Made by a program: the position numbers and the translations under genes
Assembly (NCBI GenBank): GCA_965140345.1
Contig: OZ223198.1
Location: forward strand, 327,809 to 391,808
Length of the DNA stretch: 64,000 nucleotides
Reading direction: 5' to 3'
From: Candidatus Kapaibacterium sp.
GTDB lineage: Bacteria > Bacteroidota > Ignavibacteria > Kapaibacteriales > UBA2268
Shown: positions 1 through 64,000 of the stretch, in pieces
Numbering within the stretch: the first letter of the stretch is position 1
How the letters are laid out: each line of letters opens with the position of its first letter
The notes under the pieces: generated by a model
The model's input: only the letters and a program-made list of their open reading frames with translations
The model's database searches: none
What the model was told of the DNA's origin: nothing

Positions 1-1719
1 CCAAATCACTTGATCATAAAAACCAAACTCTGTCCCAAGTAACTTGGCTACTGCTTGCACCTCATTGCTTGATTTCTGGATCTTTATAATTGCCTCATTT
101 AATCCCAATACCTGGCCATAAATATCATAGCCTGAGTGGATTTCATCTAATGAACTCATAGATACTTGTAAATCTTCATAGTCAGTTAGACCCGTAGAAA
201 TTTTACATGTCTCATGAACTCGAACCATATCCGAAGTAAGTGCGGAATATGGAATATCCATCTCATTAACAGAAAGACTATCTTCAAAGTAGTACAACTT
301 AGAACAATCAAAATCAGTCTGACTTGATATAAAATAATTGTTGTTACAGTGTATAATTTTACAATCTTCAGGATCTGGCAAGGTATTAGGCATATTATTA
401 AATACAGGTTCAAATTCAAAGTTTGTATCTGTCAGAGATCCACGATTGGAGAAGATTACTTCTTCAACATCTTCATTGATTGCAGCTTTATTATTCCCAA
501 TAACTTCTTTCTTGTATTCGCCTCCTTCAGCAAGAGCATTAAACTGCTCGATACTATTTAAGAAAAAAGGATTTATAGGTGAATTACTGACATTAGTCTC
601 CCACATTTTAAGATACTTCATTTCAGCATTATAATCAGTAAACTGAAAAATACATTTCATAGCTTTTGCTTCAGTTATTGTACCAATAAAGTCCCAGGCA
701 TTTTTATACTCATAGATAGATGTGTTATTATTGTCCTCAGAATTTATCAAAAAGCCACCCTGCTGAGTATCTTCGAATACAGAGATAAAATTGCCTTGAG
801 CACCAACGTGATAAGCAGCAACAAAATATATTTCATCTGAGTTAAGGTCATGTCCTTTACCTCTATAGTTATTTATAAAGGCCTGTTTTCTATACAAAAT
901 CGAATCCAAAGGAGTGCCGGTAACAGAAAAAGAATAATCTGAGTTACGTAGCCAAATCTTATAATACCCATCTATTATGGAATTTATAACTCTAAATAGG
1001 TCTATTGCTTTTACAAAAACAGCATGTAAATCAAACTTTTTAGTTACCGGATTGAAGTATCCATGGGTTAAGAATCTTCTTAAAAATAGATCTTGATTCT
1101 TCTGATCTTTAACAAAATATGCGAAATCAATTACTCGGTTACTATATTTAACGTAAATTTTGCTTTGACGAATATTCTCAAATACAGCAGTTGATATTTG
1201 TTCCGGAGTTATTTGCGTTGTAATTAGTTTACTAATATGAAGTATTGTGAGCTTGCACCTGCAGGATGAAGAGCTTACTTCATAATTTCTTTCTATGGAT
1301 TCTTTTTGCGCACCAATAAAAATCGTTTTCCATTCGCCACCATCATCTTTACTTTTCAAAATGAAGATATTAGAAGGATACACCATCACTCTGGAAAAAA
1401 TGGCATCATCATCGACACTTGTATCTATACTTGCTTCCAATTTGTAGAAAGGAGTTGCAAGCAAAGCAACCAAATTGTCCGGTAACATCAACAGATCTAA
1501 TTCTAAATCATCAATTGAATCAGCAGAAACGATTCCTAAAGGGATCGGATCTTTAAATTTACTGCTAAGATTACTAACCGAGAGGACACCTTCCTCAGAG
1601 ATTTCTTCGTAAGTAGGAGACGTAAGCTCTGCACCTCCAGCAGGCATGATCTCTAGCCGGAAGTTTTTAAATTGTTCCCGGAATTCTACAAAGTAAATGA
1701 TCGTTCTATCTATTTCCAT
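1..1719 (-). CDS. phage tail protein, 3'-partial (continues past window start); distal-tail/baseplate-like by position
   Basis: Manual translation of the minus strand: ATG at 1719-1717 overlaps the TAA stop of the upstream ORF (TAATG), and the frame stays open to position 1 (>570 codons). It is absent from the ORF track because no stop lies in the window. It sits directly downstream of the tape measure in the tail module. Confidence 0.5.
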   Translation of the reverse strand, partial: MEIDRTIIYFVEFREQFKNFRLEIMPAGGAELTSPTYEEISEEGVLSVSNLSSKFKDPIPLGIVSADSIDDLELDLLMLPDNLVALLATPFYKLEASIDTSVDDDAIFSRVMVYPSNIFILKSKDDGGEWKTIFIGAQKESIERNYEVSSSSCRCKLTILHISKLITTQITPEQISTAVFENIRQSKIYVKYSNRVIDFAYFVKDQKNQDLFLRRFLTHGYFNPVTKKFDLHAVFVKAIDLFRVINSIIDGYYKIWLRNSDYSFSVTGTPLDSILYRKQAFINNYRGKGHDLNSDEIYFVAAYHVGAQGNFISVFEDTQQGGFLINSEDNNNTSIYEYKNAWDFIGTITEAKAMKCIFQFTDYNAEMKYLKMWETNVSNSPINPFFLNSIEQFNALAEGGEYKKEVIGNNKAAINEDVEEVIFSNRGSLTDTNFEFEPVFNNMPNTLPDPEDCKIIHCNNNYFISSQTDFDCSKLYYFEDSLSVNEMDIPYSALTSDMVRVHETCKISTGLTDYEDLQVSMSSLDEIHSGYDIYGQVLGLNEAIIKIQKSSNEVQAVAKLLGTEFGFYDQVIW

Positions 1720-2183
1720 TATCCATTCCAGAGTGTTTTTTTAACAATAGTTAAACTGTATTCGTCCGTTCCTTCCTCAAAATTGGGATTTATAGAATCT
1801 TCAATAACTTCGAAAAGCGTTTTACCGAGAAATTCTTTCCAGATATTATCTGAGCTACCTGCCCTGACAAGATTCGTATCTGAAAACCACAGATATTTTT
1901 TGCTTAGGATGTCATTTTGCAGTCTGAAGTAATCATAATAATCATTGTATTTGTCGCTAGTTTCTACCATGAAAGGCATAAATTGAATTTGCATTTGTAA
2001 CTCTTGACTTCTAGGCCTTGATCGTCCACCTCCAACATTTCTTCTAAGTTCATCAGTATATGAAATGATAGGGAGTATTCCGGTTACTCCCAAATTCATC
2101 ATTGTCTGAGGGTTTTCATCTTGAAAATCTGAGTAGAAATTAGATCCACCTAAACGAATCCATTTAACCATACCAGGTTTCAC
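1719..2183 (-). CDS. hypothetical tail-module protein (154 aa)
   Basis: ORF track. Translationally coupled between the tape measure (stop/start at 2183) and the downstream tail gene. No recognised motif. Confidence 0.4.
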   Translation of the reverse strand: MKPGMVKWIRLGGSNFYSDFQDENPQTMMNLGVTGILPIISYTDELRRNVGGGRSRPRSQELQMQIQFMPFMVETSDKYNDYYDYFRLQNDILSKKYLWFSDTNLVRAGSSDNIWKEFLGKTLFEVIEDSINPNFEEGTDEYSLTIVKKTLWNG

Positions 2184-5100
2184 TACATCCTCCTTAAAGC
2201 TGCTTGCTTAGATTTGTCTATTGTTCCGGTTACTGACCTGTTATCAGCAGTCATTGTTCCGGATACTTGTACATTGATTCTAGTTTTTATATATCCTTTA
2301 AGTCTTTTTGTTTCTTTGATGTTTTCTTTTAGAAGATCTCGAGTTTTTGCATTTTCTTCTTTTAGAATTCTATTTTGTTCTCGTAGTTCAGAAATTACTT
2401 CCTTATCTCGATCATTTACCAAGGATTGTACTATGACATTTTTTTGTAGCTGAACTAACTCATCACTCTCAAATACTGCTTGATGGGATATCTCTTTTGT
2501 AATATCAGTTCTGTATTTGAAAATATAATCTTTAAGTGGAAGATTTGTTCTGTTAAGGACTTCATAATCAGCTTCATTTGTTGAAGTTGATTTGTCATTC
2601 ATTACAAACTCTTCGCCTTCTTCATTAATAGTTATGCGTTTTTGACCTCCAGGAACCTTACCACCTTTTCGGAAACCTAGACTTGATTCAGCAACAGAAA
2701 CTAACCCTAAAACAGTAGCTGTAGCTCCTGCTGCAATGACAGCTCCTAATATTGGATTTTGAGCAAATGCCTTGGCCGTAATTTCTGCGATATAAACCGG
2801 AACGAGTGATTTTAAGGCAGATATAGCTGTTTTGGCAAATGCTTTTTGGAAACTTTCACCATTAGCAATCATGCTGGCAAACATCGTCCCTGTGGTGACA
2901 CCGAAATCAGCGTACATTTCGGACTTTTCTTCTACTCTTGCAATCTCAAGATCATGTTCTTCCTGTTTTAGTTTCGCAAGATCTTCTTCTAAAGTAGACT
3001 TGAGTTTAAAATCCTTTTTAGCTATTGCGGATTCAATTTGTGATTGTTTGCTTTTTAATCTCTGATCAGTTTTTGATTGTCGAGAGGTTAGAGCAATAAG
3101 CTTTTTAGATGAGGCTTTTGCTGCAGCTAAAGATTGTTTTGACGATTCTTCCAAAGCCTTAGCGATTGCTTTGCCTACATTGTTTGAAGACTTAGCTTCT
3201 AAGTCAGCTTTTTCCTTGGCTAATTTTTCTGATTCTTTATTATGCTCAGCTTGAAGTTTTTCAAGGTTTTTGTAATAGTCTTTTACAGAGATTTCTTTTG
3301 ATTTTAGTTGATCACGAAGAGCATCCCTTTCTTTCTCAAAATTGGAAAGAGAAGCTTTCAGCTGGTCATCTTTTTCTTGTATGGCTTCAGTTTCTGAATT
3401 AGACTGAGAAAAATCAAATTGTAGTGCAGATGTAAAAATGCTAGTATTACGATACAACCTACTGGTATTTAGTAGATACTTTTTGTCTGCTTCTTCTTTT
3501 GCAAGCTGCAACTCTTCAAAAGCTTGGAACTCAAGTGCATAATTACCTCTAGCTTGATTCAGTCTATCTTCAAAGATTTTCTCTGCATTAAATAATGCTA
3601 GCTGCCTTTCTCTTTCAGCAAAATCATTGATAGATTTAATGTCTTCTTCTCGAAGTTTTTTCTTTAAATCAGAACTAATTTGTACGAGTTCTAACTCCAA
3701 ATTTTGAAGCTCAATCTTTAATTCTGCAATTCGTTTCGGATCTGACTTTGCACCTAATGCAATTTCAGTATTAAGCTCTTCTGTTAAAGTAGTTATCTGC
3801 GACTCAACTGTATTTAAGTCATATTTTAGCTTATCTGACTCAGCTTTTAGTCCAATAGAGATCTTATATTCCAATTCAGTTTTTTCCATCTGCTGATAAA
3901 TCTTCTCAGCTTCCTTTCTAGCCTGATCCTCATCTAGTTTTAGCTGAACTTTGGTTTTGAGTTCTACAAGTTGAGCCTCTTTCAATTTATTTGAATACTC
4001 TGCTACTACTTTTTGAGCTTCTTCGTAGTCCTTTTTTGTATTTGCAGATACTTTACCTTTTCTACTCTCGATATCATACTGTTTTTTAGCAATGCTGTAC
4101 AGCTCTTGGTAAGCCTTCAATTGTCTTTCTGCTTCAACAGAAGCTTTAGTAACTTCCTCAACCTTATCTTCCTGGACTTCAATTTCAGTTTTGAGTCTTC
4201 CCAGTTTTAGTATCGCTAGCTCTTCATCCAATTTTGCTTCTTTATTAGCTTCCTCAGCTATTTGGTTGTTTAACTCAAATCGTTTTTTTGCAATTGCATA
4301 TTCTGATTCTTTTGATTCTTTCTTAACTTTTGCTTTCTTTTCTTCTTGTTTAATCTCAACAGCAGTAAGGTCAATACCGGATTTCTTAAGATCATGAATA
4401 CTTTGATTTACAATTTTAGCTTCGTCATTTGCAACTTTTAGTTGTTTTTGAGCTTCATTTACTTGTTTTGTATATTCCGCCTCGTCAATTATTCCTTTGT
4501 TATAATCCAACTGAGCCTTGAGAGCTTTCTCCTTGGCTTCTTTTTGAAGAGAACCTATAGAACTTAATGTATCTCCCCAGTTTTTAGCAGCTGCATCTGT
4601 TTTTTTGGTTTCCTCAGTAATTTTCTGCTGTTCATTCTTTATTTCTGTAGCTTTTGTTCTAGCAACTCCATATTTGTCAGCTAGTTTGTCCAATGTTTCC
4701 TGACTTATTTCTCCTTTTTTACTAATCTCCTCAAGTTCTTTGGCTAGTAGCATTTTCTTTGCTTCATCCGAAGTGATATTCAACTGTTTAGCAATTTTGG
4801 ATATTGCTTTTTCTGTTAGTAAACCTGCTTTACCTCCTTTTTCAAAAGAATCTACTAGAGCTTGTTTATTCGCATTAACTGCAGAAATTTCTTCTTGGTA
4901 TTTATCAATAAGCTTTTGTTTTATTTCCGGATCATTCGCTTTGTTAATTCGTGTCTTTAAATCATCCAGATGATCTTTTTGCTTATCAATTATTCGAACT
5001 TGTTCTTCTAGCGATTTAGAATATATCTTTGCCTGTTCTGCTAATTCCGAACCTGATTTATTAGCGTTAGCAAATTCTTTAGCTTTATTTATATTGATGT

Positions 5101-5827
5101 CATATACCTGTTTGAGATTACCCATTGAGTCTACAACAGTTTTGAAATTTTGTCGTGTCTCGGGCGCAATGTTCCCGATAGATGCAGCAGTTTGTTGTGC
5201 TTGTGTTTCTAATTGTTTGAGTTCCTTTTGCTCATCGGAAGTTAAACCTTCTTTTGTATTTTTCGATTGCAGAACAGATATTTTAGTTTGCAAGTCTTCA
5301 TAAGAGGATAAGTATTCTTTAAAGGATTCTTCTTTATCTATCCGAACTTTAACTTCCATTCCTTTTTCTAATGATTCAGTTAGTTTTTTACCTTCATCTT
5401 CAAAATTAGCAGCTGCAATTTCACTAGCAAATTTATCGTTAAATGCATCTGCTGCACCTTCACCTACATTCCCGAAACTTTCCATAGCTCCGCTAAAGTC
5501 TAAAGTTAGAAGTTTACCAATACCCTCAATTGCCGGTACTATGAAAGTTTTAATTGACTCATAAACTGCCGTAGCTCCAGAAGATATTACTTTCCAAGCC
5601 TTATTAAAAGCTTCACGAACAGGCTCTACATTTTGATAAAGAAGATACATTGCAGTGGCAATTCCAGCGACTCCCAAAGCTATCCAACCAAGCGGTGAAG
5701 CAAGAAATACTGCATTAAGAGCTGTTTGCGCTGCTGTTAATGCACCGGTTGCCAGCGTTGTTGCTCCGGTAGATAAAGCAACAACTTTTTGTGTTACTGA
5801 TTGTCTTAAATTTGCTAAAGAAAGTGC
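2183..5827 (-). CDS. tail tape measure protein, C-terminal portion (gene split by IS insertion)
   Basis: The ORF track gives a 1164-aa ORF from a TTG at 5677. The same frame is open up to 5854, and native phage sequence resumes at 5827, the IS boundary. The protein is very long, Lys/Glu-rich and coiled-coil, with a hydrophobic Gly/Ala-rich segment near its N end and a C-terminal region after the coiled coil. These are typical TMP features. Confidence 0.7.
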   Translation of the reverse strand, partial: ALSLANLRQSVTQKVVALSTGATTLATGALTAAQTALNAVFLASPLGWIALGVAGIATAMYLLYQNVEPVREAFNKAWKVISSGATAVYESIKTFIVPAIEGIGKLLTLDFSGAMESFGNVGEGAADAFNDKFASEIAAANFEDEGKKLTESLEKGMEVKVRIDKEESFKEYLSSYEDLQTKISVLQSKNTKEGLTSDEQKELKQLETQAQQTAASIGNIAPETRQNFKTVVDSMGNLKQVYDININKAKEFANANKSGSELAEQAKIYSKSLEEQVRIIDKQKDHLDDLKTRINKANDPEIKQKLIDKYQEEISAVNANKQALVDSFEKGGKAGLLTEKAISKIAKQLNITSDEAKKMLLAKELEEISKKGEISQETLDKLADKYGVARTKATEIKNEQQKITEETKKTDAAAKNWGDTLSSIGSLQKEAKEKALKAQLDYNKGIIDEAEYTKQVNEAQKQLKVANDEAKIVNQSIHDLKKSGIDLTAVEIKQEEKKAKVKKESKESEYAIAKKRFELNNQIAEEANKEAKLDEELAILKLGRLKTEIEVQEDKVEEVTKASVEAERQLKAYQELYSIAKKQYDIESRKGKVSANTKKDYEEAQKVVAEYSNKLKEAQLVELKTKVQLKLDEDQARKEAEKIYQQMEKTELEYKISIGLKAESDKLKYDLNTVESQITTLTEELNTEIALGAKSDPKRIAELKIELQNLELELVQISSDLKKKLREEDIKSINDFAERERQLALFNAEKIFEDRLNQARGNYALEFQAFEELQLAKEEADKKYLLNTSRLYRNTSIFTSALQFDFSQSNSETEAIQEKDDQLKASLSNFEKERDALRDQLKSKEISVKDYYKNLEKLQAEHNKESEKLAKEKADLEAKSSNNVGKAIAKALEESSKQSLAAAKASSKKLIALTSRQSKTDQRLKSKQSQIESAIAKKDFKLKSTLEEDLAKLKQEEHDLEIARVEEKSEMYADFGVTTGTMFASMIANGESFQKAFAKTAISALKSLVPVYIAEITAKAFAQNPILGAVIAAGATATVLGLVSVAESSLGFRKGGKVPGGQKRITINEEGEEFVMNDKSTSTNEADYEVLNRTNLPLKDYIFKYRTDITKEISHQAVFESDELVQLQKNVIVQSLVNDRDKEVISELREQNRILKEENAKTRDLLKENIKETKRLKGYIKTRINVQVSGTMTADNRSVTGTIDKSKQAALRRM
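5820..5827. repeat. target-site duplication GAAAGTGC (left copy) of the IS256-family element
   Basis: The identical 8-mer is found at 5820-5827 and 7346-7353, immediately outside the imperfect terminal inverted repeats. Confidence 0.6.
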
Positions 5828-7345
5828 GGCAGTGTAAAATAAACTCTGTCTGTTCTATTTCTATAGAAGAAAATTCTAGGATGTGATTGTTAAAGATACA
5901 AATTTTTTAAATCACATCCTTATTTTTTACATTCCTTATAGGCGCATTTTGCCCCACACTTCGGCAATTGCTCTTTTTTGAAGATATTCCTCGATTTTAG
6001 GCATAGACAAACAGTCCAAATTTTTTGCGTAACAAAGTGTGCTAAAAATTTGGGTGTGTAGTCGCTCCAATTTAAATATCTAAGTGTAACCTATCAGAGC
6101 CGAAGTGTATTGCCAGCTGCTGAATAATCAAGCCCCAGTTCTGCATTGGCTGAGTCCACTTTTTACTGATTTCCTGAGTGGCCAAATAAGCTAACTTCAT
6201 TAGTGCCATTTCACTTGTAAAAGCTCCTTTAGTTTTTGTCACCTTCCGAACCTGCCTGTGGTAGCCTTCTACTGTATTGGTGGTATATATTATTTTTCTG
6301 ATATAGGGTGAATATTGAAAATATGTCGATAATTTTTCCCAGTTATTTTGCCATGATTTTATCACTATTGGATATTTATTACCCCATTTAGTAGCTAAGT
6401 TTTCTAATTCCATTTCTGCGACTGCCTTGGTTTCAGCCTTATAGACGAGCTTTAAATCACTCATAAAGGATTTTTGTTCTTTACTTGCTACATATTTTAT
6501 TGAGTTACGTATTTGATGAATAATGCACGTTTGTACTTCACATGCTGGGTAAACACTGTTGATCGCTTCTGCAAATCCTTTCAGATTATCGATTGCGGCT
6601 ATTAAAATGTCCTCAACTCCTCGGTTTTGAAGCTCAGTTAATACCGATAACCAAAAATTTGCTCCTTCACTTTCGGAAAAATATAAACCTAAGATTTCCT
6701 TACGACCTGTCTTATTTATACCCAAAACGGTATATATAGCTTTGCTTTGAATCCGACCGTTATCTTTAACTTTGAAGTGCATCGCATCCATAAATACGAT
6801 TGGATATACCGACTCTAATGGACGATTTTGCCATTGATGAATATCCGGTATTACTTTATCTGTGATTTGAGATAAGGTAGCTGCTGATACATTCATGCCA
6901 TACATTTCTTCGATATACTCAGAAATATCGCGTAAACTTAGCCCCTTGCCATACAGTGCTATTATTTTATTACTGAGACTATCTAAAAGCACTCTTTCAC
7001 GCTTTTTGACTATCTGAGGCTCGAAAGTTGAATTGCGGTCTTGCGGAGTTTTTATCTCTACAGGACCATGATTAGTTTTAAGCGTTTTTTTGCCTTTACC
7101 ATTACGCTTATTCTTTTTTTGAGGTTGATCCTCTGAAAGATGCTCACTCATTTCTGCTTCGAGTGCGGCTTCTAAGAATTGCTGCAGTAAAGGGGCAAAT
7201 GCACCATCTTTGCCTAATAGTGATTTGCCCTCTTTAAATTGCTTAATCGCTTTGTCTTGAATCGATTTGTAATCTTGTTCGTTCATTGCTCTGTCCTTTT
7301 ATTTATTATTATAACTCTAATGGACAGAGTTTAGTTTACAGTCTC
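5828..7345 (-). mobile_element. IS256-family insertion sequence (about 1.5 kb) inserted in the tape-measure gene
   Basis: A Mutator/IS256-type transposase ORF lies inside. Imperfect ~23-bp terminal inverted repeats are present (5828-5850 versus the reverse complement of 7323-7345; 19/23 identical, core AAACTCTGTC). An 8-bp direct repeat GAAAGTGC flanks the element. Removing the element plus one repeat copy rejoins the two TMP fragments in the same codon phase. Confidence 0.75.
6072..7286 (-). CDS. IS256-family (Mutator-type) transposase
   Basis: The 404-aa ORF carries the motif LYGKGLSLRDISEYIEEMYG plus DAMHFKV and CIIHQIRN-like segments characteristic of IS256/Mutator transposases. It sits between inverted repeats. 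Confidence 0.85.
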   Translation of the reverse strand: MNEQDYKSIQDKAIKQFKEGKSLLGKDGAFAPLLQQFLEAALEAEMSEHLSEDQPQKKNKRNGKGKKTLKTNHGPVEIKTPQDRNSTFEPQIVKKRERVLLDSLSNKIIALYGKGLSLRDISEYIEEMYGMNVSAATLSQITDKVIPDIHQWQNRPLESVYPIVFMDAMHFKVKDNGRIQSKAIYTVLGINKTGRKEILGLYFSESEGANFWLSVLTELQNRGVEDILIAAIDNLKGFAEAINSVYPACEVQTCIIHQIRNSIKYVASKEQKSFMSDLKLVYKAETKAVAEMELENLATKWGNKYPIVIKSWQNNWEKLSTYFQYSPYIRKIIYTTNTVEGYHRQVRKVTKTKGAFTSEMALMKLAYLATQEISKKWTQPMQNWGLIIQQLAIHFGSDRLHLDI

Positions 7346-8886
7346 GAAAGTGCAGAGGTATTTAATATTGCCTTTTTAGTTTGAATATCGTGAGTAACTA
7401 ATCCAGGTACTAAGAAGTTTACAATCATAGAAGCATATTGTTTGACATTCCCTATTGCTCCATCAGGGATAATACTGCCAAGCCCTGCGAATGTCATTGC
7501 TAACGGTGCAATTTGATTGGCCGCACCTAGCAAGATAGTAACTCCATCTCCAACAGCTCCGAAAGCTTTGAATGCTACTGCTTCTATCTTATTCATGATG
7601 CCTTGTATTTGTACTCCAATCCCAGTATTTGCAACATCAAATGCTCTTTGTGTAGAACCTGCAGCATCAGTTAAGTATGTTGCAAGAATATCTGCATACC
7701 CTTTTGCATTTTCTCCGGACAAAGCAAGTACTGCATTGGCTGCTTCTACAGATCCAAATACTTGTGTAGCACTTTGTCCTGCATTAGCCATTGCAATACC
7801 AATCTTTTCTAGAGATACCTGGAAGCCTTCTTCTTTAATTGATTTGAGTGATACACCAGCTTTCTTCATAACATTAGCTAGCGTCTCACCTGGTTTTGAC
7901 AACTCAACCATAGCTTGACGAATCTGGGTTGTAGCCTGAGCTGTTGGGATACCCTGCTTAGTCATCGTGGCGATTGCAGCGGTTACTTCTTCAAAAGGTA
8001 TCTTCATACTAGCTGCTGTTGGTATTACATTCGCTAGTGAAGAGTTTAATTCCGGTATTGTAGTGACACCTTTATTCACAGTGTTAAATAGAATATCACT
8101 GTATTTTGATGCATTCTCAAAACTATCCCCGTAGGCCGAGATGTTGGCAGACAAAGATTTTACTGCGGAATTAGTATCTGTAAGACCGGCAACAGCAAGT
8201 TTAGATGAAGTCTCAATAAACTTCATACCACCTGCTACATCGGCAATACCATTGCTGTCAACATTGATTGCGCCTGCACTAATTGCATTGTAGACCGCCT
8301 CTGTAACACCTGCTACAGTATCCGGAACATCAGCAGCAAGCTCAATGGCTTTGCTTCTGAAGTCTTCAAAATTCTTTACACCAAGAGTCCCGATCTTTTT
8401 GAGCTGTTTGTCAAACTCTCTATATGGTCCGAGAAACTGCTCAAAGGCTCCGGTTACTAATTGAATAGATTGTACAATTTGATTGAAAGCAAAGGCTTTT
8501 TGTAAACCTTGAGCTGCAATTCCTGCACCTTTTATAGAGCCTTCAAAGTTTTTGGTGTCCTTTGTTGTCTCTGCCATTGCTTTTTTTAACTGCTGAAGAG
8601 TTTTTGCTTGTGTTCCTAACGACTCTTTAGCATTTGCATAAGCGGTTTCCTGCTCTTTTGTAAGAGCAGTCCCCACTTTCATTAGGTTATTTATGTCCTT
8701 GACGGTTTTAAGGTTTGTATTGTAGTCGTTCTTTAGTTGACTGTAATATTTTGTAGCTTCTGCTAGAGATTTTATATCTACATTTACAGCTCCTTTTGTT
8801 CCCTTCGCTATTTGATCAGTAATCGCCTTAAATTTAGATGCGTCAAAGACAGGATTCAACTTAAAGTTGATCGAGAAGCCGCTCAT
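7336..8886 (-). CDS. tail tape measure protein, N-terminal fragment (truncated by IS; its stop codon lies in the IS terminal repeat)
   Basis: The 516-aa ORF is Ala/Gly-rich and resembles TP901-type TMP N-terminal regions. The last two codons and the TAA (7336-7338) are IS sequence. The position before the large coiled-coil ORF is consistent with a single original TMP of roughly 1700 aa. Confidence 0.7.
   Translation of the reverse strand: MSGFSINFKLNPVFDASKFKAITDQIAKGTKGAVNVDIKSLAEATKYYSQLKNDYNTNLKTVKDINNLMKVGTALTKEQETAYANAKESLGTQAKTLQQLKKAMAETTKDTKNFEGSIKGAGIAAQGLQKAFAFNQIVQSIQLVTGAFEQFLGPYREFDKQLKKIGTLGVKNFEDFRSKAIELAADVPDTVAGVTEAVYNAISAGAINVDSNGIADVAGGMKFIETSSKLAVAGLTDTNSAVKSLSANISAYGDSFENASKYSDILFNTVNKGVTTIPELNSSLANVIPTAASMKIPFEEVTAAIATMTKQGIPTAQATTQIRQAMVELSKPGETLANVMKKAGVSLKSIKEEGFQVSLEKIGIAMANAGQSATQVFGSVEAANAVLALSGENAKGYADILATYLTDAAGSTQRAFDVANTGIGVQIQGIMNKIEAVAFKAFGAVGDGVTILLGAANQIAPLAMTFAGLGSIIPDGAIGNVKQYASMIVNFLVPGLVTHDIQTKKAILNTSALSRL
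7346..7353. repeat. target-site duplication GAAAGTGC (right copy)
   Basis: Exact 8-bp repeat of 5820-5827 abutting the IS right end. Confidence 0.6.
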
Positions 8887-8893
8887 TTTATTC

Positions 8894-9262
8894 CTACCAG
8901 TTAGCTGCCCTGTCCATTACTATTTGTTCCCACACCCTAACTAAAGAACATTCTTTATAAAACCTGTCCTGTAACTCTGAATCTCCTTTTGCAGCTATAT
9001 AGCATAGCATCTTGTATCTATATTCTGCTTCCTCTGATTTAGTATAACCATGTTCTTCAGTAGGGATTAAATTCCATATATTCCAATATACTTTTTCTTC
9101 TTCTTCCGTTCCAGTTTCATTCTTTCTCGATTTAACTAGCATGGCCGGTGTCTCCAACAACCATGCTATTTTATCATCTTCCGATTTTATAGTAGCTTCG
9201 AAAGGTGTTGTTTGTTTCAGTAATTGTATTGAAGTCAACATTACTCCAAAACTCACCGTCAA
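8894..9262 (-). CDS. putative tail assembly chaperone, downstream ORF (T-like)
   Basis: 122-aa ORF immediately upstream of the TMP. Its frame is open from 9313 and overlaps the preceding ORF by 89-139 nt. Confidence 0.45.
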   Translation of the reverse strand: MTVSFGVMLTSIQLLKQTTPFEATIKSEDDKIAWLLETPAMLVKSRKNETGTEEEEKVYWNIWNLIPTEEHGYTKSEEAEYRYKMLCYIAAKGDSELQDRFYKECSLVRVWEQIVMDRAANW

Positions 9263-9704
9263 AAGCTTGATTATAAAGATCTTTATCTTCTTCTGAAAGT
9301 TTACGAGTATCTGTTATAAGTTTGAACATCCTGATGTTTGATTCTTCCGCAAACTTCCAACTCATCTCTTCCACTTTTGCATTAGATTCATATTCTTCGT
9401 CACTTATACCTGCGAGTTTTTCACTTAAGAAAAGTTCTTTTTTAGAAGCTAGTTCCTCATCAGTTATGTCAGGATTTAATTCAACTTGAGATTCCATATA
9501 GTCAGCCACCTCAGTATCCCATCCGGAATGGTCTGTAATCATATCCTTAGTTTTCTCATGTAACTCTTTAAGAGCTTTTTGGGAATTAAGAGAATGATTG
9601 ATGATTCTTGTTCGAAGTAATGGAGTTAGGAACTTCAAACGAAGTTCCATTGTTTTTGTATCTCCATTGTTATCATAATAATTTAAGCTTACTTTGTTGT
9701 CCAT
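9174..9704 (-). CDS. putative tail assembly chaperone (G-like), acidic
   Basis: 176-aa acidic protein between the major tail protein and the TMP, overlapping the next ORF. The layout is syntenic with the G/GT chaperone pair. Confidence 0.5.
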   Translation of the reverse strand: MDNKVSLNYYDNNGDTKTMELRLKFLTPLLRTRIINHSLNSQKALKELHEKTKDMITDHSGWDTEVADYMESQVELNPDITDEELASKKELFLSEKLAGISDEEYESNAKVEEMSWKFAEESNIRMFKLITDTRKLSEEDKDLYNQAFDGEFWSNVDFNTITETNNTFRSYYKIGR

Positions 9705-9712
9705 TTCCTACC

Positions 9713-10330
9713 TTATGATGCTTTTGTTACAAATTTTCTTAAAAATCCTTGATTCTTCAATAATTCTGGCAATTTTGTCCCTACATCTGTTGCGCTAAGT
9801 TTGGTTGCGTCAAATATAGCCGAAGGAAGAGTTATTTTATAAACCGGCTTGATACCTTCAAATTCCAAAGTAGGTTTAGAATATTCTCCATATTTGGTTG
9901 AATGAGAACCGGAAGTTTTCTTTATCTTACCTAAAGCAACGAGCATCTTGATTTCGGTCTCATTCTCTGCACCATATTGAACCATAAGTACATTGAATTC
10001 ACTACTTGAACTACCTCCGATTTTGACACTGTTTTCTAAAACTATTTCTTTTAAATCACTGTTGCTGTCAACAGGCGGATTGAAAGCGTTAAGAAAATCA
10101 TTGAATTGAGGAGTATCTTCATATTGAGAAAAACTAATATTTACAGTTCCGCCTTCTTGAAATTGAGGCGGGGCTTCTTCGACTAATTTTAAGGTGTGCG
10201 CTACACCTTGTCTATCGGTAATTGCTGAGTCCCCTGTCAGTCCCGATAGTATGGAATATGTATCATCTTCATTCAGCTTTACTCTGAAGAAGTCAACCTG
10301 GTTTTGGCCGCCACTTAAATAATCTGCCAT
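9713..10330 (-). CDS. putative major tail (tube) protein
   Basis: 205-aa ORF directly upstream of the chaperone pair and the TMP. Size and position are typical of a siphovirus major tail protein. No motif confirmation. Confidence 0.45.
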   Translation of the reverse strand: MADYLSGGQNQVDFFRVKLNEDDTYSILSGLTGDSAITDRQGVAHTLKLVEEAPPQFQEGGTVNISFSQYEDTPQFNDFLNAFNPPVDSNSDLKEIVLENSVKIGGSSSSEFNVLMVQYGAENETEIKMLVALGKIKKTSGSHSTKYGEYSKPTLEFEGIKPVYKITLPSAIFDATKLSATDVGTKLPELLKNQGFLRKFVTKAS

Positions 10331-10369
10331 TTTGTCCTCGCTTTATGTTTAAGGTCTTACTTGTATTTT

Positions 10370-11665
10370 TTACCCGCTTTTTTCTATGGTATGCATGTAA
10401 ATTGTACTTGCATGATATATAACTGAATTAGATAACTTGTTTTTTACCTTGAGTTCTAATTCATGTGTAAGATTATTGATATTTACATCCCAATCAAATA
10501 CATCTCCTCCATCTGCCCTTGTGTCTACTGATCCTGCATTGTAGATATGATTCCCACCAGAAGTACTTCTGATCATGATTCTTAATTCGTTCGATTGTAT
10601 TGCTGCTTGAGTAGCATCTACACCAGTGATAACTATACTTAAATTATAATCGTGGTTTGACTTCAAGTTGAAATTGACACTGCCGGCTAAGGTTAAGAAA
10701 GTGTAGTTGATATTATCGTTAGTTACTGCTTGCCACACTAATAAGGAATTTTGTCTTCTTTCAGAGAATATATTGTATCCAAATACAACCTCACCAGGAT
10801 AGTCTGTATGTAGATTCTTGCCTGCAAGATTTACTGAGTTTTTAGCAGCAATAGTATTCTCAGTACCTCCAAGCATAACTGCATATTCTGATCCAGATAC
10901 CATTACATTCCTATATCCTGCAAGATATCCTGAATAGTCACAATCGCTTTGTACTGTTATGGATCGTCCACCAGTAGCACCTACATAATTACTATTGATG
11001 GTAATTTTATATCCACCTGAAGCTGAAGAATAATCCCCATTTATTATGAGCTCAAATCCTCCAATGCCACTTGAGTTATTACCTGTAATAACATGTGAAT
11101 TCCCTAGAGCTATAGCCAAAATCCCTAAGCTTTTACATGAATTACCAAATGCAAACGCCATTTGTCCGGTAGATTGACAGTCTGAACCTATAGTAACAGA
11201 ATACTGTCCACTAGCTACATGTGCAACATTAGTTCTGTAAGTTTGTAAGTCTATTGCTCCTGCACCTCTTGGATTGCCTGAGATCGAGCCTTCGTTTTTG
11301 GCTTGAATTGATAAGTTAGAATTTTGAATAGTTCCACCAAGTAATGAACTATTTCCTGTATGATTTTCTCTGTTTAAATAATAATCTCCATTTTGGCCAT
11401 CTAACAGCTCACTATTTTCTGAATTATCAACTTTGCCATTGTTATTACTATCGTAGATAGACTTTTCCATATCCGGATAGATATATTTTGCTTCTACAGA
11501 GTTGTAATAGCCAAATTTGTTCGAAGAAGTATTGTATATAACCTGCCCCATAACAGAAACTGTAGGTTCTGTTGATGTATTGTGGATGGCGACATCCTGT
11601 ATTTGATTTTTCTTTAAATACAGATTGCCGGAAATACTTACTTCATATTCAAATCTTATTGGCAT
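10370..11665 (-). CDS. tail fibre / receptor-binding protein
   Basis: N-terminal KVDNSENSELLDGQNGDYYL resembles the conserved VDNA..LDG motif of phage tail fibres. The middle is Gly/Ser-rich with beta-helix-like repeats (SGIGGFELIINGDYSSASGGYKITINSNYVGATGG). Confidence 0.6.
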   Translation of the reverse strand: MPIRFEYEVSISGNLYLKKNQIQDVAIHNTSTEPTVSVMGQVIYNTSSNKFGYYNSVEAKYIYPDMEKSIYDSNNNGKVDNSENSELLDGQNGDYYLNRENHTGNSSLLGGTIQNSNLSIQAKNEGSISGNPRGAGAIDLQTYRTNVAHVASGQYSVTIGSDCQSTGQMAFAFGNSCKSLGILAIALGNSHVITGNNSSGIGGFELIINGDYSSASGGYKITINSNYVGATGGRSITVQSDCDYSGYLAGYRNVMVSGSEYAVMLGGTENTIAAKNSVNLAGKNLHTDYPGEVVFGYNIFSERRQNSLLVWQAVTNDNINYTFLTLAGSVNFNLKSNHDYNLSIVITGVDATQAAIQSNELRIMIRSTSGGNHIYNAGSVDTRADGGDVFDWDVNINNLTHELELKVKNKLSNSVIYHASTIYMHTIEKSG

Positions 11666-11684
11666 ATCTTTGCTTTACTCATTA

Positions 11685-12089
11685 CTAGAAACTAATTTCA
11701 TAGTTTTTAACTGCTTCTATCGTTGTAAGTTCCTCAATCTCTGATTCCAGAACATTGGAGCGGTCTCTCTTTGCGTTGATGAAAGCCCACATAGCTGTTT
11801 TATCAGCTTCTGTGTAACCTTGAAGTTCATTTATATTTATCTGCTTATAAGTTGGATAATAAGCTTCTATCAAATTATTACATAATGCTTTAATCTCTGC
11901 TTTCTTAGAAAACTTTGAGTTTGATAGCATCGTTTCAGAATTGTTTTGATTCTCTTGATGTGTCAAGTGATAACTAATAGCTTCCTGATCAGTCTCTAGA
12001 CTATTTTCTTCTATACCATAGTAATGGTCACCAGTCACATCATCTTTAACTACAAAATGAGTTTCTGTTTGTACAACATCTATAATCAT
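11685..12089 (-). CDS. hypothetical protein (possible fibre assembly/chaperone)
   Basis: 134-aa ORF between two fibre-like genes. Confidence 0.35.
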   Translation of the reverse strand: MIIDVVQTETHFVVKDDVTGDHYYGIEENSLETDQEAISYHLTHQENQNNSETMLSNSKFSKKAEIKALCNNLIEAYYPTYKQININELQGYTEADKTAMWAFINAKRDRSNVLESEIEELTTIEAVKNYEISF

Positions 12090-13199
12090 TTAAACAACCT
12101 CCATTATTTCGTAATAAGCCATTGGATATAATCCAGAATATTGCTGACTTCCGAAGATTACCGTATCTTCAGGGGTGGCTATAGACTGTGCAAACTGGAT
12201 GTTTATATTCTGATTAAATGCACCATTGAATAAATCCATCTTAATAGCTATGGGTCTTGATGGGCTTGTTGTAATATGAACATCTGCTCCGGTCTTCTCG
12301 TAAAAAACAAATCCCCCAGATTGATCACTTGTTAAACCAGCAGTAAAATCTTGACTTGCGAATGAGTTTGTACAATAATGGGTTTCATGCCGTGCCGTAT
12401 AAGCCTGTGTGCCACTCATTGTAATTTTAATTCCGGATGTGGCGCGAGCATTAAAAGGCAATACGATAAAAAGTTTATACTTTTTATTTGCGATAACAGG
12501 AATACTAAATACGTCAACAAAAGTCGAACTGTTGTTAATTGTGATGTTGTTTGTAAGATATACTCTCTCAAGAGCACTAGAAACTGGTTTATCCGTTAAA
12601 CTGTTATAACTACCTGAAAGAGCAACAGCTGCAAAATTTGGTCTGTTTGTAAGTGAATAATAACTTTTTTCAGATAAATTTGCTAAGTTATGATTATGTG
12701 TATTATTTGCTTTACCATTGAGAATATCTTGTAGACTATTTATCTCAGACACATTATGAATGTGAGTTGCATTAGCTTTAGATGCTAATGCGTCATCTAC
12801 ATATGTTACATCAGCTTTACTAGCTACATCAGGAATCATAGGTTTATTACTTAAATCAATATAATCTCCGGAAATAGCAACCTCTGCCAAATCAGTTACG
12901 TTGACTTTTGTATTTAAATCAGGCTTATCTGTAAGAGAGTTATAACTCTTTTCTTCTAAGTCTGATAAGTTGTGATTATGGGAGGTGTCCGCTTTCCCAT
13001 CTAAAGTGGTATTCAAACCTGTAATATTTGAAACCGAATGATTGTGGTAAACACTAGCCTTCTCTGAAAGTTTAGTAGACAATCCTTCAATATCGGATTC
13101 TATATGCACATGATTTAACTCGGCCTTAGCTGCTAAAACATCATCCAGGCCTGTTATATTATCAATTGTTGCAGATTTTTCCGGTAATTCCTTAATCAT
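12090..13199 (-). CDS. tail fibre protein with His-rich tandem repeats
   Basis: Repeated units such as NHVHIESDIEGLSTKLSEKASVYHNHSVSNITGLNTTLDGKADTSHNHNLSDLEEKSY and ATHIHNVSEINSLQDILNGKANNTHNHNLANLSEKSY. This is the periodic H.H..S.I.GL pattern seen in phage fibres. Confidence 0.55.
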   Translation of the reverse strand: MIKELPEKSATIDNITGLDDVLAAKAELNHVHIESDIEGLSTKLSEKASVYHNHSVSNITGLNTTLDGKADTSHNHNLSDLEEKSYNSLTDKPDLNTKVNVTDLAEVAISGDYIDLSNKPMIPDVASKADVTYVDDALASKANATHIHNVSEINSLQDILNGKANNTHNHNLANLSEKSYYSLTNRPNFAAVALSGSYNSLTDKPVSSALERVYLTNNITINNSSTFVDVFSIPVIANKKYKLFIVLPFNARATSGIKITMSGTQAYTARHETHYCTNSFASQDFTAGLTSDQSGGFVFYEKTGADVHITTSPSRPIAIKMDLFNGAFNQNINIQFAQSIATPEDTVIFGSQQYSGLYPMAYYEIMEVV

Positions 13200-13522
13200 T
13201 ATCCAACCCTCAAAATAGTTGTCATTGCTACTCCGTTCGTATTTCCGTTAGCTTGATAACGGATTTGTAAACCGGCAATAGGAAAGTTAGTAAATCGAGT
13301 TTCTCTACCTGAAGGTGTATTAACAGGAATCGAACCTACAACATCAAAGGCTTCCGGGTTGTCTTTGTCAAAAAAAACTAAAATCTGGAATTGACCATTC
13401 ATTGATCCACTTGCTCCAGTCCAATAAATGTTGACAGAAGTTTGTTTTGTATATGTACCGTAATCATCTAGAGTAATTATTTCACTATTTTTGTCTGTAT
13501 CTAAATCAAATGTTTTTTTCAT
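13199..13522 (-). CDS. hypothetical virion protein
   Basis: 107-aa ORF, start overlapping the downstream gene (ATGA-type coupling). Confidence 0.35.
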   Translation of the reverse strand: MKKTFDLDTDKNSEIITLDDYGTYTKQTSVNIYWTGASGSMNGQFQILVFFDKDNPEAFDVVGSIPVNTPSGRETRFTNFPIAGLQIRYQANGNTNGVAMTTILRVG

Positions 13523-13530
13523 TTTGTATC

Positions 13531-13812
13531 CTAGTTGCAGTAAGCAAAACCTGTTAGAGCAGTACTAAATTGGATTTTGATTGTGTTGATATTTATTATT
13601 GAAACAGATCCAAATATGATCTCACCGGAATCATCAGTGATTACTACTGATGGAACCTTTTGTAATTGGTGATTTACATTCCAAATATTTGATCCTGAAG
13701 TTTGTTGATGTACATAGTTTTTGTCAAAAGAGCCATCAATTTCATCAGACTTGATTTTCTCGGCTACTTTATTTCCTGTTGCAAAATCATGTTTTAGTGG
13801 CATTTTAGACAT
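13531..13812 (-). CDS. hypothetical protein
   Basis: 93-aa ORF in the structural operon. Confidence 0.3.
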   Translation of the reverse strand: MSKMPLKHDFATGNKVAEKIKSDEIDGSFDKNYVHQQTSGSNIWNVNHQLQKVPSVVITDDSGEIIFGSVSIININTIKIQFSTALTGFAYCN

Positions 13813-14143
13813 ACGAATAAGCTACCGTCATTGAACCATTTTGTAAACTATTTTTTCTAAATTTTAATCTGTAAGCTTGAACCGGTGCAATTGTAAGATT
13901 CATTGCACAAGAACCTGCATTACTTTCAGAATCAATAACAAAAGATTCTGCTTCAGAGATGAGCTCACCATCAAGAGATACTTCAATTGATATTATGCCA
14001 TCGAAGATGTCAGAAATAGTTGTGACAGCTTCCCATTGAATCTGTATAGTTAAGTACAAAAACGGATTTCTATAGTTGTCTTTATAAATCCATTTGCTTA
14101 CGAAATCTTGATCTAATGGCTTATCTCTAAAAAGTGATTTCAT
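13805..14143 (-). CDS. hypothetical protein
   Basis: 112-aa ORF, coupled to its neighbours. Confidence 0.3.
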   Translation of the reverse strand: MKSLFRDKPLDQDFVSKWIYKDNYRNPFLYLTIQIQWEAVTTISDIFDGIISIEVSLDGELISEAESFVIDSESNAGSCAMNLTIAPVQAYRLKFRKNSLQNGSMTVAYSYV

Positions 14144-14460
14144 CGCTTATATATGTAAATCGTTGTGTCAAATTTAACTTCGTTTCTTCTGATCATATCA
14201 TTCTCCAAATACCAGACATGAACAGAACCTGAGTCAATATCATAGTCAGTATTTTCTTTAATTTTTTCAAGATCATCCAACCAGTAAAAACTTCTAGTGA
14301 TTCTTATCGAATCGATCGGTTCTGCCTCCGTAGCTTCATCTTTATCGTAAGTGATCTCAATTTTGCTAGCTTCTGAAACAAGGAAGTCGGTTACTGTTGA
14401 GCAACCAGTAATGAAAAGAAACACAAAGACAACAACAATTCTCATGCTCCTGAACTCCAT
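14140..14460 (-). CDS. small lipoprotein (possible spanin or exclusion lipoprotein)
   Basis: Signal peptide MRIVVVFVFLFITGCS with a lipobox Cys. 106 aa. Sits next to the lysis genes. Confidence 0.4.
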   Translation of the reverse strand: MEFRSMRIVVVFVFLFITGCSTVTDFLVSEASKIEITYDKDEATEAEPIDSIRITRSFYWLDDLEKIKENTDYDIDSGSVHVWYLENDMIRRNEVKFDTTIYIYKR

Positions 14461-14858
14461 ATTTTTCTTACTTCTCTTAGAATAATTATTATAATCAATT
14501 CGGCTTCATCCCAACTCAAGTCCTTTAGTTCATCTATAGATGGTTTAATGAGTTCCGCAATTTCTGAAACTGCTCCAATCAATTTTGCACCTTGAGGAAC
14601 ATCACCTAGATTAATTCTACCATCGGCTAGTGCTTCTATTATTGAATTTACAAGTCTTGAACCAGGCTCAGTAAGGAGTTTTGCAGTTTCTAAGATATTA
14701 TACTCTAATAATTTAGAAAGCTCTTTATTGACATTCTCCAACGCTAAAGCTTCTACATCACTCAACGCTGCGGTCTGTTTGGATGCAATTTCTGTTAATC
14801 CAAGTCCGATTTCTTCAAACCTTTCCCTGTCTGTTATTACAATTGGAATTTTGTTCAT
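14442..14858 (-). CDS. hypothetical protein
   Basis: 138-aa ORF downstream of the endolysin. Confidence 0.3.
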   Translation of the reverse strand: MNKIPIVITDRERFEEIGLGLTEIASKQTAALSDVEALALENVNKELSKLLEYNILETAKLLTEPGSRLVNSIIEALADGRINLGDVPQGAKLIGAVSEIAELIKPSIDELKDLSWDEAELIIIIILREVRKIWSSGA

Positions 14859-15770
14859 TTAATTCACCTTTTCTATTGTCACTTGACCTAATTTTAAATT
14901 CAAACTATCTGCTGCTGCTTTTGATAAGTCTATCACTCTATTATTCAGAAATGGTCCGCGATCATTAATTCTAACTACTACATTCTTATGATTACGCAGA
15001 TTTGTAACTTTAACTTTTGTACCAAATGGAAGTGATGAATGTGCGGCTGTTAGCTGAGTCATGTCGTAGAGCTCACCGGTTGCAGTAGCTTTATTGTGTA
15101 AAGAATTTGCATAGTATGATGCAATGCCTTTTTCATAGAATTTATAGCTTCCTTTGACTTTCACTACAAATGCAGCTTTACCTTGTCTTGCCTGACAAGC
15201 ACTCAATTTTATACTTTTTACTTCATCTGACCTATTGCCTCCTACAATTGTGAAATACCCATCTTTATATTTCTCAATAAAATCAATATGTCCTCGGCCT
15301 CCACCATAATCCCAAACTAAAAAGTCTCCTGCTGCAGGATTATACATTCCTAGTTGAATTTCTTTTATACTGTATTTTTGGATATTATCACCTCTTGCAA
15401 AATCTAATGCTAGAGGACTCCAAGTACGAGGCAATACTTTACCATCTCTGACCATATTAGAAGCAAAAGTAGCACACCATGGAGCTTTGTATAACCCAAA
15501 TGAAGAATTCCACTTATCTACATATTTACCACAATTACTACCTGTTGGGGACTCCTTTGTCCCCAGATACTCCAACATCTTGTTTAGGTGCATCGGATAC
15601 TTGCTGAATAGCTGATTTTGCTTCTCCATAGATAGAGTTGGCTGTGTACCCTTCTCCGATGAGAATGCCAATCCAAATGCTACCGGCAATAATAAAGAGA
15701 AGAGTAGAATGGTTATTTTTCTCATCAAATGTATCTCCAGGGATAAATAAATAGTCAAGAACAAAAACAA
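14859..15770 (-). CDS. endolysin: CHAP peptidase domain + RlpA-like double-psi beta-barrel domain, N-terminal signal/TM
   Basis: CHAP catalytic Cys in PWCATFASNM and His in AAGDFLVWDYGGGRGHIDFIEK. The C-terminal ASYYANSLHNKATATGELYDMTQLTAAHSSLPFGTKVKVTNLRNHKNVVVRINDRGPF matches the RlpA/DPBB consensus (ASwYG..TAnGE..TAAH..LP....V.N..NG..v.VRvNDRGP). The true start may be an internal Met, e.g. MRKIT or MEKQN. Confidence 0.75.
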   Translation of the reverse strand: MFLFLTIYLSLEIHLMRKITILLFSLLLPVAFGLAFSSEKGTQPTLSMEKQNQLFSKYPMHLNKMLEYLGTKESPTGSNCGKYVDKWNSSFGLYKAPWCATFASNMVRDGKVLPRTWSPLALDFARGDNIQKYSIKEIQLGMYNPAAGDFLVWDYGGGRGHIDFIEKYKDGYFTIVGGNRSDEVKSIKLSACQARQGKAAFVVKVKGSYKFYEKGIASYYANSLHNKATATGELYDMTQLTAAHSSLPFGTKVKVTNLRNHKNVVVRINDRGPFLNNRVIDLSKAAADSLNLKLGQVTIEKVN

Positions 15771-16044
15771 AAAGAAGGATTAACGTTGCGAACAAAAAAC
15801 CTAATGATACTCCATAAAAAGCTGAATTCAGTTGAAAAACTATCCAATGAACGCCAAAGCTCAGAAGTACTGATAGAAGTAGCCATAAGAATCTTTTTAG
15901 ATATGCTCTGTTATAAGTATCACTGCTATTCTTGTTCTCTCCCTTATGATCACCAGTTTCAACTATCCCTGCTACTAAATTTGTGAGATAGTCTATCTTT
16001 TCATTAGGAGTTAGATTATTGAGCTTTTCCATTGCAAGCACCAT
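15538..16044 (-). CDS. holin-like membrane protein (3 predicted TM helices)
   Basis: Hydrophobic segments FLWLLLSVLLSFGVHWIVF, LGFLFATLILLFVFVLDYLF and LLFIIAGSIWIGILIG. Immediately upstream of the endolysin. Its 3' end overlaps the endolysin ORF. Confidence 0.5.
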   Translation of the reverse strand: MVLAMEKLNNLTPNEKIDYLTNLVAGIVETGDHKGENKNSSDTYNRAYLKRFLWLLLSVLLSFGVHWIVFQLNSAFYGVSLGFLFATLILLFVFVLDYLFIPGDTFDEKNNHSTLLFIIAGSIWIGILIGEGYTANSIYGEAKSAIQQVSDAPKQDVGVSGDKGVPNR

Positions 16045-16258
16045 TGATCTTGTTTACTAACTCAAATCCCACTTTTAACTTCTGGGCATCTGTCATTTGC
16101 TGCCATTGAGCTTTTATTCTTCTTGCTTCATTAACAACATCTTTTGCGAATACAGATACATCAGCCATTTCAGCTGTATTTGCTAGTGAAATATCTGCAG
16201 TTCTGTTTGTTCCGTATTCAATTAGACCTGCTATTTTTAAAATCAAATTATCCATCAT
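16016..16258 (-). CDS. hypothetical protein (80 aa)
   Basis: ORF track; coupled within the operon. Confidence 0.3.
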   Translation of the reverse strand: MMDNLILKIAGLIEYGTNRTADISLANTAEMADVSVFAKDVVNEARRIKAQWQQMTDAQKLKVGFELVNKINGACNGKAQ

Positions 16259-16589
16259 TTTTCCTATTAGTATGAAAATCTACTACATGCTTCGATAAGC
16301 CTTCCTGCACTTGTTTTGTGATATTATCTAACTTGTCGAAGATGCGCTGTACAATTTCTGCATCTACTTTGTCAGAGTCCTCTAAAGCCTTTACTCTTTG
16401 CTTTAGTAGTTGTACCTGGCTATTCGTTTCAGTCCATTTACTTTGATCTTCTAATGCCGCTTGAACTGCTTTTTCAAGTAATTCAGCATTATCCTTTTTT
16501 ATTTGTTTTCTTACAGCAATAATACTAATCGCTAATGCAACAAAGGTTAGTATTGTTCCAATAAGTTGTATCCAGTTATCCGTTGTCAT
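16248..16589 (-). CDS. membrane-anchored coiled-coil protein (possible holin/antiholin partner)
   Basis: Single N-terminal TM (WIQLIGTILTFVALAISIIAV) followed by a coiled coil. Confidence 0.35.
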   Translation of the reverse strand: MTTDNWIQLIGTILTFVALAISIIAVRKQIKKDNAELLEKAVQAALEDQSKWTETNSQVQLLKQRVKALEDSDKVDAEIVQRIFDKLDNITKQVQEGLSKHVVDFHTNRKNDG

Positions 16590-17043
16590 TTATTTTGCCC
16601 TGTATTTCCCGGATTGGTATCTGAAATTTGCTGTTAGTTTCAAATACTACTTGTTTCCATGTGCTATTATCTCGACCTTTCTGTGTTTTGCTTACTTCAC
16701 GTGGTATCAATGGAGTATAATTATCTACTTTAGCATTAGTCATCCTCGTAAGAACTTCTTCTGTTAGTTTATCTAAGAAATTATCCTCATCAGTGATGTA
16801 TTTGCTTCCGATGGAAACAACAATTCTTATGGTTTTCCTATAAAACCCTTGATCAGTCATCCCTTTTTCGAACAGAGGGTGATTGTTGGTTATCGGGGAT
16901 GCTAACTCGTGCCAAACATAAATGCCTCCTTTGTCTGTCAAAAGTAGACAATCACGTAAGAATAGAGCTAGAGGAGAAGCTTTAATAGGTACTTCCTTGA
17001 TTAGCTCTTCCAAATCACTTGCTAATATGTCTGCTAGTATCAA
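16576..17043 (-). CDS. hypothetical head-tail joining protein
   Basis: 155 aa. Located between capsid and tail genes. Confidence 0.3.
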   Translation of the reverse strand: MILADILASDLEELIKEVPIKASPLALFLRDCLLLTDKGGIYVWHELASPITNNHPLFEKGMTDQGFYRKTIRIVVSIGSKYITDEDNFLDKLTEEVLTRMTNAKVDNYTPLIPREVSKTQKGRDNSTWKQVVFETNSKFQIPIREIQGKINDNG

Positions 17044-17468
17044 TATTGCTCCATCATATCATCAGTAAAATATCTTGTTCTCTGAGTGTGTTTGTAATGT
17101 CTTGGTTTCGTAGATGTTGATCCGGCATCAAGCTTAATAATTCCAGATTGTATGTTCTTGAGATCTTTTAAAGCGTTATTTTTTCTCAAAACAAGGGCAT
17201 CACTAATTTCATGCTGCATTCTTCTCTGATAAAGTTCACAAACAACTAAACTAACTGCGATTGGTTTCAGAATTTCAAGATCTCCTTCATCCGATATAGG
17301 AAGCGGATATCTCCCTTTCAAAAAAGCATTCATATACTGACTAATACTTCCGATTTTATTTTTTACCATGTCTGAATCATATCCAACAACATCACTGCTG
17401 TCATTAGTCAGTTCTATTAATATAGTTTCTGAGATATCCGCTAATATATCTTCAATAGTACAATACAT
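17040..17468 (-). CDS. DUF1320/Mu gp36-like head-tail connector protein (tentative)
   Basis: 142 aa. Pattern and position resemble Mu gp36-family proteins. Weak by-eye call. Confidence 0.35.
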   Translation of the reverse strand: MYCTIEDILADISETILIELTNDSSDVVGYDSDMVKNKIGSISQYMNAFLKGRYPLPISDEGDLEILKPIAVSLVVCELYQRRMQHEISDALVLRKNNALKDLKNIQSGIIKLDAGSTSTKPRHYKHTQRTRYFTDDMMEQY

Positions 17469-17469
17469 T

Positions 17470-17805
17470 TTATCTGATAACTATTCTGATTAAATCACCA
17501 TCTTGAGTTGCTTCATCCAAAGCGATCCCATTAGATTCCTCACCTGCTTCATAAGCTTTTGCTTTTCCTAATGATATACCTGATGATACTTTTGAACCTA
17601 CTGGTATTGCAGACTCAGCTTCAACTAAAACGACTCCATAAGTATTTACAGGCATCATGAAACCGCTATTAGTTTCGACATCGCTAGTTCCTACTGCAGC
17701 AGTTCCTTGAGCTGCATAATTTCCGTCTGTCCCTATAAATCTTTTAGCTAGTATATCTGCTGATGCTTTGATTGATATCGCTTGTAGCTTATTTTCCAGT
17801 TTCAT
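17470..17805 (-). CDS. small capsid-associated protein (DUF2190-like, tentative)
   Basis: 111 aa, Ala/Gly-rich, adjacent to the major capsid gene. Confidence 0.3.
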   Translation of the reverse strand: MKLENKLQAISIKASADILAKRFIGTDGNYAAQGTAAVGTSDVETNSGFMMPVNTYGVVLVEAESAIPVGSKVSSGISLGKAKAYEAGEESNGIALDEATQDGDLIRIVIR

Positions 17806-17956
17806 TTGTTTCGCCTTTTGCTGTTTTTACTTCTGAAATCAACCCTTTGCTGTTTTTGAATTTTTTAAGTTGATCATTACTTAATTCAATAATTGCTCCT
17901 GCTCCAATTCTTTTACCACCTAATCTTATAGGAGTTAGTGTTTTATATTTAGCCAT
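17796..17956 (-). CDS. small ORF (53 aa), not in ORF track
   Basis: Manual read: ATG at 17956 gives MAKYKTLTPIRLGGKRIGAGAIIELSNDQLKKFKNSKGLISEVKTAKGETNETGK. It fills the gap between the capsid and the 111-aa gene and overlaps the next start. Confidence 0.3.
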
Positions 17957-17965
17957 GACTTACTC

Positions 17966-18892
17966 CTATGATCTTGCTATTACGTCTTTTAGAAGATATG
18001 CTGATTCAGCACCTACAATCTTGATGTCATAGTTTGTGGTGCATCTAATTACTTTTATCTTGCCACCATTTGTATTATATGTATCTACAAATGGGTGACC
18101 TTTTTTACGAAGAGTATATCCAAAAGAAGGCTGATAAGGTGTTTTAGCCATACCGGAATTTGGTACTTTATAAAACAATACTAGATTGTTGCCCCAGATA
18201 TCTTTAAATGTTTTTTTATCTTCTGAGTAGATAGCTTCACCAACTAATATTTCATTTACTTCCAAGAGTCTTTTTAACAAATCTTTGGTAACTATACCTG
18301 TTTGTGAATACTTGATTTTTTCAATAATTAGTGGATGATTTACAAGTACATCATAAACAGCCGGCCCCATTACCAATGTATTTGCTCTTGCTCCAATAAT
18401 ATCTCGAAGTGCGTTCCTCTTTTCTCGAATCAAAATTGTTGGATCAATACCTGAATCATCCAATTGATTATCTACTAGTGTTTCTTTGTTGGAGTCAGCA
18501 TAATTATCCGCATCTTGCAGTAATTCCGCAGCTTTTAATTCATGGCCTAGAGATAAAACATCTTTTGTTCTTCGAGTAGCTAAAACTTTCTCGTTCATAA
18601 AAGATTCTTTTTCTTCTCTGTAGTCAATCCTACGTTCTATGTCATGTTCTTCAGTAGAATATTTAATTGTACTTAAAAAGTCTCCGTCCATCTGATTTGA
18701 ATCGGCTCTAATAGCTCTTTCTGTCTTGTATGACATAAAAGACTCTTTACCAAACTGAGGGATTTTGCCGGCTTCTTTTTCTACATCTACTGTTGGAAAT
18801 ATCTGTTCACCAATGAATGCAGAATTATGATAGCCTCTTGCAATATTAGTCAAAATTGGGTCTACGACTCTAGCTTTATCTAAATGTCCCAT
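17966..18892 (-). CDS. major capsid protein (Mu gpT-like)
   Basis: 308 aa. Directly downstream of the protease/scaffold gene (ATGA overlap at 18892). Size and context are those of Mu-like major head subunits. Confidence 0.55.
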   Translation of the reverse strand: MGHLDKARVVDPILTNIARGYHNSAFIGEQIFPTVDVEKEAGKIPQFGKESFMSYKTERAIRADSNQMDGDFLSTIKYSTEEHDIERRIDYREEKESFMNEKVLATRRTKDVLSLGHELKAAELLQDADNYADSNKETLVDNQLDDSGIDPTILIREKRNALRDIIGARANTLVMGPAVYDVLVNHPLIIEKIKYSQTGIVTKDLLKRLLEVNEILVGEAIYSEDKKTFKDIWGNNLVLFYKVPNSGMAKTPYQPSFGYTLRKKGHPFVDTYNTNGGKIKVIRCTTNYDIKIVGAESAYLLKDVIARS

Positions 18893-20079
18893 TACTTACC
18901 AGTCTCCATTACTTTGTACAGGGCTTCTTCATATGTCACACTATTTCCTTTGCTTTTTTCTGCAGCCATATAGTCTTTTACTTCTTTGTCCAATACCAAT
19001 GCATCTTCGTCTACTTCATGACCATTATAGTCTTCTAGTGAACCGGCTAGTTCCCTCTTAGCAACTCCCCTAGGAGTTTGTTCATGGTATTTAAATGCAA
19101 CCGGGAAGGATGTAATAAGATCTTTGATTAGTTCAATACCTGATTTTTTGACCTGTGAATCATTTTCCGAGAAAGATATTTCTCCATTCTGGTGTCCCAT
19201 CTCCATTGCTGCAATAAGTAAGTCTTGCTGTGCCGGAACTATTTTTCCTTCTCGAATCAAATCTTTTGCAAAAGAGTTGTATTCTGAAAGCCTGTTCCTT
19301 AATTCTAGTCTGTGTACTTGCTTTTCTAAAGCCAGTACCTCTTCTGATTTGACAGGTGGTTTTTCTTGAAAATCTATTTTGGGAATAAGACTTTCAAATA
19401 TACCTGCCATCTTACCTGCTATTTCCTCCGAGAAATCAGCTTTCACTTGTTTCGTAAGCTCAGCTATTATCTCTTTAGCGTTCATGTTGCCATCCTCTTT
19501 GTTTTTAATTTGATTTTGTATTTCTTCTAAGCGGGTATCGTTTTCAGATTTGTAGTTATTGATTCTACTCTCAATTGCTGTGTTGATAAGAGTTTGCACC
19601 TGTTGCTCGTTTAGAGTGCTTGATTCGTAATCGATGTAATTACCATTATTTTCACTTTCAAAACTTTGCATATTGGCAGGTTCTTCAGAGAAGTCAACAT
19701 CTTCAAGACCTTTTACAGCAGGAGCTGCTGCACCAAGGAAACCGATATGTCTTAAATTATAGTTGCCATCGAGTGATATTGATCTCTTTTTGTAGTGTCC
19801 TGCTTTTACCCATTCAACAAACTGAGGAGTCAGTTGTTTTAGTTTTGCTAGGAGAACATCTCCTTGGCGCTTCAGAGTTTCTACCCAACCAAATGCAGGA
19901 GCATTAGTTTCAGGATGACCAATTACGATTGGAGCCTCATGTTTTTTGTCTTTTGCTTGATTATTATAGTTTTCTACAATTTTATCAAGATCTGAATTTG
20001 TCCATTCTTTCGTATTCCCTGCCGAATCTGTTTGTTTTCCGGAGCGAAAAACTTCAATCCAACTGTTTTTTAATAGCAT
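18892..20079 (-). CDS. prohead protease / scaffold fusion (Mu gpI-like)
   Basis: N-terminal IVIGHPETNAPAFGWVETLKRQGDVLLAKLK...GHYKKRSISL resembles the Mu-like prophage I protease family. The C-terminal half is a charged coiled coil, i.e. scaffold-like. Confidence 0.5.
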   Translation of the reverse strand: MLLKNSWIEVFRSGKQTDSAGNTKEWTNSDLDKIVENYNNQAKDKKHEAPIVIGHPETNAPAFGWVETLKRQGDVLLAKLKQLTPQFVEWVKAGHYKKRSISLDGNYNLRHIGFLGAAAPAVKGLEDVDFSEEPANMQSFESENNGNYIDYESSTLNEQQVQTLINTAIESRINNYKSENDTRLEEIQNQIKNKEDGNMNAKEIIAELTKQVKADFSEEIAGKMAGIFESLIPKIDFQEKPPVKSEEVLALEKQVHRLELRNRLSEYNSFAKDLIREGKIVPAQQDLLIAAMEMGHQNGEISFSENDSQVKKSGIELIKDLITSFPVAFKYHEQTPRGVAKRELAGSLEDYNGHEVDEDALVLDKEVKDYMAAEKSKGNSVTYEEALYKVMETGK

Positions 20080-20267
20080 TGCCCAGTCCTTTTTGTCTTA
20101 CTTTACAGGAAATATATAAAAAGTCACTGTTTGCTTATAAAAAACTGATTATAATTTGATTTAAGAAAAGTCTTAGAGTTTTTTATAAATGCTTTGTTGA
20201 ATTTTGACAGGCAAATTTTGTTAATTCCTTTGATAAAGCCAGTTTTAAGAAACTTTAGGATGGAAGA

Positions 20268-21641
20268 ATGAGTACAAGTTTGCTGGATAACTTTAAAGTT
20301 ATACCTATTTCAAAACTAGTCAAAGCGGATTGGAATTATAAAACAGATGACCCTGTAAAAAAAGAAAAACTCAAAGAGAATATTAAACGAAATGGACAAA
20401 TAGAGAATGTTTTAGTTCGCTTGCTGGATACAGGATTCTACGAGATTGTCAATGGTAATCATCGACAAGATGTATTTGTAGAATTAGGATTCGAGGAAGT
20501 GGTAGCTTTTGATTTTGGGAAAATATCACTCGCAGCTGCACAGAGAATAGCTATTGAAACAAATGAAACTAAGTTTGATTCGGATACTGACAAATTAGCA
20601 AAGCTACTTCAAGAAATAAAACTTGAGTTTAACGAAGAAGATTTAAAGGCAACAATGCCATTTGACGAAGATGAGTTTTCGGAGATGATGTCAAGAGAAA
20701 TAACTGAGATTGATTTTGATCTTGACAACGATAAAGACTATTCAGAGATTGAAGAAGATAATTTTGATGAAGAGCTTCCGGAGAAGCCTAAAACTAAAAC
20801 AGGAGATCTATACGAACTAGGTATACATCGTCTTCTTTGCGGTGACTCTACAGACATCAATGACGTTAATTCTTTAATGGATGGTCAGACAGCCCACCTG
20901 CTTTATACAGATCCACCTTATAATATCGCTTACACTGAATTTAATAAGCTAAGAGGTTCGAGCAGAGAAGAACCAAAAGGAAAAGATTGGGGTGAAGAAT
21001 ATAACTCTTCATGGACTGATTATATGCCTGATGATCAATTCCAAAAATTCTTAATAGACTTCCTTGCATTAGCAAAGAAACATCTTATTCCTTACGGACA
21101 TTACTATGTCTGGCATGCTACAAATTATTACAGAGAAACCTTGAAGGCTTTTGAAGCAAATGAAATTCCTTACGATAAAGTACCAATTATCTGGAAAAAG
21201 AATGTTGCACCTCTTTCATGGGTTCATTATAAACGTATCCATGAGCCATGCATCTTTGGAGGGTTAGGAGCTGTTAACGGAGCTGGTAAAGCGGCAAGAT
21301 GGTTCGGACCAAATAATGAAACTACAGTATGGTGTATTGACAGAGATCCGAATAACAGTTATATCCATCCAACTCAAAAACCTGTAGCTTTGGCAGCCAG
21401 AGCCTTAAAGAATAGTTCGCAGCCTGGTGAAATTGTATTAGATATGTTTGCCGGTTCAGGTACTACTCTTATTTGTTCTGACAAGATGAGTAGAATCTGT
21501 TTTACCATGGAAAAAGAGCCTAAATTCTGTGATATGATTGTCAAAAGATATATAAAGCATTGTAAGGAATCAGATCAGTCCTGTGTAGTAAAAAGGAATG
21601 GTATAGAAATAGAAGAAAGCTTTTTTGAAGAAACTGAATAA
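20268..21641 (+). CDS. ParB-like nuclease domain fused to DNA N6-adenine/N4-cytosine methyltransferase
   Basis: N-terminus with FYEIVNGNHRQD (ParB/Srx fold). C-terminus with DPPY (motif IV) and HPTQKP...FAGSGTT (motif I), a beta-class amino-methyltransferase. Lies directly upstream of the terminase genes. Confidence 0.85.
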   Translation: MSTSLLDNFKVIPISKLVKADWNYKTDDPVKKEKLKENIKRNGQIENVLVRLLDTGFYEIVNGNHRQDVFVELGFEEVVAFDFGKISLAAAQRIAIETNETKFDSDTDKLAKLLQEIKLEFNEEDLKATMPFDEDEFSEMMSREITEIDFDLDNDKDYSEIEEDNFDEELPEKPKTKTGDLYELGIHRLLCGDSTDINDVNSLMDGQTAHLLYTDPPYNIAYTEFNKLRGSSREEPKGKDWGEEYNSSWTDYMPDDQFQKFLIDFLALAKKHLIPYGHYYVWHATNYYRETLKAFEANEIPYDKVPIIWKKNVAPLSWVHYKRIHEPCIFGGLGAVNGAGKAARWFGPNNETTVWCIDRDPNNSYIHPTQKPVALAARALKNSSQPGEIVLDMFAGSGTTLICSDKMSRICFTMEKEPKFCDMIVKRYIKHCKESDQSCVVKRNGIEIEESFFEETE

Positions 21642-22179
21642 ATATCAAATGAAACAAGAAACAATTAAACCTTGGGAAAGACAGCCAAAAGAGAGCATAA
21701 AAGCTTATGAAGCTTTTTGTAGATATAGAGATATGGGATATGGCAGAACACTAAAGAAGGTTGCGGTTGAACTTGGTAAATCGCAACAAAATATGAATAT
21801 GCTGTCTATGAAATGGGATTGGGTCAAAAGGACACAAGCCTGGATAGATGAATTAGAAAAAATAAAAGCTCAAGCTCAAAAGAAAGAAATAGAAGATATG
21901 GTAAAAAGACATTGCCAAGAATCTATGCTCTTTCAAAAGGTACTGACACTTCCTGCAGAGGCACTAATAAAAGAACTGAAGAAAGATCCTGAATCATTTA
22001 GTAAAATTCCTATACCGGCTTTATTTGAAAAAGCTCTTAAATCTGCAAATGTTCTTTCCAGTATCATTGACATAGAACGTAAGTCTCGAGGTGAACCTGA
22101 CTCGATCAGGCAAACAGATGTCACTTCGGGTGGTAAAGAGATTGTTGTAATTAAACCTGTATTCGAAGAAAAGAAATGA
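21625..22179 (+). CDS. terminase small subunit (putative)
   Basis: 184-aa ORF immediately upstream of TerL. HTH-like region (KAYEAFCRYRDMGYGRTLKKVAVELG) typical of small terminases. Confidence 0.5.
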   Translation: MKKLNKYQMKQETIKPWERQPKESIKAYEAFCRYRDMGYGRTLKKVAVELGKSQQNMNMLSMKWDWVKRTQAWIDELEKIKAQAQKKEIEDMVKRHCQESMLFQKVLTLPAEALIKELKKDPESFSKIPIPALFEKALKSANVLSSIIDIERKSRGEPDSIRQTDVTSGGKEIVVIKPVFEEKK

Positions 22180-23480
22180 CATTTGATTTTTCTAATAAAG
22201 ATTTATTTAACCATGTATATTTGCCACTTCTTTCTGACCAAAATCGAATTAATATTTTATATGGAAGTAGAGATAGTGGCAAATCGGATTTCATTGCTCA
22301 AAAGATTATAATATCATTGCTAGAAGAAGAGTTTATGAGACTAATACTTTTGAGGAAATATTATGCATCCATTAAATCTTCACAGTTTCAAACAATAATT
22401 GATTATATAAATATGTGGGGGCTTCAAGAGCATTTCAAATGGAATGTTAGCCCCCTTTTTATAGAGTGTAAACTAAACGGGAATCAGGTCTTAGCAAGAG
22501 GCCTCGATAAACCTGATAATACAAAGTCAATTAAAGACCCTACTGCTATATGGTATGAAGAAGCCGATCAAATAAGTGAAGAAGCCTTTACCGAAGCTTC
22601 TCTTTCTCTTCGATCCTCTCGTGCAGTAAATTTGAAAGAATATATTTCATTTAATCCAAGACGCGAACAATCATGGATAAATAGAAGATTCTTTCCGAAC
22701 AAAGCTAGTTATGAGAATCCTGAAGGAAGATTCCATTTTGTCAAGTCTATTCAACCTAACGTTACTATCCTCCATACGCATTATCGAGATAATAGATTTT
22801 GTTCTCCGGAAAGAGCCCTGAATTTAGAATTACTTCAAAATATAGATGAAAATCTCTATAAAGTTAATGCATTAGGACTTTGGGGAGGAGCTTTAAAAGG
22901 TCTTGTATATACTCATTGGAAGATTACTGATGAGTTTCCAAATGGAGATACTGTATTTGGTTTAGACTATGGTTATAACAATGCTACTGCTTTAGTCGAA
23001 GTTAGATACTGTGATAAAGAGCTATACATCAAACAACATATTTATCAGACAAAACTTACTCATGCTGATGTTATTCATCAAATAAGTAATGAGTTTCGCA
23101 GCATAATAGGAAGCCATCCAATCTATGTAGATTCAGCTGAACCGGCTCTAATCAAGGAGTTAAAGAAAGCAGGATTTATTGCCAAACCTGCGGTGAAAGG
23201 TTCTAATAGTGTATACGAAGGCATTATCAAATGTAAGGAATTAGCCTGGAATATTCATTCTGATTCTATCAATATACTTGAAGAAGTTGAAAGTTATATA
23301 TGGAAACGGGATTCGGATGATAATGCAACTGATCAACCAGTGAAGATTGATGATCATGCTATGGATGCTATTCGGTATGTAGTTCACACTTACGGTACAA
23401 AGTATTGGCTAAGAAGTCAAGGAAAAACAAGTAAGAGATTAAGACAAAAAAGAGAAAGAACATCATTTTCAAATTTTTAG
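22176..23480 (+). CDS. terminase large subunit
   Basis: Walker A-like ILYGSRDSGKS. C-terminal RNaseH-like nuclease motif DDHAMDAIRY. 434 aa. Confidence 0.85.
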   Translation: MTFDFSNKDLFNHVYLPLLSDQNRINILYGSRDSGKSDFIAQKIIISLLEEEFMRLILLRKYYASIKSSQFQTIIDYINMWGLQEHFKWNVSPLFIECKLNGNQVLARGLDKPDNTKSIKDPTAIWYEEADQISEEAFTEASLSLRSSRAVNLKEYISFNPRREQSWINRRFFPNKASYENPEGRFHFVKSIQPNVTILHTHYRDNRFCSPERALNLELLQNIDENLYKVNALGLWGGALKGLVYTHWKITDEFPNGDTVFGLDYGYNNATALVEVRYCDKELYIKQHIYQTKLTHADVIHQISNEFRSIIGSHPIYVDSAEPALIKELKKAGFIAKPAVKGSNSVYEGIIKCKELAWNIHSDSINILEEVESYIWKRDSDDNATDQPVKIDDHAMDAIRYVVHTYGTKYWLRSQGKTSKRLRQKRERTSFSNF

Positions 23481-23489
23481 GATTGAGAT

Positions 23490-24959
23490 ATGAAAGATAG
23501 TCTTAAAGCAATTGCAACTAGAAACAAAGTGTATTTTCAAGCACTTTTTGATGCATTGCCAAATCCCAATAAACTATTAGTTTCCGGAGGAGGAAGAATT
23601 GCCACTGTTGAAGATATCAAACTAGATCCTCATGTATCTAGTTATATACAGTCACGTACTTCGGGTGTAACATCCCAATTATGGGAAGTTCAAAGTACTG
23701 ATGATGACAAGCAAATTTTAGAATTAGTCCAAATGGTATTTGATAATTTGCCTATAAGAAAAATTATTGAAGATATTGTCAATGCACCATTATATGGATA
23801 CCAACCTCTGGAAGTTATGTATGTCGAGCAGGAAGTCAACGGTAAACTTCTAATTTTACCTACAGATGTAGTTGCAAAACCATTTAGCTGGTTTCTTTTT
23901 GATAAAGATAATATTCTCAAGCTTAGGACTCTAGAGAATCAAGAAGGAGAAGACTTACCTCCGATGAAGTTCCTGTGTCCTCAAAACAAAGCTAGTTATA
24001 ATAATCCGTATGGAGAATCAGTTCTTTCAAAATGTTTATGGAGTATCATCTTTAAGAAAGGTGGACTAACCTTTTGGGTTAAATTTACTGAAAAGTTTGG
24101 GATGCCTCATTTTGTTGGTAAGACTGATAAACTAGCTGATAGTGATGATTTTGATGAGTTTGTTGATATGTTAGATGAACTTGTTCAAGATGGCTCTGCT
24201 GTAATTTCTACAGAGGATGAGATTGAAGTACTAAGTGGTGCATCATCAATTTCGGTAAATGTATACAAAGAATTGTTGTCTTTCTGTAATGCAGAAATTT
24301 CAAAAGCAATATTGTCTCAAACACTAACCACTGATATAGGGAATACCGGTAGCTACGCAGCTGCTCAAACTCACGATGCGGTTCGTATGGAAGTAGTTGA
24401 TGCTGACAAGAGTTTGGTTCAAGATACATTTAACTTGCTCATCCGCTGGATAGTTGATATAAACTTTGGCAAAAATATTAAAGCTCCAAAGTTTGTTATT
24501 TACCAGGAAGAAGATGTTGATGCACCTCTTGCGGATGTGGTTCAAAAACTAGCATCTACAAATCAAATTCAATTTACGGAGCAGTTCTTTACTTCCAGGT
24601 TCGGATTTAAAAAAGAAGAGTTCAGAATTGTTAATCCTAAAACTGAGACTAGCAAAACTAATCAACCTGAATACTCTGCTTTTAATGAGAATAATAGTAA
24701 ATTGATTGATCAGATGGTTATTGATAACTTTGTCGACCAGTCTGCAAAAATGAGTAGAAGTACTCTAAATCAGACGACACAATATGTCGTGGATTACCTA
24801 AAAAAGAAGAGTTCACTTAAATCTGCTCTTTCCGGTATAAATAAATTACTTCCAAAAATGGATAGTGAAGATATCGAAACCAAGCTCATCAACATGATGT
24901 TTATGGCTGATGTGATAGGTAGACTTTCAGTTAAAGAGGAGCTTGAGAATGCCAAATAA
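23490..24959 (+). CDS. portal protein (DUF935 / Mu gp29-like)
   Basis: 489 aa, directly after TerL and before the Mu F-like gene. Confidence 0.6.
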   Translation: MKDSLKAIATRNKVYFQALFDALPNPNKLLVSGGGRIATVEDIKLDPHVSSYIQSRTSGVTSQLWEVQSTDDDKQILELVQMVFDNLPIRKIIEDIVNAPLYGYQPLEVMYVEQEVNGKLLILPTDVVAKPFSWFLFDKDNILKLRTLENQEGEDLPPMKFLCPQNKASYNNPYGESVLSKCLWSIIFKKGGLTFWVKFTEKFGMPHFVGKTDKLADSDDFDEFVDMLDELVQDGSAVISTEDEIEVLSGASSISVNVYKELLSFCNAEISKAILSQTLTTDIGNTGSYAAAQTHDAVRMEVVDADKSLVQDTFNLLIRWIVDINFGKNIKAPKFVIYQEEDVDAPLADVVQKLASTNQIQFTEQFFTSRFGFKKEEFRIVNPKTETSKTNQPEYSAFNENNSKLIDQMVIDNFVDQSAKMSRSTLNQTTQYVVDYLKKKSSLKSALSGINKLLPKMDSEDIETKLINMMFMADVIGRLSVKEELENAK

Positions 24960-25653
24960 AAATAAATGGAATCATATTATTCAATGTTTCGGAAAAACTC
25001 CTGAAGAGGCTATAAACTATCTACAATCAAAAGGAATAAAGATCACCTGGGATTGGAAGGAACAACTTGAAGCAATTAAAGAACATGCTTTTACAGTATC
25101 AAAAATTACGTCTGCAGATATACTTGAGTTAGTACATGAAAATCTTGTATCTGCTATTAAAGAAGGTAAAACTAAGACAGAATTTATTGATGAAATAAAA
25201 CCTCAACTCCAATCACAAGGCTTCGCAACAAAAGAAGACGGCAGTAATTGGCGTTTAGATACTATCTTTAGAACAAATCTTCAAAGTGCTTTTATGGCAG
25301 GAAGATTCAAACAAATGACTGAAGTTAAAAACGAATTCCCATATTGGGAGCTCCTTGTTGTTCAAGATGATAGAACTACTGATGGTTGTAGGGATTTAGC
25401 CGGAACTACTTTACATGCTGATGATACTTTTTGGGATACGAATTATCCTCCGAGGCACTATAATTGTCGAGATCGAGTAAGGGCTTTGAATGATGCTCTA
25501 CTCAAAAAATATAACATAAAAATATCTGACTCGGCTAAACTGAAAAATGTACAACCGGCTCAAGAATTCGCACACTCACCGGTTGAAAGTTGGAAGCCAG
25601 ATTTATCTAAATACAATGCTGAACTTCAAAATGTTATTCAGGAGCTTATATAA
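24943..25653 (+). CDS. head morphogenesis protein (Phage_Mu_F / SPP1 gp7 family)
   Basis: The C-terminal WELLVVQDDRTTDGCRDLAGTT...PPRHYNCRDRV matches the Mu F domain consensus (..PplHpnCRC..). Confidence 0.6.
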   Translation: MRMPNKNKWNHIIQCFGKTPEEAINYLQSKGIKITWDWKEQLEAIKEHAFTVSKITSADILELVHENLVSAIKEGKTKTEFIDEIKPQLQSQGFATKEDGSNWRLDTIFRTNLQSAFMAGRFKQMTEVKNEFPYWELLVVQDDRTTDGCRDLAGTTLHADDTFWDTNYPPRHYNCRDRVRALNDALLKKYNIKISDSAKLKNVQPAQEFAHSPVESWKPDLSKYNAELQNVIQELI

Positions 25654-26207
25654 TGGATTCTGGCCTCACCGAACAAATTGAATTAGTATTTGAACAAATA
25701 AAAGATTCACTTACTCACATTGATTATTCACCTCTTTTTGGCTCAATTAGAGAGATAGTTCGCAGCTCCATAGAAGAAAATTTCAAAGTAGGAGGACGCT
25801 ACGGTGATGGATTATTTGGAGGTGGGACTAAGAAATGGGATAAAAGTAAAAGGGCTCTTAAACAAGGAGGTAGTGTACTTCAGGATTCTGGTCAGTTGGC
25901 TGCTTCAATCGAAATAGATATCATCCAAAATGCGGATGGGATATTTATTGAAATAGGTTCCAACAAGCCTTACGCAGCTGCTCACAACTTCGGTTCTAAA
26001 CATTCAGTTCCCGTAACCGATAAATCAAGATCATTTTTTAAAGCTATGTATTTAAAAACAAATGAACCACAGTGGTTAGCTATGGCTCATTCAAAAAAAG
26101 ACAAGTTTGAAATTAATCTCCTTGAGCGTCCTTATCTTGTTCTACAGGATGAGGATATTGAGGAGATTTTGGATCTAATATTAACTTTTTCCCTTCAGCA
26201 TGAATAA
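25653..26207 (+). CDS. virion morphogenesis protein (Mu gpG-like)
   Basis: LQDSGQLAASIEIDI...IEIGSNKPYAAAHNFG matches the phage virion morphogenesis (Mu G) family motif. Its 3' end is overlapped convergently by the next gene. Confidence 0.6.
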   Translation: MDSGLTEQIELVFEQIKDSLTHIDYSPLFGSIREIVRSSIEENFKVGGRYGDGLFGGGTKKWDKSKRALKQGGSVLQDSGQLAASIEIDIIQNADGIFIEIGSNKPYAAAHNFGSKHSVPVTDKSRSFFKAMYLKTNEPQWLAMAHSKKDKFEINLLERPYLVLQDEDIEEILDLILTFSLQHE

Positions 26208-27954
26208 AATTGTCTGGAATTTTTTCATAAATCAATCTCTTTAAAGTTGCTGAAAAAACTTGTTCGTGTGATGTAGAGCTATTTGCTTTTCGAAGAGTAA
26301 AAACTAAATTTATTTTATTGGATGTGTATCCATCTCCGCGTTTATATTGAGCGGTATCCATTTGATGCATAAGTTTTAGTTCAATATCAACTTTTTTTTC
26401 ACCATCTGTAAAATATTTTTCAATATCATTAATTTCTAAAGTGCTTATCTTTAAATCATCTTGATTTTTATTTAAGAACTCAACTTTCACAAAAGTCCAG
26501 TCTCGTTTAATAGAGACTGTGGAAAATTTTAAGTTCAATGTCTCATAACAGAGTACACCATCAACCATTTTTGTGGAAACAACCCACGTTTGTCCTAAAT
26601 TACATGAAACTTGAGGAAATAAACTTATATTATGTACCGATTTCCCTTTTACATAAAATTCTTCACTAGGCATCAATTGACTAGTATCGAATATTATCTT
26701 CCATTCTACTTCAAGTGGTTTATCGTTTTCATGTGTTTGTCCAGATTTATATTTTGCGTCTACAACTATATCATCTCCTTCCCACCTATGATTATAACAT
26801 TTAAACGGTTCTCCAGAAGAAATACATTTAACTTCTTTTATATTTAATTCATCATTATTTATTCTAATACCAGGCAAATTAAATCTTAAAGCAATATCGT
26901 CATGAGTTTCTAGTGCTGGCAGTTTGGTAGTGTTTGCTATTATTTTAGACCTGAAATAATCCTTTACTTTTTGAAATGAAGGCAAAATCTTAAAATTATT
27001 ACCTAATGTTAATTTACTTGTTAAAAGAAAATAAGCATCTGTGTTTTTAAAAATAACATCTCGAACAAAAGATTGGTTGTGCTTGTAAAGTATTGCTATA
27101 TTGTCATCTAAAAAGCTTGGATTTAATACAAAATCTAAACTATTATTAGTAGCAGATTTCCCTTCTGAAGTACTAGCAACATAGTAACCCTCAAATTCCT
27201 TAAACATATATAGCTTTTCTTGTTGTAGTTTTGGGTGAAGCAAATAAAATTTCAACAAATTATAATAATAATTATTAATTCGGTGAGCCTCAGAACCTAT
27301 TTCTTTATAACAATCCAACCTAAATACATTGGAAAGTAAAAAACAAGAAGCATTAGTTTTCTGTTGCTTTGCTTTATTATATTCTCCTATAATTGCATCG
27401 CTAAATAGCTTAACATCTAAATTAAACAAATTGGATAATACATTATCACATTTACTTAATATGTACCTTCCGTCTGACGTAACCAATATGTCTTTTTCGG
27501 TTAAATCCAGATTATCCAATACACCTTTACTATTTATTTTTGTATCTGTAGAACTGATAAATTTATCAATATCTTTCTGGGTATAAATACTTGAAAATAA
27601 AGTCTTAGCATTGAGTTGAATTTTGTGTTGTATAATGTCCGTTTTAAGTCTTGAGAAACTATTTGAGAATGGAATAAAATCACCAAATTCATTTATTTCC
27701 ATGTCTGATGACAAACATGACTTGCAATGATCTTTGAATGTATTATTTATAGTTTCCCCAACAGTTCGTTTACCATAATGAATGCTGTCTTTCGTTGGAA
27801 AGTTGTTTTTTATCTTTGTCTTATGTTCAGAAGTGATATAATCACTAATGTCTTGTTCAGGTACAAGCGGAAGCATCCAACTACAAGAACATATTATGTA
27901 GCTAAGACAGACTATTATTAAATATTTCATTTTCACACCTTTATTACAAATCAA
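26113..27954 (-). CDS. large lipoprotein of unknown function (613 aa), likely moron
   Basis: Signal peptide plus lipobox (MKYLIIVCLSYIICSCS). Very AT-rich. No recognisable domain. Overlaps the end of the gpG-like gene by 95 nt. Confidence 0.5.
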   Translation of the reverse strand: MICNKGVKMKYLIIVCLSYIICSCSWMLPLVPEQDISDYITSEHKTKIKNNFPTKDSIHYGKRTVGETINNTFKDHCKSCLSSDMEINEFGDFIPFSNSFSRLKTDIIQHKIQLNAKTLFSSIYTQKDIDKFISSTDTKINSKGVLDNLDLTEKDILVTSDGRYILSKCDNVLSNLFNLDVKLFSDAIIGEYNKAKQQKTNASCFLLSNVFRLDCYKEIGSEAHRINNYYYNLLKFYLLHPKLQQEKLYMFKEFEGYYVASTSEGKSATNNSLDFVLNPSFLDDNIAILYKHNQSFVRDVIFKNTDAYFLLTSKLTLGNNFKILPSFQKVKDYFRSKIIANTTKLPALETHDDIALRFNLPGIRINNDELNIKEVKCISSGEPFKCYNHRWEGDDIVVDAKYKSGQTHENDKPLEVEWKIIFDTSQLMPSEEFYVKGKSVHNISLFPQVSCNLGQTWVVSTKMVDGVLCYETLNLKFSTVSIKRDWTFVKVEFLNKNQDDLKISTLEINDIEKYFTDGEKKVDIELKLMHQMDTAQYKRGDGYTSNKINLVFTLRKANSSTSHEQVFSATLKRLIYEKIPDNFIHAEGKKLILDPKSPQYPHPVEQDKDAQGD

Positions 27955-28072
27955 ACATAATTATGAAAATAAAATAAATTATATTAATAAACAATAGCAT
28001 TAACTACGTATTATTGAAATAAGTATTTATACTAGATATGGAGGGGGAGGTATCCCCCCATAATTTCAGATA

Positions 28073-28312
28073 CTAAGCTTTTGATATCAAACCTGATTCT
28101 AATAATCCAGTTAAAAATCCCTCGTCAGAAGTCTTTGAAATTATTATTCCAGTTTGAAGTTTAATCCTTTCTGCACTTTTTTGCATAAATTCTTCAGTTG
28201 TTTCCGCTTCACCAAACATAGAATTTTTATTTAAAATTGAGATTGCTTCTTCAGCATTATTGGCCTCAAACTCAAAGCCATCGCTGGTTACATATTTTGT
28301 TTTTTCTATCAT
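28073..28312 (-). CDS. hypothetical protein (79 aa)
   Basis: ORF track; downstream of the amidoligase gene. Confidence 0.35.
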   Translation of the reverse strand: MIEKTKYVTSDGFEFEANNAEEAISILNKNSMFGEAETTEEFMQKSAERIKLQTGIIISKTSDEGFLTGLLESGLISKA

Positions 28313-28383
28313 TGAATATCTCCTTAAGAGTAATATAAATATCTTTACTGAATTATAAAAGAAATCGAGCTTAATAGAAGAGC

Positions 28384-29361
28384 CTATGATAGCTCTTCTC
28401 GTCTTCTAAGGAAGTAACTTATAAGCTCGTCTGGCAAGAAATTTTTCAAAGTTTGTTCGTTTTCTGTTCTAAAATATTCGTGTTTAGAATATTCTATCAA
28501 GCGAGCCAAGAAAATAATCCAATTAGAAATTTTTTCAAAACTGGTTGTTCCTGCGTGTTGCCTAAATTCCACAGAACCATGTCTCCAAAAAGCTCGGCTA
28601 TTTAATTTGTAATATCTATTTCTATGTGTAATTGAATTTTCTAGTCTTTCTAATCCGTCTTGCATCGAAGCTGTGTGGCCAACCGCATCTATCAATTCTT
28701 CAAAATTTGTTACTCTCATTGATTTACAATACCTATTGCTGGAGCCTCTTCTACTTTGTGGCATAAAAGAATCTATTAAATATTCAAGCTTAGCATAATT
28801 TTTGTACAAGTTTTTCCAAGTCTCAAGTTGAAAGTCAGAAGCATCAAAATGAATATGTAAGCCACAAGAGCGGTTTATCTTTGCACCTAAGCCTCGCAAA
28901 ATCAAGGTTACCGTTTTAAGTTGTCTCAAACCTGCCTCTCCAGTAAGTTTAGGACTAACCAATTCAAAAGTATTTGTTCCATTAAGTGAACCGTCTGTTG
29001 TGACTTTCCAATGATTTCTGGTTCGGTGATTATATCTTTCATGTTCCGTTGTGATACCTGCTGCAGTTAATTCAGTAACAAGTTCGTCTCTTGTTATTCC
29101 GAAGGCTTCAATCTCAACCCCAAAAGTGTGATTGAAAGTAAAATGTGTTAGGTTATAAGTTGCTTCTTCAACTACCTCTCTTAAGTTCCTTCTTCTTGAC
29201 CTCACCCTATCAGGATAAGATCGAGCAAAAACATTTTGTACGAAACCATAGCTACATCCCAATGCAACAGTTACTTCAGTTCTTGTTAATCCTAACTCTA
29301 GAAGTTGTTTTATTTTCCAAGTTTTGTTTTGATTTGCGTTTAAAATCTCTTGCCTTGTCAT
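28384..29361 (-). CDS. HTH domain fused to amidoligase (Amidoligase_2 / GCS2-like carboxylate-amine ligase)
   Basis: N-terminal HTH (KIKQLLELGLTRTEVTVALGCSYGFVQNVF). Ligase motifs FGVEIEAFG (G.E.E), ELVSP, GLHIHFD (H.H) and GSVEFRQHAGT (E.R) in the order seen in Amidoligase_2 / GCS2 enzymes. Confidence 0.55.
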   Translation of the reverse strand: MTRQEILNANQNKTWKIKQLLELGLTRTEVTVALGCSYGFVQNVFARSYPDRVRSRRRNLREVVEEATYNLTHFTFNHTFGVEIEAFGITRDELVTELTAAGITTEHERYNHRTRNHWKVTTDGSLNGTNTFELVSPKLTGEAGLRQLKTVTLILRGLGAKINRSCGLHIHFDASDFQLETWKNLYKNYAKLEYLIDSFMPQSRRGSSNRYCKSMRVTNFEELIDAVGHTASMQDGLERLENSITHRNRYYKLNSRAFWRHGSVEFRQHAGTTSFEKISNWIIFLARLIEYSKHEYFRTENEQTLKNFLPDELISYFLRRREELS

Positions 29362-29704
29362 GCTGTAACTCCATGTAATTCAATTACTTAACTAATTTCC
29401 TGTATCTAACTTAAGCTTATTTATGGAGTATATCAAGTTACTTTATAGTATGTATTGGGTAGTTTTCCTACTTGCATAATTATGGTATTTAGCTGATATT
29501 AAAGCTTGTTACATGCAAATAACTATACAATCTAGAATAAGAATATTGTAGTATATAATGTTACTATCTGTCAATATTGTTTGCAATGCAATTAACTTAC
29601 ATGGAGTATTTAAGTCTAAAGATTAACTTGGATTACGCAGCTATCCATGGCATATTGGAGTCATAAAAACAACATAACATATTTAATCATAAGGACTTAG
29701 AGAA

Positions 29705-30010
29705 ATGACAACAACAGAAATGACAAACCGATACGCAGAATTGACAAACCAATTGAGCGATTTTGAAAGTAAAGGATTGTGGGATTTAACTCCTCAACTT
29801 AAAGAAGAAATTGAAAAGCTTGAAGCTCTGCTAATTAGCCAGAAAGAACAACTTGAAATTGAGTGTGAGGATTTAGAAAGGAAATGGGATCTTCTACAAT
29901 ATGTAGATAGATTTACGAGCGCAGATAGAGCTTACAATGATAAACTTATTTATGAAAAACGTCAACGGATATTGGGAATTCAGGCAATTGAGGAGGTTTT
30001 AGCGGCTTAA
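29705..30010 (+). CDS. hypothetical coiled-coil protein
   Basis: 101 aa. Diverges from the amidoligase gene. Confidence 0.4.
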   Translation: MTTTEMTNRYAELTNQLSDFESKGLWDLTPQLKEEIEKLEALLISQKEQLEIECEDLERKWDLLQYVDRFTSADRAYNDKLIYEKRQRILGIQAIEEVLAA

Positions 30011-30410
30011 TTTTTTTCTTACCTTTGAAGCAATGCCTAATATAGTTAGGCTATTGCTCGTTGTGACAATGCTGTGCCCTGTTAATTAATGTCATATCTG
30101 TTACTTGCCTAAACTCCTTCACATAGCTAACTTAAGAAATTAGTCTCGCAAAGTCAAGTTAAAAAAGTTGCAAATAGCATCTTAAAGTACTTGTATTAAA
30201 GGACTTACTATTGCACATTAGACAATAAGTATTTTAACGTTTGTGGAGATACATGATTATGGAAAGCAATCAAAATATATCATCTTTGCTGCGAGAATTG
30301 GATAGAAAATTACACGAGATTATGGAGATACAACGCAAACAAGCCAACCAAAACGCAAAGGCTTGGCTGGCCGCTCCTATTGTTGTTAAGCACTCAATGA
30401 AGTTATAAAA

Positions 30411-30692
30411 TCAATGTTTCAACTCAGCTATCATTTCTTTTATCCGCCTTATAGGGAGTCCCGTAAGCTCTTCTAGCTTGTGACAAGAAAGAGTTTTATA
30501 ATTCTCTTTTATGACATCACGCATAAGAGCATTGTTCCTCTGTAGAGTTGGTACATAAATCGTTAGTGTCTCATGGTTCTTGAGTAAAGTTTTTACCGTT
30601 TCCAAACCGCTCTCTTCTACTATCTCCTGTAAAGAACCGTATCCTTGCATGTGTTCTTCTTTCAAATGTTTGAGGATGAAATCTTTATTCAT
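30411..30692 (-). CDS. hypothetical protein (93 aa)
   Basis: ORF track. First gene of the minus-strand replication operon. Confidence 0.35.
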   Translation of the reverse strand: MNKDFILKHLKEEHMQGYGSLQEIVEESGLETVKTLLKNHETLTIYVPTLQRNNALMRDVIKENYKTLSCHKLEELTGLPIRRIKEMIAELKH

Positions 30693-30733
30693 GGTAACTC
30701 CCTTATTTATTATAGTTTTGTTCTATCTTGCTG

Positions 30734-31021
30734 TCAATTGATGTATAATAATCTGGATTCAAAAAGCTGCGTATAATCAGCGAAATTATCTACCCAAAAT
30801 GCTACGCCATTAGCTTCATTTATCTTATCGATATTATATTTTTGTAGTGTAGTTGGTACCTTTCCCGGAGCTTTTACTTCTATTGCAAAGTACTTACCTT
30901 TAAAACAACCGTCAATATCCGGGATGCCACTCCTATTGCTGAGAACATTCTTCTTAACATAAGCACCTCTCTTTTTGAGATCCTTTATTATTCTAGCTTG
31001 CAATTGAGATTCTTGAGCCAT
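30734..31021 (-). CDS. VRR-NUC domain nuclease
   Basis: GIPDIDGCFKGKYFAIEVK carries the PD-(D/E)XK signature of VRR-NUC. Typical partner of phage SNF2 helicases. Confidence 0.7.
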   Translation of the reverse strand: MAQESQLQARIIKDLKKRGAYVKKNVLSNRSGIPDIDGCFKGKYFAIEVKAPGKVPTTLQKYNIDKINEANGVAFWVDNFADYTQLFESRLLYIN

Positions 31022-32249
31022 TTAAGTAGTCCCTTCTGAAGTAATACAATGTGTAACTTTTCTTTTTCTGAACAGCCTCTAGAACATTATCTTCAATTCC
31101 ATTCTTGGCAAATATCCAATGAACATAAACCGGTGCTTCTCTATCTTGAGTTTGAAGTCGAGCTCTTACCTGCCAGTATATTGTTGATGAAAAATCTATG
31201 TTATAGAGGACTAAATAATCCGCAGTTGATAGATTAGTTCCCATTGAACCGGATTGCATCTGGGAAATAAATACTTTATCCGAGGATTGATTGAATTCTT
31301 CAGGAGATTCAGTGTGATTTGTAAATATCTTTTTAAGAGTCATGCCTTCGGCAATGAATTTGTAAAAGATTGCAATTTTTTTCCCTTTGTATTTCTCTTG
31401 AATAAACTTTGCTTTTGAAGTGTCTAGTATCAAATATTCACCGGATTCGGACTTGACTGTCCCGGAAGAAAGCTGATGTAATTTGTTTTGAAGCTTAACA
31501 GGTGTATCGCATACAACCTCTTCATCCTGGCGTTTAAATTTGTAGTACTTGTTTTTAACCAGGTGATCCATTAGGAGATATATTTGTCTGTCCATTTCAA
31601 CATAAAAGACTTCTTCTTGCAAGTCTGCAGTTTTAAAACCGGCTTCTTTTTGCGTAAAGCTGATTAAATAAGGAGATATCACTTCAGAAATTTCCTCTTT
31701 TTTTGCAGCTGCGTAATCGTTAATAGAGTAGCCATTGATTATTCTTTCTTTGACATTCACGAACTCTTTTGCCCATTTATAAAAGTTTTTATGCTTGAAT
31801 GGAGAGTTGTCAGAAATCCAAAATTGGTGATATATTTGAGAATGTGTTTCAGGTGAAGGAGTTCCACTTAGTAAAACAAGTGGTTTATTTTTTACAATCT
31901 CTTTTAGTTGCTTTGTTCTCTTTGACGGTTTCGGGAACGCACTAATACTATGAGCTTCATCGACAATAATAAAATCGTATGATTCTAGATCTTCAAGCTT
32001 ATGTATGCTTTCAAAGTTAATGATTTTGATTTGATAGTCATGTCCTTCGTCATCATAGTCTGCCTGGATAGATTTGATTGCTTTTTTCTTGGTAACAAAA
32101 AGTACCTTCTTAGCTTTATACATGTTGGCAAGCTCTAGAGCTATTCTTGATTTACCAACACGCATTTCGATAGCAAGGTAAACAATCAATAGCTCATTTA
32201 GTATTTGGAAAGCTTGATTAGCAATATTTCTTTGGTAATCTCTTAGCAT
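30993..32249 (-). CDS. SNF2-family DEAD/DEAH helicase
   Basis: DEAH box (FIIVDEAHSI) and motif III LLSGTP. Directly upstream of VRR-NUC. Confidence 0.7.
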   Translation of the reverse strand: MLRDYQRNIANQAFQILNELLIVYLAIEMRVGKSRIALELANMYKAKKVLFVTKKKAIKSIQADYDDEGHDYQIKIINFESIHKLEDLESYDFIIVDEAHSISAFPKPSKRTKQLKEIVKNKPLVLLSGTPSPETHSQIYHQFWISDNSPFKHKNFYKWAKEFVNVKERIINGYSINDYAAAKKEEISEVISPYLISFTQKEAGFKTADLQEEVFYVEMDRQIYLLMDHLVKNKYYKFKRQDEEVVCDTPVKLQNKLHQLSSGTVKSESGEYLILDTSKAKFIQEKYKGKKIAIFYKFIAEGMTLKKIFTNHTESPEEFNQSSDKVFISQMQSGSMGTNLSTADYLVLYNIDFSSTIYWQVRARLQTQDREAPVYVHWIFAKNGIEDNVLEAVQKKKSYTLYYFRRDYLNGSRISIAS

Positions 32250-32941
32250 CTTTCTTTGGCCTTGTATGGTTCTTGAAAAGCTTGATCAGGATGCTCAATC
32301 AATTTGAAAGTTGATTTTAGCGTATGAGTAAAACTTACAATATCCCGGTCATTTATTTCTTCTAGTTCAAGCACTTCCTTCTCTGAATAGACTGCACCTT
32401 TTTCGAACTGAATCATCTTAGTTTCAGGATTCCATGTAAAGTGCTCTTGAAATGTGTCTGAAAAGTATCTTTTAGCATAGCTAGCATACTTTTGAGCTTC
32501 TAGTTTAGATATTTGTTCCTGATAAGCCAGGATATGTAATTCAAGAGCAGGATATTGCTGTACTAGAGGTTCAAGTTTTAACATTTCAGTGTAAATTCTA
32601 GCTATCTCAGCTTGTATATCTCCTTTAAATTTAGTATCTTGCGTAGTTTCTACTGCTGATTTAAAGGTGGTATTTACTTCGTTCTTAAAAAAACTTGTCT
32701 CAACTTGATTGTTACTTTTGCCTTTATTATCATGTTGAGGCGTCCGGAAATTTGAATCGCTATCTTGGGTTGATTTTTGGCTCTGATTTTCAGCAATTTT
32801 GAAATTTGACAATTCAGCTTGAATCTTACCAATTCGCTGGTTACAGACATTTTTGTCGGCTTCTGTTGTTGCTTCTTTCAGCTTCAGTTGCCATTTTTCA
32901 AGATTTTTGCTTAACTGTTCTGCACGCTCCATTGGGGTCAC
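32243..32941 (-). CDS. hypothetical coiled-coil protein
   Basis: 232 aa, coupled to the helicase. Confidence 0.35.
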   Translation of the reverse strand: MTPMERAEQLSKNLEKWQLKLKEATTEADKNVCNQRIGKIQAELSNFKIAENQSQKSTQDSDSNFRTPQHDNKGKSNNQVETSFFKNEVNTTFKSAVETTQDTKFKGDIQAEIARIYTEMLKLEPLVQQYPALELHILAYQEQISKLEAQKYASYAKRYFSDTFQEHFTWNPETKMIQFEKGAVYSEKEVLELEEINDRDIVSFTHTLKSTFKLIEHPDQAFQEPYKAKERC

Positions 32942-33019
32942 CCTAAAAAGTGTCTAATATTAACCATAATGATAGAGAAATAATAATAACATTTAGATAA
33001 AAACTTTATCATAAATTAG

Positions 33020-33262
33020 CGTTTCATTTTCCCCATTTTCCCTAAATCGAAAAAAAATAATATTCATAATTATTGACATTTCCTTTGATTTTTATAAAAT
33101 ATAGCCTATTTAAAATTAAAGAGGGAAAACGGGGAAAACGGGGAATAATATCCGGAAAGTTGCCCTACGAGGAACATAGGAATTTTCATTATAGGGAGAA
33201 AACCCCAGAGCCTACCCCATTTTCCCCTTTTTCCCTTATTAAAGTCTGTTAATCGAAAAACA
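33020..33262. promoter_or_regulatory. iteron cluster / candidate replication origin
   Basis: GGGGAAAAC-type repeats: GGGAAAACGGGGAAAACGGGG at 33123-33143, GGGAGAAAACCCC at 33194-33206, and inverted copies CATTTTCCCCATTTTCCC at 33025-33042 and CCCCATTTTCCCCTTTTTCCC at 33215-33237. They flank an AT-rich spacer. AATCGAAAAA occurs at both edges. The cluster lies just downstream of the primase-helicase gene. Confidence 0.45.
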
Positions 33263-33268
33263 CCTGTA

Positions 33269-35602
33269 TCAAAATGCTGATTGTTGGTCTGCATGTCTTA
33301 CTCCTATACCAATAAAATGTTTCTTTTTTCCGTTACGTATTTCACTCTTTATGAAATCTTTTTCCTCAATACAAGCATAGAATTTTTTCTTGCCTAGAGG
33401 ATACTCTTTATTCTCATCGCAGAATTCTGCATATTTTTTATACAAATCAATTGCAACAACATATTTTGTAGATGCTATTTCGCAGCACTCATTCATAAAT
33501 TCGAGAACCTTGTCTTGTTCTTCCCGGTATTCCTGAGTAGCTTTAAGAACAGATTTGGGAGGTTTAAGACCATTTTTTTGATAATCCACCCATCCTTCTA
33601 TCACCCAGTTGAGGATACCACTCTTTTCTCGCTCGAAATCGGCCATTAATTCCTGTTGTGGGCGTCTTTCTGCCTCAGGTATGGTTACGGTGAAGGGAAT
33701 CATACAAATACGCCTCCAGATGCCTGCATCTGTCCCTTTGATGTTTGGTTTATGATTGCCATAAATCCAAAGAGTGTGCGTAGGTATAAATTCAAAGAAT
33801 TCCTTATGCAAGAATCTTCCTAGAATAGGGTCACCACCTGTAAGATCTTTTACTTTATTTTCGTTGAATGCCTTGTTCTCAGGAAGCTCTGCAGCAGTTA
33901 CCAAACGTGCAGCAGGAAGACGAGCTATGTCGTTCGGAATAGAATCATTTTGATTTACCATTAGCATTTCAGTAGGAGCTTTTTGGAAATAAGTTCCGAA
34001 TATCATTTTCAGGACATTGAAGAAAACAGATTTACCATTCTTACCCGTGCCGTAACAGAAGAAAAGTACTTCTTCAAGATGAGCTCCGCACATTGTAAGT
34101 CCTAGGGCTCTCTGGACAAACTTGATAAGTTCTATATCCTGGTTAAATATTGTTTCCATTGAGTCTTCAAAAGAATAACATTTTGCTTCAGGATCATAGA
34201 AAGCTTCACTTACTTTAGAGAGCATTCTAGTTGATTTGTGAGGTAGAAACTCATTAGTTTTTAGGTTGTAAGTACCATTTTGAGTGTTGAATAAATAGTT
34301 ATTCTGGTCAAAATCAGTTTGAAGGCAAGCGACATTACTTTCTTTAGAGGCTAAATCCAGTAATGCACTTATTGAGTTTCTGGACTCTGATTTAGAAGCA
34401 TGCTTAAAAAGATTTTGCTTCTTCTCTTCGCTATGAAGTCTGGTAAGTTCATCATACATATTCCGTACACAGCTTTTTGCATAAGCATAAACTTCACCTT
34501 TAAGAGCTGCATCCCAATATTTCCCATTCCAAATGTGCCATTTACCGGAAGTATGATTAAAGCGAAGGACATTTTTATACGCATCAACAAAACGTTCAGC
34601 ATTACCCATATCAGTATTCTGATATTCTTTTTCCTGAGTAAGCTTATTAATAAGAGAACCGTTATTCGTAACCTCGTACTTTGAGTAATGGCTGTCTGGG
34701 AAAAGTATGGATGTATCAAAACCATAGTTCTTAGCATGATAAACAACAGTACCTATCCCAAATTTTTCCCCACGGTTTTGTATTCGGTACTTCGTTCCTC
34801 TTTCAGTATCCGGACTCCATTCGTCTATAAGAGAAATAGCAGTAGCCTCATCAAAGTAATTTCCTACTGCGGAGACAATACCAAACCACTCGATGTATTC
34901 CATTTGCGCAGGGATATGAGAAAGCATTTCTGCAACTTGTTCTTTTGTTAGATTGCCATTTAAGCCACGCTGTTTATATTCTTTCTGTTCAGTTTCTCTT
35001 TTATCTTTTTCGATTTTGATAGCATCAACCATAGCTTGGCTGAGAGTATTATCTCCGTAAATATGATATTTACAATCTTTATTACCGTAAGAAATCCTTT
35101 CAATGTTTTTGCAAGAAGGATCAGCACCATATTTATCTATGAGACCGGCAGCGATATTGAAATATTCATTTGCATCAGTAACTCTGTTAGTAAAAGCGAA
35201 AACTATTCTCAAGCGATGATGATCTTCTGTGTGAGAAGGTGTTGTATAAATAAACAAAGCATTTTTACGAAGCCAGGAGTCGTTTATACAGTTTTCCCAG
35301 GATAGGTAACCGTTACTTTCAGTCTTCTTAGATTTATCGTACTTTTTTGTATCTTTGTTATAGTGAGAAACGGTATTATCAATGTCTATAGCTATTAGAT
35401 CAGCCCCCACGATATCACTCGTAGAGGGCTTTTTAACAGACGCTTTGGGTTTGAGAACACCGCCGGTGAAGGCGATCCCTTGAGATACGTGATTGAGAAT
35501 AGACTGAGCGTCCAACTTAACCTTTACCCATCCCGGACTTCTTGGGTCACCTTTACCGATAATATTTTTATTTATACTAAGTTCGAATTCTAAATTCTTC
35601 AT
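33269..35602 (-). CDS. DNA primase-helicase (PrimPol/D5_N + P4-type C-terminal helicase)
   Basis: 777 aa. Walker A CYGTGKNGKS in the C-terminal NTPase typical of the phage/plasmid primase P4 family. Confidence 0.8.
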   Translation of the reverse strand: MKNLEFELSINKNIIGKGDPRSPGWVKVKLDAQSILNHVSQGIAFTGGVLKPKASVKKPSTSDIVGADLIAIDIDNTVSHYNKDTKKYDKSKKTESNGYLSWENCINDSWLRKNALFIYTTPSHTEDHHRLRIVFAFTNRVTDANEYFNIAAGLIDKYGADPSCKNIERISYGNKDCKYHIYGDNTLSQAMVDAIKIEKDKRETEQKEYKQRGLNGNLTKEQVAEMLSHIPAQMEYIEWFGIVSAVGNYFDEATAISLIDEWSPDTERGTKYRIQNRGEKFGIGTVVYHAKNYGFDTSILFPDSHYSKYEVTNNGSLINKLTQEKEYQNTDMGNAERFVDAYKNVLRFNHTSGKWHIWNGKYWDAALKGEVYAYAKSCVRNMYDELTRLHSEEKKQNLFKHASKSESRNSISALLDLASKESNVACLQTDFDQNNYLFNTQNGTYNLKTNEFLPHKSTRMLSKVSEAFYDPEAKCYSFEDSMETIFNQDIELIKFVQRALGLTMCGAHLEEVLFFCYGTGKNGKSVFFNVLKMIFGTYFQKAPTEMLMVNQNDSIPNDIARLPAARLVTAAELPENKAFNENKVKDLTGGDPILGRFLHKEFFEFIPTHTLWIYGNHKPNIKGTDAGIWRRICMIPFTVTIPEAERRPQQELMADFEREKSGILNWVIEGWVDYQKNGLKPPKSVLKATQEYREEQDKVLEFMNECCEIASTKYVVAIDLYKKYAEFCDENKEYPLGKKKFYACIEEKDFIKSEIRNGKKKHFIGIGVRHADQQSAF

Positions 35603-35605
35603 ATG

Positions 35606-36097
35606 TTAGCTCCATAGCAATTCTTGAGCTGCCTTGGTTAAGTTATTTCTCTGTATAAATTTCTTTTTGATGTTTTCAGGGAAGTCTTGGATATCGACAT
35701 TATCTAAATACCAGTCGTATTCCTTAGCTGTTACCTTCCGTTTCTTCTCTTTCCTTTTTTTTGCCTCTAAATCTCTCACAGCGTTTTCCAGCATGCTAAT
35801 CGACTCATCAGTCATCTTCGCCTTAAAAAGCTTGGCAAACTTCTTTTTGAGAGCAATTGAGGACATCTTTTCAATACCATGATCTATAATGACTACTTCT
35901 CCTCTCGGACTTCGCCAACATTCCTTACCTGCTTGTAGATGTTTGATGTAAGGCTTGAGATTCATTCTGTCGTCAAACTTCTTTTCAATAGTTGAAAGGT
36001 AGACATTAGTCATAGTCATTAGTAATTCTTTGGCCATTACAATTCTTTGATATTCAGAGATTTGTTCGGCAGTCGGTTCGAATATTGTTCCTTGCAT
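35606..36097 (-). CDS. hypothetical protein
   Basis: 163 aa, basic C-terminus. Confidence 0.35.
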   Translation of the reverse strand: MQGTIFEPTAEQISEYQRIVMAKELLMTMTNVYLSTIEKKFDDRMNLKPYIKHLQAGKECWRSPRGEVVIIDHGIEKMSSIALKKKFAKLFKAKMTDESISMLENAVRDLEAKKRKEKKRKVTAKEYDWYLDNVDIQDFPENIKKKFIQRNNLTKAAQELLWS

Positions 36098-36109
36098 TTT
36101 GGATCATCC

Positions 36110-36559
36110 TTAGTATTCAATTTCTTCTTCTTCATTGTACTCTATTTCGTTACTAGGCAGAAGTTGATAAACTACCTCTTCAGCTTCTTCTTCTTGATCA
36201 GATGATTCATCATCCTCATCAAACATGCTTCTTTGTTCTCCTACTGGAATAGGGCATTGTTTAATCAATTCATTAGTTTCAGCATTGTAGAAATAGCGAA
36301 TATTGTTTTCTTCATCATCTTCTACTTTGCATTCAATTTCCCTCATCTCATAACCGAGTTGAATTTTGAGAGATATTTCTGATATGTTTTTTTCTTTCTC
36401 TTTAATTTGAGAGCTGAGGTAGCTATTAGAGTTTTTCTTTTCTGATTCGAGTTGAGTTCTTTCTTTTATCTCGTCACTTATTTTATGAGCGAGTTCATTG
36501 ATTTCTTCTTGAGAATATTCATATTTATGATCAATAGTAGTTCTCATTATCATCCTCAT
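36110..36559 (-). CDS. hypothetical acidic protein
   Basis: 149 aa, highly acidic C-terminus. Confidence 0.35.
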   Translation of the reverse strand: MRMIMRTTIDHKYEYSQEEINELAHKISDEIKERTQLESEKKNSNSYLSSQIKEKEKNISEISLKIQLGYEMREIECKVEDDEENNIRYFYNAETNELIKQCPIPVGEQRSMFDEDDESSDQEEEAEEVVYQLLPSNEIEYNEEEEIEY

Positions 36560-36582
36560 TTAGATTTGGTAAAAAGCTAGAT

Positions 36583-36960
36583 TTAGTTTTGTCTATGAGA
36601 GATAGAAACTAGTGAAATATCAGTCGGAACATTTTGCTCTGTATCATTGATAAGATCCGCTACTAAACAGATTGCTTTTTTAAATTCCGGAGAATCAGTA
36701 GCCATTACTGCAAGGAGGAAACATAGATCTTCAATAGATCCATGGTATGTGCCTTTATAAGTATTCTTTGTTCTTCCATTCTCTTTTAGAATTTTAGCAT
36801 TTTCCAGATTGATAAAAATTTTGTCTGCCATGTTATCCCTCATAATGTATTGGTAGATTAATAGCCACTGCAATAGCGTGTTCAGCAGTCGCACCTTTTG
36901 ATTGTTCCCAGCCTTTAAGCATGTAAATAGCATCAGCTTTGAACAGATGTTTAATATCAA
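36583..36960 (-). CDS. hypothetical protein (true start probably internal MADK, about 80 aa)
   Basis: The ORF-track N-terminus overlaps the upstream gene in another frame. Confidence 0.3.
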   Translation of the reverse strand: MILNICSKLMLFTCLKAGNNQKVRLLNTLLQWLLIYQYIMRDNMADKIFINLENAKILKENGRTKNTYKGTYHGSIEDLCFLLAVMATDSPEFKKAICLVADLINDTEQNVPTDISLVSISHRQN

Positions 36961-37138
36961 ATTTGAAATATTGGTAATAGCTTGGTGTTTTCTTCATTTT
37001 GGCAGCCAAGCATTCTCCAAGTTTGACAGGATTTATGACATTCCAATCTCCTTCAAGTAGGCTCTCTGCCTTGTTAAACATTTCTATATAATTTTCTGAT
37101 CCGGTGATTCGTCCGGATAAGTATATAGTTCTGAGCAT
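36833..37138 (-). CDS. DUF4406-like protein (nucleoside 2-deoxyribosyltransferase-like fold, tentative)
   Basis: N-terminal IYLSGRITG...NPV pattern resembles DUF4406 family members common in phages. Confidence 0.35.
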   Translation of the reverse strand: MLRTIYLSGRITGSENYIEMFNKAESLLEGDWNVINPVKLGECLAAKMKKTPSYYQYFKFDIKHLFKADAIYMLKGWEQSKGATAEHAIAVAINLPIHYEG

Positions 37139-37197
37139 AGTTATTCCTTTAGGTTATTTAATGCCCTGAGCTGTTGGTTACCCAGGGCATTATCTTT

Positions 37198-37866
37198 TTA
37201 GAAATTTATTTCGTCCTCGGCGGTACATTCTTCTAACTCTACTGGTCCGGTTTCATTTCCGAAAGCAACTTTAGTTTGCATTTTAGAAGCAAGATCTTCA
37301 ACCCAAGCCATTCTTTCTGTATTGTTGTACACAGGTTGTCCATTATTATGGAAATGAACTTCACCTCCTTTGCCATCTGGAACCATAACTGGTATAACTT
37401 TTGGGATCTCTTCGATTTGATACTTCCAAGAAAGTTTTTCGTTATTGTGGTAAACAACAATTCCTGTTTTATTTTTGCCGTTGGTATAAGCTCCTATCTT
37501 AATTTTTCCAATATTACCTTCAATAGATGCTAAGCAGTTAAGAAATGCTTGGAAAGAATAGCTTTCGTAGCCACAAGACCATACAAACTGTTTTTCTTCC
37601 TCATCTACAAAGTCAATGTTCCAAGTCTTGAACTTTTTACCATTGAACTCTGCTTCGGATTGCGAAATAGAAGTGACATTGCCTTCAAGGAAATTGAAAC
37701 AGATATCCACTTTCTTTTGTTGATTTTTATCAACTCTCTCTATTACGGCTCTTGCTTGTTCCAGAAGATTAGAATATTTGTCCTGATCTCCCGGTTTGAT
37801 TGAGATAACAATTGCACCATTTGCAACTTTGAAATATGTTTTAGGTGAATAATTTCCGAATCCCAT
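37198..37866 (-). CDS. putative ssDNA-binding protein (DUF669-like) with acidic C-terminal tail
   Basis: 222 aa ending ...EECTAEDEINF, reminiscent of SSB acidic tips. Positioned beside the nuclease gene as in phage recombination/replication modules. Confidence 0.35.
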   Translation of the reverse strand: MGFGNYSPKTYFKVANGAIVISIKPGDQDKYSNLLEQARAVIERVDKNQQKKVDICFNFLEGNVTSISQSEAEFNGKKFKTWNIDFVDEEEKQFVWSCGYESYSFQAFLNCLASIEGNIGKIKIGAYTNGKNKTGIVVYHNNEKLSWKYQIEEIPKVIPVMVPDGKGGEVHFHNNGQPVYNNTERMAWVEDLASKMQTKVAFGNETGPVELEECTAEDEINF

Positions 37867-37868
37867 GA

Positions 37869-39032
37869 TTAGGCTCCTATGTTTTTAAAGAATTCTTTTT
37901 GTTCCATCTTATTAAGTATGTAATCTGCAGCAGGTTGTCTTTTAAGAAGATTATCCATTGCACCAGTACCATTGACCTTTCCTGACATGCGCATAAAGTC
38001 TTTAGGTTCTTCCCATTCGAGATTAAAAAGATTTAAAAGGTAAGGTATCTTTTTAGCTGCAGTAGAATCCGTTTGATCTTTCAAACTGTATGTTGGTGCA
38101 GAATGCCAGTCCTTTGGAGCAACATTGAATACCTTTTCTGCTTCAATGCCGAGAGATTCTTGTATCATTTGCTTATACATGTGAAGTTGAATCTCATGAG
38201 TTTCGAAGAATCCTGATTTACCGGATTTGAAATCGACAATCGCAGTAGTTCGTCTGATTTGCTTTGTTTCCTTTGGCTGGCCTTTCTTTTCTCCGGATTT
38301 GTAGACTTCTCCAAAGAATCCCTTCTCTTCGATATCCATTTCGCAAATAAGATCAACCGCACCTGCATATTTGTGTTCATCTTTTTTATAGAAGCCAACA
38401 GCTTCGATTGAAATTGGATCTACATTGTAGTCCCAGATAAACTGGATAAGAGAAGCCAGGTCTTTTTTGATTTGCCATTCCCAGCCGGCAGTATCAAAGT
38501 CAAGTTTCTGCTCTTCTGTATAGAGCTCAATTCTTTTTTTGATAGTATCAAAATCAAAACTCCTTTCTTTCTTGGTGTTCCCACTTCTGAGGTAGTCAGA
38601 AATTAAAGTATGAAGGAGTGTTCCGTAAGAAGCTTTTTCTCTAAGCATTTTGTAGTAACCTTTCATTCCAAGATCTGCAATTAGCTTTTTGATGGAATAA
38701 GGAGTCGGCATTGTTTTATCAATGATAGTAGTGACACTAGGGTAAAAAGTAACAAGTCCTGATGCGTTAGTAAACTTCTCACCGCTTTCCATAGGTTTTT
38801 CAATTAGCTGAGGAATACCATCCACGGTGTAATAATAACGCATCCCTTTTTGATTGAAACGGTAAATTTTAGGGAAAGAGATTTTAGCTTCAAATGCCGG
38901 ATTAATATATTCCGGTGTCATAGATTGGATTTCGTCATCCGAATCATCTTTAAATACTTCAGCCGTTTGAGTAAGCATGTTTTGAATTAAAGCCTGAAGT
39001 TGGGCTTGAGTTTGGGCAAGTGATTTAGCCAT
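37869..39032 (-). CDS. PD-(D/E)XK family nuclease (RecB-like/DUF2800-like, tentative)
   Basis: AGAVDLICEMD ... IVDFKSGKS...ETHEIQL arranged like D...E.K nuclease motifs. 387 aa. Confidence 0.4.
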   Translation of the reverse strand: MAKSLAQTQAQLQALIQNMLTQTAEVFKDDSDDEIQSMTPEYINPAFEAKISFPKIYRFNQKGMRYYYTVDGIPQLIEKPMESGEKFTNASGLVTFYPSVTTIIDKTMPTPYSIKKLIADLGMKGYYKMLREKASYGTLLHTLISDYLRSGNTKKERSFDFDTIKKRIELYTEEQKLDFDTAGWEWQIKKDLASLIQFIWDYNVDPISIEAVGFYKKDEHKYAGAVDLICEMDIEEKGFFGEVYKSGEKKGQPKETKQIRRTTAIVDFKSGKSGFFETHEIQLHMYKQMIQESLGIEAEKVFNVAPKDWHSAPTYSLKDQTDSTAAKKIPYLLNLFNLEWEEPKDFMRMSGKVNGTGAMDNLLKRQPAADYILNKMEQKEFFKNIGA

Positions 39033-39049
39033 GGTAATATCTCCAATAT

Positions 39050-39259
39050 TTATTTTAAGAGTAAAAGAATTGCTCCAATAATTGCGAGTAATGAGCCGAA
39101 AGCAGCTATTGCAGTGAAAGTGACATTTTTATATTGATCAGCTTTTCTGATGATGATTTTAGTTTCCTTCATGATCCCTCCTAAAAAAGCAAGCGTGACA
39201 GAAATCATTAATTCTGTTTGTCTAATAAAGAGGCATCTCTTGAGAAGAAGTTCTGCCAC
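39050..39259 (-). CDS. small membrane protein
   Basis: 69 aa with two hydrophobic helices. Confidence 0.35.
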   Translation of the reverse strand: MAELLLKRCLFIRQTELMISVTLAFLGGIMKETKIIIRKADQYKNVTFTAIAAFGSLLAIIGAILLLLK

Positions 39260-39277
39260 GCTTATGAAAAAATTGAA

Positions 39278-39580
39278 TTATAATTTGGTAATAGTTGTTC
39301 GATTTCGTTTTTGTCTCCATTCTTCAATCAGTCTATCGTAGACCTCATTTTCTTTATGCAGCTCTTTTTCTAAAAGACTAATTGCTGCTCCTGTAGTGGT
39401 GTCTTTAATGCTTGCGAGCAAGTCAGAGAAGCCAATTTCGAGGTATTCTTGTTCCATAGCGGGTGCAAGTACACCATCTTCTTTTATTGACTGGATGGCT
39501 TTGGATAGAAAGTTTAAGCGTTGCGACTGATGTGCTAATTGGTCAACTATATCAGTCATTGAAATGTTTTCATTTGGCAT
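39278..39580 (-). CDS. hypothetical protein (about 100 aa; start revised to the ATG at 39580 with an upstream AGGAGG)
   Basis: The ORF track extends to 39673, but an ATG preceded by AGGAGG lies at 39580. The upstream extension would read through a strong hairpin. Confidence 0.4.
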   Translation of the reverse strand: MPNENISMTDIVDQLAHQSQRLNFLSKAIQSIKEDGVLAPAMEQEYLEIGFSDLLASIKDTTTGAAISLLEKELHKENEVYDRLIEEWRQKRNRTTITKL

Positions 39581-39623
39581 TTTTGTGCCTCCTGTATATA
39601 TTTGAACATGGTTTTTAAGCCTA

Positions 39624-39670
39624 TGCTCCTGCACAAAGTATTGCAAGTACAAGCAGGAGCATTTTTTTTG
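39624..39670 (+). terminator. intrinsic-terminator-like hairpin (plus orientation)
   Basis: GCTCCTGC-(20 nt)-GCAGGAGC followed by ATTTTTTTTG. Perfect 8-bp stem plus a T8 run. Confidence 0.45.
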
Positions 39671-39744
39671 CAAAAAGTACAGCGTAACAGTTTGGGTTTG
39701 GATAGTAGAGTTAAGCAGTATAAAGGCACTGCTACGCTGCTTAG

Positions 39745-39789
39745 TAGATGGATAAGGATTCGAACCTATACATACCTTCTAATCCATCT
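39745..39789 (-). other. tRNA-like minihelix (acceptor-like stem + T-arm-like GGTTCGAATCC); not a complete tRNA
   Basis: Minus strand reads AGATGGA ttagaaggtatgtata GGTTCGAATCC tta TCCATCT a. It has a 7-bp acceptor-like stem and the T-loop consensus, but only 15 nt where the D and anticodon arms should be. Confidence 0.3.
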
Positions 39790-39806
39790 TGGCATTTTAC
39801 TCATGA

Positions 39807-40139
39807 CTAATTCCTTGCTTGAGCCAGGACTTCACTTTTCTTAAAATATGGGAATGCTTTACCTTCGAGTCTTACATCTTTGATAGTTCCTTTTTTTCTC
39901 AATTTGAGTAGTGTTTGCCTGCTTATCTTTAGAATTTTCATAACTTCTTTTTGAGTTAGTAATTCCTCTTCTCCTGGCTGTTCCTTGATTTCTTTTATTA
40001 CTGTATCAAAAGCATTCTTCAGTTTGATCTCTAATTTGCGGTCAAAATCACCTAAAAGAAGTTTATGGTATTCCAGAAAAGCTTCTTTGAATTCTTCGTC
40101 TTTTAGCATGACAGCTAACATTTCCGATTTTATATTCAT
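39807..40139 (-). CDS. excisionase/AlpA-like HTH DNA-binding protein
   Basis: LTQKEVMKILKISRQTLLKLRKKGTI is an HTH_17/excisionase-type helix-turn-helix. Confidence 0.55.
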   Translation of the reverse strand: MNIKSEMLAVMLKDEEFKEAFLEYHKLLLGDFDRKLEIKLKNAFDTVIKEIKEQPGEEELLTQKEVMKILKISRQTLLKLRKKGTIKDVRLEGKAFPYFKKSEVLAQARN

Positions 40140-40170
40140 GTCTATACCTGTGGAATTCTATATACATTTG

Positions 40171-40229
40171 TCGATGGTAGAGGAATCGAACCCCTGGATT
40201 TGCCGGCTTCCTGACAACCAGTCCCATCG
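40171..40229 (-). other. second tRNA-like minihelix with T-loop GGTTCGATTCC
   Basis: Minus strand reads CGATGGG-27 nt-AGGGG TTCGATT CCTCT ACCATCG a. It has a 5-bp T-stem and a 6/7 acceptor-like pairing. The central region cannot form D/anticodon arms. Confidence 0.3.
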
Positions 40230-40259
40230 ATATCGGTTTTCAAAGAACAATGCATCAAT

Positions 40260-40595
40260 CTAGTCTGAATTGATATCAGCTACATATCTTGAATTTTTTT
40301 GAGTTTTTTTTAGTTTCAGCATAACCTCAGCTGTAAAAAACACTGAGATTGGTTGTCCTGATTTATCAGCTTTCCCGGAAAGCTTGTCCATAAGGAGTTC
40401 AACACATTCATCCCAAAGTTGGAATGGAACTTCTGTTTCAATTTTCCCGGCTAGTTCTTCAATAGCTTTGCAAATTCCTTTTGGTATTGGATCAGCAGTC
40501 ATTTTCTTCAGCTCCATCAATGTCGGACAAAGTTGAGTAATAGACCTGTTGTTCTTTGATGCTTCTTCCTTGCTCTTCGATAAAAATGTTTCCAT
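40260..40595 (-). CDS. hypothetical protein (start uncertain; may be fused with the overlapping upstream ORF)
   Basis: The 111-aa ORF overlaps 40492..40779 in a different frame. Confidence 0.35.
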   Translation of the reverse strand: METFLSKSKEEASKNNRSITQLCPTLMELKKMTADPIPKGICKAIEELAGKIETEVPFQLWDECVELLMDKLSGKADKSGQPISVFFTAEVMLKLKKTQKNSRYVADINSD

Positions 40596-40779
40596 CCATC
40601 ATTGCTCTAAAGGCACCTATTGACTTTTTCATTCTAGTAAGCTGAGCTGTTTCTTTGGATGTAAGTCCGTAATGCTTGCTTACTAAAAGAAGAAGCTGAT
40701 TCATATCTGCATTCAAGCGTTTTGTTAGTCTTGCAGCTTCTAAATGTTTTTCGTATCCAAAATTTTTCTTGCCAGTCAT
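40492..40779 (-). CDS. hypothetical protein (95 aa)
   Basis: ORF track. Overlaps the downstream ORF by 104 nt. Confidence 0.35.
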   Translation of the reverse strand: MTGKKNFGYEKHLEAARLTKRLNADMNQLLLLVSKHYGLTSKETAQLTRMKKSIGAFRAMMDGNIFIEEQGRSIKEQQVYYSTLSDIDGAEENDC

Positions 40780-40852
40780 TGGATTTTCTCGTATATTTTA
40801 TTTGACATAATGTTTCTTTAGCCTGTTCTATGTGCGAGTGGAGCAGGCTAAT

Positions 40853-41041
40853 CTAATTTTTAGAGTCGAATTCCTGCGAATAATAGGATCTTATTAGATC
40901 TCTCACATATGAAGTCCGTGTTTTATAATTGTATTTCTTCATTACAGCATCCAGTTTTTGCATATCTTCGGAATCTAGCTTCAAATGGATCGAACCTTCT
41001 TCATTTGATTTTCCAAGTTTTTTATCAAGTTTGGGTAACAT
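40853..41041 (-). CDS. small regulatory protein (ribbon-helix-helix-like, tentative)
   Basis: 62 aa, basic. Sits in the lysogeny-control region with direct repeats immediately upstream. Confidence 0.35.
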   Translation of the reverse strand: MLPKLDKKLGKSNEEGSIHLKLDSEDMQKLDAVMKKYNYKTRTSYVRDLIRSYYSQEFDSKN

Positions 41042-41053
41042 TTATAAAAACCG

Positions 41054-41121
41054 TTTGTATGTGTTATAAAAAATGTATATATTTTTGTATGTTTTTATGT
41101 ACTTATTTTTGTATGTTTTTT
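41054..41121. promoter_or_regulatory. operator-like direct repeats (TATTTTTGTATGTTTTT x2, plus a third TTTGTATGT)
   Basis: TTTGTATGT occurs at 41054, 41084 and 41108. The two longer copies share about 17 bp. Located in the promoter region of the 62-aa gene. Confidence 0.4.
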
Positions 41122-41132
41122 ATGCATTTGTT

Positions 41133-41339
41133 TTATGAGTTTATCATATCTAAAAACTTTGAAGGATTTGACTTGAAGACTTTGTAGGCAACTTTGATGG
41201 CATTCCTTGCTGCAATTGCTGCTTTGTCATAGCTGTAATGAGTCGTGATTTCTCGAATTAACAATGCATCTTCTTCAGGAAATTGCACAAATAGCCTTTT
41301 ATTAGGCATGTGTGTAGATTGATTACGTTGCGGTTGCAT
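41133..41339 (-). CDS. small regulatory protein (tentative)
   Basis: 68 aa. Divergent from the plus-strand HTH gene. Confidence 0.35.
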   Translation of the reverse strand: MQPQRNQSTHMPNKRLFVQFPEEDALLIREITTHYSYDKAAIAARNAIKVAYKVFKSNPSKFLDMINS

Positions 41340-41384
41340 AATATACCTATAAAAATATGTTTAATATGTTTCTGTTGTTGTTGA

Positions 41385-41828
41385 ATGCAATATAAAATAT
41401 TGTTTTATACAATGCAAATTATTTTTACAAATATTCAAAAATATTTTATGACACAGTTCGAAAGATTAGAAAAAGTGGCTAAGTTGCATTTTGGCTCATT
41501 AGCTGGTGTGGCTAGATTGTTAGATAAAAAACCTCAATCATTTTATTCTTATAAAAGCAGAGATAAATTTGGTGAATTACTAATTCTACAATTGGCTGAG
41601 ATTGGTATAAACCCCAAATATATCACTGATGGCGAAGAACCGATGCTTCTCGAAAGCAATAAATCTCCAAAGAAGAAACCCGAACCGAATGTAGCATCAG
41701 TAGACTATGTAGAAATGATAGAGCTTCCTGACATAACAAAGATGAGCCCGGAACAGATGCGCAAATGGCGGGAAGCAGCTTTAAAAACGATTGATAAAAT
41801 AGATAAGATTTTGGAGGTTTTGGGGTGA
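41385..41828 (+). CDS. HTH transcriptional regulator (cI/Cro-like); likely start at ATG 41448
   Basis: LEKVAKLHFGSLAGVARLLDKKPQSFYSY is an XRE-type HTH. Divergent from the minus-strand regulatory genes. Its stop overlaps the next start. Confidence 0.5.
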   Translation: MQYKILFYTMQIIFTNIQKYFMTQFERLEKVAKLHFGSLAGVARLLDKKPQSFYSYKSRDKFGELLILQLAEIGINPKYITDGEEPMLLESNKSPKKKPEPNVASVDYVEMIELPDITKMSPEQMRKWREAALKTIDKIDKILEVLG

Positions 41829-42688
41829 GTAAAAAAACATTAGAATCAGATGGAATGAATTATGTTAGCATTGAGTTCGTTTGCCCAATATGCAATTATA
41901 AGAATATTGAGTCTTATATAAACATTCCAGCTGCTAAAACAATTGATGGGGGGACATCGCAAAATTTTACTGAAATGCTTTGTTCTAATTGCTTATCTTG
42001 TTACGGAATCAATATTATTTTATCTGAACATGGTGAAACTATTTTAGATATTGATCCTGATGTCGAAGGGCTCACAATTCTTGCTTATCACAGTGATATT
42101 ATCAATACATTTAGTAAAACCAATCAAACTTCAAGAATCTTTATCTATGAAGATTCTATAGAAAATCTGGAAAAGTTGAAAGAAATTGCTAATGTTACTT
42201 TGGAAGATGAATTAAATTTCGTGATTCTTCAGATGACTTTTGCACAATCCTTGACAACTCTTGAAAGTTATCTGTATAAGACTATCTCCTATAATATTAA
42301 CAGTCATGCTGTATTTCTTAAACGATTTGTTGCATCATATCAGTTCCCAAATAACAATCAACACAAGCTTAGCTTTAACAAAATATTTGAAGCGCAGAAA
42401 TGGATGCAGGGCATAATTGATGGCTTGCTTCAGAACCAGATATATCATAGACTTGATCAAGTCAACAAATTGTATGAGGCAGCTTTTGGCTTTAAACTTC
42501 CTGAGTATAGCAAAATTGACGACATCATCAAACTAAGACATGATATAGTCCATCGTAATGGAGAAACTAAAGACGGAGAAAAGATCAATATCACTCCGGA
42601 TGAACTCAAATCAGCAATAGACAGCATAGAAGAATTCATTAAGGCCACTGAAGTAAAGGTGCAGAAAGCTGTTAAAGATCTAGCATAA
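41825..42688 (+). CDS. zinc-ribbon protein with C-terminal HEPN-like R-x4-H motif (candidate toxin/abortive-infection effector)
   Basis: N-terminal CPICNYKN...CSNCLSC (4 Cys). C-terminal KLRHDIVHRNG fits an Rx4H motif. Translationally coupled to the HTH regulator. Confidence 0.4.
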   Translation: MSKKTLESDGMNYVSIEFVCPICNYKNIESYINIPAAKTIDGGTSQNFTEMLCSNCLSCYGINIILSEHGETILDIDPDVEGLTILAYHSDIINTFSKTNQTSRIFIYEDSIENLEKLKEIANVTLEDELNFVILQMTFAQSLTTLESYLYKTISYNINSHAVFLKRFVASYQFPNNNQHKLSFNKIFEAQKWMQGIIDGLLQNQIYHRLDQVNKLYEAAFGFKLPEYSKIDDIIKLRHDIVHRNGETKDGEKINITPDELKSAIDSIEEFIKATEVKVQKAVKDLA

Positions 42689-42856
42689 GATAACTTATTA
42701 GAAATTGTCAACTCGTTTAGATTAGCTCTATCTTAAATTTATAGTTAATACTATCCCTCTACTTGCAAAATATACTTGCAAATTCTTTCTAAAATACCTA
42801 ATATTATAAAAATGAACATGATATTATAAATTCTTGTCACAACTGACAAGAATTTA

Positions 42857-43111
42857 TTGCTGTTTTGGACAATTATTATATCATCCACTTTGATAAGGCA
42901 TAAAACTTTGAAATATCTAAAAACTTTACTTTTAGTCCTTTTGTTCGGTATAATTAGCTTTTCTTGTGAAAGTAGCACATCAAATGAAGACAATTCAAAT
43001 AATGTCAAAACAGGGACAACATCTACTCAGTGCTTAGGGATAACTGAAGATGGAACACGGTGTGAGCGCAAAACCACAGATCCTAGTGGTTACTGTTGGC
43101 AACATAAATAG
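42857..43111 (+). CDS. small lipoprotein with C-terminal Cys/His tail motif (...C-x6-C-x-R-x-T-x-DPSGYCWQHK)
   Basis: Lipoprotein signal (LLFGIISFSC), an S/T/N-rich linker, and a terminal CLGITEDGTRCERKTTDPSGYCWQHK nearly identical to the C-terminus of the nuclease at 44184..45125. Confidence 0.55.
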   Translation: MLFWTIIISSTLIRHKTLKYLKTLLLVLLFGIISFSCESSTSNEDNSNNVKTGTTSTQCLGITEDGTRCERKTTDPSGYCWQHK

Positions 43112-43128
43112 AAATCTTACATAAACAT

Positions 43129-44181
43129 GTGGATCAACTGATGAAGATCAAAAAATATGCTGTAATATTTCTGAGCTTAATTTCTTTCTATGCAATTCTT
43201 AACCTGTTAGTATTTTTTGAACATGAGCAAAATGAAGCTTTAGAGACTATATGGGATGCCATATGGTATTTCATAATAACTATTTCTACAGTTGGGTATG
43301 GAGATGCTTATCCTGTGACATTAGGAGGTAAAATCATTGGAACTATCATAGTTCTATTGAGTGCTGGATTTCTAAGTGTTATCATTGGTAAAATATCTTA
43401 TAGTTTATCAGAAATTGGGAAAAAAAAGAAAATGGGATATTACGGAACAAAGTTTGAAGATCATGTGGTAATAATTGGTTGGAATAATTTTACCAAAATG
43501 ATAGCAGAAGAATTGTTAGAGGCAAATCAACGAATTGCGATCGTAATAGATGAAAAGAGCCATATAGATAGTATCTATCAAAAGTATAAGAGTTTTGAAA
43601 AGAACTTATTTTTACTATGTGCAGAATATGATGACTATGAGACTTTTGAAAAAGTTAATATTAGTAAAGCAAAGATTGTACATCTAGGTCTAGAATCGGA
43701 TTCTGCTGAATTGGTAGCCATAATAAATCTAAAAAATATTTATGGAGATCTCAAATTTGTTGTAATCCTGGAAGACAAGTCCTTATCCCAAACTTTTAAA
43801 GCTGCCGGGGTAACTTACGTATTGTCGAAAAATGAGCTATCATCTAAGTTGTTAGCTAGCTATATATTTGAACCTGAAGTTGCAGATTTCACAGTTGATT
43901 TATTATCCAAGGCAGTAGACGATGATGACTTTGATATCCAGCAATTCAGAGTTATAGAATCTAACCCTATGATAGGTAAATCTTTATCTGATTTAGTAAA
44001 TTTAGCTACTTCTGAAGGTGTAAAAACTTCAGTGATAGCACTTAAAAGGAAAGATCGCGATATCGATAAACTTCCATTACTTACTTCAGAGATCAAGTTA
44101 GGTGATATCATATTATTTATCAATAATTATTCAGCTCAAGAATTTATAACAAATTTGTTTAGAATTGAGCAGGGAATCTAA
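43129..44181 (+). CDS. K+ channel with RCK/TrkA domains (MthK-like)
   Basis: Two TM helices flank the selectivity-filter signature TVGYGD. A cytoplasmic Rossmann-like RCK region (HVVIIGWNNFTKMIAEEL) and a TrkA-C-like C-terminus follow. Confidence 0.85.
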   Translation: MDQLMKIKKYAVIFLSLISFYAILNLLVFFEHEQNEALETIWDAIWYFIITISTVGYGDAYPVTLGGKIIGTIIVLLSAGFLSVIIGKISYSLSEIGKKKKMGYYGTKFEDHVVIIGWNNFTKMIAEELLEANQRIAIVIDEKSHIDSIYQKYKSFEKNLFLLCAEYDDYETFEKVNISKAKIVHLGLESDSAELVAIINLKNIYGDLKFVVILEDKSLSQTFKAAGVTYVLSKNELSSKLLASYIFEPEVADFTVDLLSKAVDDDDFDIQQFRVIESNPMIGKSLSDLVNLATSEGVKTSVIALKRKDRDIDKLPLLTSEIKLGDIILFINNYSAQEFITNLFRIEQGI

Positions 44182-44183
44182 TA

Positions 44184-45125
44184 ATGCTTAGATATTTACT
44201 TTTTATAAAGATTCTATTTTTACTACTCTTTCTTCCCAATAGCTATTCTTCAGAGCTCATAGGAATTAATTCAAATACTGAATTCGGAATTCCAAAAGAT
44301 AAAGATTCTACGGATGATTTTATAATAGTAAGACCTCAATACACGCTGTCATACAATCATATTAAAGGAGTACCCAATTGGGTTTCCTATAATCTAGATA
44401 TGCATTGGATAGGCGATCAAGAAAGATATGATGGAAAATTCGTAAAGGATACAGTGCTACCTTTAGAGTGGCAAATCAGTCATGATGACTACACTAATTC
44501 TGGTTATGACCGTGGACATATGGTTATGAGTAAACAAAGGACTAAAAATGAAGAAGATAATTACTCAACATTCTACATGACCAATGTAATCCCTCAAACG
44601 CCAGATTTGAATAGAATCTTATGGCTTAGCCTAGAGAAATACTGCAATAAACTAGCTGTCGTTAATGATAAAGAACTTTACGTTATTACTGGAGGAATCT
44701 TCCATTCAGACACTACATTAAACAATGCCCGAAAAGTTGCAATTCCAGACAGTTGTTTCAAAATCATAATAGTTATGAATAAAGACGAAGGTTTAGATCA
44801 GATAAATGAAACAACAGAAACAATATCAGTAGTAATGCCGAATGCTTTTGAAATCAATGATAAAAATTGGAAGAATTACTCGACAAGTATCGATGCCATA
44901 GAATATTCCACAGGTTATGATTTTTTATCTAATATTCCTGATGAATTAGAAAACAAGATAGAATCAAAAGTTACTTATCAAAAAGAGATTCCGATTGAAA
45001 AGAAATCAGAAGTGAAGAAGGAAGTTCCATCGAAAACTGTAAGATGTAAAGGAAGAACAAAATCAGGAAGACAATGTAAAAGAATGACTAAAGATCCCAG
45101 TGGCTATTGTTGGCAGCATAAATAA
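44184..45125 (+). CDS. secreted DNA/RNA non-specific endonuclease (DRGH family) with C-terminal Cys/His tail
   Basis: Signal peptide. Catalytic SGYDRGHMV and flanking conserved blocks (NWVSYNL, NVIPQTP). Ends in RCKGRTKSGRQCKRMTKDPSGYCWQHK. Its start overlaps the channel stop (TAATG). Confidence 0.8.
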   Translation: MLRYLLFIKILFLLLFLPNSYSSELIGINSNTEFGIPKDKDSTDDFIIVRPQYTLSYNHIKGVPNWVSYNLDMHWIGDQERYDGKFVKDTVLPLEWQISHDDYTNSGYDRGHMVMSKQRTKNEEDNYSTFYMTNVIPQTPDLNRILWLSLEKYCNKLAVVNDKELYVITGGIFHSDTTLNNARKVAIPDSCFKIIIVMNKDEGLDQINETTETISVVMPNAFEINDKNWKNYSTSIDAIEYSTGYDFLSNIPDELENKIESKVTYQKEIPIEKKSEVKKEVPSKTVRCKGRTKSGRQCKRMTKDPSGYCWQHK

Positions 45126-45158
45126 TTATTCAGTTTTTTAATTACAAATGGAGATAAT

Positions 45159-46607
45159 ATGTTAATCCTTAAGCTCATTACCTGGTTCGCAGTAATTGTG
45201 ACCATTGTTTCTTTTATTGTGTTACTATTAGAACAAAAAGGCAGAAATCCAATTAAACAACTTGGTTCAGCGCAATTGATATTTATTACAATTTTCAGTG
45301 CAATTATTGGGAGTGTTTTAGGGTATATCGAATATCGGAGTGACCCTGCATATAAAGTATTTTCTAACAGAGAAATCCAAGCTTCGAAGTTAATTTACGG
45401 AGAGATTGGTATAGAACTAGCTAAATATCATACACTCGTTGCAGACCTAAAAGAATATGCTGAGTTGTACTCTTTATCAATGCAAGATTCTATACTTGCA
45501 AGCATTGATATATTAAACCACATTCATCATAACCTGGCGAAATTATCAAATACAAAGTATATAAGGAATAATTTAGAACAACAATTCAGCTTGCTTTCTA
45601 ATACTACTATACCTGTTTCAGAAATAAATTTGTTTTATAAGGCACTTGAAACAAATACATCAGAAATAAAAGATTACTACGAATTAGCTCAAAGATGGAC
45701 TCCTGAAAATCTCGGAGTTGATTTGAGCCGTAAGCTAAATCATCTCTATTTTGAAACTTTATCTTCTAGTTCAGCTATGCTATATTATGACTATTTAGGT
45801 TTATTAGCACAAGCTCCCAGTGAAATTCAAGATCAATTCAATTTAGAATTATCTCCAATGTTAACAAGCTTCCCATCTACCAAAGTCTTGACATTAACTG
45901 AAGCAGAGGCATTATCCACAAAGGAATATAACAAACAAATAGAACTTATGAATGATTTAGCAGGATTAATTGCACTTGGCGATGCTAAACAAAGGGAGAT
46001 TGAAGAAAATTTTGAGAGTATAGTTTTGAAACAAGAAAAAAATGAACTATTGAAATCAGAATTAGATATAAAAAAACAGCAGCTAAAAGACGCTTATTCC
46101 AGAATTTATGAGAAAAACAAAATTAGTAAAGAAGAAGACCAGTGGACTATGTTTGGCAAAATCACGAAAATATCGGCTCTAAAAATGTACAAAGAAGCAA
46201 TCGGAGAATTGGACAAGTTTATACTTTACAATAAGGACAAGGATCCAAATGTAGAAGAATATTCAAGATCTATTCAACAGTATTATGCATTTTTGGACAC
46301 ATACAAACAAAACAATGAACCATATCCAACTATATTAGATATGCCGATCAATAAACTTGGACTAATTGCTATGATGATGAAAGATAACAAACAACATAGC
46401 TGTTTGAAAGTTGGTGATATTATTATTACAAAAAATAAGACACCAATATATGATCAAGATCAATTTTTTGCTCTTAAAACAGGAGAAGAAGTTGAATATA
46501 CAATCTTTAGAGCTAGTAATTTGCCCGAAAATCCGTTTATGGAACTTAAAAGTAAAAAGGGAGATCCTTTAATTTTATTAGCAAACGTGTTTCAAAAAAT
46601 CGATTAA
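45159..46607 (+). CDS. membrane-anchored coiled-coil protein (2 N-terminal TM helices)
   Basis: 482 aa. N-terminal TM helices and a long helical region. No known domain recognised. Confidence 0.45.
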   Translation: MLILKLITWFAVIVTIVSFIVLLLEQKGRNPIKQLGSAQLIFITIFSAIIGSVLGYIEYRSDPAYKVFSNREIQASKLIYGEIGIELAKYHTLVADLKEYAELYSLSMQDSILASIDILNHIHHNLAKLSNTKYIRNNLEQQFSLLSNTTIPVSEINLFYKALETNTSEIKDYYELAQRWTPENLGVDLSRKLNHLYFETLSSSSAMLYYDYLGLLAQAPSEIQDQFNLELSPMLTSFPSTKVLTLTEAEALSTKEYNKQIELMNDLAGLIALGDAKQREIEENFESIVLKQEKNELLKSELDIKKQQLKDAYSRIYEKNKISKEEDQWTMFGKITKISALKMYKEAIGELDKFILYNKDKDPNVEEYSRSIQQYYAFLDTYKQNNEPYPTILDMPINKLGLIAMMMKDNKQHSCLKVGDIIITKNKTPIYDQDQFFALKTGEEVEYTIFRASNLPENPFMELKSKKGDPLILLANVFQKID

Positions 46608-46726
46608 GCATTACATATTAAAAATATACGATATTATTTTTTTAGCTCTCAAATGAACTTATTTCGAAGTACTTTGACAGCAATAGACTTAATTTTACAA
46701 GAAAGAAACTAACGTAAGGTGCAGTC

Positions 46727-47569
46727 ATGAAATTATTATTTTCTTCTGTTTTTATCATTTGTATCCTTTTGACTTACAACACTCACTTGGTTGCTACGGA
46801 TTTAAAATTTCACGGAAGTTGTGGGTATTCTTTGGATATAGAGAAACAAGCTATTACTATCTCGATTGATACAATCACGAACAGCTCTAACAACACATCC
46901 GGTAGTATAAAAGTGAGCGTATGTCTTACATATAGCCCGTTTAATGGGGAGACACAAACCGCCTTCAATCTAGCAGAATATCAGTTTAGCGAAGTACTTG
47001 AAACTAATTATTGTTATGCTGGTGTTCAACGTACTCTGCAAACTCAAAATCCAAAACAAGATGAATATCATATTGTATTTCTATTATGGGAATATACTGA
47101 GGAAGGATGGGTCGTTAGAGATTACAGGAATTTCAAAGACAGAATTACATTTAAAAAATATGACACGTGGGCAGACTTTCAGAAAACGCAAAGAAGAATG
47201 GAGCTAAAAGCACTACAAGCTACAAATAATTTTTTAGCTACTGGCGATTTTGAAGAGTATATGAAGCAGCATAAAGAGGTTTTTGAAACTTTTTATGAAG
47301 CAGCCAAAAGGCTTGATCCTCAAACTTTACAATTCTATTGTTCAATCTATTGTAATTCTAGTAACAATACCAAAACTACTAGATCCAAAGAAGATTTGGA
47401 ATGGAGTATCAATAGGACTAAAGAGTTATTAAAAGATGTAGAAGATCAGAAAGAAGCTGATTCAAAGAATCGATCCGGTGTTGTAACTGAAGCCTACAGA
47501 AATCAACTAATTGTAAAATTAAGAAGTCAGTTAGATGATTACAAAACCCAATTGATATATGCAAAATAA
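46727..47569 (+). CDS. secreted hypothetical protein
   Basis: Signal peptide, 280 aa, Cys-containing. Confidence 0.45.
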   Translation: MKLLFSSVFIICILLTYNTHLVATDLKFHGSCGYSLDIEKQAITISIDTITNSSNNTSGSIKVSVCLTYSPFNGETQTAFNLAEYQFSEVLETNYCYAGVQRTLQTQNPKQDEYHIVFLLWEYTEEGWVVRDYRNFKDRITFKKYDTWADFQKTQRRMELKALQATNNFLATGDFEEYMKQHKEVFETFYEAAKRLDPQTLQFYCSIYCNSSNNTKTTRSKEDLEWSINRTKELLKDVEDQKEADSKNRSGVVTEAYRNQLIVKLRSQLDDYKTQLIYAK

Positions 47570-47745
47570 TAGAATAACTTAAAGAATTGAGTAAGTAGTT
47601 CATCTATAATATCTGTTCAAACACAGTCTTACTAAGAGTTTATTCTGCAAATAATACTCTGGTGATATAAATGAGATACTGACTGAACTGTACAAAATCA
47701 AAGAATTAAATGCAAAACACATGAAATTAAACTAGGATTTCTAGA

Positions 47746-48795
47746 ATGAAACAGACTTTGTATATTTTCATTTTATTAATATTTATTGGAATTGCCAGCG
47801 CTCAAGACCATAATTACGATTGGGTAAAAAGCGTGCATACAAGCTTAGGCGTGCCGGTGGATTCGGATACAACAGATGACTATATCATTGTTAGACCTCA
47901 ATACGTTGTATCATATAACCATACGAAAGGAGTTCCCAATTGGGTAGCTTGGGAGTTAAACTCGAGCTGGTATGGAGATGTAGAGAGACATACAGGAAAT
48001 TTTATTACAGATAAATCTTTGCCTGAAAATTGGCAAATAAAGCATAGCGATTATACCAATTCAGGATATGATCGGGGGCATATGGTGCGTTCTGAAGAAA
48101 GAACTGCAACAGAAGAAGACAATATATCAACATTCCTTTTAACAAATATTATTCCTCAAAGACCTAACCTTAACAGAAAAGTATGGTTGAAGTTCGAATA
48201 TTATTGCGAAGACCTTTGCAAAGAACAAAACAAAGAGTTATTTGTCTATTCTGGAGGTATTTATTTCGCAGATAGTACTTTGAAATCTGAAGGGAAAGTT
48301 GCAGTACCTGAATCATGTTTTAAGATTGTAGTTGTTCTTGAAGCAGATCAAAGCATAAATGATATTACAAAAGACACAGAAGTAATTGCTGTATTAATGC
48401 CTAATGATGACGAAGTAGGCGCTAACTGGGAAGACTATCAGACTACGGTTGACCAAATTGAGAGTCTAACTGGGTATGATTTTATGAGTTCAGTCTCAGA
48501 TGATGTTGAGAATGCTTTAGAAAGTGCTTCTACTTATATTGAAGAAACAGAGATCACAGATTTACTTAAAGTTTTTCCTAATCCAGTTCAAGATATAGCT
48601 ATTATTAATCTGCCTGTTGGGGAATACAAAAAAATTAAACTATGTGATTTAGCTGGACGCACTTACTCAATTTCTAATCTAATAATATCAGATGATTCAA
48701 TAAGCATTGACATTTCTAATCTTCCATCAGGGAAGTACTTTATAACATTTGATATCGGAAAAGAGGTGTACAGAGCTGAATTTTTGAAGGAATAA
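47746..48795 (+). CDS. secreted DNA/RNA non-specific endonuclease (DRGH family) with T9SS C-terminal sorting domain
   Basis: Paralogue of 44184..45125 (same SGYDRGHMV, NWVAWEL, NIIPQRP blocks). The C-terminus KVFPNPVQDIAIINLP...YRAEFLKE matches the Por/T9SS C-terminal-domain consensus. Confidence 0.8.
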   Translation: MKQTLYIFILLIFIGIASAQDHNYDWVKSVHTSLGVPVDSDTTDDYIIVRPQYVVSYNHTKGVPNWVAWELNSSWYGDVERHTGNFITDKSLPENWQIKHSDYTNSGYDRGHMVRSEERTATEEDNISTFLLTNIIPQRPNLNRKVWLKFEYYCEDLCKEQNKELFVYSGGIYFADSTLKSEGKVAVPESCFKIVVVLEADQSINDITKDTEVIAVLMPNDDEVGANWEDYQTTVDQIESLTGYDFMSSVSDDVENALESASTYIEETEITDLLKVFPNPVQDIAIINLPVGEYKKIKLCDLAGRTYSISNLIISDDSISIDISNLPSGKYFITFDIGKEVYRAEFLKE

Positions 48796-49100
48796 GAAAA
48801 AGTTTCATGTCCACTAAACAACCACAATTATAAAGTTTAAAACTATTGAAAATTCAAATACACAAAAAAAAGATAATAAAAATCAAAAGCAAACAAGGAA
48901 ACAGTTAAATGAGTAAAAAGACAAATTGACTAGTTCCTCTCATTAAATACCTGATGCAATTAACAACAAGTATTTTACCCTGAATACAACTCAATGGTCG
49001 AGTGATAAAGTGTTTTGGTATTTATATAGTTGAAAATATATTTAGCCTTCTTTAAAGCACAGAGTAGCGAATTTTAGAATAAGATATGAATGAAGAAAAT

Positions 49101-50078
49101 TTAAAACATCGATTCATTATACGAGCTATAACCGACTTTTGTCATAATCTCAGCTAATACATCAGAGTCAATTGGCCATTCAAGGCTTAAAGTGTAATTA
49201 GCTGAATTCAAAGAATAGAGGATATATAGTATTATTGGTTGCTTAGAGAGATAAGAGTTGTTTTCATAGAAATATTCATCTAACTCTTCAGAATTTTCTT
49301 TTACATATGACTCTATTTTATCAATATCTAGCGGAATCTTTTCTTCAAGCTTGAAGAAAAGATCTGTTAGTTCGATATCTAAGCTATCTTTATCATAACT
49401 TGGGAATCTAGTTTGATAAAGCTTTGTTAGCTGAAGTAATATATTATTGTATTTTCTGTTTTTATTGCTCATCATAGTTTTAATTGAACAAAAATAATCA
49501 TCAGTAGCTTCTAAAAGGGCTATAGATTTTGAAAGATTCCTCAATATTTCTGGATCATTTCTAAATGGACCTTTATAAGTAGTGTCATGACTTACTTCTG
49601 CAAGTGCATGTTGTAAAACAGTCCTTATCTGTATTTCACAAGTAATGAGATCCTTATTGCTTCTATCATCCTTTGGTTTTACAACGATATGCACAGATTG
49701 GTAATCAAAATTTTTAGGATTTACAAATGCCTCTTCTTGATAGTTTCTACTTACCTGTATGTCGATTTTATCGCATGATTTGAGACAATTTAACAAATTA
49801 ATAACTGAAACAGAATGTAGAAAAATGACTCTAACGCCAACTTTATCTTCAATATCCTTAATGGGATCCACATAATCTTTACGTCTGTATAAAGCCTTCT
49901 TTATGAATGAGTCGATATCCTTAATTCTTGGTTTAGATACAAGTTTTATATCAGCACTCAATTCAGAATCTGCCGAAATAATCTCACAAAGCACATTAGA
50001 AACATAGTTTCCCCATTTTTCTAATTCGTTCTTTATTGAGTCAAATTCACTGACTAACTGACTGATCTTGTCCTTCAT
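49101..50078 (-). CDS. RelA/SpoT-domain nucleotide pyrophosphokinase, synthetase-only (SAS/toxSAS-like) with a roughly 120-aa C-terminal extension
   Basis: Motifs in canonical order: KPRIKDIDSFIKKALYRR, IEDKVGVRVIFLH, DYQSVHIVV, CEIQIRTVLQHALAEVSHDTTYK. No HD hydrolase domain. Confidence 0.75.
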   Translation of the reverse strand: MKDKISQLVSEFDSIKNELEKWGNYVSNVLCEIISADSELSADIKLVSKPRIKDIDSFIKKALYRRKDYVDPIKDIEDKVGVRVIFLHSVSVINLLNCLKSCDKIDIQVSRNYQEEAFVNPKNFDYQSVHIVVKPKDDRSNKDLITCEIQIRTVLQHALAEVSHDTTYKGPFRNDPEILRNLSKSIALLEATDDYFCSIKTMMSNKNRKYNNILLQLTKLYQTRFPSYDKDSLDIELTDLFFKLEEKIPLDIDKIESYVKENSEELDEYFYENNSYLSKQPIILYILYSLNSANYTLSLEWPIDSDVLAEIMTKVGYSSYNESMF

Positions 50079-51133
50079 CCTCTTTTTGGCTTACCTTTAA
50101 TTTTTAAAACTGTATAATTTGGATTATCTATATCCAAAGTCTCTAATTCATCTTTTGTTGAAATGACGTTGACATTTAGATTGAAATTGTTATTAGGTCC
50201 TGAAATTACAACATTGTCGTTAAATTTCATACTGTCTTTTTCAATTTTCTTTTTGAGAAGTGTTGAATCCTTGGTAAAAGACAAAGGAAATTTTTTCAGT
50301 ATTTCCTCATGATATTGATCTAAGACTTCGATTTCGTCAGAGAAACACTTCTCTCCAAAAAGTTTGGGATTAAGTATATTTTGTTGATTATCTAGCATTT
50401 CTGCTTTTAATAAATTTGAGGCACTTGTTTTTTTTTCCCAACTACTTAACTGAGTATCAATGAAATTAGAAGTGCTATTATAAAACTCTTGAGATAATAA
50501 TTTTGAATTTTGAGAAGCATCAAAACCCAAGAAATCTTTATAGAAATAAGTAGCTGGAAAAGAATCTAGTCGAAATTGATCATCAAATAAATATGCACTA
50601 TATTCTGTTTCTATTTCTGTCTGCCTTTTTGATAATATACCAATTTTGTATAGCTTTTGGGATGGACTTAAGAATATGTCGCTTATCTTTTTAAGGTGCA
50701 ACTCTCCTTCCTTAGCTAAAGCGGTATGTAATTCAGCTTTAATAACAATGTATAATAATTGTAAACTCAATGGGTGCTTCGCTTCAATAATTATTAGATA
50801 ACCTCCAGGGATATTGCTTTTTGTTTGACTACTTGCTAATAACTCTGCAATATCTTTAGAAGATTCAATAAAATCATTATCTTCTAACTGTTCCAGTTTG
50901 TGACATATATCAAAAAAGCTCCCATCTTCTTTTTCCTCGATCTCTAGTTCAAAGGCTCTTGAATGCTTCCCAGCTGCATCAACTAGCCTTGTTTTAATTA
51001 AATCTTCAACATCATTCTCCATTAAAATTAAAGATTCAGAGGTGATTGTTTTTGCATGCTGTTCATTTGGTTCCTTCTTGAGTATCTCATGCATTATTGC
51101 TCTTGAAATTTTGATGTTTTTGTAATTGGTCAT
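50075..51133 (-). CDS. nucleoid-associated protein NdpA/YejK (NA37) family homologue
   Basis: N-terminal ISRAIMHEILKKEPN matches the YejK pattern INQIALHQLIKRDEQN. Further resemblances are GGYLIII (cf. GGFVLF), DFLGF (cf. DFLGA) and C-terminal TVLKIKGKPKRG (cf. TLTIKGTPPN). The comparison is against YejK recalled from memory. Confidence 0.55.
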   Translation of the reverse strand: MTNYKNIKISRAIMHEILKKEPNEQHAKTITSESLILMENDVEDLIKTRLVDAAGKHSRAFELEIEEKEDGSFFDICHKLEQLEDNDFIESSKDIAELLASSQTKSNIPGGYLIIIEAKHPLSLQLLYIVIKAELHTALAKEGELHLKKISDIFLSPSQKLYKIGILSKRQTEIETEYSAYLFDDQFRLDSFPATYFYKDFLGFDASQNSKLLSQEFYNSTSNFIDTQLSSWEKKTSASNLLKAEMLDNQQNILNPKLFGEKCFSDEIEVLDQYHEEILKKFPLSFTKDSTLLKKKIEKDSMKFNDNVVISGPNNNFNLNVNVISTKDELETLDIDNPNYTVLKIKGKPKRG

Positions 51134-51549
51134 AATATTTTACCCCATAAAAAATCAGTCATATATATTTTTCAAAATAACAAGCTAGATTAATATTGCT
51201 ATTTTCGACAATAAAGTATTGTTATAAATGACAAACAATAGTTAAAATGTATAGTACTAATATAAATATAGTATTATAATATTAATTTAATACAAGTATT
51301 TAAAAATATTTTATAGACATTAAAAACAACACATCCCTGAACTTACAATAGGCATATCTTTAGAGTATATTTAAAATTTATACTTAAAATAATCAAATTG
51401 CTATAAAATTACTAGTTGTTTAATTACATAACTTGTGCTATCATAAAGTATAATTAATATAAAATATGCAATACTTGTCATAATTGACAAATAATTATTG
51501 CATAAAAATACAAATGTTATTTAATACACGGTCTTAAAAGGGGTATACT

Positions 51550-52425
51550 ATGAGACTTTTTCTAATCTTACTATTCTTTGTTTTTATTTGCGGGTCTTAT
51601 GACTCATATGCAGGGCAATATTATCGAAATGTAAATCACGATGCGACTTTTATCTTAACTGCTGATGGACTATTGCAGAAACAATTGACTTCGGAAGAAT
51701 CTATCATGCCGGTAGCAGGTGATATTGGATTTGATTTGTTAGGTTCTGCTACTCTTTTTTCATTTAAATATAGAGTACAAAATAATTATGAAACACTTGA
51801 ATCATCTGAATCCAAGGACTTTGGTTCTTCAATTTTACTTCCAAGTTCTGCAGGTAAAAGATATTTTGAAATAGGTTTTACATATCTTCCGTACTCAGCT
51901 ACAGCAGTTTCTCCTGGTAAGATCTCTTTAATTGAAGAAGGATGGAATGGTCTTAAGAGTTTATTTGGAGCTGGGAATTCAACACCTAATGTAGGTTTTT
52001 TTCAAACGTTAGGTTTCGAAGCTGGGCTTAAATTAAAACAAATGGAATGGAACTATACATCTAATAAAGTAGAAGAAGCTATCCATATTGACCAACTACA
52101 TCAAATTCTTATTGATGCAAATATTATTATCCCTATACATTATGTCAATACAAATGCCGATAATGAAATTTCCATATTGTTCAATATAGGTTATACTTCG
52201 AGAGGCATTCAATATGACGATGATTACATTGAAAAAGCTCAGTACTTATTAAACACTACAAAAAAATGGTTTCATGGTATAAATCTAGGGATGGATTTAC
52301 ATATAAATGATACAAAGATATCTATTTTTTATCCTTTTTTATTTGGGAGTAAAAACATTCCTGGTTTTGAAACTGTGATTCCTATTTTGAATGTCGAGTT
52401 AAATGGTTCTCTATTTAATATTTAA
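51550..52425 (+). CDS. secreted beta-rich protein (possible outer-membrane protein)
   Basis: Signal peptide MRLFLILLFFVFICGSYDSYAGQ. 291 aa, ending with Phe-containing beta-strand-like segments. Confidence 0.45.
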   Translation: MRLFLILLFFVFICGSYDSYAGQYYRNVNHDATFILTADGLLQKQLTSEESIMPVAGDIGFDLLGSATLFSFKYRVQNNYETLESSESKDFGSSILLPSSAGKRYFEIGFTYLPYSATAVSPGKISLIEEGWNGLKSLFGAGNSTPNVGFFQTLGFEAGLKLKQMEWNYTSNKVEEAIHIDQLHQILIDANIIIPIHYVNTNADNEISILFNIGYTSRGIQYDDDYIEKAQYLLNTTKKWFHGINLGMDLHINDTKISIFYPFLFGSKNIPGFETVIPILNVELNGSLFNI

Positions 52426-52431
52426 ACAAAT

Positions 52432-52469
52432 GTCAAAGAGCTATTTTTTTAAAATAATAGCTCTTTGAC
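52432..52469. terminator. perfect 14-bp palindromic hairpin (bidirectional terminator-like)
   Basis: GTCAAAGAGCTATT-tttttaaaat-AATAGCTCTTTGAC immediately after the stop at 52425. Confidence 0.45.
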
Positions 52470-52798
52470 TTCTATATCATGTATTATGTACACATAGATG
52501 AACAGAGATATAAAAATTTGATGGCTCATAAAAGAAAAATTCAACTTTCTTCGAAACTAAGGCATGTATTAGCGATGTGTATTCTATTTAGAGTCATTAG
52601 TTATTGCTATAATTATTTAAATTATTCTTTAGAATTTCGTCTAATATGATACATTACTTTATCTTACCATGTCATACCTCTCTAAAAAACAATAAAAAAT
52701 CAAAACATTACAGACACTATGTGTCATAAGTCAAAGTATCTTATAAACAGCAACGGGGGGAAATTTTATTTTGTAAAATTTCTATTTGGAGCAAATGT

Positions 52799-53236
52799 AT
52801 GGCTAGAGGACAATACTCTCCCAATTTATCAGATGTGTTCGAAACGACAGAGCTAGAATTAAACAAATTCCTTACTTCCTATACTGCCGGACCAGGTATT
52901 AATGATATGGATGGTATGGAAAAAGTAACAGTTCCATTAATTGAAGGAATTAGAAAAGACAGAACTTATGTTCTCAAAGTTAATGGTGACTCAATGTCTC
53001 CGAAAATACAGGATAATGATACTCTACTTATTGATATAAACCCTTGCAAATATCAAACTGGTGACATTGTAGCAGTTTGTTTGAATGGAGATTATATGGT
53101 AAAAGTATATGATCCTGGATCTTACTGTTTATATCTTACTTCTATTAATCCAGAGTATGAACCTATAAGGGTATACGAAGAAGAGGACTCTTTGCAAATT
53201 CTAGGTAAAGTTATCAAAATTATTAGGGATGTATAA
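52799..53236 (+). CDS. standalone S24 (LexA/UmuD-type) peptidase domain protein
   Basis: VNGDSMSP (Ser nucleophile) and MVKVY (Lys) dyad with S24 spacing. 145 aa. No N-terminal HTH. Confidence 0.65.
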   Translation: MARGQYSPNLSDVFETTELELNKFLTSYTAGPGINDMDGMEKVTVPLIEGIRKDRTYVLKVNGDSMSPKIQDNDTLLIDINPCKYQTGDIVAVCLNGDYMVKVYDPGSYCLYLTSINPEYEPIRVYEEEDSLQILGKVIKIIRDV

Positions 53237-53490
53237 TACATCCCTTTTTATTATCAATATTGCCTTAGAAAGAAACATTTGTATTTTATGACAAACTTTC
53301 AAATACAGTTAAATATGAACTCACCCTAACAAAATCAATCTATTTCTTGTTTTTATTAAATAAAAGGCTACTTTTTTCAAAAAAAAATTAGTAACATTGT
53401 TATTAAATATCCTAATTTCAGAGAATATTGTTATTTGTGACAATATTTTCTTGCCATTTAGTGCAAAAAAGCATGTGATTATAATAAAAG

Positions 53491-54132
53491 ATGGAATATA
53501 AAATGAAAGAGACGGCAACAGAAAGACTAGATTTATTTATAAAAGTATTACTGAGAGATTATACTAAAACAAAAATTGCTGAAATGATAGGCATAGATTT
53601 GCCTATGCTGTCAAGATTTACAAAAGGTAACAAAGTTCCCGGAGCAGATAATCTTAAAAAAATTACCCAGCTTGGTGTGTCGATTAATTGGTTGTTGAAT
53701 GGAAAAGGTGCTGTTTTGAGTAACGATGAATATGGAGTAAGAGCAAGAAATATATTTATAGATGATTTGCGTAATACAAAAGCGTCACTTGGAAAGAAAG
53801 AAATATCTCATAGCAAAATTATAGAAACCATCAATAAACATTATGGTAGCGAAGAAAAATTTTGCAAATATTTAGATGATAATAATATAAAGTACAACAA
53901 AGAGCATTTGGAAGAATTCTTTCTAGGAGACCAATCAATTCGTTTAGGTATAGAAGAAATATTTTATAAAACTAATATTTACCTCTACATTAATTACGAA
54001 GATCAAGAATTACTATCTGGGATTAAATACGTAATTGAAAATATTCAGCAATATCAAGAATGTTATTTAAAGACTAATAGTAGAGCTGATGAGATATTGA
54101 AAAAGATTAAAGACATTATTAGTGAGTATTAG
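53491..54132 (+). CDS. XRE-type HTH protein with unknown C-terminal domain
   Basis: KIAEMIGIDLPMLSRFTKGNK...LGVSINWLLNG is an HTH_3-like motif. Its stop is 3 nt before the next start. Confidence 0.55.
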   Translation: MEYKMKETATERLDLFIKVLLRDYTKTKIAEMIGIDLPMLSRFTKGNKVPGADNLKKITQLGVSINWLLNGKGAVLSNDEYGVRARNIFIDDLRNTKASLGKKEISHSKIIETINKHYGSEEKFCKYLDDNNIKYNKEHLEEFFLGDQSIRLGIEEIFYKTNIYLYINYEDQELLSGIKYVIENIQQYQECYLKTNSRADEILKKIKDIISEY

Positions 54133-54134
54133 CA

Positions 54135-55667
54135 TTGAAACTTATTATCATATATCTATTTGTGTGTTTATCTGTGTCTAGTTTAATAGGGATGGATTTG
54201 TACACAAATAAACAAAAAGATCCTGTGGTTGATAAATATTTGTATCATTCCGAAAGAATATTTGAAGCTATTCCAGACTCAGGAAAATATTATGCTCTGA
54301 TGGCATTAAACGATTCTGAGAATTCCTATGATAGTGCTTATTCATTTGAACAATTAGGCAAGTCTTATGTCGAATTGGGACATATAGACAGCGGGTTTGT
54401 TTATTTAAACTATGCACGAGCCCTTTTTAAGGATATAGATTATTCTCCCGGTTTAATCAATGTCTTTACTGATTTAGGACAAACATCATTACAATATGGA
54501 ATTTATGAAAAATCAAAAGAATACTATCAGAAAGCGTTAGCAATTAAATCTAAGGAGCTAAAAGAAGATTTAGTCTTAATGGATATCTTCTACCATTTAG
54601 CTATCCTAGAATCGGTTCTAGGGCATTTTGAATCTAGTTTTGCCTACTATGAAAAGATAATGCAATATTACAAATCTCGTGATTACAAAAAGCGATATAT
54701 CAATACTACTATCGAATATGCTAAAACACTTACCAACAATGGGCAATACAAGAAATCATCGAAAATTTTACTTACTACAGTAAATGATGATGATAATGAA
54801 TATAAAAATGATGTATTTTCTCAATTAGCGATAAATCAGTACTACCTAGACAACTTAGACAGTGCTGTTTATTTTTCTAAACGAGAACTCAAACACTGTA
54901 TCACCAAAGAAGACAGTTTAGAATGTTTAAGTAACTTATCAGCATACTATATTTTCCAAAATAATTTCATAGATGCAGATAAGTGTTACCAACAAGCAAT
55001 GCACTTACATATACCAGAGCACAGCAAAGTCCATATTAACTTGAATCAAATAGAAGTCCTGAGTAAGCTTAAGAAAAAAGAAGAAGCGGTTACTCTATTC
55101 AATAGCACGGCCAACTTAATACTTGATTCTAATATGACAAAATTTTACGAAAACCTTATTGATTTAAAAGACACACTACTTAGCAATGGGATTATTCTTA
55201 GTTTCAATTCAGACAGGATGTGTAGAGCATTGCTTAGGGCTAAATCCTCAGAATCACATCTCGATGTTACACTTTCTCAAAACTTAATAAATACAATAGA
55301 TAAAGCTGATTACGAGATCAAAATTAGAGATAAAGAAATCAAGCTAAAGCATAGTTATAACATAGCTTTATCAATACTCGTATTACTGCTAATATTTTCA
55401 CTTGTTTTAGTTTTTTACAAGCATGCTAAACTGAAGCAGTATTTGAATAGTCTAAAAGAAAGCTATTCGATAGTATCTGTGAAAGTAAATAATGACCTAA
55501 GAACTCTATTACATAATTTTTTAGCCCTAGAGGAAGAAATAGGTTCTGTATTTAGTGTAAAAGATCGGTTAGAAAAAGACATAATACCTTTATTAGATGA
55601 TATTAAGAGCTTACTAGATGTACTGAGTAAGCAGTTGTTAAAAAAACACAAAAGCAAGGAGAAATGA
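54135..55667 (+). CDS. TPR-repeat membrane protein (signal/TM N-terminus, TM near C-terminus)
   Basis: Multiple TPR-like units (YYQKALAIKSK..., AYYEKIMQYYKS...). C-terminal TM ALSILVLLLIFSLVLVFY. Architecture typical of Bacteroidetes TPR-TM sensors but without a kinase or LuxR output. Confidence 0.6.
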   Translation: MKLIIIYLFVCLSVSSLIGMDLYTNKQKDPVVDKYLYHSERIFEAIPDSGKYYALMALNDSENSYDSAYSFEQLGKSYVELGHIDSGFVYLNYARALFKDIDYSPGLINVFTDLGQTSLQYGIYEKSKEYYQKALAIKSKELKEDLVLMDIFYHLAILESVLGHFESSFAYYEKIMQYYKSRDYKKRYINTTIEYAKTLTNNGQYKKSSKILLTTVNDDDNEYKNDVFSQLAINQYYLDNLDSAVYFSKRELKHCITKEDSLECLSNLSAYYIFQNNFIDADKCYQQAMHLHIPEHSKVHINLNQIEVLSKLKKKEEAVTLFNSTANLILDSNMTKFYENLIDLKDTLLSNGIILSFNSDRMCRALLRAKSSESHLDVTLSQNLINTIDKADYEIKIRDKEIKLKHSYNIALSILVLLLIFSLVLVFYKHAKLKQYLNSLKESYSIVSVKVNNDLRTLLHNFLALEEEIGSVFSVKDRLEKDIIPLLDDIKSLLDVLSKQLLKKHKSKEK

Positions 55668-55668
55668 C

Positions 55669-55908
55669 ATGGTAACAGCAATTAAGTATGATGCTGAGCA
55701 GAAGAGATTATTTTGGGAAATCGATGGCGATTTACTTGATTTCGAAGTAGATCTGAAAGAAGGTGATAACTTACCTCGAGTTATCTACAAAGGTTCTGAG
55801 ATGAGTTGTCCTTTGGATATTACAGATTTTGGTTCACCACTCGAAGCAGTAGTAAAACAAAAATCTGAGAATGGCAAATGGCTACCACTTGGCAAAAAAT
55901 TGAAATAA
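55669..55908 (+). CDS. hypothetical protein (79 aa), coupled to the TPR gene
   Basis: ORF track. Starts 2 nt after the TPR gene stop. No signal peptide. Confidence 0.4.
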   Translation: MVTAIKYDAEQKRLFWEIDGDLLDFEVDLKEGDNLPRVIYKGSEMSCPLDITDFGSPLEAVVKQKSENGKWLPLGKKLK

Positions 55909-56297
55909 CAACCTAACACTTCAATTTCAGGGGAAGGATTAACCTTCCCCTTTTTTTTATCCTGATCAGTTCTGATTACATTCCCATCGAATGGCACAAA
56001 ACACCTAATAATATCTATTATAAAAGATGAATATTTGAATGCATGACTAATAAATATTTTAAAAATATCAAAAAATAATTTGGTTGGTATTCAAATATTG
56101 ATTAATATAGTTATAGATGAATTAAATATGACAAAGGTTTGCCAAATATGACAAACAAATATTGCGGTTTTCGACAATATATTAAACTGAAGAAGCAAAA
56201 CCATCATAAATGCTTAATTAGATACAATTAGTTTGGTATTGGAATATTTGATACTGTATATAACATAATATATACCATATATAAGAAGGATAAAATA

Positions 56298-56996
56298 ATG
56301 AAATTTCTGTGCATAATAGTCATACAGACGATATTTTTGGGTTTCCTAAGCAATATCGAAGCCAGTTTAGTTTCCACTCAAGGAACAAATATCAATTTAG
56401 GTAAACAACCTGCAGACATAATGCAAGTAGAAGTTCCTCTAAAGAATACTGGGGATCACGATATAAAAATACAATATATACATCCATCTTGTAATTGTAC
56501 AAGCGTAGAAATACTTGACAGTATCTTAGCTCCAAACAGTGAAACTGTTTTAATGGTTGAATTTGATCTTCAAAAAGGTAATGGTTACAAGAACACAATA
56601 ATTAATGTGTACTACAATGACAAAGAAGACACTAAAGAAACTCAGAACATGCATTGCAATTTAATTGCAGATGTTCAGCAAGTAATAGAGCTGACTCCGA
56701 TTGGAAATTCAATTCTTCGTAAATTTCCTAAAAACAACTGGTATTATGGCAATTTCAATCTTAAGAACAATTCTGAAGAAGAATTAAAAGTAAAAATATT
56801 ACCACATTATAACAAAGAGTATTGTTCTTTCCAGTTGTATTTAAGTGAAGAAATCGTACTAAAACCGCACGAGAGTATTAGTGTTGATTTCCAATTTAAA
56901 ATCAACTATCTGTACAATAATGAAGTACTCAGTTTTCAAGTCTCAGAATTAAACTCTGATAAAATATATAACAAAACATTTACATTTAGTAGGTAG
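56298..56996 (+). CDS. secreted DUF1573-like protein (tentative)
   Basis: Signal peptide. IQYIHPSCNCTSVEILDSILAPNSETVLMVEFDL resembles the DUF1573 C.C-containing core common in Bacteroidetes. Confidence 0.45.
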   Translation: MKFLCIIVIQTIFLGFLSNIEASLVSTQGTNINLGKQPADIMQVEVPLKNTGDHDIKIQYIHPSCNCTSVEILDSILAPNSETVLMVEFDLQKGNGYKNTIINVYYNDKEDTKETQNMHCNLIADVQQVIELTPIGNSILRKFPKNNWYYGNFNLKNNSEEELKVKILPHYNKEYCSFQLYLSEEIVLKPHESISVDFQFKINYLYNNEVLSFQVSELNSDKIYNKTFTFSR

Positions 56997-57036
56997 ACAG
57001 TCTACCATATTTTTAATTACTTATAGGAGTTTTCAA

Positions 57037-57843
57037 ATGAAAACGTTAAATTCTTTTCTAACTCTCGTTCTCTTTACACTATTTTTATCATTAGGCTCTG
57101 CAAAGGCAGATTTTGGGCAATGTGACAATGATCCTAGATGGCCTTGGGAACCAGTAAACAAAATAGCTACTCTAGATATCGAATTAGATTGTGGTTTAAC
57201 TGCTAAGGTTGAATACAAACATAGAGTATCTTATGGCTATTATCATGATATTTGGATGGGTGATATCCAATTAGGGAATGATCCGTCAGATATCCAAGCT
57301 TTAAAAGAATGTTTGGAATATTATCAAGATAAGTATCCAGGTCAAGCTATCGATGTTAACTTCTTGATTGAACGAATTAAAGAGAAATTTTTAGCTGCAG
57401 CTTATGATAATGGTCTAATTCAGCCACTAAATCCAGAAAATTTAGATACATGTATAACATCTTATCGTTTACAATCAGCTTCTTGTTATCAAGCGACTTG
57501 GACAGCTAATCCAGGTAATTTATTAGATTTTTGGGGTGTATTGCCAGCTGACGGTATAATTGGTATTATTTATCACGAAGATTATACAGATCCTTTTGAC
57601 CTAAAAGTGAAATATGAAGGTGGTGATGAACTTCAAGCAATCTGGAGAAATTTACTCTTACCTTGTAATAATCAAGTATGCTGTGAAGAAATGTGGCAAG
57701 CATGCAATAGACCAAACCCTCAAGACAAATTTCATCCAATTATTGAATGGACTTTATTAGATAAAAGAATTACTCAAACTGGACATGTTTGCGATTTAAA
57801 TAACTTGATCAATCCTCATTGTCAAAATACTTGCGAAGACTAA
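57037..57843 (+). CDS. secreted Cys-rich protein
   Basis: Signal peptide, 268 aa, many Cys. Confidence 0.45.
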   Translation: MKTLNSFLTLVLFTLFLSLGSAKADFGQCDNDPRWPWEPVNKIATLDIELDCGLTAKVEYKHRVSYGYYHDIWMGDIQLGNDPSDIQALKECLEYYQDKYPGQAIDVNFLIERIKEKFLAAAYDNGLIQPLNPENLDTCITSYRLQSASCYQATWTANPGNLLDFWGVLPADGIIGIIYHEDYTDPFDLKVKYEGGDELQAIWRNLLLPCNNQVCCEEMWQACNRPNPQDKFHPIIEWTLLDKRITQTGHVCDLNNLINPHCQNTCED

Positions 57844-57858
57844 AAGGAGCATTGCTAT

Positions 57859-58344
57859 ATGTTTAAGATATCAAAAAAACTTAGCATGTTGTTATTTGTA
57901 CTTTCAACCTCATGTTTGTTTTCAAATACTATCCATGAGTTTAAAAATTCAACTTCGACTAAGCATGAATTTAACTACCTAAACAAAACTATTGGAAATG
58001 AACACGAATTTGTGTATCCCAACTTTAGTAATAAAGATGAAGGTAGAATCCATGTGTTCGGTAAATTAGAAAAACCCGACACAGAAATAACAACATCAAT
58101 TAATACACCAGTTTTGAAAATCAAAGAAAATCCTTGTATAGATAAAATAGTTGATTTTCAAGTCAATTTAAAGGAAAGGTCTACTATCAGCTTATATACT
58201 TTAGATGGGCGTTTGATACAAACTATGGAAGCAGAAGGATGTAAAGATCTGTCGATAGACATGAAAGGATCAGTTTCAGGCGTCTATTTATTAACCCTTA
58301 CATCCATTGGTTATAATCAAGCAATAAAAATAGTAATTTTGTAA
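57859..58344 (+). CDS. small secreted protein with T9SS C-terminal sorting domain
   Basis: Signal peptide. C-terminal ...ISLYTLDGRLIQTMEAEG...VSGVYLLTLTSIGYNQAIKIVIL is T9SS CTD-like. Confidence 0.5.
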   Translation: MFKISKKLSMLLFVLSTSCLFSNTIHEFKNSTSTKHEFNYLNKTIGNEHEFVYPNFSNKDEGRIHVFGKLEKPDTEITTSINTPVLKIKENPCIDKIVDFQVNLKERSTISLYTLDGRLIQTMEAEGCKDLSIDMKGSVSGVYLLTLTSIGYNQAIKIVIL

Positions 58345-58411
58345 TACATATCCAAATTATTATGGATAGAGGGGAAGACACTCTTCCCCTCATTTTATTT
58401 TAGAGGTAGAC

Positions 58412-60595
58412 ATGAATCGATTATCATTTATTTCGTTACTCATATTGTGTGCATTATTTGCATCAACTAAAAGTCAGATAGTAACTGATTCCATTACTAT
58501 ATGGGAATATTCAAAACCCGATAGGATTAATGATACAAGAATTTTCAGTCAATACATAATTTCCCTTGGAGACAATGGCTTTATTGAATATGCTGATACG
58601 AGCACTTCTGAAGGCATCCAAAGTTTAAAACTGGCAGATAACTATGAATCATTAAATTCAATTTCAAAAAACGGAATGCCTGCTTATATCTGCGGTAATG
58701 ATGGAATTGTTTTCTGTGTGAATAGTATAGATGATATTCAGCCACGCGAAATAAAAAATATCCATTCAAATCTGATAGATGTTGAGGTCTGTGGTAATAT
58801 TGTATTTTTCTCAGATAACGAAAAAAATATTTATTCTACTTCTGATTTTAGCTCTTTTAAAACTTTTAAAGCAGAAGCTGTTATTAATGATATTGCGTAT
58901 ATCAGTGGAGTCATCTATCTAGCCTGTGACGAAGGCATTGCATACTCCAGCAATGACAATGGTGAGACATGGATAAAAAGCCAATTGGAGGAAGATCATA
59001 AGAAGCTAATGTCAATATCAAAATACCAAGACAAAATATTATTCTCTGGAGAAGCTATAATCCTGTGCAATTCTGATCTTTCAGGAGCTCAATCGGTTGG
59101 ACCAAATTTTGAAGAAAACAGTATAAAAAGTGTATCTCAATTAATCTGGATTGGTGGAACTTCTGTGATAGGTATTGTATATAATCATCTGAATTCAACT
59201 TTCTTTTCTAATCTGAATCTTGATACAGATAGTATTTATACAATTTTTAGAAAAGATATGTACAAATACCTTCTATTTGCAAATTCAGAAAGCAGAGGAG
59301 TGCTTGCCTATCCTGGTGAGATGAGATACTTTAACGCTTCATATATAGAAACTTCAATTTCTGGGTATAAAGATTATCATGATTTAACGGTTTCTGATAA
59401 TATTACATCTCAGCTTTATTACGCTGACAATGATAAGTTTGTTTTGTCATATTCAGTACTTAGTAAAAATTATAGTAATATAGTTAAATATAATAATAAC
59501 TCTAATGATACCATAATATACCTAACAGCAGAAGGATGCAGTGATCTTTTCCCTGTTTGCAAACGTGAAGCAAACAATACTTTTGTACATAATGATTCTA
59601 CATTTTGCATCTTTATAGATAGCTCTGACGCGAAAGGAACAATAGATTATTCTAAAGCAACAAGGTGTTTTTCTAGTGATGCCGGCAAAACTTGGCGCAT
59701 TGAACAAAATGAATTTGGTTATCATCTATTTACGAAATGTAACAATGTAATTGCAGGAGTAGTTTCTGATACTACGTATGAATGCAGTACAGATGGCGGA
59801 AATACATGGTTCACTATAAGAGAACCTGAAGATATAGAAGGATCTACCTTTACAATTGCACCTATAAATTCCAATACATTTCTAACAACCTCATATCCTA
59901 ATGGCAAATATTTGCTAACATCAGACCGTGGGGAATCATGGAAAGAAATAAAACATGAGTATTTATCTACTGCTACTTTAAATAATTCTATATTCCTTGA
60001 TGATGACCATATTGTTTACGATTATGTAAATCAATTTTCAAAATTTCATAAGCTCTATATGACCAATTCAAAGTTAGAATTTGAAGAAATGCAAGTTTTT
60101 GGGAATGCTCTCTTAACAGGGAGAAGAATAAATAACGATATAGTATATTTAATAGGATTATCATATATTTATTTATCCAAAGATAACATGCAAACATTTG
60201 ACAGTATCGCTTTCAATGCTGATTATTATTATGGCTATCCAAATAACATGAATAGTACTTTGAATAAAAGTCTTGAACAATTTGAAGTAATCCACAATAA
60301 TCATCTATATAGATTCAAACTTGATGCACTTCTTAGTGTCGCTTATTCAGAAGAAACAGAATATCAGGAATTGAAAACTTTCCCTAATCCTGCAATAGAT
60401 TATATTGATATCAGCAAATCAGATATTGAATTCAATATCGGTATGATTGTGGACATCAACGGGAAAGAGAGAGCTATTGTATCAGAGTTGAACAGATCTA
60501 TAGACATATCAAATTTGGAATCCGGAGTCTATTTCTTAATTGTAGTTGACAATCAAGGAAATCCTTACCGCTCTAAATTTATTGTAGAAAGATAA
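58412..60595 (+). CDS. BNR/Asp-box repeat protein with T9SS C-terminal sorting domain
   Basis: Signal peptide. Four S-x-D-x-G-x-T-W boxes (SNDNGETW, SSDAGKTW, STDGGNTW, TSDRGESW). C-terminal LKTFPNPAIDYIDIS...GVYFLIVVDNQGNPYRSKFIVER matches the T9SS CTD consensus. Confidence 0.75.
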   Translation: MNRLSFISLLILCALFASTKSQIVTDSITIWEYSKPDRINDTRIFSQYIISLGDNGFIEYADTSTSEGIQSLKLADNYESLNSISKNGMPAYICGNDGIVFCVNSIDDIQPREIKNIHSNLIDVEVCGNIVFFSDNEKNIYSTSDFSSFKTFKAEAVINDIAYISGVIYLACDEGIAYSSNDNGETWIKSQLEEDHKKLMSISKYQDKILFSGEAIILCNSDLSGAQSVGPNFEENSIKSVSQLIWIGGTSVIGIVYNHLNSTFFSNLNLDTDSIYTIFRKDMYKYLLFANSESRGVLAYPGEMRYFNASYIETSISGYKDYHDLTVSDNITSQLYYADNDKFVLSYSVLSKNYSNIVKYNNNSNDTIIYLTAEGCSDLFPVCKREANNTFVHNDSTFCIFIDSSDAKGTIDYSKATRCFSSDAGKTWRIEQNEFGYHLFTKCNNVIAGVVSDTTYECSTDGGNTWFTIREPEDIEGSTFTIAPINSNTFLTTSYPNGKYLLTSDRGESWKEIKHEYLSTATLNNSIFLDDDHIVYDYVNQFSKFHKLYMTNSKLEFEEMQVFGNALLTGRRINNDIVYLIGLSYIYLSKDNMQTFDSIAFNADYYYGYPNNMNSTLNKSLEQFEVIHNNHLYRFKLDALLSVAYSEETEYQELKTFPNPAIDYIDISKSDIEFNIGMIVDINGKERAIVSELNRSIDISNLESGVYFLIVVDNQGNPYRSKFIVER

Positions 60596-60742
60596 AATTT
60601 TATCATAAGCTAAGATTGAGAACCATCAGAATAGAGTTCCTACCTCCATGTGTTTTATCAATCTTAGCTTGTGTCAATAATATTTTCAAAATCGCTTTTA
60701 ACCTAATAAATATTACAAAACTATCAAGAAAAGACCACACTT

Positions 60743-61966
60743 CTAATCCCAAGCCTTAAAAGCTTCTTTTACATCACTCTCAGCAATTTTAACATATTTT
60801 TGAAAAGATTGTCTCGATTTATGACCGGTAACTTTCATCACCGTTTCGGGAAGTATACCTAACTTCAAACTCAAAGTGATGAATGTTCGCCTAGCAGTAT
60901 GAGACGAAACTAGTTCATACTTTGGAATAATCTCTTCCTTTTTTGCACCGGCAATATACTTAGTTATTTTTATATCCTCACTTATACCTGCCAGTTGACA
61001 AAGTTTCTTGATATTTAGATGATATCTGGCTTTTGATCTGAATTGTATTGACTCAATAGGATGTTTCAAAAATATCTTGAAGAGTTTGCTAACTATTGGA
61101 ATAGTTACTTCTTCAGATGTTTTTTGAGTAGTCAATCTTATTTCTCTATTCTCCATATCTACATTCATTGGGCTAAGCTTCATAATATCTGATTGTCTTA
61201 AACCTGTATAGCATTGAATTAAAAAATAATACTTGCTCCAAAGCAATTTTTCAGTTTTTCCGGATAGTTCAAGCTCTTCTAATTTTTCTAATTCTTGGGT
61301 AGTCAATACTATCTTCGATGCAACTTTGTTTTCAAAAGAGAAGAATTTGTAATCCATGGATGTATTAATCTTTTCAATATAAGCGTAACTACAAATAGTC
61401 TTTATAAACTTAATATGTGAATGTATATATCCTGTGCTTAGATTTAGAGTATTTAAATATCTAATTAGAGACAAGAAAAATGGCTCATTGATATCATTGA
61501 ACAAAATTTGAATTTGTTGATCCTTCTCGAATCCTACAAGATTTTGATAAAGTTGATTATAAGTTTTAAGTGTATTGGAATTAAACCGATTGCCTCTTTG
61601 AGTCAATGCCTCTCCAGTTGCAAATCTTTTCAATAAATTTTCTGTATACTCTATAAAAGTAGTAAAATCACTCTGCTTTTTATTTAAAAAAGTCTTTAAT
61701 TGATGTCTTGACAGACTACCTATACCATGTTCCTCTTCCACCCTATTTACAAATCGCGTTATAGAACTAATCTTTTTATCTATCTGAGCATTCTTTTCAA
61801 AATGATTTTTTTCTCTCGTAGAAATCCTTTTGGTTCGTTTGCTAAAGTTTGCTGGATTAATACTAACACCAGAAGAAATCTGAATCCTAAACCCATTCAT
61901 CGCTATATTAAGCATTATAACCGCTTTGTTGTTTTTGACAGATAAATATGGAGATATTCTAACCAT
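60743..61966 (-). CDS. tyrosine site-specific integrase (Bacteroidetes phage/CTn type)
   Basis: C-terminal catalytic region with HTARRTF, GHKS and terminal Tyr-containing block. 407 aa. Last gene before host mla genes. Confidence 0.8.
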   Translation of the reverse strand: MVRISPYLSVKNNKAVIMLNIAMNGFRIQISSGVSINPANFSKRTKRISTREKNHFEKNAQIDKKISSITRFVNRVEEEHGIGSLSRHQLKTFLNKKQSDFTTFIEYTENLLKRFATGEALTQRGNRFNSNTLKTYNQLYQNLVGFEKDQQIQILFNDINEPFFLSLIRYLNTLNLSTGYIHSHIKFIKTICSYAYIEKINTSMDYKFFSFENKVASKIVLTTQELEKLEELELSGKTEKLLWSKYYFLIQCYTGLRQSDIMKLSPMNVDMENREIRLTTQKTSEEVTIPIVSKLFKIFLKHPIESIQFRSKARYHLNIKKLCQLAGISEDIKITKYIAGAKKEEIIPKYELVSSHTARRTFITLSLKLGILPETVMKVTGHKSRQSFQKYVKIAESDVKEAFKAWD

Positions 61967-62460
61967 AAGACTCGTGTGTTGATCTAAATTACTAACTATA
62001 TACTAACGCTTTTTGCCATATGAAAGCAAATAAAAGTATATAAGATTTAGCAAACAAAAAAATAATAATTTGGAATCACCCTTCTAAAGGTGCTTTTATA
62101 ACTAAGATTTGATAACAAAATATATTATATTATATAAAGAATTTATGGAATATTATCGACTTACGATAATCTCTTTTTTTTCTGTATTGCAATAATTCTA
62201 ATTTTGCTATTATTAAGTTTCTTGATCAAACATTGTAGACTATGTGCTGAGCCTAGTTTATGCCATTTGGAATACAAATGAAAGAATAAAATCTCTTGGC
62301 CTATAAATATCTTATATCCCAGCAGAAATGCTACGAATATAATTATATACCACACCCCATAGAATATTGATGATTATATGCATAATCATGAAAACAATTT
62401 TATCTCTTAGAAAATTATATTATCTTAGTGGAAAGCAAACTTTAAACGTGCGGCTTAGAA

Positions 62461-63622
62461 TTGCAGATTAAGTTAAGGGCTGCTCAGATGGCAGAAAACA
62501 TATCTAAAATAAAAGCTAATTTCGAAAAAGATAATGATATACTTTTTATAGAACTGGAAGGTAAAATTTCCATCTATGAGAGTAAAAAAATATATCCTTC
62601 TAAAGAGTACTTCAAAGGCATTAAAGCTGTTTCCGTAGATTTTTCTAAAGTGCATGACTTTGACTCTTATATAGTTGTCTATCTGGAAAAGCTAAAAGAA
62701 ATATCTGATTCAAATAGTGCTGACTTCAAAGTTCGTGGTTTGAATCCTAAAATGGAAAGCTTCATTGCAGCTTTATCTAAAACAGATAATCAATCTGATA
62801 TATCAACAGATAAAATAGGCTTCCTCAGAAGTCACATAATTCAAATTGGTGAAAACTTTAAACAGCAGGCAAAAGATACTTTTTCCTTTATTGAGCTTTT
62901 GGGTGAAATAATTATTGGGATTTTCAAGCTCTTTATACGCCCGGGAAGTATACGCTGGAAGGACTTTCCGCATCACTTTTCTAAAGCAGGCGTATTTGCT
63001 GTTCCGATTTACAATTTTGATCGTATTTCTGATTGGCCTTATTTCAGGTTATCAGGGAGCGGTTCAGCTATCGCAATTTGGAGCGGATATATTCATAGCT
63101 GATCTGGTTGGAATTTCAATTACCAGAGAGCTCTCCCCTCTTATGGTTGCTATACTTGTCGCAGGCAGGTCAGGTTCAGCTTTTGCTGCGGAAATAGGTA
63201 CTATGAAGGTTGCAGAAGAAGTAGATGCACTTGACTCTATGGGTTATAACATAGTATCATTTTTAGTGCTCCCTAGAGTTCTGGCTGTTACATTAGCTAT
63301 GCCATTACTTACTATGCTTTGCAATATTGCAGGAGTTGGTGGTGGTCTTATAGCTGCTCTTACCACTTTGGATATTACTATTTCAGGCTACTTAAATGAG
63401 TTACAACTTGCCGTAAGTATGGGAGACATATTTAGTGGACTTTTTAAATCTTTAATTTTTGGATTTCTGGTTGCAACCATAGGCTGTTTCCGTGGTCTGC
63501 AGGTTCGAGGCGGTGCAGAAAGTGTAGGGCGCTTTACAACAGCTTCAGTAGTAACCGGTGTCTTCATGATCATTTTCACTGATGCAATATTTACTTTCAT
63601 TTTCCAGGTACTGAATATATGA
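62461..63622 (+). pseudogene. mlaE: STAS-domain/MlaE-family ABC transporter permease, apparently frameshifted (two overlapping ORFs)
   Basis: ORF 62461..63102 carries a STAS-like N-terminus and the MlaE start (PGSIRWKDF...KAGVFAVPI). The MlaE sequence then continues in the +1 frame as ORF 62915..63622 (TILIVFLIGLISGYQGAVQLSQFGA...RELSPLMVAILVAGRSGSAFAAEIGTMKV). The frames switch near 63000 at a T-run. Confidence 0.6.
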
Positions 63623-64000
63623 GCAAGATAATTGAAGTAAATAATCTTTCTAAAGTCTACGATGGCAGAGTTATTCTGGATGATGTAAATTTCTCTATCA
63701 ACCAGGGTGAGATATTTGTGATTGTAGGGGGAAGTGGCTGTGGTAAAAGTACTTTGCTCAGGCAATTAATCGGACTGGAAAAACCAACTAACGGAGACAT
63801 TACCGTAGCAGGAATGGACTTTGTAAACGCACGCGGAAAAGAAAAGCAAAAGATTCTAAGGGAAATACGGAGTTTTGTTCCAGTTTTCAGGTCTTTTTGC
63901 ATCAATGACTATTGAAGAAAACATCGCACTCCAGCTAGAAACTTATACTGACTTAGGGAAAGAGGACATTAAAGAATTAGTCAGAATGAAGCTGGCTGCA
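63619..64000 (+). CDS. mlaF: ABC transporter ATP-binding protein MlaF-like, partial at window end, with an apparent frameshift near 63870
   Basis: Walker A GGSGCGKSTLL. After ...ILREIR the expected GVLFQFSGLFASMTIEENIALQ continues in another frame to the window end, while the annotated ORF stops at 63915. Confidence 0.6.

Follow-up and report, generated by a model that had tools for sequence, protein, structure and literature searches.

The non-specific endonucleases of the Anabaena NucA/Serratia family (Endonuclease_NS) combine a DRGH beta-beta-alpha-Me finger with an N-terminal secretion signal. Secreted DNases are also carried by temperate phages; the streptococcal Sda1 and Spd1 are prophage-encoded, classic DNase "morons", found in accessory cassettes near the lysogeny module, and to our knowledge they have no association with a K+ channel or with C3H knuckle proteins. 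Among K+ channels, the Ca2+-gated MthK of Methanothermobacter joins an RCK domain to a preceding 2TM pore whose filter reads TVGYGD, and YugO of B. subtilis is a bacterial channel of the same 2TM and RCK type. At the level of the cell envelope, Hailong, Zorya, SNIPE and Kiwa combine a protein that sits in the membrane or conducts ions with a nuclease or with DNA binding, and lie in mobile-element hotspots (PMC13434031; PMC13586616). Hailong is composed of the ion channel HalA and the NTase HalB, which makes inhibitory oligo-dA (PMC13434031).

The locus described here resembles each of these systems in part. It lies in a 64-kb window (the whole stretch of DNA that was analysed), with the following features:

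41385..41828, + strand: HTH regulator-like prophage gene, start of the accessory region
41825..42688, + strand: HEPN (RiboL-PSP) protein, defence-like neighbour (Pfam HEPN_RiboL-PSP, 1.9e-10)
42826..42857, no strand: perfect inverted repeat with 14-bp arms, then a T-rich tail, just 5' of the mini-lipoprotein
42857..43111, + strand: mini-lipoprotein (84-aa ORF) with a DUF5763 C3H knuckle at the C-terminus (tail, 43031-43108)
43129..44181, + strand: MthK-type K+ channel, 2TM pore and RCK (350 aa)
44184..45125, + strand: nuclease 1 (313 aa), with signal peptide, Endonuclease_NS and basic DUF5763 tail (45045-45122)
45159..46607, + strand: 2-TM membrane protein (482 aa)
46727..47569, + strand: orphan protein with signal peptide (280 aa)
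47746..48795, + strand: nuclease 2 (349 aa), with signal peptide, Endonuclease_NS and T9SS type-A C-terminal domain (about 48571-48792)
49101..51133, - strand: RelA_SpoT-like and NA37-like genes with a 4-nt overlap, a further accessory/defence-like unit
52799..53236, + strand: Peptidase_S24 gene (9.9e-22), 50% identical to positions 9211-9600 of contig L095
60743..61966, - strand: tyrosine integrase (Phage_integrase, SAM_5, Arm-DNA-bind_5), right end of the integrated element
62915-63622: host-type MlaE permease gene, beyond the integrase and outside the element

The six ORFs from the mini-lipoprotein to nuclease 2 are all present on the + strand at the coordinates given by a sequence-only reading of this DNA, which had also placed them in a prophage-associated island. 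This placement is borne out by the phage gene set of the window (tape measure, protease, terminase, portal, D5 primase, integrase) and by the host mlaE gene past the integrase. The tape-measure gene is interrupted by an IS element, and the phage genes belong to an integrated siphovirus-like prophage that is probably defective. Its host is more likely to be a Kapaibacteria/Ignavibacteria-like bacterium of the FCB group than one of the classical Bacteroidetes. The six-gene cluster sits between the early/regulatory genes and the integrase, and probably occupies a lysogeny-side accessory ("moron") hotspot of the prophage. The HTH gene, which overlaps the HEPN gene by 4 nt and is weakly matched by the transcriptional regulator family PHROG 8, shares 39% identity with positions 8067-8474 of L095, where a syntenic prophage is found. 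Since the S24 homolog of L095 sits near the HTH gene, with a single 226-aa gene between them, the segment between 41.8 and 52.8 kb acts like a hotspot of insertion. The RelA_SpoT (2e-18) and NA37 (5.5e-13) Pfam matches on its right side are accompanied by PHROGs 32462 and 1974, and the PADLOC model PDC-S33 matches the RelA_SpoT gene (5.2e-13), the match being restricted to the RelA_SpoT-domain region (residues 42-160). The inverted repeat at 42826..42857 is either the terminator of the HEPN gene or an operator; a palindrome akin to it, TTGTCA-N4-TGACAA, occurs at 51472-51493 (2 matches vs. 0.03 expected by chance).

Both nucleases belong to Endonuclease_NS (Pfam E-values, 1.2e-50 for nuclease 1 and 6.8e-51 for nuclease 2), carry the DRGH motif and share 46% identity, in agreement with their earlier description as paralogues. 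In an alignment of 23 homologs, R110, G111 and H112 never vary, and the conservation of D109 is at least 90%. Nuclease 2 matches the Anabaena NucA structures 1ZM8 and 2O3B (1.7e-64) and is 62% identical to the nuclease of L095. Based on N-terminal hydrophobic signals, both proteins are predicted to be secreted (signal peptides and the lipobox were judged by eye). The T9SS C-terminal domain proposed for nuclease 2 was confirmed by matches of residues 276-348 to Por_Secre_tail (1.1e-9; 38.9 bits, cut-off 27) and of the protein to TIGR04183 (32.6 bits, cut-off 23). Two further proteins of the window carry such a domain, and no host T9SS machinery is visible within the 64 kb. In contrast to the NucA/Serratia family, the window adds a DUF5763 knuckle to one nuclease and a T9SS domain to the other, and both are prophage-borne; a profile search of the window detected no NuiA-like inhibitor gene. 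The locus differs from Sda1 and Spd1 in its phylum, its T9SS export route and its two nuclease copies.

The K+ channel call, made earlier from the TVGYGD filter and an RCK domain, holds in profile and structure searches. The protein matches Ion_trans_2 (2.8e-13) and TrkA_N (1.5e-12), has the filter at residues 53-58, and aligns with MthK structures along residues 44-333 (8DJB; 7.6e-15); TrkA_C scores under the 27-bit Pfam cut-off (7e-5, 23.1 bits). The architecture is of the MthK 2TM and RCK type, and 234 database proteins match the channel at E ≤ 1e-10. A GW(N/S)xx motif stands where GxGxxG is expected, and the Met of KKKKMG (family consensus, KKMG) aligns with Met107 of MthK, an internal start codon from which MthK makes the soluble RCK domain for its octameric gating ring. 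At the aligned Ca2+ ligands of MthK, D184 is replaced by G and E210 by I, while E212 is kept as E; the Ca2+-gated mechanism of MthK is not supported for this channel because two of the three ligands are not conserved. Unlike MthK, the window copy is prophage-borne and flanked by DUF5763 proteins that are predicted to be exported. The start of nuclease 1 was said to overlap the channel stop, but the TAA (44179-44181) and the ATG (44184) sit 2 nt apart (TAATAATG).

The Cys/His tail that had been noticed on one nuclease is present on nuclease 1, but it is not unique to it, as the mini-lipoprotein carries the same motif. This tail is Pfam DUF5763 (PF19067), a C3H zinc-knuckle-like motif with the spacing C-x8-C-x10-11-C-x2-H. 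The mini-lipoprotein scores above the Pfam cut-off of 26.3 bits (29.4 bits; 5.6e-7) and nuclease 1 below it (15.5 bits); the nuclease 1 tail shares eight invariant positions (C, T, G, C, T, G, C, H) with five other tails, and the DPSGYCWQHK end is identical in the two proteins of the window. Its interpretation as an export tag was not upheld, since DUF5763 also occurs on proteins without a signal peptide. DUF5763 proteins of 40-91 aa form a family, many of them with a lipobox. In L250 a DUF5763 protein adjoins an unrelated Exo_endo_phos-family protein. The mean net charge of DUF5763 is +4.7, and the lipoprotein tail of the window is net neutral. Members of the family cross-match zf-TRM13_CCCH (P0260; 25.4 bits, cut-off 20.9), WRC, zf-C3Hc3H and Zf_WRKY19 (P0280; 27.9 bits, cut-off 27), and the window's own tails match DUF5763 only, plus NCBIfam GvpO_arch_Nterm under its cut-off. 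DUF5763 is thus comparable to the WRC, zf-TRM13_CCCH and zf-C3Hc3H fingers in its C3H spacing and usually basic character, but here it is found on exported proteins, which is an unusual place for a zinc finger. Searches revealed no PDB relative of DUF5763 and no paper on DNA binding by it. As for the mini-lipoprotein itself, the 84-aa ORF lacks an in-frame ATG, and the TTG listed as its start codon overlaps with the hairpin. As read by eye, a start at TTG 42890 or 42908, one of which is probably the true start, gives a canonical-looking signal (MKYLKTLLLVLLFGIISFSC) and a protein of 67-73 aa. The lipobox-like sequence read from TTG 42908 depends on an uncertain start codon; homologs show clearer lipoboxes.

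The next two genes are of different character. The 482-aa protein has two TM helices followed by a coiled coil and a PDZ-like domain, for which a periplasmic orientation is predicted. Just 40 relatives were found among 1.84 billion representatives; the longer ones possess an N-terminal TIR_2 domain, and the closest homolog adjoins a SIR2_2 gene and has neither a nuclease nor a channel as a neighbour. The protein is probably an independent defence-like unit. The 280-aa protein matches no Pfam, NCBIfam, PHROG or PADLOC family and has no tblastn match in the fetched loci that were searched; its AlphaFold model is poor (pLDDT, 43.5).

For the recurrence of the nuclease and channel pair, the survey covered 80 channel and 86 nuclease loci together with about 2 Mb of flanking sequence. 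The adjacency, regarded as unusual in the sequence-only reading, is indeed rare: a nuclease and an ion channel occur together in only three loci (1/80 channel loci and 2/86 nuclease loci), the remaining 79 channel homologs, including the closest ones (64% identity), being without a nearby nuclease, and 84 nuclease loci being without a channel. That reading, which absence of the pair from homologous islands would have refuted, is favoured on this point: the syntenic prophage of L095 contains the pair, and so do contigs L016 and L083. Convincing DUF5763 tails in the scanned flanks are confined to the same three loci, in all of which an ion channel lies within about 3.5 kb. Thus, the trio of nuclease, channel and DUF5763 protein is seen in four loci, the window included, two of which are related prophages. 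In L095, where the D5 primase, early genes, HTH and S24 are syntenic with the window, the cargo comprises a secreted DUF5763 protein, nuclease, SF1 helicase, K+ channel and lipoprotein, followed by the integrase. L016 harbors a nuclease, a DUF5763 mini-lipoprotein, a K+ channel, a 6TM channel and a secreted DUF5763 protein, and in L083 a nuclease-DUF5763 fusion is convergent with a 6TM and RCK/Castor channel. Nuclease and DUF5763 therefore occur both fused and split, and a fusion like that of nuclease 1 is found in P0122. Because the trio turns up again in a related prophage as well as in two further contigs, chance is probably not the cause of the association. The helicase between the genes of L095 and the convergent genes of L083 indicate that strict co-transcription is not conserved.

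These data bear directly on the possibility that unrelated cargo merely piled up by hitch-hiking in one prophage hotspot, with recurrence stemming from shared ancestry or insertion preference. Most channel and nuclease homologs occur separately, the hotspot combines unrelated genes into a mosaic, and the window and L095 belong to related phages. The L016 nuclease gene recurs in phage contig L262 with 91% nucleotide identity over exactly 917 bp and without a channel, so this NucA-like nuclease type also travels alone as a cassette of roughly 0.9 kb. A channel is missing from three other loci that encode DUF5763 mini-lipoproteins, and likewise from those of the DUF5763 proteins found on viral contigs. 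Without regard to DUF5763, raw co-occurrence is only mildly above expectation (two channels in ~765 kb of nuclease flanks, one nuclease in ~1.24 Mb of channel flanks). Against this, all 3/3 additional loci with both DUF5763 and a nuclease have the nearby channel, and the other scanned loci never have both. The genes are also very tightly spaced, with gaps of 17 nt (lipoprotein to channel) and 2 nt (channel to nuclease 1) in the window and of 26 nt and 4 nt in L016. Gene order, channel type and nuclease lineage vary between the loci, which argues against one inherited block, and when the four loci are compared, neither the channels nor the nucleases are one another's nearest kin, which suggests that the trio was assembled independently. 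Hitch-hiking is therefore considered unlikely, though it keeps some weight.

The reading we prefer, and to which we give roughly even chances as a whole, is that of a prophage moron hotspot holding a mosaic of at least three units with a recurrent core trio, for which exported nucleases provide the working model. It is improbable that the six genes form a single machine. The single coupled operon envisaged from the sequence alone is not supported, because the 482-aa protein comes from a separate defence-like family, the 280-aa protein is an orphan and the nuclease cassette moves by itself. The first unit is the tight core of DUF5763 mini-lipoprotein, MthK-type channel and DUF5763-tailed nuclease 1, and it probably represents a real recurrent association, rebuilt in varied orders with varied channel types. 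The second consists of the 2-TM/PDZ-like protein and the orphan secreted protein, and the third is the NucA-like nuclease 2 with its T9SS domain. The most likely role would be to bind and cut DNA outside the cytoplasm, with the channel co-expressed. The nucleases would be exported non-specific DNA/RNA endonucleases whose substrate is extracytoplasmic nucleic acid; nuclease 1 would work in the periplasm, and nuclease 2, via T9SS, on the cell surface or in the surrounding medium. DUF5763, a small and usually basic C3H zinc knuckle, may bind nucleic acid or another polyanion and thereby tether either the nuclease or a partner with a lipid anchor to its substrate. The core genes may be co-transcribed, and eDNA scavenging, biofilm remodelling or DNA exclusion are candidate roles.

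Alternatively, the trio, perhaps with the 2-TM/PDZ protein, might serve the lysogen as an envelope-level superinfection-exclusion or anti-phage system, in which knuckle proteins and periplasmic nuclease would intercept DNA and the RCK-gated channel would alter the membrane potential, blocking genome entry or aborting infection. The hotspot adjoins a phage regulator and has defence-like neighbours (HEPN, the 482-aa family with TIR and SIR2_2, RelA_SpoT with its PDC-S33 match), L095 holds an SF1/Schlafen-like helicase and a HipA_2 and DUF3037 pair, all of the products are predicted to reside in the envelope, and the module was put together repeatedly with different channel types. However, none of the six cargo proteins matches any anti-phage model of PADLOC v2, a set that contains no Hailong models, and profile searches revealed neither an NTase nor a MotAB-like or other partner that could act as a sensor. 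Chromosomal lipoproteins of this nuclease family are, moreover, common in these phyla, and injected phage DNA is normally shielded while crossing the periplasm. Hailong, SNIPE, Zorya and Kiwa offer precedents for pairing membrane or ion-channel parts with DNA or nucleases (PMC13434031). Compared with Hailong, the window has no NTase domain among its neighbours, and its channel is RCK-type and seemingly not HalA-like. Nor does it have the parts of Zorya or SNIPE, as there is no MotA/ExbB or OmpA-like domain, no MotAB-like stator and no DUF4041-type membrane nuclease. In these two systems the nuclease faces the cytoplasm, whereas those of the window carry export signals, nuclease 2 being sent out by T9SS (systems per PMC13434031). 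This alternative is improbable, to about the same degree as hitch-hiking.

That K+ flux through the channel directly gates nuclease release or activation, an effector model of the sequence-only reading that is favoured only by the tight spacing and the recurrence of the pair, is very improbable, as the nuclease cassette is also found where there is no channel, the Ca2+ ligands of MthK are not all retained, the ordinary Sec signals of the nucleases and the T9SS domain of nuclease 2 provide export routes that need no channel, and we know of no mechanism connecting K+ efflux to Sec or T9SS export.

A bolder and rather doubtful reading, less probable than either hitch-hiking or exclusion by the lysogen in general, is that the trio is an undescribed temperate-phage envelope system, in which the exported knuckle proteins would sense or capture DNA in the periplasm or at the cell surface, the NucA-like nuclease would destroy it and the channel would shift the membrane potential, so that incoming DNA is excluded. 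In such a DNA-entry alarm, the basic knuckle might contact the acidic outer vestibule of the RCK-gated channel. If true, the prophage would provide its host with an alarm that operates from outside the cytoplasm, against DNA arriving from phages or by transformation.

The six ORFs listed by the sequence-only reading between positions 42857 and 48795 (mini-lipoprotein, K+ channel, nuclease 1, a 482-aa protein, a 280-aa protein and nuclease 2) were all found in the sequence, each on the plus strand, and profile searches bore out its main functional calls. The channel matches Ion_trans_2 (2.8e-13), TrkA_N (1.5e-12) and, weakly, TrkA_C, and has a TVGYGD filter, both nucleases match Endonuclease_NS (~1e-50), and nuclease 2 carries a type A T9SS C-terminal domain (Pfam, 1.1e-9; TIGR04183, 32.6 bits vs a cut-off of 23 bits). 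The 84-aa mini-lipoprotein matches Pfam DUF5763 (PF19067) over the curated cut-off (29.4 vs 26.3 bits). Its ORF has no in-frame ATG, and the start is most likely a TTG at 42890 or 42908, giving MKYLKTLLLVLLFGIISFSC. The final ten residues, DPSGYCWQHK, are identical in the mini-lipoprotein and nuclease 1, with synonymous differences in the codons, and the Cys/His tail previously regarded as special to nuclease 1 is thus shared. The supposed overlap of the channel stop with the nuclease-1 start is instead a gap of 2 nt. No relatives of the 280-aa protein were found in any collection searched, and the AlphaFold models built without alignments for this protein and the 482-aa protein (pLDDT, 43.5 and 38.1, respectively) were too poor for fold searches. 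Rfam revealed no family anywhere in the window, and hence no riboswitch on the channel; a sigma-70 promoter scan was uninformative (72 sites vs 57 expected).

The prophage-island setting was confirmed: the window is an integrated prophage with genes for the tape measure, head protease, ParB-methyltransferase, large terminase, portal and D5-type primase. The features that delimit it or bear on its integrity are as follows:

2183-5677: 1164-aa ORF, next after the IS element
5833-7340: IS element with a transposase ORF (6072-7286, minus strand) and 31-nt terminal inverted repeats (5833-5863 and 7310-7340)
7336-8886: tape-measure ORF, with the IS element directly downstream and its 3' end inside the IS inverted repeat
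41385-41828: HTH regulator gene
60743-61966: tyrosine integrase gene, with a host-type mlaE gene beyond it

The 1164-aa ORF may be the remainder of the tape-measure gene, and with this gene interrupted by the IS element the prophage is probably defective. No att-like direct repeats were found within the window, so the left prophage end probably lies outside it. The cluster is placed in an accessory region of ~19 kb that extends from the HTH regulator gene to the integrase. Nearby are genes for a HEPN RiboL-PSP protein, an S24 peptidase and several T9SS cargo proteins, and a RelA_SpoT/NA37 pair. Contigs fetched with the prophage 387-aa early protein as bait have only one to five genes in common with the window and are therefore uninformative on the island.

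Several further features of the prophage were observed. The HTH regulator-like gene overlaps the HEPN RiboL-PSP gene by 4 nt (41385-42688), the HEPN protein has a Cys-rich N-terminal stretch, and the two genes may form an Abi or toxin-like pair; in the related prophage L095, the HTH gene is present and the HEPN gene is absent. The RelA_SpoT-like gene (PHROG 32462) and the NA37 nucleoid-associated-like gene (PHROG 1974) likewise overlap by 4 nt (49101-51133, minus strand), the former with a PADLOC PDC-S33 match (5.2e-13) over its RelA_SpoT-domain region. The palindrome TTGTCA-N4-TGACAA, a possible shared operator, occurs in two copies (42831-42852 and 51472-51493; 0.03 expected by chance), both 60-80 nt upstream of plus-strand genes for exported proteins. 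Two tandem 24-nt repeats (92% identical, 41073-41120), intergenic among the phage early/regulatory genes, may also be operator sites. The phage encodes an Amidoligase_2 protein (28384-29361), and its ParB-like/DNA-methyltransferase fusion is located at 20268-21641.

The channel-nuclease adjacency is not missing from homologous islands: the association is present in prophage L095, which is syntenic with the window in the D5 primase, early genes, HTH and S24, and in this respect the comparison favours the sequence-only reading. Across ~2 Mb of DNA flanking channel and nuclease loci, convincing DUF5763 tails were found only in L095 and in two other contigs, L016 and L083:

L095 island: S24 peptidase, 168-aa secreted DUF5763 protein, nuclease, SF1 helicase, K+ channel, basic-tail lipoprotein, HipA_2 + DUF3037, integrase
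L016: nuclease, 64-aa DUF5763 mini-lipoprotein, K+ channel, 6TM Ion_trans channel, 146-aa secreted DUF5763 protein
L083: nuclease-DUF5763 fusion (P0122), convergent with a 768-aa Ion_trans+RCK/Castor channel whose N-terminal half shares 45% identity with the second L016 channel

The channel family is common, with 438 loci confirmed across species-representative genomes, chiefly of FCB-group bacteria, and 234 proteins in the database at E<=1e-10, and the nucleases belong to a widespread family of ~270-aa lipoproteins of Ignavibacteria, Kapabacteria and Bacteroidota. A nuclease is present in one of the 80 channel loci (L016), and an ion channel in two of the 86 nuclease loci (L095 and L083). No nuclease lies near either of the two closest homologs of the window channel (64% and 49% identity), one of which adjoins trkH. 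If DUF5763 is disregarded, the raw enrichment is modest, with 2 channels in ~765 kb of DNA flanking nucleases and 1 nuclease in ~1.24 Mb flanking channels. Neither the channels nor the nucleases of the four loci are one another's nearest relatives (the window channel groups with chromosomal Kapaibacterium channels, that of L095 with the L016 channel), which argues for repeated assembly rather than for one inherited block. The deposited phage collection yielded no DNA match, and in protein mode only pore-only channel matches and distant nucleases; IMG/VR scans brought up four nuclease loci and many K+ channel relatives of the pore-only or 6TM type, and the trio of DUF5763, channel and nuclease was in none of them.

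The L095 island has additional genes. Its nuclease and channel genes are separated by an SF1/Schlafen-like helicase gene (10924-13248), and a HipA_2 kinase + DUF3037 pair (15010-16660) follows further downstream; these are further defence-like cargo of the same hotspot. The lipoprotein after the channel (14371-14844) has a basic C-terminal motif, GPRGGKYHLSPSGKKIY, with a weak PBCV_basic_adap match (20.8 bits); this motif adds another type of short basic tail, carried by an exported protein that is encoded beside the channel.

With a profile built from six tails, 83 proteins were recovered at E<=10 (69 of them at E<=0.001), all of 40-91 aa. Among the 56 of these that fit the motif pattern, the mean net charge of the motif is +4.7, and the N-termini are lipobox-like in 21, otherwise hydrophobic in 19 and without a signal-like start in 16. 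Family members cross-match zf-TRM13_CCCH, WRC, zf-C3Hc3H ("potential DNA-binding domain") and Zf_WRKY19, and these matches to C3H zinc-finger models point to a putative nucleic-acid-binding zinc knuckle instead of the export tag that the Cys/His tail had been taken for. Nuclease and DUF5763 form a fusion protein in the window and as P0122, and are encoded by separate adjoining genes in L016 and L095, a fused-versus-split pattern that is classic evidence for two modules working together. The profile found no relative in the PDB, and no paper in the searched literature mentions DUF5763. A primarily channel-binding role of DUF5763 was set aside because no channel accompanies the motif in three other mini-lipoprotein loci or on several viral contigs, and about one in four members of the family lacks a signal peptide. 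Pairing between an acidic lipoprotein tail and a basic tail on the nuclease is compatible with the window but not with L016. In L250 (5151-8219), one of these three loci, a DUF5763 mini-lipoprotein is found near a homolog of the L095 226-aa membrane protein, an island gene product, and near a protein of the Exo_endo_phos family, which takes in both nucleases and phosphatases; should the latter protein prove to be a nuclease, DUF5763 would have links to two unrelated nuclease families. Three IMG/VR viral contigs (L265, L267 and L270) encode small proteins, lipoproteins or secreted, that terminate in the DUF5763 motif, with no channel or nuclease nearby.

The six genes probably do not form the single unit that had been proposed, and the cluster is a mosaic. 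The 482-aa protein (45159-46607) has only 40 relatives among 1.84 billion representatives (including P0330, P0338, P0346 and P0361; L263/L264), and the longer ones combine an N-terminal TIR domain and a single TM helix with the same coiled-coil/PDZ-like region. Its closest homolog adjoins a SIR2_2 gene, with nuclease and channel absent. The 482-aa protein looks like an independent defence-type envelope sensor without the TIR module, and this rare TIR or 2-TM family with a periplasmic PDZ-like region is a candidate envelope sensor in defence islands. The L016 nuclease cassette is 91% nucleotide-identical over exactly 917 bp to a cassette that adjoins the integrase of a different phage (L262), on a contig without channel or DUF5763; judging by this match, the nuclease moves alone. 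The three-way coincidence of channel, nuclease and DUF5763 is unlikely to be due to chance, and mere hitch-hiking of unrelated cargo is a doubtful explanation.

Residues 44-333 of the window channel align with solved MthK structures (E, 7.6e-15), and one of its methionines aligns with MthK Met107, and GWNNF stands at the place of the MthK GWSES. Two of the three Ca2+ ligands are changed (D184 to G, E210 to I). The channel is thus MthK-like by architecture, and its Ca2+ site departs from that of MthK.

We regard the region as an accessory hotspot of several units, the core trio of which handles nucleic acid outside the cytoplasm, a reading given about an even chance. Nuclease 1 would be exported to the periplasm and nuclease 2 out of the cell by the T9SS, the knuckle would hold the nucleases, or a lipid-anchored partner, on DNA or another polyanion, and the channel would be co-expressed with nuclease and knuckle. 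An envelope-level exclusion or defence system seems rather unlikely: it would agree with the defence-like neighbours and with the precedents of Hailong, SNIPE, Zorya and Kiwa (PMC13434031), but the nucleases are predicted to be exported and PADLOC matched none of the six genes. Gating of nuclease release by K+ flux, as the sequence-only reading suggested, is highly improbable.

Secreted DNases are well known as prophage cargo (DNase morons), and MthK-like channels and T9SS cargo are familiar as well. The recurrent trio on prophages is undescribed in the searched literature and the deposited phage collection, and no paper or database model was found for the pairing of a nuclease with an RCK K+ channel and an exported C3H zinc knuckle; there is a small chance that the trio is a new envelope-acting system. 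A functional pairing would bring a membrane-potential component into extracellular DNA handling or superinfection exclusion and provide a first function for DUF5763, a large mini-protein family found on viral contigs too. Should the pairing prove non-functional, the locus would still be a clear example of a prophage hotspot gathering unrelated envelope cargo.

Follow-up and report, generated by a model that had tools for sequence, protein, structure and literature searches.

The WRC finger of plant GRF transcription factors (PF08879) binds one zinc ion with a Kd of about 14 nM, unfolds without zinc and contacts DNA through residues around its second cysteine (10.1101/2025.01.03.631214); its ligand spacing, CX9CX10CX2H, is given in the same work and in GRF reviews. 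The first zinc finger of Mcm10 (ZnF1; zf-primase, PF09329; PDB 3EBE, 3H15 and 7Y01) is part of a surface that binds single- and double-stranded DNA without sequence specificity (PMC5333062). These two fingers, both DNA-binding, are the closest characterised relatives of DUF5763 (Pfam PF19067), a catalogued family without assigned function. A literature search for DUF5763, PF19067 or HGGxSTG returned no paper.

Here we analysed a 64-kb stretch of DNA (the window) in which two genes of a prophage accessory region encode proteins with a common C-terminal tail, an 84-aa mini-lipoprotein and a 313-aa nuclease (nuclease 1). Judged by profile comparison, the tail is one copy of DUF5763. The family looks like a minimal CCCH finger of the WRC/Mcm10 type, one that bacteria and their phages fuse chiefly to exported proteins and most of all to nucleases.

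Results

Phage genes occupy positions 1-41 kb of the window and are followed at 41-62 kb by an accessory island that holds both tail genes. A tyrosine integrase gene on the reverse strand (60743..61966) probably forms the far boundary of the integrated element. The mini-lipoprotein ORF (42857..43111, forward strand, 84 aa counted from the first TTG) and the nuclease 1 gene (44184..45125, forward strand) belong to one apparent operon. Between them lies a forward-strand potassium channel gene (43129..44181; Ion_trans_2, TrkA_N and TrkA_C by Pfam) whose end is 3 nt from the start of nuclease 1; it is genomic context only, with no functional link to the tails shown. A hairpin on the forward strand (42826..42857; 14-bp stem, then a T-rich run) lies directly 5' of the earliest candidate start codon of the lipoprotein ORF, or overlaps it, and could be the terminator of a HEPN gene or an operator. 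The anti-phage defence models of PADLOC matched none of the lipoprotein, the channel, nuclease 1, the two downstream ORFs and nuclease 2, a paralogue of nuclease 1.

The mini-lipoprotein consists of a leader, a lipobox cysteine, a linker rich in Ser, Thr and Asn, and the putative zinc-finger tail, and is thus essentially a lipid anchor, a linker and a tail, as the preliminary description had put it. Its leader (...KTLLLVLLFGIISFS-C) is hydrophobic and ends in a lipobox-like cysteine, the predicted site of lipid modification (codon 42965..42967, forward strand; ...IISFS-C-ESSTSNED...), which is consistent with a Bacteroidota lipoprotein. Homologues have lipobox-like endings too (LLSC, VSSC, LSSC, ATGC). 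The 84-aa ORF contains no in-frame ATG. As every candidate start is a TTG codon (42857, 42890 and 42908), the true one is uncertain; translation probably begins at 42890 or 42908. An exact look-up in the protein collection with two alternative starts did not find the protein, and PHROGs gave no match to it, phage lipoproteins included. The same order of leader, linker and tail recurs in P0001, P0097, P0107, P0139 and P0140 and in the loci L011 and L012, and small lipoproteins ending in a DUF5763 tail recur on IMG/VR phage contigs, near terminase or integrase genes.

Nuclease 1 has a signal-peptide-like N-terminus without a cysteine and an Endonuclease_NS core (Pfam, E=1.2e-50; residues 35-253) with a DRGH motif, joined to the tail by a flexible linker rich in Lys and Glu. 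In a full-length AF2 model pLDDT is high for the core, under 50 for residues 271-278 and 82-93 for residues 281-313, so that the tail is modelled as a module separate from the core, with a low-confidence linker between them. An exact look-up of nuclease 1 found no record; a search of genome contigs yielded only two relatives, with 29% identity, in Flavobacteriia and Bacteroidota MAGs; and among the many Endonuclease_NS nucleases of phage GenBank none aligned with nuclease 1 through the tail. Nuclease 2 (47746..48795, forward strand) is 46% identical to nuclease 1 and carries a T9SS Por_Secre_tail (residues 276-340, E=1.1e-9) in the place of the putative finger. The Por_Secre_tail profile (PF18962) matched neither the lipoprotein nor nuclease 1, and the shared tail has 26 aa versus about 75, which bears out the earlier distinction between this tail and a T9SS C-terminal domain.

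The tail of the lipoprotein (CLGITEDGTRCERKTTDPSGYCWQHK then stop; 43031..43108, forward strand) and that of nuclease 1 (CKGRTKSGRQCKRMTKDPSGYCWQHK then stop; 45045..45122, forward strand) both end in C-x9-C-x10-C-x2-H-K; the first C-x6-C spacing previously reported was a miscount, while the C/C/C/H arrangement at the extreme C-terminus was correctly seen. A six-frame regular-expression scan of the window found exactly these two copies (43031-43105 and 45045-45119). In a BLASTP comparison of the two proteins the tails alone aligned, with 17 of 31 residues identical (55%, E=6e-12), in agreement with the homology first proposed. The final ten residues are the same in both, and the last ten codons differ by four synonymous and no non-synonymous changes. 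This divergence at synonymous sites means that the similarity reflects a conserved peptide and not a recent DNA copy, and recent duplication or gene conversion was rejected on these grounds. Most of the differences between the tails concern charged positions (lipoprotein E6/D7/E12, nuclease 1 K6/S7/K12); their net charges are 0 and +7, respectively.

The lipoprotein matched DUF5763 with 29.4 bits over the full protein and 33.1 bits for the isolated tail, above the gathering threshold of 26.3 bits. The nuclease 1 tail scored 15.5 bits, under the cut-off, and keeps every conserved position. Both show the family pattern of C-x9-C-x10-C-x2-H with Thr5, Gly8 and a basic R-C-K/R-R core, and differ from the family profile in ending at its position 28 of 39, one residue past the histidine. 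The module is therefore not an unnamed one: the match is to a catalogued domain, with no established function. Two NCBIfam families, GvpO_arch_Nterm (NF045806) and HGG_STG (NF041373), align to the tail with their first ~26 model positions; both are defined by additional sequence which the window proteins lack. GvpO_arch_Nterm matched the lipoprotein (E=8.9e-8) and nuclease 1 (E=1.9e-4), both below the curated cut-off (52). HGG_STG matched neither window protein at E<=0.1; it matched relatives only, and of these just P0006 above the cut-off (49 bits versus 29).

An exhaustive profile search returned 1673 cluster representatives at E<=1e-3, 183 of them at E<=1e-10. A word-index homologue search with a 45-aa tail alignment found one protein only, P0001, and in phage GenBank the tail alone matched Prevotella phage Lak-A2, one phage contig of faecal origin and nothing else. 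DUF5763 was matched by 132 of the 150 best relatives. These 150 proteins contain 324 instances of the module, with the exact spacing in 275, near-invariant Thr5 and Gly8, and a mean net charge of +3.6. The lipoprotein tail is among the lowest 5% of instances in charge, and that of its close relative P0139 has -3.

Structure prediction of the tail alone, one of the checks suggested at the outset, gave an AF2 model with a pLDDT of 94.6. A Foldseek search of the PDB with this model returned only four matches, all to the internal-domain zinc finger of Mcm10 (query-normalised TM 0.72-0.80, rmsd 1.5-1.9 A), none of them significant by Foldseek (E=2-8). The tail sequence profile aligned with the same Mcm10 segment and with all four ligands, again without significance (E=4.8). 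Among 130 single instances of the module, cross-matches were found to zf-TRM13_CCCH (18), zf-primase/Mcm10 (15, best E=5.9e-6), WRC (13, at E<=0.01) and zf-C3Hc3H (5); the WRC profile did not match the window proteins themselves at E<=1. The invariant C3H pattern, taken with the WRC experiments, argues for zinc binding. A metal-free knot stabilised by disulfides, or a peptide that sequesters or delivers zinc, in either case without a nucleic-acid role, would suit a very small cysteine-rich module exported to an oxidising compartment. The odd number of cysteines, the near-invariant histidine, a spacing equal to that of the zinc-dependent WRC finger and the occurrence of the module in cytoplasmic or nuclear proteins elsewhere make this very improbable.

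Architecture and export were evaluated in 151 proteins, the 150 best relatives and P0001. Export-like N-termini were present in 119 (79%), and the last copy ended within three residues of the C-terminus in 109. Nucleases were the commonest partner domains among the best 150 (Endonuclease_NS 25, PLDc_2 2, SNase 1, HNH_5 1, T5orf172/MUG113 2); M48 and other peptidases, SH3_3 and PQQ_2 were found as well. Exported homologues also combine the tail with an Ada_Zn_binding-like module and a basic PBCV_basic_adap motif.

The preliminary description named a sorting tag first among its suggestions. A signal for secretion or sorting, read by an export machinery, would fit both the signal peptides and extreme C-terminal tails of most carriers and the fact that the paralogous nucleases bear either a DUF5763 tail or a T9SS C-terminal domain. 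The arrangement of the copies argues against it. Most of the best 150 relatives have two to eight copies in tandem; 36 of the export-like proteins have a first copy that begins within 35 residues of the N-terminus, right behind the signal peptide; and internal copies are followed by other domains (PBCV_basic_adap, the Ada-like module). Fungal-like T5orf172 proteins have the module as well, as do HNH endonucleases of giant viruses, and the related loci inspected had no conserved neighbouring transporter gene. We therefore give a sorting function only a slim chance, and with the tail being a catalogued domain, the idea of a new sorting tag fails. In a looser sense, as a tether to a polyanion or to some partner, the suggested anchoring or interaction role may still hold.

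One form of such tethering is retention at the envelope, in which a basic finger binds an anionic surface polymer (LPS, a capsule or some other glycan) and keeps exported enzymes on the producer cell. The high share of export-like carriers, the last copy nearly always at the extreme C-terminus, peptidases and SH3_3 beside nucleases among the partners, the basic composition of the family and a nuclease 1 without the T9SS domain of its paralogue would all be accommodated by it. We nevertheless consider it unlikely, as fungal-like T5orf172 proteins, giant-virus HNH proteins and archaeal GvpO-type N-termini have the module where there is no bacterial envelope, nucleases dominate the partner list, and the window lipoprotein is already lipid-anchored and its tail uncharged.

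Discussion

We propose, with a probability of roughly 55%, that the tail is a nucleic-acid-binding zinc finger of the WRC/Mcm10 structural class, which folds independently behind a flexible linker. The observations behind this proposal are the homology of the tails, their family membership, the modular architecture, the partner domains and a confidently predicted fold. The tail would be a minimal finger of 25-26 residues with a single zinc ion held by C-x9-C-x10-C-x2-H, folding alone at the end of the flexible linker. The DNA binding of its relatives and the nucleases among its partners point to nucleic acid as the ligand, most likely bound without sequence specificity. In nuclease 1, the +7 tail would capture DNA or RNA and hold it beside the catalytic domain of an exported non-specific nuclease; in the mini-lipoprotein, the same fold would be placed at the membrane, an envelope location suggested by the leader sequences.

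Several observations speak against the nucleic-acid model. The net charges of the lipoprotein tail and of P0139 fit poorly with non-specific DNA binding, and the lipoprotein copy, being uncharged, may have a ligand or partner of a more specific kind. Not all partner domains belong to nucleases (the peptidases, SH3_3 and PQQ_2). About 79% of the carriers look exported; a cysteine-based zinc site would have to stay intact under the oxidising conditions of the periplasm or exterior. The C-terminal bias of the last copy (109 of 151) is left unexplained by the model beyond domain accretion.

The charge difference between the two tails could instead reflect an interaction between proteins, with the uncharged or acidic lipoprotein finger pairing with the strongly basic finger of nuclease 1, or with the enzyme as such, and thereby docking nuclease 1 to the membrane or keeping it inactive. 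The location of both genes in one apparent operon, an adjacent pair of tail genes in L001, the charged positions as the main differences between the tails and the identity of their last ten residues agree with this idea. On the other hand, beyond the window only two of the 12 related loci inspected have two tail genes, many mini-lipoprotein tails elsewhere are as basic as nuclease tails (+5), and the common ending, DPSGYCWQHK, is merely the consensus of a subfamily. We regard such pairing as quite improbable.

Returning to the proposed nucleic-acid-binding finger, the analysis gives an unstudied family a functional assignment that can be tested. Should zinc and DNA binding hold true, more than 1600 protein clusters would gain a function, zinc fingers working outside the cytoplasm would be documented, and it would be explained how the substrate is held by some of the nucleases that Bacteroidota secrete. 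The phage-borne mini-lipoproteins would then be of interest for phage-host conflict or for the handling of extracellular DNA. DUF5763-tailed mini-lipoproteins occur in the window, in L001 and L009, in both cases beside an integrase, and on the phage contigs L011 and L012. It is conceivable, if rather unlikely, that their genes recur as accessory genes in the phages and prophages of Bacteroidota, that they place a CCCH finger of eukaryote or giant-virus type in the envelope, and that together with tailed exported nucleases they form a system for capturing nucleic acid there. Its role could possibly be superinfection exclusion, by intercepting incoming DNA, or the capture and scavenging of extracellular DNA; the uncharged lipoprotein finger could be a specific partner of, or a decoy for, the basic nuclease finger.

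The mini-lipoprotein may be compared with small outer-membrane lipoproteins of phages (for example T5 Llp, Cor and Rz1-type o-spanins): it is a predicted lipoprotein, tiny in its mature form, whose gene lies in the accessory region of a prophage. None of these phage proteins is known to carry a zinc finger. Identification of the window lipoprotein as an o-spanin was rejected as unsupported, given that its gene lies outside a lysis cassette and has no i-spanin-like gene next to it. Mcm10 ZnF1, the only (non-significant) fold match of the tail in the PDB, has a slightly different spacing (C-x9-C-x11-C-x2-H) and acts fused to an OB-fold, and Mcm10 has neither a signal peptide nor tandem arrays. 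The WRC finger differs from the window tails in its setting, nuclear transcription factors versus exported bacterial and phage proteins, and in features that the tails lack, namely the tryptophan of the WRC triplet (T-R-C and R-Q-C in the window, G-x-R/Q-C in the family consensus) and a C-terminal helix or NLS extension. It agrees with them in identical ligand spacing, in a predicted beta-hairpin plus loop around one zinc ion, and in the conserved arginine before, and basic residues after, the second cysteine, which is the DNA-contact region in WRC.

Results

The lipoprotein encoded by the 84-aa ORF (42857-43111, + strand) ends in CLGITEDGTRCERKTTDPSGYCWQHK and nuclease 1, encoded by a 313-aa ORF (44184-45125, + strand), in CKGRTKSGRQCKRMTKDPSGYCWQHK, each directly followed by the stop codon. 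BLASTP confined their alignment to the last 31 residues, 17 of them identical (E=6e-12), in agreement with the preliminary description of a near-identical C-terminal tail on both proteins. The ligand spacing of both tails is C-x9-C-x10-C-x2-H; the 'C-x6-C' given in that description was a miscount. A six-frame regex scan of the 64 kb window detected two copies of the pattern, both already known, and none beyond these two proteins. Given that the DNA has diverged at synonymous sites (four synonymous and no non-synonymous differences over the last ten codons), the similarity represents a conserved peptide, and a recent DNA copy as its source is ruled out.

The tail, for which a previously unnamed tag had been considered, is catalogued in Pfam as DUF5763 (PF19067). 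The lipoprotein scored 29.4 bits and its isolated tail 33.1 bits (cut-off 26.3); the nuclease 1 copy scored 15.5 bits against the same cut-off. Judged by sequence, the tail is thus a further member of a known, uncharacterised family, and a literature search for DUF5763 or PF19067 returned no paper naming either. Among NCBIfam models, both window proteins matched the first ~26 positions of GvpO_arch_Nterm below threshold, while HGG_STG matched relatives only and neither window protein. An HMM search, as proposed at the outset, was run exhaustively with an alignment of three tails (A3) against 1.84 billion cluster representatives. At E<=1e-3 it yielded 1673 proteins, of which 183 reached E<=1e-10.

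Family-wide features were evaluated for 151 proteins: the 150 top-ranked ones and P0001, which is a mini-lipoprotein bearing this tail too. The exact C-x9-C-x10-C-x2-H spacing was present in 275 of 324 instances, with near-invariant Thr5 and Gly8, a strongly conserved R/Q-C-K-R core and a mean 25-mer net charge of +3.6. Export-like N-termini were found in 119 of the 151 proteins (lipobox-like in 12 of these). Two or more copies occurred in 121 proteins, up to seven by regex or eight by HMMER in a single protein. In 109 proteins the last copy ended no more than 3 residues from the C-terminus; in 36 export-like ones the first began within 35 residues of the N-terminus, straight after the signal peptide. 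Several proteins carried additional domains C-terminal to the last copy. A sorting role, tentatively proposed for the tail at the start, is not supported: of the explanations considered it is the least compatible with the tandem, N-terminal and internal copies and with those in eukaryote-like and giant-virus proteins.

A Pfam scan of 150 proteins identified DUF5763 in 132, together with Endonuclease_NS (25 proteins), PBCV_basic_adap and SH3_3 (4 each), PLDc_2 and Peptidase_M48 (2 each), SNase and HNH_5 (1 each), and T5orf172/MUG113 in two fungal-like proteins (P0003 and P0021). In P0004, P0011, P0018, P0099, P0133 and P0092, several tail-bearing nucleases among them, the basic motif TGPRGGKYYINSxGKKxYIKKK (Pfam PBCV_basic_adap) lies beyond the last finger; since it does so in several nucleases, the finger is not obligatorily terminal. 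Another short His/Cys module, (V/I)Y(V/I)TxxGxKYHxxxCxxL...(P/A)CxxCxPP, accompanies the tail in exported proteins (C-termini of P0015, P0016, P0133, P0144, P0145, P0072 and P0008, and 2253-2612 of the related locus L001). It matched no significant Pfam family, the best being weak hits to Ada_Zn_binding (E=6e-5) and DUF6233 (E=4e-4).

When 130 single tail instances were scanned individually, 95 matched DUF5763, 18 zf-TRM13_CCCH, 15 zf-primase of Mcm10 (best E=5.9e-6), 13 WRC and 5 zf-C3Hc3H; the module therefore belongs among CCCH fingers of the same spacing. The initial reading as a C/C/C/H zinc-type module is upheld; zinc binding itself would follow by analogy, and a metal-free knot is a rival. 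Structure prediction of the tail alone, also suggested initially, gave a pLDDT of 94.6 (AlphaFold2, 30 residues, 130-instance alignment). Foldseek against the PDB returned four matches only, all to the zinc finger of the Mcm10 internal domain (7Y01, 3EBE, 3H15; query-normalised TM 0.72-0.80, rmsd 1.5-1.9 A), not significant alone at E=2-8. The tail sequence profile placed all four ligands on the same Mcm10 segment (E=4.8, again not significant alone), and these independently obtained matches are mutually consistent. A comparison of the model with BFVD gave matches to 165 viral proteins (E<=10; maximum TM 0.94, maximum identity 50%), the majority being giant-virus HNH endonucleases, RING proteins and 'Zn-finger proteins'.

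On this common scaffold the two window tails have opposite electrostatics. The net charge is 0 for the lipoprotein tail (43031-43108), placing it in the lowest 5% of 276 instances, and +7 for that of nuclease 1 (45045-45122), which is among the top 4%. Where the latter has basic residues (positions 2, 4, 6, 12 and 16), the lipoprotein has L, I, E, E and T, respectively; it keeps the R-C-E-R-K core. Tail-to-tail docking is a rival explanation for the shared module.

Nuclease 1 belongs to the Endonuclease_NS family (E=1.2e-50), and its N-terminus, which lacks a Cys, is signal-peptide-like. Three parts can be told apart in its full-length model (20-sequence alignment, mean pLDDT 83.1): a nuclease core and the tail, both confident (pLDDT 82-93 for tail residues 281-313), and between them a K/E-rich linker of low confidence, in which residues 271-278 score below 50. 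The tail is thus modelled as an independent bead on a string. Nuclease 2 (47746-48795, + strand), a paralogue 46% identical to nuclease 1, bears a T9SS Por_Secre_tail instead. As first stated, the tail shared by nuclease 1 and the lipoprotein is not a T9SS CTD. Within the alignment each nuclease is the other's closest relative, and their different C-terminal modules are typical of domain shuffling.

Most of the window is an integrated phage. Its first 41 kb encode a tape-measure-like protein (1164 aa, 2183-5677), head protease (18892-20079), terminase (22176-23480), primase/helicase (33269-35602), exonuclease and methylase, followed at 41-62 kb by an accessory island of lower GC ending at a tyrosine integrase (60743-61966). 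The island contains a regulator, an S24 peptidase, an HTH protein, a 280-aa secreted protein and nuclease 2, and a run of genes for the lipoprotein, a K+ channel (43129-44181; Ion_trans_2, TrkA_N and TrkA_C), nuclease 1 and a 482-aa membrane protein, the channel gene ending 3 nt 5' of the nuclease 1 start. Further along, genes for a RelA_SpoT-like protein (49101-50078, - strand; PADLOC candidate PDC-S33, E=5.9e-13) and an NA37 nucleoid-associated-protein homologue (50075-51133, - strand) overlap by 4 nt and may form a defence or toxin pair.

Immediately 5' of the lipoprotein gene lies that of a RiboL-PSP-type HEPN protein (41825-42688, E=1.9e-10), whose N-terminus bears a CxxC...C motif. The lipoprotein ORF encodes a leader ending ...LLFGIISFS-C, an S/T/N-rich linker and the tail; it contains no in-frame ATG and has TTG codons at 42857, 42890 and 42908. 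A hairpin at 42826-42857 (perfect 14-bp stem, ATAAATTCTTGTCA-CAAC-TGACAAGAATTTAT, then a T-rich run) ends exactly at the first TTG, which suggests that a downstream start, 42890 or 42908, is in use. The hairpin may serve to terminate the HEPN gene or may act as an operator.

Tail genes were also found elsewhere. The P0001 gene adjoins a second tail-bearing gene and lies about 3.5-4 kb from HTH_17 and integrase genes; DnaB and PolA follow shortly after these. Mini-lipoproteins on two IMG/VR contigs (L011 and L012) consist of leader, lipobox, EKE, T/P linker and a tail ending His-stop, the L012 gene being 1.7 kb from a terminase. At locus L009 an integrase gene is followed, about 0.9 kb further downstream and after a single 206-aa gene, by that of a tail-bearing lipoprotein. 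In the unannotated genome of the Prevotella megaphage Lak-A2, one gene (L004 1269-2111 = MK250019.1 ~35469-36311) specifies a membrane protein of 280 aa that has two hydrophobic segments and ends in IRCKAITHKGTRCSRKNQYDGYCWQHRK and a stop. Secreted proteins of the P0152/P0006 family (L005, L006, L007) consist solely of a signal peptide and four fingers separated by K/A/E-rich linkers; such proteins, which may be extracellular polyvalent DNA binders, recur in several metagenomes and adjoin an HTH_19 gene and large glycosyltransferases.

Discussion

By analogy, the reading of the tail with the best support is a zinc-dependent finger, tethered to exported proteins, that binds nucleic acid irrespective of sequence; envelope retention via polyanion binding is a rival here. 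In nuclease 1, the +7 tail would capture substrate beside the active site. The lipoprotein is the weak point of the nucleic-acid-binding reading, with its uncharged tail, a mature protein of net charge -2 and a relative (P0139) of -3; its ligand may be more specific, or may be the basic finger of a partner. The analysis provides a functional hypothesis for DUF5763 and puts on record phage-borne mini-lipoproteins carrying its tail.

Among known fingers, ZnF1 of Mcm10 is part of a non-sequence-specific DNA-binding surface (PMC5333062). The WRC finger, whose CX9CX10CX2H spacing is identical to that of the tail, binds a single Zn (Kd about 14 nM), loses its fold without it, and contacts DNA through residues around its second Cys (10.1101/2025.01.03.631214).

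Follow-up and report, generated by a model that had tools for sequence, protein, structure and literature searches.

A gene for a nucleoid-associated protein lying directly ahead of one for an alarmone synthetase raises the question of what the two do together: arrest the growth of their own cell, defend it against phage or serve its ordinary physiology. Such a pair is found on the minus strand of the window, the whole 64,000-nucleotide stretch of Candidatus Kapaibacterium sp. DNA analysed here (Table 1). The first-pass annotation had seen a two-gene operon encoding a YejK/NA37-like protein and a synthetase-only RelA/SpoT enzyme, and had proposed a toxin-antitoxin or anti-phage module. Both open reading frames were recovered exactly where it had placed them and the RelA/SpoT motifs it had quoted were all present in the translation.

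Table 1. Features of the gene pair and its flanks (window positions).
Feature	Position	Strand	Size	Basis
pag1A-like gene, NA37/YejK	50075..51133	(-)	352 aa, 40.4 kDa	ORF, Pfam
pag1B-like gene, RelA/SpoT synthetase	49101..50078	(-)	325 aa, 37.9 kDa	ORF, Pfam
pag1B-like residues 1-175, RelA/SpoT-type synthetase domain without hydrolase domain	49554..50078	(-)		Pfam, fold
pag1B-like residues 176-222, long alpha-helical linker	49413..49553	(-)		AF2 model
pag1B-like residues 223-325 and stop codon, C-terminal domain, entirely helical and strongly acidic	49101..49412	(-)		AF2 model, charge
ATGA start/stop overlap	50075..50078	(-)		Read directly from sequence
Divergent intergenic region 5' of operon, 19.5% GC, presumed promoter	51134..51549	(.)	416 bp	Sequence
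Intergenic region 3' of operon, convergent with secreted-nuclease gene	48796..49100	(.)	305 bp	Sequence

The first-pass annotation had regarded the pairing as undescribed. This is outdated: on 6 April 2026 a nucleoid-associated protein (Pag1A) paired with a small alarmone synthetase (Pag1B/GRel) was described as the Type I PANGU system (bioRxiv 10.64898/2026.04.06.716658), in a single preprint that is not peer reviewed. Type I systems were reported in more than five phyla and Bacteroidota was named among the phyla with PANGU systems, function being shown for two systems only, those of F. futtsuensis and P. aeruginosa. From its sequence, the window pair is a predicted Bacteroidota member of this known kind and not a new system. 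The same-strand genes with their 4-bp overlap lie well inside the spacing of <40 bp used to call Type I PANGU operons bicistronic. The junction reads ggATGAagg, confirming the overlap noted earlier; the synthetase ATG shares 4 bp with the upstream TGA, implying that translation of the two genes would be coupled. In homologous loci the two genes as a rule meet at -8, -4 or +1 to +9 bp.

The flanks of the operon were also checked. Of the AT-rich promoter region annotated ahead of the operon, the length and composition stood but the promoter signal did not rise above chance, with 24 sigma-70-like sites in 51134-51549 against 19.6 +/- 5.1 in shuffles. A motif scan of the same interval found no perfect Bacteroidota-type TAnnTTTG (-7 motif). 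On the other side, a terminator scan of 48796-49100 did no better than with shuffles and predicted no terminator on the operon strand, and this interval holds no third (SLATT-like) gene 3' of the operon.

The 325-aa protein matched Pfam RelA_SpoT (PF04607) over residues 51-169 (E 2e-18, 67 bits against a cut-off of 27). Pfam found no hydrolase (HD) domain in it, and about 150 residues extend beyond the synthetase domain, bearing out its description as a synthetase-only enzyme with a C-terminal extension. R51, K53, D78, R83, the G-loop Y126, E148 and Q150 are all present and are invariant across 143 homologues. Y126 aligns with the tyrosine of the RelP/RelQ GY(R/Q)S-H motif and is the predicted counterpart of Y129, which is essential in Pag1B (bioRxiv 10.64898/2026.04.06.716658). 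Full-length BLASTP alignments were obtained with the synthetases of Yersinia ruckeri (32% identity, E 4e-40) and Halomonas (32%, E 6e-45). The synthetase domain (residues 1-175) has a pI of 6.4 and a net charge of -1.

RelQ and RelP gave the best fold matches of the synthetase domain (TM 0.75-0.79) and a profile similarity of E ~1e-12. The likeness to fused CapRel enzymes drawn by the first-pass annotation proved weak by comparison: the profile match was E ~1e-4 (9e-5), and in CapRel structures 7ZTB and 9ERV only the synthetase domain aligned (TM 0.36-0.37, rmsd 12 A). FaRel2 (8pu3) was a weak fold match to the window synthetase (E 2e-4). A search of viral folds in BFVD returned matches limited to the synthetase domain. 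A PADLOC hit to PDC-S33 (E 5e-13) was rejected, as residues 42-160 aligned to profile positions 62-175 of 349 and covered the shared catalytic core only.

The AF2 model places linker helices at residues 176-204 and 206-222 (mean pLDDT 93), followed by the helices of a C-terminal domain at 235-314, again with high pLDDT. Residues 223-325 contain 21 Asp and Glu against 8 Lys and Arg, giving a net charge of -13 and a pI of 4.08. The alignment of this domain with the gammaproteobacterial homologues runs on to their ends and takes in a conserved W301-P motif. Net acidity does not hold across the family: the mean net charge is -1.3 in the proteobacterial clade and the family range reaches +4, the window copy being the most acidic of all. 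Among 1.84 billion representative proteins the C-terminal domain was confined to this synthetase architecture, and a search with the domain alone returned this architecture or fragments of it, with no fusions to other effectors. Two long outliers of that search matched in multiple short stretches and thus look like low-complexity matches. In Pag1B an alpha-helical linker leads to a DNA-mimicking (DMK) domain, to which the nucleoid protein binds (bioRxiv 10.64898/2026.04.06.716658). Likened by description, helicity and charge, residues 223-325 are the modelled counterpart of the DMK domain. The Pag1B residues reported to bind Pag1A are R258, R306 and H314, a published numbering that does not transfer by position to any retrieved homologue.

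The upstream protein matched Pfam NA37 (PF04245) over profile positions 1-309 of 325 (E 5.5e-13, 49 bits against a cut-off of 24.6), so both family assignments of the first-pass annotation held above the Pfam cut-offs. [quoted passage not shown] Public annotation starts the gene at Met14 (339 aa, P0121). We favour the 352-aa start because of the homologue alignment and because the AF2 model confidently predicts the first beta-strand at residues 8-18. The model of the protein has a pLDDT of 89.6, and Foldseek found E. coli YejK (9be2) as its sole significant PDB fold match, over the full length (E 1.6e-8). A further PDB match, 'Tako8', was an artefact, being a designed repeat protein matched in eight sub-threshold stretches. 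BLASTP aligned the window protein over its full length with the NA37 partner in Yersinia ruckeri (28% identity, E 1e-33).

Seven basic residues of the NA37 protein (R11, K20, R49, K132, K160, K163 and K288) are kept in 97-100% of NA37 partners across clades. The loop before the YFY-DFLG motif varies. Proteobacterial partners carry two Lys/Arg there (K200 and K204 in Yersinia). In the window protein and the Bacteroidota clade the loop is 2 residues shorter and retains R188 only, with K198 following YFY. In F. futtsuensis Pag1A the DNA contacts are K200, R203 and K204 (bioRxiv 10.64898/2026.04.06.716658), and the alignment suggests that this loop is probably the counterpart of those residues.

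The gene-neighbourhood check proposed by the first-pass annotation gave a clear result. In 30/30 evaluable full-length reference-genome homologues, which come from Bacteroidota, Mariprofundus, Achromobacter and Acholeplasmataceae, the next gene upstream, on the synthetase strand, is NA37; this is also so in 75/79 evaluable viral or plasmid loci from IMG/VR. With 105/109 evaluable loci paired across both surveys, the association of NA37 and synthetase is nearly obligatory. Weaker matches that cover the synthetase domain only (L034-L044) are without NA37. The two partners also co-vary, with a mirror-tree (Mantel) correlation of r = 0.94 that none of 2000 permutations reached.

The pair was also found in Yersinia ruckeri, where it sits in a Tn7-like/colicin island, in Halomonas, where it lies among ordinary metabolic genes, and on Klebsiella and C. 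botulinum plasmids. Mobile carriers of homologous pairs include a conjugative IncFIB plasmid and a phage-plasmid. No full-length copy was found by tblastn among the sequenced phages of INPHARED. The home taxon of the gRel subfamily is Gammaproteobacteria (PMC3153485), and each window protein is homologous over its full length to its counterpart in gammaproteobacterial NA37-synthetase pairs (28-32% identity). Frameshifted or truncated copies occur in two surveyed loci (L024 and L021) and in N. gonorrhoeae. The window copy stands as a singleton whose identity to any other sequence does not exceed 44%.

The setting of the pair is accessory or mobile, in line with the AT-rich cargo region of the first-pass annotation, and prophage-associated. 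Two Endonuclease_NS genes lie on one side (44184-45125 and 47746-48795, the latter with a T9SS tail) and the pair occupies low-GC DNA with a prophage on one side and an integrase gene on the other. The adjoining prophage is interrupted by an IS element, a repressor-like S24/HTH pair also adjoins, as in locus L002, and a HEPN RiboL-PSP gene is found ~6.4 kb away. Of ten neighbouring ORFs none was assigned to a defence system by PADLOC, which gave weak HTH-type matches only; linkage to known defence within 10 kb is the enrichment filter of the preprint and not a defining trait of Type I PANGU. Scans of the window found no tRNA genes and no Rfam matches, and the integrase is not enclosed by att-like direct repeats that might delimit an island.

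Taken together, our analysis suggests that the window pair is a Type I PANGU-like abortive-infection module, a reading to which we assign a probability of about two in three. All that concerns release-from-DNA sensing, activation, oligomeric state, pppGpp as the product and protection against phage is carried over from the preprint (bioRxiv 10.64898/2026.04.06.716658). There, Pag1A is freed when phage degrades host DNA and then binds the acidic domain of Pag1B, switching on pppGpp synthesis and leading to abortive infection. Pag1B is a homotetramer and the active complex with Pag1A a 2:1 heterotrimer; Pag1B used only ATP and guanine nucleotides and gave no tRNA labelling. By analogy, a dimer of the YejK-like protein would sit on chromosomal DNA while the Pag1B-like synthetase is kept inactive, possibly as a homotetramer as in the published system. 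Once an infecting phage degraded the host chromosome, the freed nucleoid protein would bind the acidic C-terminal domain of the synthetase instead of DNA, forming an active 2:1 complex. This complex would move pyrophosphate from ATP to GTP, GDP or GMP, (p)ppGpp would flood the cell and ATP and GTP would be depleted. Transcription and translation would then stop and phage propagation would fail. We infer that the pag1A-like protein acts as a DNA-bound sensor and activator. Of the two roles the first-pass annotation had offered for it, that of sensor in an anti-phage module is thus supported by the homologous PANGU systems, but that of antitoxin is unsupported, the homologues being activators.

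The toxin-antitoxin reading itself would make the synthetase a constitutively toxic toxSAS, bound and neutralised by the upstream NA37 protein until degradation of that antitoxin frees its toxicity. Classical type II systems usually have this layout, the partner lying upstream with a 4-bp overlap, several small alarmone synthetase (SAS) subfamilies are toxins of such systems (PMC7229694) and tight co-variation would suit any binding pair. However, neither Pag1A nor Pag1B was toxic, alone or together, the isolated Pag1B synthetase domain was inactive, and the NA37 protein was needed for activity and defence (bioRxiv 10.64898/2026.04.06.716658). The partner in the window is moreover a full YejK fold of 352 aa and not a small labile antitoxin, and the synthetase is nearer to RelQ/RelP than to FaRel2, making this reading unlikely. 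We consider it equally improbable that the Bacteroidota clade uses the same NAP switch to drive another chemistry, either (pp)pApp synthesis with ATP depletion, as by FaRel/Tas1, or tRNA 3'-end pyrophosphorylation, as by CapRel/FaRel2. Identity to the proteobacterial clade is only ~30%, the acceptor specificity of RelA/SpoT enzymes is not reliably readable from sequence, and a phage protein named Tas1 was among the BFVD fold matches to the synthetase domain. Both profile and fold are nevertheless nearest to bona fide (p)ppGpp synthetases, the near-neutral synthetase domain is unlike the positive tRNA pocket of CapRel, and the nucleotide use of the homologous Pag1B argues for a guanine product. 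A related view is that the Bacteroidota clade is a functionally distinct NAP-synthetase switch, with another balance of DNA and effector binding, a trigger other than bulk chromosome degradation or another nucleotide product. It is suggested by the shortened, less basic NA37 loop, where the proteobacterial proteins probably contact DNA, and by the C-terminal domain of the window copy, which at -13 surpasses the rest of the family in acidity, and we hold it to be doubtful.

The pair could alternatively serve housekeeping or stress physiology, NA37 tuning the alarmone synthetase so that chromosome state (DNA damage, starvation) is tied to the stringent response. No recognised defence gene is adjacent, the Halomonas pair has its metabolic neighbours, and only ~8% of NAP operons were linked to known defence genes (bioRxiv 10.64898/2026.04.06.716658). 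Against this, the distribution is patchy across phyla and often falls on contigs from prophages or viruses (79 IMG/VR loci), plasmids and the Tn7-like/colicin island, some lineages carry broken copies, and the window copy is a singleton in its low-GC stretch between prophage and integrase gene. As related PANGU systems also protect against T4 and Bas34 (bioRxiv 10.64898/2026.04.06.716658), a housekeeping role has little to recommend it. Far less credible is a non-functional pair in decay, the passenger of a mobile element, as the degraded copies L024 and L021 and the IS-interrupted prophage might suggest: both ORFs are full length and keep all invariant family residues, both proteins fold with high confidence and the ATGA junction is intact. 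Given the adjoining prophage and S24/HTH pair, the module might conceivably be a prophage-linked one that excludes superinfecting phages.

PANGU is an immune module of a type discovered only recently: when phage destroys the DNA, a protein that coats the chromosome signals this to an alarmone synthetase. With class and mechanism already published, the window locus adds little conceptually. What it offers is a Bacteroidota case, divergent and intact, for the generality of release-from-DNA sensing outside Proteobacteria, and it suits asking whether the extreme acidic domain and shortened basic loop alter the switch. The near-obligatory pairing, common on viral contigs and plasmids, gives independent support to the claim of the preprint that these are mobile defence modules.

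Each protein of the pair has known relatives elsewhere. E. coli YejK (NdpA; PDB 9be2) has its full-length fold and Pfam family in common with the window NA37 protein, but is a stand-alone, abundant, chromosomal protein whereas the window gene is paired with a synthetase, and in sequence it is only weakly related to the window protein's own family (profile E 1.3e-3, 15% identity). The catalytic domain finds its nearest solved structures and sequences in RelQ/RelP (YjbM/YwaC) of Firmicutes, which are (p)ppGpp-making homotetramers; Pag1B is also reported to be tetrameric. These Firmicutes enzymes are about 210-230 aa long, lack the linker, the acidic C-terminal domain and an NA37 partner, and serve housekeeping functions instead of travelling on mobile elements.

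Among systems in which such a synthetase arrests growth, CapRel(SJ46) (PDB 7ZTB) combines a RelA/SpoT-fold synthetase with a C-terminal regulatory domain in abortive phage defence, as predicted for the window pair. It is a single gene whose C-terminal cis antitoxin is opened by a phage capsid protein, and it pyrophosphorylates tRNA. The window synthetase matches its fold in the synthetase domain only, with a profile score ~7 orders of magnitude weaker than for RelP/RelQ, has a net charge of -1 there in place of the basic tRNA-binding pocket, and has a nucleoid-protein partner encoded by a separate gene, the regulator by analogy with PANGU. The toxSAS type II systems (FaRel/ATfaRel, FaRel2/ATfaRel2, PhRel and PhRel2; PMC7229694) are likewise bicistronic and arrest growth through a homologue of the small alarmone synthetases. 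Their toxins are single-domain proteins of ~200 aa, toxic alone and neutralised by a small antitoxin or a hydrolase, whereas the window synthetase is a three-part protein of 325 aa whose 352-aa partner has a YejK fold and is an activator in characterised relatives.

Several features set the window pair apart from Type I PANGU. The window pair is only ~30% identical to the retrieved proteobacterial pairs, the validated Pag1A and Pag1B being likened by description; its C-terminal domain is unusually acidic; the NA37 loop before YFY-DFLG is shorter, with one basic residue against two or three; and the locus is without a SLATT-like third gene or known defence neighbour. The likeness extends from operon to domain. 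Both are two-gene operons in which YejK/NA37 precedes a RelA/SpoT enzyme, synthetase-only and about 325-340 aa long, whose N-terminal synthetase domain keeps the G-loop Tyr and is joined by a helical linker to an acidic C-terminal domain. Masses are close, at 37.9 and 40.4 kDa in the window and 37.5 and 40.6 kDa for P. aeruginosa Pag1B and Pag1A (bioRxiv 10.64898/2026.04.06.716658). Strict, co-varying pairing, carriage on mobile elements and occurrence in several phyla including Bacteroidota complete the resemblance.

Both genes of the minus-strand operon were confirmed (table). The synthetase ATG shares 4 bp with the NA37 TGA (junction sequence ggATGAagg). Both family assignments made in the first-pass annotation were upheld by Pfam matches above the curated cut-offs, to NA37 (E 5.5e-13, nearly the whole profile covered) and to RelA_SpoT (E 2e-18, residues 51-169). 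As had been claimed, Pfam found no hydrolase domain in the synthetase, whose NCBIfam match to YjbM-type GTP diphosphokinase was only sub-threshold. In the public annotation (P0121, 339 aa) the NA37 gene begins at Met14, which affects window 51095-51133. Because the first 13 codons are conserved among homologues (R11 in 97%) and are part of the confidently predicted first strand, the 352-aa start is more likely than the annotated one.

Positions of features in the window, in the synthetase and in a related plasmid locus
Feature	Position	Strand	Assignment or location
NA37-like ORF, 352 aa	50075-51133	-	Pfam NA37 PF04245
RelA/SpoT-like ORF, 325 aa	49101-50078	-	Pfam RelA_SpoT PF04607
Alpha/beta synthetase domain	~residues 1-175 of 325-aa protein		AlphaFold2 model
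Two long linker helices	residues 176-222 of 325-aa protein		AlphaFold2 model
All-helical C-terminal domain	residues 235-314 of 325-aa protein		AlphaFold2 model
Tail-fibre-like	12090-13199		prophage-like region
Head maturation protease	18892-20079		prophage-like region
ParB-methyltransferase	20268-21641		prophage-like region
Large terminase	22176-23480		prophage-like region
Portal	23490-24959		prophage-like region
Amidoligase	28384-29361		prophage-like region
Helicase	30993-32249		prophage-like region
D5-type primase-helicase	33269-35602		prophage-like region
Exonuclease	37869-39032		prophage-like region
Tyrosine integrase, Arm-DNA-binding_5 domain	60743-61966		far end of low-GC stretch
Three-gene variant: DUF4231, nucleoid-associated protein, RelA/SpoT	L049 5430-7993		Klebsiella pneumoniae conjugative IncFIB plasmid NZ_CP092398.1

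The window is prophage-like from position 1 to ~39.7 kb. At 6072-8886 a transposase gene (phrog_2331, E 3e-147) directly adjoins a 516-aa ORF that matches only ~150-600 of tape-measure profiles more than 1200 positions long. This suggests an IS insertion in the tape-measure gene and hence a possibly defective prophage. GC falls to ~0.31 across ~41 to 62 kb and climbs to 0.40 in the last kilobase; no att-like repeats, tRNA genes or Rfam matches to bound an element were found in the window. The low-GC stretch also carries a K+ channel, a TPR protein and T9SS cargo. At its edge (41385-42688) a 147-aa ORF shares 4 bp with the gene for a 287-aa HEPN RiboL-PSP-domain protein (E 1.9e-10), and the two may form a second two-gene conflict module; PADLOC gave no match for this pair. 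Two paralogues encode secreted DNA/RNA non-specific endonucleases (Endonuclease_NS, 44184-45125 and 47746-48795; E ~1e-50 each), the second with a T9SS C-terminal sorting domain, and between them lie two ORFs without a family match. At 52799-54132, ~1.7 kb upstream of the operon, are genes for a 145-aa S24 peptidase and a 213-aa XRE-type HTH protein, each with phage repressor family matches (phrog_4). Peptidase_S24 and HTH genes (at 3709-5057) also lie near the NA37-synthetase pair of a prophage-like locus elsewhere (L002).

The NA37-synthetase pairing is conserved almost without exception. It was seen, with NA37 directly upstream, in Dyadobacter and on a prophage-like metagenomic contig. When one genome per species was scanned, 42 loci were recovered; 30 of them combine a full-length synthetase homologue with sequence on its upstream side, and in all 30 NA37 lay directly upstream on the same strand, at junction distances of -11 to +9 bp. 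None of the weaker matches confined to the synthetase domain had NA37 upstream. The taxa were mostly Bacteroidota, with Mariprofundus, Achromobacter and an Acholeplasmataceae MAG; a Rickettsiales MAG with a full-length homologue falls outside the count, its contig ending just upstream. Pairwise distances of the two proteins were strongly correlated over 30 pairs (r = 0.94; 0 of 2000 permutations as high). In IMG/VR, a relative is encoded on 79 viral contigs, and NA37 was adjacent in 75 of the 79 evaluable loci (viral contigs plus two plasmid loci). A profile built from proteobacterial members retrieved a large gammaproteobacterial family (327-341 aa), whose Yersinia ruckeri and Halomonas members are also NA37-paired. 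The window proteins match gammaproteobacterial pairs over their full length, the synthetase at 32% identity including the C-terminal domain (E 4e-40 and 6e-45) and NA37 at 28% (E 1e-33).

Exactly this pairing was described on 6 April 2026 as Type I PANGU (bioRxiv 10.64898/2026.04.06.716658), which overtakes the earlier statement that it was undescribed. There, Pag1A is a YejK-like nucleoid-associated protein and Pag1B a GRel-subfamily small alarmone synthetase, in which a helical linker separates the N-terminal synthetase domain from an acidic 'DNA-mimicking' domain at the C-terminus. The F. futtsuensis and P. aeruginosa systems shield E. coli from T4, which needs both genes and the G-loop Tyr, and the proteins are non-toxic singly or jointly. 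[quoted passage not shown] Pag1A binds long DNA non-specifically and departs the nucleoid in T4 infection, DNA-binding-deficient Pag1A makes the pair toxic, and T4 escape mutations hit endonuclease II, the initiator of host-DNA degradation. Type I occurs in more than five phyla, Bacteroidota are named as a phylum in which PANGU occurs sporadically, and an additional SLATT gene is present in some operons (bioRxiv 10.64898/2026.04.06.716658). The 2011 RSH classification had gRel as gammaproteobacterial only and listed no small synthetase in Bacteroidetes. A full-text literature search found no further papers linking YejK-family proteins with alarmone synthetases.

The synthetase AlphaFold2 model (143 homologues; mean pLDDT 93, pTM 0.82) has three parts. 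Family-invariant residues include R51, K53, K61, D78, R83, Y126, E148 and Q150, Y126 aligning with the RelP/RelQ G-loop tyrosine. The catalytic domain is nearest to the tetrameric (p)ppGpp synthetases RelQ and RelP (profile E ~1e-12, fold TM 0.75-0.79), whilst FaRel2 (E 2e-4) and CapRel (E 9e-5, TM 0.36, rmsd 12 A) are far more distant; the first-pass likeness to the CapRel type is not supported. The catalytic domain carries a net charge of only -1. The C-terminal domain (223-325), with 21 D+E and 8 K+R, is strongly acidic; its pI is 4.08 and its net charge -13, the extreme of the family. Across the alignment of 143 homologues its net charge averages -4.3 in the Bacteroidota clade (-13 to +4) and -1.3 in the proteobacterial clade (-6 to +4), and overall acidity is therefore not general to the 'DNA-mimicking' domain. 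Within 1.84 billion representative proteins, the linker plus C-terminal region was confined to those sharing this size and layout and to their fragments. For the NA37 model (pLDDT 89.6), E. coli YejK (9be2) was the sole significant PDB match, aligned over its full length (E 1.6e-8), whilst in sequence it is only distantly related to the window family (profile E 1.3e-3). Proteobacterial partners have K/R in the basic loop that probably contacts DNA, at positions matching the published numbering; in window NA37 and its clade this loop is 2 residues shorter, with R188 alone.

Copies of the pair were also found on mobile elements. A C. botulinum phage-plasmid carries it just after the lysis genes. 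In the L049 plasmid variant, a DUF4231 gene precedes the pair, beside a DEAD/DEAH helicase gene and an IS110 element. We take DUF4231 to be a SLATT-clan family. The three-gene variant is probably the preprint's SLATT-containing Type I variant. Decayed modules were seen in a Chitinophagaceae MAG (L024, 4846-6961; frameshifts in both genes) and in another MAG (L021, 4791-6687; truncated pair). An unannotated partial synthetase lies on N. gonorrhoeae chromosomes (NZ_CP119142.1, 1051942-1052508).

The first-pass proposal of a toxin-antitoxin or anti-phage module stands in part: NA37 as putative sensor in a defence module holds, whilst the way the homologues are reported to behave, and the kind of protein the partner is, count against a classical toxin-antitoxin pair. 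The patchy, mobile distribution and the decayed copies elsewhere likewise speak against a housekeeping role, and the intactness of all conserved features against a dead remnant. At 30% identity to the proteobacterial pairs, a different effector chemistry keeps some probability, and is countered by the fold and profile affinities of the catalytic domain and its near-neutral charge.

We thus read the window pair, on its sequence, as a new, divergent Bacteroidota representative of an already described system, and its interest as modest. PADLOC found no known defence gene among ten neighbouring ORFs, and such linkage is not a defining Type I PANGU trait. With good but not complete confidence, the locus can be filed under Type I PANGU from its operon geometry, its NA37/YejK partner, a synthetase-only enzyme with the catalytic Tyr, the linker and acidic C-terminal domain, full-length homology to gammaproteobacterial NA37-paired enzymes, and a conserved, co-varying pairing. 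With moderate confidence, the Type I PANGU mechanism would apply by homology. The masses of the window synthetase and NA37 protein, 37.9 and 40.4 kDa, agree with 37.5 and 40.6 kDa for the published proteins.
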